Translations under genes and position numbers: made by a program | The notes under the pieces: generated by a model | The model's input: the letters and a program-made list of their open reading frames with translations, nothing else | Database searches by the model: none | What the model was told of the DNA's origin: nothing | DNA from: a virus | Lineage: Duplodnaviria > Heunggongvirae > Uroviricota > Caudoviricetes | DNA length: 25,587 nt | Direction: 5' to 3' (one strand) | IMG/VR virus record: IMGVR_UViG_2537561620_000017 | Location: 1-25,587 of that record | Shown: piece after piece, positions 1 through 25,587 of the stretch | Layout of the letters: each line of letters opens with the position of its first letter | How positions within the stretch are numbered: the stretch's first letter is position 1

Positions 1-46
1 AGGTTGCTCCGGGCTATGAAATAGAAAAATGAATCCGTTGAAGCCT

Positions 47-61
47 GCTTTTTTATACTAA
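47..61. other. attL: lambda-type attachment site core (attL, B-O-P' junction); bases 1-46 are the chromosomal arm
   Basis: Sequence gcttttttatactaa matches the 15-bp lambda att core from memory; left flank (gaatccgttgaagcct) resembles the attB left arm and right flank (gttggcattataaaaaagcattgcttatcaatttgttgcaacgaacaggtca...) resembles the lambda P' arm. Confidence 0.8.
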
Positions 62-134
62 GTTGGCATTATAAAAAAGCATTGCTTATCAATTTGTTGC
101 AACGAACAGGTCATTATCAGTCAAAATAAAATCA
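62..134. promoter_or_regulatory. P' arm of att site with Int arm-type and IHF binding sites
   Basis: Matches the lambda P' arm as recalled (caggtcattatcagtcaaaataaaatcattatttg), with one difference from my recollection of lambda (ggtcaTtat vs ggtcaCtat in the P'1-like site). Lies directly 3' of the int stop. Confidence 0.6.
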
Positions 135-1205
135 TTATTTGATTTCAATTTTGTCCCACTCCCTGCCTCTGTCATCACGATACTGTGATGCCATGGTGTC
201 CGACTTGTGCCCGAGAAGATGTTGAGCAAACTTATCGCTTATCTGCTTCTCATAGAGTCTTGCAGACAAACTGCGCAACTCGTGAAAGGTAGGTGGATCC
301 CCTTCGAAGGAAAGACCTGATGCTTTTCGTGCGCGCATAAAATACCTTGATACTGTGCCGGATGAAAGCGGTTCACGACGAGTAGATGCAATTATGGTTT
401 CTCCGCCAAGAATCTCTTTGCATTTATCAAGTGTTTCCTTCATTGATATCCCGAGAGCATCAACATGCAATGTTGTAGGGATGGCAATTTTTACGCCTGT
501 TTTGCTTTGCTCGACATAAAGATATCCATCTACGATATCAGACCACTTCATTTCGCATAAATCACCAACTCGTTGCCCGGTAACAACAGCCAGTTCCATT
601 GCAAGTCTGAGCCAACATGGTGATGATTCTGCTGCTTGATAAATTTTCAGGTATTCGTCAGCCGTAAGTCTTGATCTCCTTACCTCTGATTTTGCTGCGC
701 GAGTGGCAGCGACCGGGTTTGTTGTTATATGGCCTTCAGCTATTGCCTCTCGGAATGCATCGCTCAGTGTTGATCTGATTAACTTGGCTGATGCCGCCTT
801 GCCCTCGTCTATGTATCCATTGAGCATTGCCGCAATTTCTTTTGTGGTGATGTCTTCAAGTGGAGCATCAGGCAGCCCCCTCCTTATTGCTTTAATTTTG
901 CTCATGTAATTTATGAGTGTCTTCTGCTTGATTCCTCTGCTGGCGAGGATTTTTTCGTAGCGATCAAGCCATGAATGTAACGTAACAGAATTATCACTGT
1001 TGATTCTCGCTGTCAGAGGCTTGTGTTTGTGTCCTGAAAATAACTCAATGTTGGCCTGTATAGCTTCAGTGATTGCGATTCGCCTGTCTCGGCCTAATCC
1101 AAACTCTTTACCCGTCCTTGGGTCCCTGTAGCAGTAATATCCATTGTTTCTTATATAAAGGTTAGGGGGTAAATCCCGGCGCTCATGACTTCGCCTTCTT
1201 CCCAT
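135..1205 (-). CDS. int: tyrosine integrase, lambda Int
   Basis: 356-aa ORF; translation (MGRRRSHERRDLPPNLYIRNNGYYCYRDPRTGKEFG...HLLGHKSDTMASQYRDDRGREWDKIEIK) matches lambda Int as I recall it, including the C-terminal catalytic R..HxxR..Y region. Confidence 0.95.
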   Translation of the reverse strand: MGRRRSHERRDLPPNLYIRNNGYYCYRDPRTGKEFGLGRDRRIAITEAIQANIELFSGHKHKPLTARINSDNSVTLHSWLDRYEKILASRGIKQKTLINYMSKIKAIRRGLPDAPLEDITTKEIAAMLNGYIDEGKAASAKLIRSTLSDAFREAIAEGHITTNPVAATRAAKSEVRRSRLTADEYLKIYQAAESSPCWLRLAMELAVVTGQRVGDLCEMKWSDIVDGYLYVEQSKTGVKIAIPTTLHVDALGISMKETLDKCKEILGGETIIASTRREPLSSGTVSRYFMRARKASGLSFEGDPPTFHELRSLSARLYEKQISDKFAQHLLGHKSDTMASQYRDDRGREWDKIEIK

Positions 1206-1401
1206 TTCTGATCCTCTTCAAAAGGCTACCTGTTACTGGTCGATTTAAGTCAACCTTTACCGCTGATTCGTGGAACAAATACTCTCTTCCATCCTTAACC
1301 GGAGGAGGGAATATCCTGCACTCGCGTACCCATCGACGAACTGTTTCAAGGCTCCTTGGGCGTCGCTGGCGTGCGTTCCACTCCTGAAGTGTCAAGTACA
1401 T
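1183..1401 (-). CDS. xis: excisionase, lambda Xis
   Basis: 72-aa ORF MYLTLQEWNARQRRPRSLETVRRWVRECRIFPPPVKDGREYLFHESAVKVDLNRPVTGSLLKRIRNGKKAKS matches lambda Xis; 23-bp overlap with int as in lambda. Confidence 0.95.
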   Translation of the reverse strand: MYLTLQEWNARQRRPRSLETVRRWVRECRIFPPPVKDGREYLFHESAVKVDLNRPVTGSLLKRIRNGKKAKS

Positions 1402-1455
1402 CGCAAAGTCTCCGCAATTACTCGCAAGGGAGCGAGTATTGGTTTATTTTCTCCA

Positions 1456-1480
1456 ACAAAAAAGGAGCCGAAGCTCCTTT
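1456..1480 (-). terminator. intrinsic terminator between the AntA-like gene and xis
   Basis: Minus-strand RNA reads AAGGAGC-UUCG-GCUCCUU followed by a U-run: about 7-bp stem, UUCG tetraloop, T-tract, a few bases downstream of the AntA-like stop. Confidence 0.55.
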
Positions 1481-1485
1481 GATGA

Positions 1486-2109
1486 TTAAAATTCGAATTG
1501 TCTCGCCCGAAGGCTTTTCAGCATTGGTTTTGCCCGTTCGAAAAGGGCGCTTGCTTGGTCAAGTCGTGTCGCCTCCCTTAGCAGTACATCTCTGTTTTTC
1601 GTCACCGTGTAAAAAGTTTCAAACGCGATGTCATACAGCTTGCTCGTGTATGATGAGTTCAGTTCCTTCAATATCGGGTACAGACGTTTGCAGATGTCCT
1701 GCGCATTCTCCATCTGTACCTGCATATAGCAAAGGAGGATGATTTCTTCGTCTGTGAATTGCTGCGCTGGTTGCATGCTGCGAAGTTTCTTTTCGCACTC
1801 GATGAAGTATCGGCGTATCTGGCGGCCTTTTTCGTTACGCTCGACCATCGCCGTTTCTTTGGCTGTATCGAGGGTGAGGTGATAGTCTTTGCTACGGCGA
1901 TCGCCTCCACGTCCTTTGATCCCCCTGTTTTGGTGAACCAAAATGTAATCGACATCAACGGCAAAGCCGTATTCTGTTATGCGATTTTTAATCCATGTAG
2001 AGAAGTCACGACGTACTTCCAAAAATTCGTGTAAATCACGGGCATTAACGAGAAGAGTTGTTTCGTTGGATATAGTGCCGTTGAATACGGGGATGAGTTG
2101 ACTGGTCAT
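1486..2109 (-). CDS. AntA/AntB-type phage antirepressor-like protein
   Basis: 207-aa ORF; N-terminal LIPVFNGTISNETTLLVNARDLHEFLEVRRDFSTWIKNRITEYGF fits the AntA antirepressor domain pattern from memory; the C-terminal half is not assigned. Confidence 0.6.
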   Translation of the reverse strand: MTSQLIPVFNGTISNETTLLVNARDLHEFLEVRRDFSTWIKNRITEYGFAVDVDYILVHQNRGIKGRGGDRRSKDYHLTLDTAKETAMVERNEKGRQIRRYFIECEKKLRSMQPAQQFTDEEIILLCYMQVQMENAQDICKRLYPILKELNSSYTSKLYDIAFETFYTVTKNRDVLLREATRLDQASALFERAKPMLKSLRARQFEF

Positions 2110-2254
2110 TTTTATGTCCTTTGCATTTGTTCAGATAGCCCTGTGTTCAGCAGGGCGGTCAGGTACTTGAACACCGTGCAAAGTCGGCCCGTATCCTTAA
2201 CCTTTCGGCTGTTTTTCGGTATACGCGCTACCCGACCATATCTGAAAAATGGAC

Positions 2255-2287
2255 ATAAAAAATCCGCATGACTGACGGGTGCGGTTT
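2255..2287 (-). terminator. possible weak intrinsic terminator
   Basis: Minus-strand CCGCA...UGCGG hairpin (5-bp stem, 11-nt loop) followed by UUUUUU; short stem, so low confidence. Confidence 0.3.
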
Positions 2288-2430
2288 CCGCTTTGCAAGG
2301 TGTGTTCAGCACCATGAAGCGGAATATAGCCCCGTTAATGCGGTGTTGTCAAATCATGTAGGCCTTATCTTGCTGTAAGCCGCGCCATTCGGGCTTTTCC
2401 CCACATTTGGGGAAAACTATCTTGTCAAAA

Positions 2431-3138
2431 TCATGCAGCCTTTCGCTCTCCTTCGATGAGTTCCTCTATTTTGTGCACTCCAGCCTCGTTGTACCGAAAT
2501 GTTTCAACCTGCTTGTCATTGTGCGCCGATTTGTCGATGAACCACTTCCCGTACTTTTCTGTTTTGAGCATGTAGGTGTTGGCTATGCGTCCTACCTTGT
2601 TGGCTGAAATACCGTAGCGCTGGCCGACTTCCGTAGCAGAGTAGTAGTGCTCTGAGATAGCTGGCAGAGGTACAACATCGCGACCAACAATCGGGTTGAA
2701 CACTCCAGCTACTGCTGCCTGCTTTGATTCTGAGGACAGATTCGGGAACATATTCACCAGTCGATCCGCCACGTTCAAAGCTATTTCCATGGCTCGCGCA
2801 CGGTCTAGGCTACTTTCTGGTTGCGGTACTGGTTGAGGATGGTTGGCAACCTTTTCGCGCTGATTGAAGTAGCCGTCCTCCAGTTTTTCGAACACGTCCC
2901 ATGCCTGATCCGTTTCGAGCATCTTCGCGTGACGGGCGGCTCCGCGCTCTGTCCAGAGGATGAGGTGGCGTGCATTTGGGGCACTTTTCACAAAGTAGTT
3001 TAAAGCTACTTTGTGTTTTAGCGCGCGCAGCTCGTCACCAACGACCTTGTAGAAGTGTACCCCCTCAACAAAGCGCGACTTGTTTTCATGATGGTTTTGC
3101 CGGATGCGCACAACATCCGTTCCGTACAACTGCGCCAA
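2431..3138 (-). CDS. phage protein, KilA-N/ORF6N-like N-terminal domain (function unassigned)
   Basis: 235-aa ORF; N-terminal region (NHHENKSRFVEGVHFYKVVGDELRALKH...ILWTERGAARHAKMLETDQAWDVFEKLEDGYF) resembles ORF6N/KilA-N type phage regulatory domains. True start uncertain because it overlaps the upstream ORF by about 50 bp. Confidence 0.5.
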   Translation of the reverse strand: MAQLYGTDVVRIRQNHHENKSRFVEGVHFYKVVGDELRALKHKVALNYFVKSAPNARHLILWTERGAARHAKMLETDQAWDVFEKLEDGYFNQREKVANHPQPVPQPESSLDRARAMEIALNVADRLVNMFPNLSSESKQAAVAGVFNPIVGRDVVPLPAISEHYYSATEVGQRYGISANKVGRIANTYMLKTEKYGKWFIDKSAHNDKQVETFRYNEAGVHKIEELIEGERKAA

Positions 3139-3520
3139 TGTTTGGTGGGTAGTTGTTTTTAAAGTCAGCTGCTAACACATAGCATTGTCGCTCTCCCATT
3201 TCTGGCATTCGCTCACTACAGCTTATCCAGGCATCCGGAGTTACCGGCACTGGCTGGGCGGTATAAAGCGGTGTTATATCTGCCCGAAAATTACATGCTT
3301 TATGCAGCCGCACCCACCGTTCGACTTCTGCTTTGTCAGAATACATACCAGTGAACGTGTTATATTCACGGTCAATTTGCGTGAAGGTTACCTTCCACGC
3401 CACCGGCTCTGCTGTCAGCGATGCCAGAGCAATTTCATAAGCACGGCGTTCAACATTGTCTCGCACATCCAAACTGCTGATACGCTCTTTGATTTCTTTA
3501 ATCAGTTCTTTGTCGTTCAC
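3086..3520 (-). CDS. DUF551-family phage protein
   Basis: 144-aa ORF; WISCSERMPEMGERQCYVLA fits the DUF551 signature common in lambdoid early-left regions; the C-terminal tail looks atypical. Confidence 0.5.
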   Translation of the reverse strand: MNDKELIKEIKERISSLDVRDNVERRAYEIALASLTAEPVAWKVTFTQIDREYNTFTGMYSDKAEVERWVRLHKACNFRADITPLYTAQPVPVTPDAWISCSERMPEMGERQCYVLAADFKNNYPPNIGAVVRNGCCAHPAKPS

Positions 3521-3980
3521 TTATGCCTCCGATTCCCGGATGTCACCCAAATCAACGCTACAATGCCAACCAGTGCAACGAGCGCAAAACTATCAAGCAT
3601 CTCCAACCTCTTTAACGGTAACTGTCTGTGCCTCCAGTTCTGCTATGCGCTTTTCTGAGGCTTCAAGTAACGCCTGCTTATCGCGTAGCGCTTCTTCCAG
3701 TTCAGCAACATGGCATTCACTATCAATAAGGTTGTTCTCTGCTGCTTCCAGCTCAACACGCAACTTCCCTACCGTTAGCGCAATTTCCTCGTTCTCCTGA
3801 TCGCGGCTTTTGATGTATTGCAGGTTTCTTTCCCGTTCATCCAGTAGTGCCAGCGCAACATTTGGATTAAAAGCAGCAATAAATTCAGCGTTTGCATAAG
3901 CCTGAACATGAAGTGGCACACTGAATTTGGCCACCTGAACAGAGGTGATATGCTCACCTCAGAACAACACAGGTGCTCCA

Positions 3981-5149
<1,169 letters not shown>

Positions 5150-5506
5150 CCACTTCAACATCTGTTTCAACCAGGCAGTTAACATGACATTCCGCAATCA
5201 CACCACCGGGTTCTCCTTTCCATTTTTGACAAACAAAAACTCCTGTTAAATTGCCGTGCCGATTAACAGATGTATGCCCTACGATGTAGCTTCCTTTAGT
5301 TGCTTTTTCTGCCTTGGCACGCAGTGCCTGATAGTCAATCTTGCTCACTGGTTGCCTCCTTTGCGCCACATCGCATTCAGATATTTGTTGTCATTAACAG
5401 AACCGAAACTCTTTCTCTTAAGCAATTCCTCTCTCGATGGCATTGGCTTTACGCGCTGGCGAATAATCATTTCTGCCGGAAGAATGCCGGGATTGTGGAT
5501 TTGCCC

Positions 5507-6412
5507 CTATATTTCCAGACATCTGTTATCACTTAACCCATTACAAGCCCGCTGCCGCAGATATTCCCGTGGCGAGCGATAACCCAGCGCACTATGCGGA
5601 TGCCATTCGTTATAATGCTCGAACGCCTCTGCAAGGTTCTTTGCTGCCGTTAACCCGTCTGGTTTGGGCATGATACTGATGTAGTCACGCTTTATCGTTT
5701 TCACGAAGCTCTCTGCTATTCCGTTACTCTCCGGACTCCGCACCGCCGTGTTCTTCGGTTCAAGTCCCAACATCCGGGCGAACTGGCGTGTTTCATTAGC
5801 CCGGTAGCATGAACCATTATCCGTCAGCCACTCCACTGGAGACGACGGAAGATCGTTGCCGAAGCGGCGTTCCACCGCTCCCAGCATGACGTCCTGTACT
5901 GTTTCACTGTTGAAGCCGCCGGTAGTCACCGCCCAGTGCAGTGCCTCACGATCACAGCAGTCCAGCGCGAACGTGACACGCAGTCTCTCTCCGTTATCAC
6001 AGCAGAACTCGAACCCGTCAGAGCACCATCGCTGATTGCTTTCTTTCACGGCCACTCTGCCTGTATGTGCCCGTTTCGATGGCGGTACAGCAGGTTTTCG
6101 CTCAAGCAACAGCGCATTCTGGCGCATGATCCGGTAAACACGTTTGGCATTGATCGCAGGCATACCATCAAGTTCTGCCTGTCTGCGAAGCAGCGCCCAT
6201 ACCCGACGATAACCATACGTGGGCAGCTCTCCGATAACATGGTGTATACGGAGAAGCACATCCGTATCATCAGTGTGACGACTGCGGCGGCCATCCATCC
6301 AGTCATCGGTTCGTCTGAGAATGACGTGCAACTGCGCACGCGACACCCGGAGACAACGGCTGACTAAGCTTACTCCCCATCCCCGGGCAATAAGGGCGCG
6401 TGCGCTATCCAC
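5507..6412 (-). CDS. insD: IS2 transposase OrfB
   Basis: 301-aa ORF matching IS2 InsD, with the integrase-like catalytic core. Confidence 0.9.
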
Positions 6413-6735
6413 TTTTTTGCCCGTCCATATTCAACGGCTTCTTTGAGGAGTTCATTTTCCATCGTTTTCTTGCCGAGCAGGCGCTGGAGTTCTTTAATCT
6501 GCTTCATGGCGGCAGCAAGTTCAGAGGCAGGAACAACCTGTTCTCCGGCGGCCACAGCAGTAAGACTTCCTTCCTGGTATTGCTTACGCCAGAGAAATAA
6601 CTGGCTGGCTGCTACACCATGTTGCCGGGCAACGAGGGAGACCGTCATCCCCGGTTCAAAGCTCTGCTGAACAATTGCGATCTTTTCCTGTGTGGTACGC
6701 CGTCTGCGTTTCTCCGGCCCTAAGACATCAATCAT
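6370..6735 (-). CDS. insC: IS2 transposase OrfA
   Basis: [56 protein letters not shown]... matches IS2 InsC. Confidence 0.9.
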
Positions 6736-6826
6736 CTGTTCTCCAATGACTAGTCTAAAAACTAGTATTAAGACTATCACTTAAATAAGTGATACTGGTT
6801 GTCTGGAGATTCAGGGGGCCAGTCTA

Positions 6827-7494
6827 ATTGCCGCATCATCATCAGACTCCGGAACGCCCTCATACACATGTTTAAAACCATCCGGATCACGGCGTCGCGC
6901 CGCGTCGATAACCTTAAGCATGGTGTCAGACAGAAACGGATTTTCGTCATAGTTAATTTTGCGGATGAGAGTGCCTTCGGGCGGATCAACAACGAAGTTG
7001 CGCCAGACGAAATCAGTAACAAGTCCGGGGTTGAATATGAACCAGCATTCCGAACCCTCTTTACGGATCGTTGGCTCCAGAATTTTCCACTGGTATTCCG
7101 TCAGTGCGTGGGCTTCTTCCAGCCACAACACATCGATCCCCTCCAGTGACTTAATTTCTTCGATGTTGCGCCATAATCCATAAAAAACAAATTCCGAGCC
7201 AGTAACCCGGTTAATGATTTTGTTGTTCAGAATACGGAAACGGTGCCGCAGACCAAACCTGTCTATCTGAATTTTGAGCAGGGTATACACCGACTCTTCG
7301 ATTTTATTCTGGATCTGACGGGCACAACAAAAACGCAGGGTGTATTTATTCGACAGAAATATGGCAATGCCAGCGGCATCCCATGATTTTGACGATGACC
7401 GACCACCATAAAGCACTTTGTTACGTGCCCGCATAGTCCAGAAACTACGTAAAGCCGGATTCAGCGTCGGTTTGGATGTCAGAGTAGAAGTCAT
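6827..7494 (-). pseudogene. terminase large subunit, N-terminal ATPase domain only (3' end abuts IS2)
   Basis: Walker A-like LYGGRSSSKSWDAAG followed by DVLWLEEAH (Walker B-like) and an ATPase-domain-like region; the expected C-terminal nuclease domain is missing. The ORF runs into the IS2 end, and the start is uncertain (candidate Met codons at about 7494-7602). Confidence 0.55.
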
Positions 7495-7702
7495 TGAGGT
7501 CACGCTCTCCATTGCCATCATCAATACCTGCATCACGGCGAAGACGATCAGCCTCCAGAGACACCTTATCAGTGGCGGCCTTGCGGTAGGCTGTATCAGC
7601 AAATATTTTTCCTACCGTCGCAAGCGTGCCAACGATGGACTCAATACGAACTGTATTGCGCATCATTGCTTTCTCGGCGGCGCTGATATTTTCAATCAGC
7701 AT
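7445..7702 (-). CDS. hypothetical 85-aa ORF, in frame with terS after an amber codon
   Basis: Same reading frame as the upstream terS ORF, separated only by TAG at 7712-7714 and three codons; overlaps the 5' end of the terminase large subunit ORF. Could be a separate small gene or a C-terminal extension of terS. Confidence 0.3.
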   Translation of the reverse strand: MLIENISAAEKAMMRNTVRIESIVGTLATVGKIFADTAYRKAATDKVSLEADRLRRDAGIDDGNGERDLNDFYSDIQTDAESGFT

Positions 7703-7711
7703 CTTCCTTTC

Positions 7712-8209
7712 CTAGTCCCCATTAGCATCTTCCAGCGACACCAACCACCGACCAATATTCTCTGCAGCGACAAGGTTGTTAGCACGAAGGCGAAATAATT
7801 CGTCCTCGAGCGTCAACGCTTTAGCGTCCTCTATCACCTCATCTTTGAGCAGAAGGCGACGGGCATAACCACCGTGTTTTAATGCCTGCTGGTTACCGGG
7901 TTGGAATGGGTTAGTCGGGGGATCGGTACGCATTCCGCGTATCGGTTTCGTATCCGGTGTAGATTCTGTTTTTAGTTGCGTACTTTTTTGTGTAAGGCCA
8001 GTAATGGCAGGCTTTCTGCTGGTACGCACTTTCCTTTTTTGCGTACCATTTTTGCAAACCTGCGTACCGCCACTGCGTGCCCAACCAAGCTTTTTGGCCC
8101 TCTTCCTGATAGCCCCTTCTGTAACGCCGTATTTCTCGCCTATATCACGGAGGCTAAGGACTCCGGCCCGGTATGCCGATTCGATGGCCTCCCAGTCCGG
8201 TTTTGCCAT
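7712..8209 (-). CDS. terminase small subunit (HTH-containing)
   Basis: 165-aa ORF MAKPDWEAIESAYRAGVLSLRDIGEKYGVTEGAIRKRAKKLGW... N-terminal HTH typical of phage small terminase subunits, directly upstream of the large subunit ATPase ORF. Confidence 0.6.
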   Translation of the reverse strand: MAKPDWEAIESAYRAGVLSLRDIGEKYGVTEGAIRKRAKKLGWARSGGTQVCKNGTQKRKVRTSRKPAITGLTQKSTQLKTESTPDTKPIRGMRTDPPTNPFQPGNQQALKHGGYARRLLLKDEVIEDAKALTLEDELFRLRANNLVAAENIGRWLVSLEDANGD

Positions 8210-8406
8210 GATTATGCTTCCTGTGATTTACTGTTATCGTTGCCTGTCACAATAGGTTGCTTTAATTCTTCCTCATCACTCACTCCTGCGACGCTCCGTG
8301 GCAGGGCCCCCCACAGGAGTACCTTGTAAATGTAAGGTGTTTAAGCCTAAATTAAGTCGTATCACGGTTAAATAGCAAAGAAAAATTCACAGAAGGAAAG
8401 ACATTG

Positions 8407-8916
8407 ATGGAGTGGATAAATGCTTTGATGAACTATTTTGTACTTCATCCATATCGCCTATGGGGGCTTCTTTTTATAATAGCGTTCACAAAATCCACTT
8501 TACTCATTTCGGCGATATTGCCACCAGCATCAATTATGATGGCCACTGTAATTACAGTCAGCAAGACGACTCTTTCACCATGGGAAGCTGGAATCACGGT
8601 CATGAGTGGCGCATGGTGCGGTACTATCGTTAATTACCATCTTGGTATAATAATTGGGCATATCCCTCAACTTGCATGTATAATATCGAGCCGTTCCAAT
8701 ACAATAGAACGGGTTCGCCTTCAGTTGCAAAATAACTCTGTGTCAATACTTTTCACTTCGCGCTTTATCGCCGTGCTGCGTTACATTGCTCCTTTGGTGG
8801 CAGGAATGTTGCAACTTCATCCAGTGAAAGTGTATACAGTGAGTCTGATTTCAGCTGCTAGCTGGTCAGCACTTTATGTTGGTAGTTTTAGCTTCGTGTT
8901 GCCTTTTTTTAGCTAA
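8407..8916 (+). CDS. DedA/VTT-family-like small inner membrane protein
   Basis: Multi-pass hydrophobic ORF (WGLLFIIAFTKSTLLISAILPPASIMMATVITV...GAWCGTIVNYHLGIIIGH) resembling the DedA/SNARE-associated family; AGGA-type ribosome binding site upstream of the ATG at 8407. Confidence 0.45.
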   Translation: MEWINALMNYFVLHPYRLWGLLFIIAFTKSTLLISAILPPASIMMATVITVSKTTLSPWEAGITVMSGAWCGTIVNYHLGIIIGHIPQLACIISSRSNTIERVRLQLQNNSVSILFTSRFIAVLRYIAPLVAGMLQLHPVKVYTVSLISAASWSALYVGSFSFVLPFFS

Positions 8917-9254
8917 ACTGCCCATAAAAAGCTCTTGCGAATCCAGCTTCCCCCATTCCTCTGACAACAGAATCTGATTTGAAGGATAATGAGTAAAATT
9001 ACCGCTACCCCCCAAGGCATTGGATCCTGATGTACTCCTGAAGCATTCTCAATGCTGTCTGGTCGCTGATGATTCCGTCCCGGATACCGAGAACGTTTCG
9101 TCCAGCAACTGGAGAGAGTTCGACGGTGGCATCATTGCCCATGCCGGAGGCGCTGGAGGTTTCGGCTGAGGAGTAAGCGCCCCATCAGCGACGTCTTGTG
9201 AAAATTGTCCTGTCTGGCAACAATCGCGCCCATCTATATTGATGGACACGAACG

Positions 9255-9929
9255 ATGAATTCCCAGACAACAAAAGATATTCCCTGCTTCCGTTCTTATT
9301 TGCCTGATGCCCTGCGTTTAAGATTTGAAGATAAACTGACCATCCGGGCCATCGCTCAGCGTCTGGGTCTCAGTCATTCCACAATACATATGCTTTTTCA
9401 GCGATTTCTTGCATCCGGTATCGCATGGCCATTGCCCGATTCAGTTTCATTCGCTCAACTTGACGCCATCCTTTATGCCAACAGAAAGAAGGAATTAACA
9501 GAGCCTCAAATCAGAGAAGGCTCATGGCGAAAAGAACGGCGAACCAGCTATAGCCGTGAATTTAAGGTCCGTCTGGCTAAGCAGGCGTTACAGCCTGGGG
9601 CTGTTGTTGCCCGGATCGCCAGAGAACACGATATCAATAATAACCTGCTGTTTAAATGGAAAAGCCAGTACGAGGACGGCTTACTGAGCGATGATGACAT
9701 ACAGGAATGCATGCCTGTCCCGGTGGCACTGACTGATACGCCGGAGCCGACCAGACCAGTTACAAATCCCTTCTGGCGTAACAAGCATGATGAGCGCCCT
9801 GAGGGGGCTCCCGGAAACGTCCCACGGTGCGAGCTGCATCTTAAATCAGGTGTGGTAAAACTGTTTGACCCTCTCACTCCGGAACTGTTACGGGCGCTAA
9901 TCCGCGAAATGAAAGGGGGTATCCGATGA
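9255..9929 (+). CDS. IS66-family accessory protein (orf1 / TnpA-like)
   Basis: First ORF of the IS66-type element; 224 aa, longer than I expect for a canonical IS66 orf1, so the true start may be internal. Confidence 0.6.
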   Translation: MNSQTTKDIPCFRSYLPDALRLRFEDKLTIRAIAQRLGLSHSTIHMLFQRFLASGIAWPLPDSVSFAQLDAILYANRKKELTEPQIREGSWRKERRTSYSREFKVRLAKQALQPGAVVARIAREHDINNNLLFKWKSQYEDGLLSDDDIQECMPVPVALTDTPEPTRPVTNPFWRNKHDERPEGAPGNVPRCELHLKSGVVKLFDPLTPELLRALIREMKGGIR

Positions 9930-10273
9930 TAACGCTGCCGACCGGTACCAAAATCTGGATCATCGCTGGCATCACAGATATGCGTTGTGGCTTCAATGGC
10001 CTGGCTTCGAAGGTGCAGAACACGCTGAAAGATGACCCGTTCTCCGGGCATATCTTCGTCTTCCGGGGCCGCAGTGGCAAAATGGTGAAAATACTGTGGG
10101 CCGATCGTGACGGGTTATGCCTGTTCGCCAAACGCCTGGAACGGGGCCGCTTCGTCTGGCCGGTGACCCGGGAAGGGAAAGTGCACCTGACGCCAGCTCA
10201 GTTATCCATGCTACTGGAGGGGATCGCGTGGCAACATCCCAAACGGACAGAACGGCCTGGCATCCGGATATAA
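9926..10273 (+). CDS. IS66-family Orf2 (TnpB)
   Basis: 115-aa ORF MITLPTGTKIWIIAGITDMRCGFNGLASKVQNTLKDDPFSGHIFVFRGRSGKMVKILWADRDGL... typical IS66 Orf2; overlaps orf1 by 4 bp. Confidence 0.85.
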   Translation: MITLPTGTKIWIIAGITDMRCGFNGLASKVQNTLKDDPFSGHIFVFRGRSGKMVKILWADRDGLCLFAKRLERGRFVWPVTREGKVHLTPAQLSMLLEGIAWQHPKRTERPGIRI

Positions 10274-10292
10274 CCCGTGATAAAACAAGGGA

Positions 10293-17664: not shown

Positions 17665-20009
17665 TTAATACTCCGTCACGTTTTCCTGTCGCCACGCCTC
17701 GTCATATTCCGATTTCGGCATATTGGCGATGTAGCTATATGGCGATCCTGATTCAAGTTGCAGGAACTGGTGCGATTGCTCGTCAAGGAACAACGGGACA
17801 CCACCTTCCCAACCTTCGCCGTTACGTTGTTTTTCAAGCATCAAAACAGATGCCGGAGATGCCAGTAGCTGTTCGTCCTTCTCTGACATCTTTTCACCAC
17901 TCTGAACTCTCTGTAACGCTCTCTCGCGAGCCTTGTTACGCCAGATGATGAAAAGGTTGTCTGTCAGGTCTGTTATCGCTCCAGAGCCTTTTACGTCCAT
18001 TTTCCCGGTTGGTTTTTCTTCGCTGTCTCCTTTTCGCGAGTGAGTAACGAGAATGACGTGGGAGTTTGTTTTGTTTTTGAAGTCGCAAATCGAGTCAACA
18101 AACGCCTTCTGCCCGTTATAGTCATCGTCGCCTATGCCACATTTCATCAGGCTGTCGATGATGAATAACTGGATCCCGTATCGGCGGCGAGCGTAGTCGA
18201 ATATTTCGATCAGCCTGTCGGCTTTCGCCGTTCCAGTCAGGCCAAACACCCAAAGTCTTTCGTCATAAAATTTAAATGCAGAGTCAATTTCCAGCACTGG
18301 CGGCATCTTGCAGCACGTTGCCTGACGGGTAAGTCGCTTAAGGAGAATACCAGGCTTCAGCTCAAGTGACGCGATGCACGTCTTCACACCCTGACGCATT
18401 GCCTCAAGTGCCATATGCCCGACAACCTCGGTGTTATGCGTCGCCACATATCCCCTGGTTACATACAGGTGGCGAGGGTGATCGACCATAATACACAAGC
18501 ATTCTGCATTGCCGATTTTTTCAACATTCCTGACGAATACCCCACAGCCCTCGAATCGATGCGCAGTTAATCTGCCATTGAGTCGTGGTGAACGGATGGC
18601 CTCCCTGATTTCTCTTGTCAGTCTGATTCTTGCCTCGTATGAATCCATCCCATGCCGCTTATCGTCCTTGTATGTGTATGTCACGCCAGTTTTAACTCGC
18701 GTCCGGCATGACCCGCCGAGTGAGTTAACCAGTTGAACAACCCCATTGCGCAGTTCTTCACTTGCTGAGGAAAAACAAGCGTTCCATCCTTCTCGACATA
18801 CCCATCCGTTTCAAGCAGACCACACAGCATGCCTATACGCGTTGATTTATTTGCGGAAAAAAACACACGAGGGATGAATTTGTTTTTTGCTGTGCACCCC
18901 ATTAGTCCATAACCTCGCAGGGTCTCCATGAGTGGATTTACCTGACCACGCGCCGTTGATATCAGCCAGTCCTTACCATCTCCAGAGAAGTTGTAATCAG
19001 GCAGTTCAGCCTTCATACGCTCGATCATGTATGGCTCGACGTTTGAAAACTTCACGCTCCCATTGCTAAGACTACCATCCCCGAGAAGGGAGCCGATAAC
19101 CCATGCTAATGGCTCTGAGTGGTCGCCAAAGTCACCAGTTATTTCAGGAATCCTAACGCCATTTTTGTGCCTCTTCGTTTCACTCAACCGCTTCAACCCG
19201 AAGGTATCTATCACGCGGCGTTTCTCGCCTTTCGTGAATCCACGACTAGTGACCTCCCATAGGTGATCGCCTGCGCAATCAACATAACGACCATCTTCAA
19301 ATGTGACTCGGTAAACATCTCTAACACCCTGCGGGAATATCCCAGTGACAGTTGACGGATTGCCGTCTACTGACGCCACCTGATCGCCAATTTTTACATT
19401 CCCGTGAGTAGTCCATGTCCCATCAGCTAAAAGAATAGGCTCATTCAGTGGGCATGCCTTTCCGTGACCGTTCACACCATTGACCAGCGTCAACTCTGCC
19501 TCACGGAACTGGAATTTATCTGCCAGAGATTCCCACGGTGGATTAAACAGATACTGCTGCTTGCCGTAGAAAGCGTTGATAGTGTCCTGGTAAAACTCTC
19601 GCGCACTGTAGAGTTCTTCAGGATCGAAGTAGGATGCCGTGCCGATGTACTGCCAGATTTCATCCTCGGTAACACCGTTCATCAGGCATTCGTTGATGTC
19701 TTTGTACGGCAGAGTAACAAGACGGCAACGATGTTCACCGAGTCGGCTTGCGATTTCCCTTGCGGCTTCACGACCAACATCATCAACGTCCATCGAGATG
19801 AATATTTCCTCAAACCTGTCGAGGTTATGATACTCAAACTCAATCCACTGTTGCTTAGCGCCTTTCCCGCCACCAAACGGCACGGATAACGCCGAGATGC
19901 CGTATTGCGCATAGCTCATACAATCAATTTCGCCTTCGCAAAGCACAACCGCCCTCACGCCAGCGTCCAGAGCCTGCCATCCGAACAGGCAAGGTTCGCA
20001 ATCACCTTC
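17665..20009 (-). pseudogene. T7 gp4-like primase-helicase carrying an intein; 5' end removed by IS629; frame broken inside the intein
   Basis: TOPRIM-like start (AVVLCEGEIDCMSYAQYG), helicase motifs in the downstream ORF (LFIIDSLMK, HVILVTHSRKG, GSGAITDLTDNLFIIWRNK, resembling T7 gp4 helicase). The reading frame continues upstream to the IS629 boundary (EGDCEPCLFGWQALDAG...). The gene appears as two ORFs (18681..19958 and 17665..18684) overlapping by GTGA. Confidence 0.75.
18433..19454 (-). other. intein with LAGLIDADG homing endonuclease domain
   Basis: Begins CPLNEPILLADGTW (block A-like) right after GVNGHGKA, has two LAGLIDADG-like motifs (LAWVIGSLLGDGSL and IGMLCGLLETDGYV), and ends ...ECLCIMVDHPRHLYVTRGYVATHN followed by Thr (+1). 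Span is 1022 nt, one base short of 341 codons, consistent with a single-base deletion. Confidence 0.75.
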
Positions 20010-20051
20010 TGAACCGCCCCGGGTTTCCTGGAGAGTGTTTTATCTGTGAAC

Positions 20052-20942
20052 TCAGGCTGCCAGATCATCGTTTCCGATGGAAGCATAATAAGCTTTTTCT
20101 GCTTCTGCCGGAGGGATGTGGCCCAGCCTTTCCAGCAATCGTCGATTGTTATACCAGTCCACCCACGTTAGTGTGGCCAGTTCCACTTCTGCACGGTTTT
20201 TCCAGCTCTTACGGTGTATTACCTCCGCTTTGTAAAGACCATTGATGCTCTCCGCCATCGCGTTGTCATACGAGTCGCCTGTACTTCCTGTTGATGCCAG
20301 TAATCCGGCTTCCTTAAGCCGCTGTGTGTAGGCCAGCGATACATACTGAGAACCTTTATCACTGTGATGGACCGTGCCGGACGGTCGACGGCCCCATAAC
20401 GCCTGCTCCAGTGCATCCAGCACGAATGTCGTTTCCATGGACGATGAGACCCGCCACCCCACGATGTATCCGGCAAACACATCAATGATGAACACCACAT
20501 AGACGAAGCCCCTCCATGTGCTGACGTAAGTAAAATCAGCCACCCACAGCTGGTCAGGTCGTTCTGCCACGAACTGACGGTTTACGCGGTCGCCTGCGGC
20601 AACGGCTTTCCGGCTGATGGTCGTACGGACCTTTTTACCCCGGAGAACACCGGCAAGTCCCATAACCGCCATGAGACGTGCCACAGTGCATCTGGCCACT
20701 CTGATACCTTCCCGTAACAACTGACGCCAGACTTTACGCACACCGTATACCTTGTGATTTTCATCGTATACGCGCTGTATCTCTTTCTTCAGCCAGTCAT
20801 CGCGCTGCGCACGGGCACTGCGTTTATCCGGATGATGTCGCTGTTGCTGACAGTGGTAATACGTTGACGGGGCAATATGCAGTTCGCTGCATAGCGGTCC
20901 GACCCCGTACTGCTCACGCAGCTTATCCAGCAGTGGCATCAT
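20052..20942 (-). CDS. IS629 transposase OrfB
   Basis: 296-aa ORF with an IS3-family catalytic core, in the -1 frame relative to orfA. Confidence 0.85.
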
Positions 20943-21265
20943 TTTTTCCAGAGGTGGTCGAACTCCGCCTTCGCAAAATAAGCGGAAGCCTGCCGAAGGA
21001 TATCGTTACTGCGGCGCAGTTCACGATTTTCACGCTCCAGCTCTTTCAGACGCTGACGTTCAGCGGTGGTGAGCCCTCCATCACCGCCCCCGGTATCCCG
21101 CTCATGCTGGCGAACCCAGACACGCAGAGTCTCCGGCGTACAGCCAATCTTTGGAGCAATGGAACAAATTGTCGCCCATTGTGAGTCATATTCGCCCTGA
21201 CTTTCCAGAACCATACGGACTGCCCGTTGACGGACTTCGGGGGAAAAACGAGTATTTTTAGTCAT
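20939..21265 (-). CDS. IS629 transposase OrfA
   Basis: [61 protein letters not shown]... matches IS629-type OrfA. Confidence 0.85.
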
Positions 21266-21319
21266 CCTGTTTACCTCTTTCTCAGGAAGTTTAGTCTCCA
21301 GGATTCCCGGGGCGGTTCA

Positions 21320-21798
21320 CTTTGTTTTCTGTCTGAGGGTTCATGCTGTACCCAGTTGTAATAACCGCTCCTGGATACACCAAATACCTGACACATCGCT
21401 TCAATGGGAAATTGTTGTCGCCATTGTTCGATTAACGCGTATTTTTCAGCGACTCCTGTGCAAAATACGCTGTTGCTTTTTTTAATATATCTCGCTCAAG
21501 GCGAGCTTCATTTAACGCCTTACGCAGTTGCAGAATTTCAGATTCCAGTTCAGCCACCGTGCGGGAACCAGGAGTACCGAGCCCTTTTCTGGCGGCGGTA
21601 ACCCATTGTCCTAAAGTGCCTTCAGGAAGGGATAATCGGGAAGCGCCTTCACTGATCGAAAGTTGATTTTCAAGAACCGTTCTGACAGCTTCGGCTTTGA
21701 ACTCTTTAGAGTAACGTTGGGTTTTTCTGCTCATTATTAGCTCCTTCTGATGCCATTCTATTTCAGGAAGGAGTGTCCGTTAAACTCAGGCTACCTCA
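21320..21798 (-). mobile_element. IS600 remnant (left end, orfA and first ~35 codons of orfB), truncated by IS629
   Basis: Terminal sequence TGAGGTAGCCTGAGTTTAACGGACACTCC (read on the minus strand) ending at 21798; orfA intact; orfB N-terminus (QWRQQFPIEAMCQVFGVSRSGYYNWVQHEPSDRKQ) runs into the IS629 end. Confidence 0.75.
21432..21734 (-). CDS. IS600 transposase OrfA
   Basis: [51 protein letters not shown]... matches IS600 OrfA as recalled. Confidence 0.8.
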
Positions 21799-21799
21799 G

Positions 21800-23134
21800 G
21801 CAGTTTTCTCTATCACGAAAAAACATCAGCCCTATGAATTTAAGAATTTCATTTCAGCCTGGCTGGATACCGAACACATTGATCGCGGTCTTCTGACAAA
21901 AGAATGGCGAAAAGGGAATCGTGTTTCACGCATCACTCGCACGACTTCCGGTGCTAATGCTGGCGGCGGGAACCTCACCGATCGCGGCGAAGGTTTCGTC
22001 CACGATCTGACGTCACTGACGCGCGATGTAGCCACTGGCGTACTGGCCCGTTCAATGGACGTGGACATCTATAACCTTCATCCGGCACACGCTAAACGCA
22101 TTGAGGAAATTATCGCTGAAAATAAACCACCCTTTTCTGTTTTCCGCGACAAATTCATCACCATGCCTGGCGGGCTGGATTATTCCCGCGCCATCGTGGT
22201 TGCGTCCGTGAAAGAAGCACCAATTGGGATCGAGGTCATCCCCGCACACGTCACTGAATATCTGAACAAAGTACTGACTGAAACCGATCATGCCAACCCT
22301 GATCCGGAAATCGTGGATATTGCCTGCGGTCGCTCCTCTGCCCCGATGCCGCAGCGAGTAACAGAAGAAGGAAAACAGGACGATGAAGAAAAACCACAAC
22401 CATCTGGCGCAATGACAGATGAACAGGCAACGGCTGAAACAGTGGAACCGAATGCAACTGAACATCATCAGAACACGCAGCCGCTGGATGCTCAGTCACA
22501 GGTAAATTCTGTTGATGAGAAATATCAGGAACTGCGGGCAGAACTCCATGAAGCCCGGAAAAACATTCCGCCCAAAAATCCTGTCGATGCAGACAAATTA
22601 CTGGCTGCCTCTCGCGGAGAATTTGTTGAAGGGATTAGCGACCCGAATGATTCGAAATGGATTCCCGGTCATCATATCTCCTCAAATGAAGTCAAAAAAA
22701 CGGAAAATGAAGTGCGACAGACTGAAGATAAACAGCACCAGAACAGCGAACCGGAGGAGGGAACACCCTGCAATCAGACTGGCGAGGATAACTGCCCTGA
22801 CTGTGGCGCGGTGATGGGAGACGCAACTTATCAGGAAACTTTTGACGAAAAAAAACCAGATGAAGCACAGGAAGAAGAGCCGAAGAAAACGGAAAAAGCT
22901 GATGATTTGTTACCGGAGAACGCTGGCAGCGATCAGCATAATGATAGCAATAATGAAACTGGCGAAGATGAACTCAACTGGAAAAAACAGGTGTTGATTG
23001 CGGCGGTTTACGGTTTATGTGCGAATCCTGCGTGCATAGCCTATGCGCCTGCAATCCCTGACATCGCAATGATGATTGCCAACAAGCTTGAAAATTTTGG
23101 AGTGACCAGTGATGAGCGCTTACCCGATTTTTGA
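21800..23134 (+). pseudogene. large acidic phage early protein, possibly RecE (exonuclease VIII)-like N-terminal region; 5' end removed by IS600
   Basis: The ORF continues out of the IS600 end (the first codons are IS-derived). It has a long Asp/Glu-rich segment, CxxC (CPDCGAV) and sits at the head of an early-left operon ahead of a recombination ATPase. The RecE assignment rests on position and composition only. Confidence 0.35.
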
Positions 23135-23408
23135 TCGTATTGAAGAAATGGCATGGGCTCGCCACTACCAGCAGATCGTTCGTGAAGAAAAAGAAACGGA
23201 ACTGGCGGACGACCTGGAAAAAGGTCTGCCTCAGCACCTGTTTGAATCGCTCTGCATCGACCATTTGCAACGCCACGGTGCCAATAAACAGGCAATCAGC
23301 CACGCATTTGATGATGATGTTGAGTTTCAGGAGCGCATGGCAGAACACATCCGGTACATGGCTGAAACCATTGCCCACCACCAGGTTGATATTGATTTGG
23401 AGGACTAA
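23112..23408 (+). CDS. hypothetical acidic small protein
   Basis: About 98 aa ([38 protein letters not shown]...); start overlaps the upstream stop; no family recognised. Confidence 0.4.
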
Positions 23409-23413
23409 AATCT

Positions 23414-24241
23414 ATGGCGCTTTTTCAACGAGCAATAAACACACAGGCCTATCTAAAAGCAGGAATTATGGGGTTTGCTGGCGACGGCAAAACCTACACA
23501 GCAAGCGAACTGGCTATTGGTCTGGTAATGCTTATGCGGCAACGGGGAATTGAAGCTGGTAACCGCCCGGTAATGTTTCTGGACACAGAAACAGGCTCTG
23601 ACTGGGTTAAACCCCGCTTTGATGCGGAAAATATCGAATTATTTACGGCAAAAACCCGCTCGTTTGTTGATCTGCTTGAAGCCATTAATGAAGCGGAAAG
23701 CAGCGGTTCCGTAATGATCATCGACTCCATCAGTCACTTCTGGACCGGATTATGCGACGAGTATGCCAGACGCCGAAACCGTAAACGAGGACTGGAATTT
23801 TCAGACTGGGCGTGGCTCAAACAGGAGTGGCGACGCTTTACCGATCGATTTGTTAACAGTCAGGCGCACATTATTATGTGCGGGCGTGCAGGATATGAGT
23901 ATGACTTTTTCGAAGGTGATGATGGCAAACGCCAGTTGGCAAAAACCGGTATAAAAATGAAAGCAGAAACAGAAACCGGTTATGAACCCTCCATCCTGAT
24001 CCAGATGGAGAAGCAAATGAACATAGAAACCGGTCAGGTGTGGCGCACCGCCAGAATACTAAAAGATCGCTCCACCCGTATTGATGGACAGGTATTTTCA
24101 AACCCAACATTTAAAAACTTTCTTCCTCATATCGAGTTTCTTAACCTGGGAGGTGAACACCTCGGCATCGATACCTCACGGGATAACAGTGAATTATTTG
24201 CCAACGACGGTACACCGACATGGCTAAAAGAAAAGCGTGCA
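23414..24241 (+). pseudogene. Sak4-like / RecA-fold P-loop ATPase, 3' end truncated by IS1
   Basis: Walker A GFAGDGKTYTASELAIG and Walker B VMIIDSISHF; the last codons of the track ORF ([25 protein letters not shown]) are read from the IS1 end. Confidence 0.55.
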
Positions 24242-24256
24242 GGTAATGACTCCAAC

Positions 24257-24760
24257 TTACTGATAGTGTTTTATGTTCAGATAATGCCCGATGACCTTGT
24301 CATGCAGCTCCACCGATTTTGAGAACGACAGTGACTTCCGTCCCAGCCTTGCCAGATGTTGTCTCAGATTCAGATTATGTCGCTCAATGCGCTGAGTGTA
24401 ACGCTTGCTGATAACGTGCAGCTTTCCCTTCAGGCGTGATTCATACAGCGGCCAGCCATCCGTCATCCATACCACGACCTCAAAGGCCGACAGCAGGCTC
24501 AGAAGACGCTCCAGTGTGGCCAGAGTGCGTTCACCGAAGACGTGCGCCACAACCGTCCTCCGTATCCTGTCATACGCGTAAAACAGCCAGCGCTGACGTG
24601 ATTTAGCACCGACGTAGCCCCAATGTTCGTCCATTTCAGCGCAGACAATCACATCACTGCCCGGTTGTATGCGCGAGGTTACCGACTGCGGCCTGAGTTT
24701 TTTAAGTGACGTAAAACCGCGTTGAGGCCAACGCCCATAATGCGTGCACTGGCGCGACAT
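24257..24760 (-). CDS. insB: IS1 InsB (expressed as InsAB' by frameshift)
   Basis: 167-aa ORF matching IS1 InsB. Confidence 0.9.
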
Positions 24761-24954
24761 CCGACGCCATTCATGGCCATATCAATGATTTTCTGGTGCG
24801 TACCGGGCTGAGAGGCGGTGTAAGTGAACTGTAGTTGCCATGTTTTACGGCAATGAGAGCAGAGATAGCGCTGATGTCCGGCAGTGCTTTTGCCGTTACG
24901 CACCACGCCTTCAGTAGCGGAGCAGGAAGGACATCTGATGGAAATGGAAGCCAC
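24679..24954 (-). CDS. insA: IS1 InsA
   Basis: [68 protein letters not shown]... matches IS1 InsA. Confidence 0.9.
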
Positions 24955-25009
24955 GCAAGCACCTTAAAATCACCATCATACACTAAATCAGTAAGTTGGC
25001 AGCATTACC

Positions 25010-25587
25010 GTCTTGCCGAAGAAGATCCAGCTTCTGCAACCAGGCCATTCAGAACTGAAGTGAAGCGCAGTCGACTGTTAATTGACGAGTATCTGTTAAT
25101 CAGGAAAATAGCAGACGTCCAGAACGAATGGTTCGGCCTTTGCATGGATCTTGCACTGGTAACAGGACAGCGCGAAGGAGATCTGGCGGCTATGAGATGG
25201 GAGGATATAAGAGATAGCAGGCTATACGTGGAACAACAAAAAACAGGGGCAAAAATTCGCATTTCTCTCCCCACCACGATTTCCAGATTGAATTTAACAC
25301 TTGCCGATGTACTGGATAACTTGAAAAAAATAAACGGTAAAAACGAAAAGTTACTCGGAGGGAAGACAGCCAGGACAATCGCAGCACAGTTCAGGATTGC
25401 CCGAGACACATCCGGATTGAAATGGGAAGGTGACCCACCGCCATTTCATGAAATCCGAAGTTTATCCGGTCGCCTGCACTCAGCAGAAAAAGGCAGTGAT
25501 TTCACTCAGGCGCACCTTGGACATCGTTCATCCAGCATGACGGATAAATACCGTGACGGACGAGGGAGGGAATGGAAAGACATTTAG
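25010..25587 (+). pseudogene. second lambda-family tyrosine integrase, C-terminal catalytic fragment (N-terminus replaced by IS1)
   Basis: ...RSRLLIDEYLLIRKIAD...LALVTGQREGDLAAMRWEDIRDSRLYVEQQKTGAKIRISLPTT...GDPPPFHEIRSLSGRL...HLGHRSSSMTDKYRDGRGREWKDI aligns with the lambda Int catalytic domain but diverges in sequence; stop at 25585-25587 at the window edge. Confidence 0.8.

Follow-up and report, generated by a model that had tools for sequence, protein, structure and literature searches.

What kind of locus carries the integrase gene of phage lambda at one end and a second, more distant integrase at the other, both facing outward? The window analysed here, a stretch of 25,587 nucleotides, was found by sequence match to be 100% identical to AKMX01000023.1 of Shigella flexneri K-1770, and it shares 99.986% identity with S. 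flexneri SFL1520 (CP032513.1; strain names from PMC6397287 and PMC6424224). In K-1770 it spans the whole interval between ybhC and ybhA. An initial annotation had left the choice between two tail-to-tail prophage remnants and one element with an internal inversion. We conclude that the window very probably represents what is left of two adjacent lambda-type prophages that have taken up many insertion sequences and that an inversion at one IS2 has placed back-to-back. As part of the same explanation, the first remnant (1–5495) most likely derives from a prophage at the lambda attachment site, and the second (6827–25587) from a prophage inserted at pgl. The composite reflects routine genome decay in Shigella and does not define a new type of element.

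The lambda-type left end

The first 61 positions of the window reproduced positions 1–61 of the ybhC-ybhB intergenic region of K-12 MG1655 without a mismatch (61/61). Positions 1–46, directly upstream of ybhC, are the chromosomal B arm of attB-lambda, as the initial annotation had supposed, and positions 47–61 are the 15-bp core (O), GCTTTTTTATACTAA, which is the same in K-12 attB and lambda attP. At position 62 the sequence diverges from K-12 into the lambda P' arm, which extends to position 150 by alignment to lambda. It contains an IHF H'-like sequence, TATCAATTTGTTG, at 87–99. Following the established anatomy of lambda att, we take the arm-type sites to be P'1 at 107–117, P'2 at 118–127 and P'3 at 128–138, the last overlapping the int stop codon. 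The arm is predicted to hold all three arm-type Int sites and the H' IHF site.

Between 62 and 206, alignment revealed a single difference from lambda, a C to T change at position 114 within P'1 (CAGGTCATTAT, versus CAGGTCACTAT in lambda). This difference, noted in the initial annotation, is genuine, and T114 is common to ten of the compared loci (L025, L027, L030–L035, L039 and L041). It was present in every prophage examined that carries the AntA gene module described below, so it is a lineage polymorphism and not a lesion private to the window.

The resemblance of the att core, P' arm, int and xis to lambda, also noted there, was borne out by alignment: positions 47–1428 match lambda J02459 27724–29105 with 98.3% identity over 1382 bp. 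The int gene (135–1205, minus strand) is intact, and 353 of its 356 residues are those of lambda Int. The three substitutions (H164P, A245T and I248V) all lie outside the catalytic R-K-H-R-H-Y residues, which are identical to lambda's; the arm-binding, core-binding and catalytic domains are complete (Pfam Arm-DNA-bind_1, Phage_int_SAM_1, Phage_integrase). The allele is not private, since more than 25,000 assembly blocks, among them O157:H7 EC4115, list a 356-aa protein of exactly this sequence. The xis gene (1183–1401, minus strand; Pfam Exc) is likewise intact, with 71 of 72 residues identical to lambda Xis, and overlaps int by 23 nt as in lambda. Both genes are probably silent passengers, because pL and the cII-dependent regulators are lost.

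Homology to lambda ends at about position 1428, which agrees with the earlier remark that the genes after xis are not lambda's. Instead of the ea8.5, ea22, exo and bet genes found beyond xis in lambda, AntA, ORF6N and DUF551 genes are present. The suggestion that they are a cargo did not hold, since AntA, ORF6N, DUF551 and Ea22 are mosaic early-left (b/ea-region) genes of the kind that lambdoid and Stx-type phages commonly carry. The first non-lambda gene encodes an antirepressor-family protein (AntA/P22_AR_C by Pfam; 1486–2109, minus strand), and also comes after xis in E. coli prophages L024–L029 and in Lambdavirus PDP110P1 (94%). Just upstream of it, on the same strand, is a match to the sRNA-Xcc1 family (2149–2237; Rfam RF02221, 68.3 bits against a gathering score of 53). 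The ORF6N-domain gene (2431–3168, minus strand), whose protein has a TTG start, is fused in its 5' part to the DUF551 gene remnant (3086–3520, minus strand; weak Pfam match), which shows 100% identity with L024 and L027. The fusion results from the loss of 337 bp between direct repeats of 11 bp (3138–3148). Next comes the C-terminal part of an Ea22-like gene (3593–3908, minus strand; Pfam Ead_Ea22), interrupted by a simple insertion of IS911 (3909–5157, plus strand) with the 3-bp target duplication ACA. Once IS911 is taken out, this part joins positions 5158–5348. The remainder of the remnant (5158–5495, minus strand), consisting of the Ea22-like N-terminal part and a truncated DUF2737 gene (Pfam), matches L024 7848–7162. 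The lambda-like sequence ends at 5495.

A second prophage at pgl

The second lambda-family integrase fragment announced at the far end is indeed there and is transcribed outward (25010–25587, plus strand). It comprises the C-terminal 192 of 373 codons of int2, its stop codon being the last triplet of the window, and is 99.5% identical to int2 of E. coli FDAARGOS_944. Full-length Int2 shares 45% identity with lambda Int. The gene is cut by a complete IS1 (24242–25009, minus strand, 768 bp) that lacks a 9-bp duplication and marks a 1272-bp deletion of the AAA ATPase 3' end, DUF1187, xis2 and the first 181 codons of int2, so that neither a full-length second integrase nor its xis is left.

The initial annotation had advised looking for an att site to the right of position 25587. 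One lies just outside, and it is an attL, not an attR. In the source contig a 9-bp core, CTTCATGAA, is found 76–84 nt right of the window, and in four S. flexneri assemblies the order is int2', 75 nt of phage arm, core, ybhA, modCBA, acrZ, modEF and galE. This end therefore has its own att junction with host flank. Its attR2 counterpart is at the pgl start codon in FDAARGOS_944. The site used by this prophage is the start codon of pgl, next to ybhA and some 9 kb away from att-lambda.

Read from right to left, the second remnant follows the canonical lambdoid order: int2', early-left recombination genes, replication/nin genes, DedA, small terminase and half of the large terminase, with three IS-associated deletions. 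Left of IS1 are a RecE-family fragment, Gam and a 3'-truncated AAA_24 ATPase (21799–24241, plus strand; Pfam), 99.6% identical to FDAARGOS_944 (L003, 16285–18728). They are followed by an IS600 fragment (21320–21798, minus strand, orfA end), 100% identical to an IS600 copy in L004, and by IS629 (20010–21319, minus strand, 1310 bp), which has 25-bp inverted repeats, an internal ALIL frameshift pseudoknot and no target duplication. The replication/nin region begins with a Toprim primase-helicase containing a Hint/LAGLIDADG intein (17665–19958, minus strand), frameshifted by a 1-nt deletion. It continues with NinE, NinB and a phiTE_015-like gene (16732–17590, minus strand; Pfam) and a Gp49 (HigB-like)/HTH toxin-antitoxin pair (16062–16690, plus strand). 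The frame of the toxin, a 109-aa Gp49 protein in SFL1520, is broken in the window. A Rha/Phage_ASH antirepressor-type gene (15182–15988, minus strand), preceded by a C4 antisense RNA (15800–15887) and isrK (15912–15988), and genes for a DnaC/IstB-type loader and a DnaB-type phage helicase (11927–14056, minus strand; Pfam) complete it.

The DnaB C-terminus is cut by ISSfl3 (9173–11926, plus strand, 2754 bp, IS66 family); the protein has 463 aa in the S. flexneri locus L056. ISSfl3 has no 8-bp duplication and stands in place of about 3.6 kb (NinH, Q, holin, lysozyme and Rz) found in L056. Further left are a DedA/VTT-family membrane protein gene (8404–8916, plus strand), on the opposite strand between the places of the lysis and terminase genes, a gene in the small-terminase position (7445–8209, minus strand), and the N-terminal 222 codons of a PBSX-family large terminase gene, terL (6827–7494, minus strand; Pfam Terminase_3), 99.8% identical to FDAARGOS_944 (L003, 1467–2134). 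The small-terminase-position gene is disrupted in this lineage: an ORF of 254 aa in L052–L054 is split into ORFs of 165 and 85 aa in the window.

Positions 6827–9172 and 11927–13899 are collinear with the uninterrupted DnaC-DnaB-Q-lysis-DedA-terS-terL segment of L056, so the second remnant represents a single phage that has suffered deletions, and no patchwork. Placing the replication-to-terminase stretch in the lambda-att prophage was also considered and rejected, as it needs two inversions and leaves a conflict in the orientation of ybhC and ybhA. The stretch was assigned to the second prophage because canonical gene order then needs deletions only.

Every module is closely related to counterparts in free lambdoid or Stx phages. 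In a survey of ORFs and Pfam domains, no immunity, Q, lysis, head or tail genes were detected within the window, nor was an attR located, and the window is neither a complete nor an inducible lambdoid prophage. Pseudogenes occur throughout. Neither remnant can excise as a phage, because the window lacks genes for immunity, lysis, head and tail, int2 is without its DNA-binding half and xis, and attL is no longer in direct orientation with any attR that may remain.

The IS2 junction and the origin of the composite

The two remnants meet at a 1331-bp IS2 (5496–6826, minus strand), one end of which is the ancestral terL boundary while the other adjoins the lambda-like DUF2737 gene. The same IS2 occurs in five further complete S. 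flexneri genomes (L052–L056) as a simple insertion in terL with a perfect 5-bp duplication, GCAAT, and the boundary there between the terL N-terminal part and IS2 is identical to that of the window. In the window, by contrast, the flanks are GATTG and ATTGC, and there is no 5-bp target duplication. Four of the five bases agree if one flank is shifted by one position, which was taken as chance.

An un-rearranged layout can be seen in FDAARGOS_944. There both prophages are more or less intact and co-oriented, their int genes share a strand, and about 9 kb of host genes (pgl to ybhC) separates them. Window positions 1–5349 map to this genome in plus orientation and 6827–25587 in minus orientation. 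The IS2 junction thus has features expected of an inversion, being hybrid, lacking a duplication and joining non-adjacent sequences of opposite orientation. The host genes agree. In K-12 the order is ybhA-pgl-ybhD-ybhH-ybhI-ybhJ-ybhC-attB-ybhB, and the left flank of the window reads ybhC, abutting the window start in loci L001 and L030, then ybhJ, ybhI interrupted by IS1, and ybhH; it ends in an IS1 past ybhH, with ybhD and pgl not seen. Comparison of the K-12 order with the SFL1520 flanks shows that ybhH to ybhC is inverted relative to gal-mod-ybhA. An inversion had been rightly suspected, yet it is not internal to one element: it is chromosomal, lies between two prophages and flips ybhH-ybhC as well.

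These observations suggest the following scenario. Consider two lambdoid prophages originally about 9 kb apart in the same orientation. IS2 would have inserted into the terminase gene in an S. flexneri ancestor, and a later inversion would have taken place at that IS2, with its other breakpoint in the lambda-like DUF2737 gene, most likely by homologous recombination with a second, inverted copy of IS2. The flipped block would comprise the lambda-like left end and ybhC-ybhJ-ybhI-ybhH. Such an inversion accounts for both integrase genes facing outward at the ends of the 25.6-kb composite. S. flexneri has kept the C-terminal half of terL as well as portal and head genes, and one contig (L036) begins at a distance of 8 nt from the breakpoint. 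When the C-terminal half of terL was used as a homology query, only S. flexneri fragments on contigs of at most 5.6 kb were returned, and the portal-gene cluster led to ten further S. flexneri genomes, SFL1520 not among them. Neither in K-1770 nor in SFL1520 did these searches find the reciprocal junction, in which IS2 would link the terL C-terminal half to the rest of the lambda-like prophage. For this reason a single-step inversion is the most parsimonious account, and unproven.

Could the window instead be one lambda-att prophage with an internal inversion, its second integrase being internal or acquired? In favour of this, both integrases are of the lambda family and gene orientation switches at IS2. 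However, the right end has its own phage arm, 9-bp core and chromosomal flank at pgl/ybhA, and host ybhC-ybhH is inverted along with the left remnant. Two prophages must be counted, because the ends use different sites (attB-lambda and the pgl start codon) and FDAARGOS_944 carries them as separate elements with host genes between. A single prophage is already refuted by the flanks, and we give it next to no weight. A false join of unrelated contigs through the IS2 repeat is equally improbable. K-1770 was assembled only to draft level, IS2 occurs in multiple copies in Shigella, and most short-read assemblies of S. flexneri break at these IS copies, but the same join is present in the independent, complete SFL1520 genome (hybrid Nanopore and Illumina) with 1 mismatch and 2 gaps over 21 kb, and the SFL1520 flank order ybhA...ybhC-ybhJ-ybhI-ybhH agrees with it. 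It is also hardly credible that the composite is a selected functional unit, such as an Int/Xis-driven invertible segment or a satellite-like element using int-xis-attL. Its appeal lies in the complete attL and in intact int and xis genes nearly identical to lambda's. Yet this int is truncated by IS600 at window position 1075 in other S. flexneri lineages and split by IS911 or IS1 in S. sonnei-like genomes, and is therefore dispensable; cII, N and immunity genes are missing, and the pseudogenes throughout the window do not fit such a unit. If attL lay inverted relative to a surviving attR near ybhB, Int and Xis might flip, and not excise, a multi-kb segment including ybhC-ybhH and prophage remnants. 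We consider this extremely improbable; if true, S. flexneri would have an invertible region driven by a phage recombinase.

More weight, although we think it rather unlikely, goes to an origin of the same two remnants by several IS-mediated steps, and not by one inversion between IS2 copies. Large inversions via IS600, IS911 or IS1 involving the dcuC region, followed by deletions, or an intramolecular IS2 transposition, are candidates. Four of the six IS elements or fragments in the window are without target duplications, and the IS1 past ybhH, with ybhD and pgl unseen, is compatible with additional steps. Alternative joins at the same IS2 and IS911 are found elsewhere in S. flexneri: ybhC-int' is joined to Rz1-DedA-terS via IS600 and IS911 in L054 and L055, Rha, IS2 and the terL C-terminal part are joined in L057, and in several strains IS600 connects the head-gene block with a Mu-like remnant close to dcuC, a gene some 140 kb distant in K-12. 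Against this, one inversion between terL::IS2 and DUF2737 converts the FDAARGOS_944 layout into the window and both its flanks, and the window itself demands only local deletions besides. S. flexneri as a species has clearly undergone several successive rearrangements here. The ipaHb gene of the second prophage was tried as a tracer and proved uninformative for this locus, the identical S. flexneri protein sitting in a different remnant near purL.

Relation to known prophages

The arrangement is known biology. Its odd look, with two outward integrases and lambda int-xis next to foreign genes, stems from lambdoid mosaicism, from the presence of two adjacent att sites within gal-bio, and from the decay and inversions that IS elements drive in Shigella genomes. 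The value of the analysis is mainly that of a clean negative result, with some practical sides. Prophage predictors will call the 25.6-kb interval one prophage, though it is two. The terminase IS2, where recombination has recurred with results that vary among lineages of S. flexneri, might be used as a structural marker of lineage. Finally, the pgl start codon is the integration site of an ipaH-carrying prophage family in EIEC and Shigella. Our literature search for a published account of the locus or of the inversion returned general genome papers only; the breakpoint pair terL::IS2/DUF2737, with the flip of ybhH-ybhC between adjacent att sites, was not found described there.

Compared with lambda itself, on the gal side, the left end has the same chromosomal site, 15-bp core, P' arm and int/xis overlap, with 99% identity for both Int and Xis. 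It differs by the C to T change in P'1, by non-lambda sequence past 1428, by the absence of sib, attR, pL, N and cII context, and in being a 4-kb stump. The closest relatives of this end are the AntA-module prophages at att-lambda of E. coli, EIEC and Shigella (FDAARGOS_944, CP065611.1), 99.8% identical over window positions 1–3148 and 100% over 3138–3909, which share the T in P'1 and the order int, xis, AntA, ORF6N, DUF551, Ea22. Whereas these prophages continue into exo/bet/gam, immunity and late genes, the window stops at IS2 in DUF2737, and it has an extra IS911 and two small deletions. In S. sonnei, an AntA-module remnant beside ybhB carries ipaH, and S. sonnei-like copies run into tail-fibre genes and ipaH.

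The second remnant resembles the prophage at the pgl/ybhA site of E. coli FDAARGOS_944 and FDAARGOS_943, which has a PBSX-type terminase, Rac-like early genes and ipaHb at its right end. Identity is 99.5–99.8% over int2', RecE'-Gam-AAA and DedA-terS-terL-N, and the attL2 junction beside ybhA is the same. In contrast, the S. flexneri prophage has a replication/nin module of its own (intein-containing primase-helicase, NinB/NinE, Rha, DnaC/DnaB), has lost immunity, Q, lysis, head and tail genes at this locus, and its int2 and terL are truncated. The SFL1520 prophages have been called cryptic (PMC6424224). With the IS-mediated inversions and 'grounded' (cryptic) prophages of Shigella (see the review PMC6379469), the window shares a dense population of IS1, IS2, IS600, IS629, IS911 and ISSfl3, joins without target duplications and pseudogenised phage genes, and from these it does not differ in kind.

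The lambda attL-int-xis module and its early-left genes

Window positions 1–61 were compared directly with the first 61 nt of the ybhC-ybhB intergenic region of E. coli K-12 MG1655, and every base was identical. The segment comprises the B arm of attB-lambda and the 15-bp core (GCTTTTTTATACTAA, 47–61). Base 62 is the divergence point, where K-12 goes on as the B' arm (CTTGAGCG...) and the window as the lambda P' arm (GTTGGCATTATAAAAAAGC...). Megablast aligned lambda J02459 27724–29105 with window 47–1428 at 98.3% identity, the match stopping at 1428. On the minus strand of this interval lie int (135–1205), with 353 of 356 aa the same as in lambda Int, and xis (1183–1401), with 71 of 72 aa the same as in lambda Xis; the two genes overlap, as they do in phage lambda. 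The Int substitutions (H164P, A245T, I248V) leave all catalytic positions unaltered. The initial annotation, made from sequence only, had taken the att core, P' arm, int and xis for lambda-like and the left 46 bp for the attB arm, and both readings hold. Its single-base departure from lambda in the P'1 arm-type site was located by alignment at position 114 (T in the window, C in lambda).

The exact Int protein of the window is a common prophage allele with nothing peculiar to it: the assembly blocks listed for it number more than 25,000, E. coli O157:H7 EC4115 among them. T114 is present in all compared prophages that carry the AntA module after xis (homologous loci from other genomes, L025, L027, L030–L035, L039 and L041), whereas C is found in lambda and in the O157-type prophages L005–L011, so the T variant is not private to the window. 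The left 1.4 kb genuinely belongs to the lambda attL-int-xis module; the composite as a whole is not lambda.

Variants of this module were seen elsewhere. The attL core is one T shorter than the canonical 15-bp core (GCTTTTTATACTAA) in L041 near 33215 (E. coli FDAARGOS_944) and in L025 (GCA_031665325.1). In L024 and L038 (E. coli GCA_012772275.1 and GCA_031665305.1), the int-xis-AntA prophage family adjoins lpd-aceF-aceE, not ybhC; the lpd-side junction, at locus positions ~12000–12100 (...ATTCTTATCAGTAA / GTTGGCATT...), is a secondary attachment site whose core is altered. A second copy of the module, with a frameshifted int, lies beside lpd in FDAARGOS_944 (L040).

The genes after xis are not those of lambda, as initially noted, but they form an ordinary lambdoid early-left set and no special cargo. 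All lie on the minus strand and were assigned by Pfam: an AntA/P22_AR_C antirepressor-family gene (1486–2109), an ORF6N gene (2431–3168), a DUF551 gene (3086–3520), an Ea22-like gene interrupted by IS911 (3909–5157, 3-bp target duplication ACA), and a truncated DUF2737 gene ending at 5495. Window 1–3148 is 99.8% and 3138–3909 is 100% identical to lambda-att prophages of E. coli (CP065611.1, FDAARGOS_944). The AntA gene also follows xis in the free phage Lambdavirus PDP110P1 (94% identity), and relatives of these genes are common across Stx phages. A mosaic early-left region of this sort is usual in lambdoid phages; the window's copy has two lineage-specific deletions, one of 337 bp between 11-bp direct repeats at 3138–3148 and one of 345 bp at ~5364. 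The leader of the antirepressor gene contains an Rfam match to the sRNA-Xcc1 family (2149–2237, minus strand; 68 bits, gathering score 53).

A second prophage at the pgl site

At the far end, a complete IS1 (24242–25009, 23-bp inverted repeats, no 9-bp duplication) is followed by 578 bp of int2' on the plus strand, running to the window end and 99.5% identical to the 3' part of the FDAARGOS_944 and FDAARGOS_943 integrase gene. Only the last 192 codons are left; full-length Int2 in FDAARGOS_944 has 373 aa and shares 45% identity with lambda Int end to end. The divergent lambda-family integrase fragment initially proposed here is thus real. The IS1-associated loss amounts to 1272 bp and takes in xis2 as well as the 5' half of int2.

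In FDAARGOS_944, int2 is the terminal gene of a prophage between ybhA and pgl. Comparison of the source contig beyond the window's right end, the empty K-12 site and the other prophage end in FDAARGOS_944 defined a common core of 9 bp, CTTCATGAA; the complement of this core overlaps the pgl start codon. This second att site, sought right of 25587, lies 76–84 nt past that base and is an attL (attL2), not an attR; beyond it come ybhA, modCBA, acrZ, modEF and galE. At the attR end of the pgl-site prophage, just upstream of pgl, are the T3SS effector gene ipaHb and a DNA-invertase fragment (L041 21761–24468, FDAARGOS_944; L043). The identical IpaHb protein lies, in S. flexneri genomes, within another prophage remnant near purL.

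From int2' leftward the remnant reads RecE'-Gam-AAA on the plus strand; primase-helicase, phiTE_015-like, NinB, NinE, Rha, DnaC-like and DnaB' on the minus strand; and finally DedA, terS and terL-N, the first half of the large terminase gene. It is one phage: relative to int2, its gene order and orientation are canonical for lambdoid phages and agree with the FDAARGOS_944 prophage. S. flexneri locus L056 has DnaC-DnaB-NinH-Q-holin-lysozyme-Rz-DedA-terS-terL unbroken and collinear with the window, where ISSfl3 (9173–11926, no 8-bp duplication) stands in place of ~3.6 kb of Q and lysis genes. IS629 (20010–21319) abuts an IS600 fragment (21320–21798), and together they occupy the expected position of the immunity region. 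Among the six IS elements or fragments in the window, only IS911 is a simple insertion.

Several features of this remnant were recorded separately. The Toprim primase-helicase (17665–19958, minus strand) has an intein-like insertion at its P-loop, with Hint and LAGLIDADG motifs, bounded by ...GHGKA/CPLNEP... and ...VATHN/TEVV...; other S. flexneri assemblies have an intact 760-aa ORF, and the window copy is frameshifted by a 1-nt deletion in the endonuclease domain. Tandem Rfam matches to C4 antisense RNA (80 bits) and to isrK (62 bits) at 15800–15988 (minus strand) directly precede the Rha/Phage_ASH antirepressor-type gene and make up an antisense control module of the P1/P7 style within a lambdoid remnant; the 338-aa Rha/Phage_ASH ORF as called probably over-extends across both RNAs. 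A Gp49 (HigB-like)/HTH toxin-antitoxin pair (16062–16690, plus strand) lies between NinE and Rha but is encoded on the other strand. Its toxin is a 109-aa ORF in S. flexneri 3b SFL1520 and is broken in frame in the window, one of only two indels between the source strain, K-1770, and SFL1520 over 13.8 kb compared. A DedA/VTT-family membrane protein gene (8404–8916, plus strand), situated between the lysis and terminase genes but read from the other strand, is kept in every examined copy of this prophage family and looks like a moron gene.

A probable inversion between terL and DUF2737

Window 1898–25587 is 100% identical to AKMX01000023.1 (assembly GCA_000268245.1, strain K-1770; table in PMC6397287), and the window is 99.986% identical to SFL1520 (CP032513.1; genome published in PMC6424224). 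Left of it lie ybhC, ybhJ, ybhI::IS1, ybhH and another IS1. The K-12 order is modABC-ybhA-pgl-ybhD-ybhH-ybhI-ybhJ-ybhC-attB-ybhB-bioA, whereas the SFL1520 record reads gal-mod-ybhA-[window, reversed]-ybhC-ybhJ-ybhI-ybhH. The host block ybhH to ybhC is therefore inverted relative to gal-mod-ybhA, which cannot come from a deletion. In the flanking DNA obtained (L020, L021, L030), ybhD and pgl were not seen; in these loci the neighbouring host genes are themselves decaying. To the right of the window, ybhA is split or carries a frameshift; to the left, IS1 interrupts ybhI and another IS1 comes after ybhH.

The un-rearranged layout is found in E. coli FDAARGOS_944, an ipaH-carrying, IS-rich genome with both prophages in one stretch: ybhA / attL2-int2-xis2-AAA-Gam-RecE...terS-terL-portal...tail-ipaHb / pgl-ybhD-ybhH-ybhI-ybhJ-ybhC / attL-int-xis-AntA-ORF6N-DUF551-Ea22...exo-bet-gam...cI-cro-cII. 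There int and int2 share one strand; window 1–5349 maps onto it in plus orientation and 6827–25587 in minus. A single inversion with breakpoints in terL and DUF2737 would turn this layout into the window with both its flanks.

IS2 (5496–6826, 1331 bp) lies at the junction of the two remnants, and its flanks, GATTG and ATTGC, form no 5-bp duplication. In five other complete S. flexneri genomes (L052–L056), the same IS2, at the same nucleotide and in the same orientation, is a simple terL insertion flanked by a perfect GCAAT duplication. The terL-N...GCAAT/IS2 boundary persists in K-1770 and SFL1520, with lambda-like DNA beyond the other IS2 end; a sixth genome (L057) keeps IS2/GCAAT-terL-C (the second half of terL), with a Rha gene on the opposite side. 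The shared insertion is therefore ancestral in the species, and this copy later recombined differently by lineage. S. flexneri retains the C-terminal half of terL and the portal, MuF, scaffold and capsid genes. We infer a single IS2 x IS2 recombination as the inversion mechanism, the reciprocal junction in K-1770 and SFL1520 not having been recovered. Further rearrangements, at IS911 and IS600 and in the vicinity of dcuC, are seen in other S. flexneri lineages, and the full history of the locus was probably multi-step.

Among the complete S. flexneri loci L052–L062, the terL-C/portal/MuF/scaffold/capsid block is joined via IS600 to a Mu-like transposase remnant beside dcuC. The partners of the terL IS2 and of the Rz1-adjacent IS911 vary by lineage, which makes these junctions potential structural lineage markers.

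Decay of the composite

The composite is without phage function. No immunity, Q, lysis, head or tail genes are in the window. The genes for terS, primase-helicase and Gp49 toxin are all disrupted, and only a stump of int2 survives. The lambda-type int, xis and attL are intact, with the regulators pL/N and cII missing, and after the inversion attL and attR would no longer be in direct orientation. In other S. flexneri lineages IS600 cuts the lambda-type int short at window position 1075, and in S. sonnei-like genomes the gene is interrupted by IS911 or IS1, which argues against selection for int.

No published description of the terL::IS2 / DUF2737 breakpoint pair was found in the literature searched. 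The composite is best regarded as explained. SFL1520 has 15 phage regions, mostly cryptic, and 355 IS ORFs (PMC6424224). The composite represents no novel class of element; it is a standard example of how IS elements drive prophage decay and inversion in Shigella.

Follow-up and report, generated by a model that had tools for sequence, protein, structure and literature searches.

A one-base homopolymer undercall as the probable cause of an apparent split in an intein-bearing primase-helicase gene of a Shigella flexneri prophage remnant

The virus record IMGVR_UViG_2537561620_000017 (Caudoviricetes; 25,587 nucleotides, analysed here as a whole and referred to as the window) holds an intein-bearing gene that is read on the minus strand as two open reading frames (ORFs), 19958..18681 and 18684..17665, whose stop and start codons overlap in GTGA. 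The overlap had been remarked on in an earlier note and is indeed present; it raises the question of whether the gene is a two-piece arrangement expressed by translational coupling, whether its endonuclease has decayed, or whether the break is a sequencing error. The earlier note put forward all three alternatives, of which the sequencing error held up, whereas the decayed endonuclease and the two-piece arrangement did not. The features at the break are the following:

18681..19958, minus strand: upstream ORF of 425 aa, created by the missing base, with a TGA stop at 18683-18681
17665..18684, minus strand: downstream ORF of 339 aa, created by the missing base, with a GTG start at 18684-18682
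18771..18775, minus strand: five-T run (T5, coding strand; plus-strand A5), shorter by one T than the six (T6) of relatives

The upstream ORF comprises the C-terminal portion of a Toprim domain, the N-extein as far as GVNGHGK and intein residues 1-229, and closes with a tail of 29 out-of-frame codons before its TGA; Pfam recovers Toprim_2 (E=7.8e-12) and, under the curated cut-off, Hom_end_hint (E=2.2e-5). The downstream ORF comprises intein residues 258-342 and the helicase domain of the C-extein from the Walker A Thr+1 onward, with a weak AAA_25 match (E=3.8e-5, 23.8 bits versus a cut-off of 27).

The gene was aligned to the intact 2907-nt coding sequences (CDS) of E. coli FDAARGOS_943, E. 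coli 95NR1 and phage phi24B. Comparison with relatives identified the T missing from the 18771..18775 run as the only source of the frame break: set beside two intact homologues, the gene shows a single indel, a T6 in the homologues that is T5 in the window. Addition of one T to the run restores the continuous reading predicted in the earlier note, ...KDGTLVFSSASEELRNGVVQLVNSLGG..., which matches the intact homologues exactly, and the protein repaired in this way carries zero private amino-acid changes relative to them. An alignment to PI-SceI likewise runs unbroken across the repaired frameshift site. The further observation that the downstream frame is already open past LAGLIDADG motif 2 was also borne out, the frame being open from position 18810, inside the motif (18836-18798). 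With respect to the overlap itself, the GTG of the downstream ORF is the ordinary codon for intein Val258 (GGC GTG ACA, encoding G-V-T), and positions 18681-18690 show zero nucleotide differences from the intact homologues; the GTGA overlap is therefore incidental. The overlap is a by-product of the shifted frame running into the normal G-V-T codons of the intein, and in the real genome the reading frame would pass through the intein uninterrupted.

The window corresponds to the 2012 draft of S. flexneri K-1770 (AKMX01000023.1), with 100% identity over 16,907 nt and over 21,275 nt. In this draft, both ORFs belong to the remnant of a larger gene that abuts an insertion sequence (IS):

17665..20009, minus strand: remnant of a T7 gp4-like primase-helicase gene (the 'P' of Stx and lambdoid phages), codons 187-968 of 968
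20010..21319, no strand assigned: IS3-family insertion sequence of 1310 bp with 25-nt terminal inverted repeats, adjoining the truncated 5' end of the gene
21320..21798, no strand assigned: IS600 fragment on the far side of the IS3-family element

The assignment of P as a gp4d helicase has been published (PMC3430580). A T7 gp4-like protein joins an N-terminal primase region with Toprim to a C-terminal P-loop helicase in one polypeptide. Intact homologues match Toprim_2 (E=7.7e-12) and score 21.3 bits for AAA_25, below the cut-off of 27. The region is carried by 79 E. coli complete genomes, is annotated as 'toprim domain-containing protein' among the matches listed, and forms a single 2907-nt CDS of 968 aa in the two E. 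coli copies retrieved. The intein-bearing gene is also found in the Stx2 phages phi24B, Min27, Stx2a_F403, Stx2a_F451 and phiXuzhou21 and in Klebsiella phage phiKp_30. Lacking residues 1-186, the window copy is a fragment of this bifunctional primase-helicase gene. Homology to the intact gene starts at window position 20011, flush with the end of the IS3-family element; the window contains neither the initial 559 nt of the gene nor, upstream, the O, cII, cro and cI genes, and past the IS600 fragment lies the recE/gam region of a different prophage rather than the missing 5' part of the gene. The upstream frame (19958..18681) is accompanied by no native start. Since the triplets flanking the IS3-family element differ (TTC and CTT), the element is not a simple insertion. 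In this S. flexneri lineage, it removed the first 186 codons of the gene together with everything upstream. Because these codons were taken by the element, the gene is a non-functional prophage relic at T5 or at T6 alike, that is, a pseudogene within a dead prophage remnant. This truncation of the 5' end had gone unnoticed in the earlier note.

The intein interrupts the gene between the Lys and the Thr of its Walker A motif (GVNGHGK/T, the slash marking the insertion site). An intein-less allele, 98% identical, is present in the phages mEp043, Sf101 and APC_JM3.2 and lacks exactly 1026 nt, so that the insert amounts to a 342-residue intein; the mEp043 allele, which reads ...NGVNGHGK/TEVVGHM..., fixes the intein boundaries. 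Its parts are as follows:

18433..19457, minus strand: intein, class 3 by sequence, with a predicted LAGLIDADG endonuclease domain (ACPLNEP...YVATHN), 342 residues after the T is restored
19257..19292, minus strand: Block B, GRYVDCAGDHLW, with His65 at B:10 and Trp67 at B:12
19071..19109, minus strand: LAGLIDADG motif 1, LAWVIGSLLGDGS, with Pfam matches on the intact homologue
18798..18836, minus strand: LAGLIDADG motif 2, IGMLCGLLETDGY, ending 23 nt upstream of the T run
18481..18504, minus strand: Block F, ECLCIMVD, with Cys322 at F:4
18430..18450, minus strand: Block G, YVATHN, with Thr340 at G:5, His341 and Asn342, then the C-extein Thr+1 codon

By the published definition of class 3 inteins (PMC2807308, PMC3196547), and judged on its sequence, this intein is class 3 in every respect. 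Its residue 1 is Ala rather than Ser, Thr or Cys; Trp67 occupies B:12, two residues past His65 in GRYVDCAGDHLW; Cys322 occupies F:4, and ECLCIMVDHPRHLY aligns to the Block F Cys of the structure 6rix (CVEVDNPAHLY); a Thr at G:5 is followed by His-Asn, and the +1 residue is Thr. Inteins of class 3 splice by way of a branched intermediate at the Block F Cys. Two LAGLIDADG motifs with conserved acidic residues (LLGDGS and LLETDGY) are situated between the splicing blocks, as would be expected of an endonuclease domain, and Pfam LAGLIDADG_3 matches the intact homologue (E=1.8e-7). The Ala at the first intein position, a class 3 trait, had not been part of the earlier note.

The earlier note had proposed that homologues with a T6 run and one continuous ORF would reduce the break to an assembly error, and both were found. 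The 79 region-carrying E. coli complete genomes contain no match to the T5 version, and all 30 rows among the E. coli matches listed span 72 nt for a 71-nt query. Phage phi24B has T6, and the annotation of the other phage copies shows an unbroken 2907-nt CDS. T6 is likewise found in 11 of 12 IMG/VR copies; one IMG/VR copy (L015), an allele that is 2.3% divergent, has T5 too, as its only indel, which would be either the error recurring in a different draft or a slippage mutation that arose independently. A similar lesion in the same gene is seen in the IMG/VR copy L008, in which a run of seven Ts, 88 nt upstream of the run in question, is called as six. A scan of species-representative genomes returned two T6 copies, both broken off 25 nt downstream of the run, and a metagenome scan for the T5/T6 pattern returned zero matches. 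When the frameshifted tail peptide was used as a query, two matches were obtained, and each was rejected as a T5 allele: P0001 is noise, the Logan contig concerned (L020) having four homopolymer undercalls in 1.47 kb, and P0002 (E. coli LT-68) is a small out-of-frame ORF called on normal T6 sequence. A 327-aa downstream product called in 24 short contigs was also set aside as T5 evidence, given that an interruption just after the run or a contig end would yield the same call.

The strain itself has been sequenced more than once. An exact-sequence look-up of the 412-aa, ATG-start version of the upstream ORF gave a single public record, from S. flexneri K-1770 (EIQ18092.1). [quoted passage not shown] Compared over 21,275 nt (window 1898-23172, ~21.3 kb), CP032513.1 shows only three internal differences from the window: T6 instead of T5 in the intein, a run at 16263-16267 with six bases versus five, and a single substitution at 10865, within ISSfl3. 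In this independent hybrid assembly of the same strain, the gene is otherwise unchanged and reads through 791 open codons between the end of the IS and its natural stop, which speaks for the sequencing or assembly error that the earlier note had considered. The second run is located in a different gene:

16263..16267, plus strand: second six-base run called as five in the draft, in a RelE/ParE-family (Gp49, HigB-like) toxin gene

The five-base call falsely frameshifts this toxin gene. Ten sister assemblies were also compared with the window. T6 is present in nine of the nine run-carrying S. flexneri assemblies with the same IS truncation (L030, L032, L034 and L039-L044); among these, L030, L034 and L039-L041 have a gene call of 760 aa. 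Relative to L030, L032 and L034, the window has nine private substitutions, all of which are shared with SFL1520 and are thus real strain markers; only the two homopolymer losses of the window are not reproduced in SFL1520.

Two six-to-five homopolymer losses in the older draft, with otherwise no divergence, look like a platform-specific undercall. Hence, the frame break very probably represents a technical artefact, the K-1770 draft having called a T6 homopolymer one base short, and we infer with high confidence a technical cause, as opposed to a mutation confined to a single laboratory stock. A recent genuine one-base slippage deletion in the K-1770 stock behind the draft, as ordinary decay of a dead gene, appears unlikely, and the evidence on it is mixed. 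The gene was already inactivated by the IS and hence under no selection; a one-base deletion from A4 to A3 at 14636-14638, in an LvrA-like gene and common to all lineage members, shows that such decay occurs here; and the neighbouring longer run of seven Ts (18862-18868) is intact and correctly called in the window. Furthermore, a Logan re-assembly (L045, from run SRR060017), probably built from the original reads, agrees with the window at 100% identity across 4.7 kb and repeats the companion five-base run in the toxin gene. These features of L045 and the intact seven-base run, as well as the small number of such errors (just two in 21 kb) and the T5 of L015, were counted against an artefact. 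SRR060017 is presumably the read set of the K-1770 draft itself, in which case the undercall would lie in the read consensus and would not be an assembler slip. Opposed to a stock-specific deletion are the 0 substitutions in 8.3 kb and the one in 21.3 kb between same-strain assemblies, the nature of both indels as six-to-five losses in the older draft (a signature of platform error and not of stock divergence), and the T6 of every other lineage member. A real mutation would at first sight be favoured by the fact that only 1 of 67 homopolymers of at least five bases is unlike relatives and that the indel-to-substitution ratio looks natural; the independent assembly of the same strain overrides this. 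Whether the missing base is an artefact or a private mutation, the biology is unchanged, since the gene is an IS-truncated pseudogene either way.

The observation thus holds as a property of the sequence file, and there is no support for the split-gene reading. Neither the gene nor its class 3 intein is new, and the frame break is not real biology. Its value is one of quality control only: the 2012 K-1770 draft contains at least two homopolymer undercalls in 21 kb, which give rise to false split genes, and one of them hits an intein-bearing gene, inviting over-interpretation.

A functional two-piece gene, in which GTGA-coupled co-translation would allow the intein halves to reassemble and to trans-splice into a helicase, is vanishingly improbable. 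All four splicing blocks would be available for this purpose, A and B in the upstream ORF and F and G in the downstream ORF, and class 3 inteins can reportedly be split artificially (PMC10559147). However, the arrangement is absent from the re-sequenced same strain and from every relative. The N-extein lacks the first 186 codons, lost to the IS, and the upstream replication and immunity genes are gone as well; no promoter-like site was seen in 18500-20100, and neither a Shine-Dalgarno motif (sequence read by eye) was seen before either GTG nor a native start. The break also falls inside the endonuclease domain, leaving intein residues 230-257 missing from both products, and not where natural split inteins are divided, which is between Blocks B and F, at the site of endonuclease insertion. 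Separate initiation, conservation and the split position, by which a naturally split intein or a two-gene trans-splicing pair would be recognized, are all wanting here. There is next to no chance that some of the K-1770 population truly has T5 and that the fragments trans-splice there, as a natural split class 3 intein broken in the endonuclease.

That the full-length protein is restored on the T run, by transcriptional slippage or by programmed -1 ribosomal frameshifting, is scarcely credible. In a -1 slip, tRNA-Phe on the in-frame UUU could re-read UUU one base back and continue with UCC, giving the wild-type ...LVFSS..., but all relatives are T6 and in frame at this site, so that there is no conserved recoding signal. 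A programmed frameshift site would be conserved among homologues, and these show one frame only, with T6; slippage would not be efficient on a run as short as five; and the product would still lack the 186 N-terminal residues.

Finally, a decayed homing endonuclease, with the domain inactive and the intein and host protein functional, has an almost negligible probability: the break does sit in the endonuclease domain, just past LAGLIDADG motif 2, but host protein and intein share one reading frame, so that a frameshift destroys the former too (Blocks F and G and the helicase domain being removed with it) and decay of the endonuclease alone is logically excluded, such decay taking the form of an in-frame deletion or substitution, neither of which is seen in an intein that, once repaired, equals that of FDAARGOS_943 residue for residue.

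The intein in P of phi24B was published in 2012 by Smith et al. (PMC3430580). The phi24B and Min27 inteins occupy the same gene and the same Walker A site and are the same intein as that of the window, at 99.1% nucleotide identity over the 2.4 kb present in the window; their copies are full length (968 aa) with T6, whereas the window copy lacks codons 1-186 owing to the IS and has T5 in the draft. The Min27 intein is presumably the one catalogued in InBase as 'EP-Min27 Primase'. Among more distant inteins, that of the mycobacteriophage Bethlehem DnaB is the class 3 prototype (Tori et al. 2010; PMC2807308). Likened by motifs, the Bethlehem intein shares with that of the window a non-nucleophilic first residue, Trp67 at B:12, Cys at F:4, a C-terminal Thr-His-Asn, Thr at +1 and a length of about 341-342 residues, and both are located in the ATPase P-loop of a phage replicative helicase; the related mycobacteriophage inteins listed are only about 26-31% identical. 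Of the solved structures, the class 3 intein of M. chimaera DnaB (6rix, 6riy; E=2.3e-9; PMC7664689) matches best, and the Block B H-x-W and the Block F and G C...THN align with it. That protein is a mini-intein of about 145 residues with no endonuclease domain, and the likeness is confined to the splicing blocks.

Also related are the InBase partial inteins ShP-Sfv-2a-2457T-n and ShP-Sfv-2a-301-n Primase, recorded from Shigella prophage by 2009 (PMC2807308). Like the intein of the window, they are S. flexneri prophage primase inteins that have no N-terminal nucleophile and are incomplete; they differ in that the InBase entries 'stop before Block F', whereas in the window copy it is the gene's 5' end that is cut off, with all intein blocks kept. 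In S. flexneri, the class 3 intein persists solely as an IS-truncated relic. Three S. flexneri / E. coli copies (L003, L004 and L018) are cut 25 nt after the T run and probably correspond to the ShP-Sfv-2a entries; in L004, the inserted element is IS911.

The window (1-25587) is a mosaic in which the degraded remains of two or more lambdoid prophages are mixed with several insertion sequences, and no single complete E. coli genome covered more than 21% of it. The features considered here are as follows.

38-52: GCTTTTTTATACTAA, adjoining the integrase gene
135-1205: integrase gene
about 3909-5157: IS911-like element
9173-11926: ISSfl3
16263-16267, plus strand: second six-base run read as five in the K-1770 draft, identified by comparison with CP032513.1 and other loci
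16382-16690: HTH antitoxin gene, neighbour of a RelE/ParE-family toxin gene
20010-21319: IS3-family element
21320-21798: IS600 fragment

Besides the T run inside the intein, the five-base call at 16263-16267 falsely frameshifts the RelE/ParE-family (Gp49, HigB-like) toxin gene in the draft; six bases are present in CP032513.1, an independent genome of the same strain, and in all other loci compared (L026-L035, L038-L044). Unlike these two indels, the loss of one base at 14636-14638 (A4 to A3, with E. coli O121, L022, as the reference), which frameshifts a gene resembling the LvrA C-terminal domain, is common to SFL1520 and the sister S. flexneri assemblies, and so is a real, lineage-specific pseudogene mutation. 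Across 21.3 kb, the K-1770 draft and CP032513.1 differ by a single substitution, at position 10865 (A versus G, GGAGG versus GGGGG). As this position falls within ISSfl3, the element that took away the 3′ end of the DnaB-type helicase gene at 11898-13172, the difference may reflect insertion sequence copies collapsed in one assembly or the other. Assemblies also disagree on the length of a further homopolymer at 38-52, in what we take to be the phage lambda att core sequence, where the window carries T6 and the PacBio-era assembly FDAARGOS_944 carries T5.

Losses of one base from a T run of the primase-helicase gene were also found in two IMG/VR proviral copies out of draft isolate genomes, one per copy. 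The first (L015 7232-7271) reads T5 in place of T6 within an allele 2.3% divergent from that of the window, and the second (L008) reads T6 in place of T7 at CDS position 1708, 88 nt upstream; these are either errors or real slippage mutations. In three further copies, homology to the gene ends 25 nt downstream of the T6 run (...SSASEELRN|).

L003, about 2481: interrupted copy, E. coli ECMA0423
L004, about 398: interrupted copy, S. flexneri SFBU1023
L018: interrupted copy, one IMG/VR provirus

The inserted element is IS911 in the SFBU1023 copy, the one inspected of the three. The interrupted copies probably match the "partial" ShP-Sfv-2a primase inteins of InBase, which stop before Block F.

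A class 3-type intein of 50% identity was found in other Stx2a phages (L024 1398-3791, Stx2_EH0505, LC616031.1), in which it carries Ala1, NHLW and ECLCIMV...IVTHN|T. There its host is a different protein from the primase-helicase, namely a DnaB-type replicative helicase, which it interrupts at the P-loop (ARPGMGK|T). In lambdoid phages, one intein lineage thus occurs at corresponding positions in two families of helicase. An intein-less primase-helicase allele is present in mEp043 (L005), Sf101 and APC_JM3.2, and it matches the extein portions of the allele with the intein at 98.2% nucleotide identity, which suggests either recent gain by homing or precise loss among the lambdoid and P22-like phages that infect E. 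coli and Shigella. The intein-bearing allele is also present, at 98% identity, in Klebsiella phage phiKp_30.
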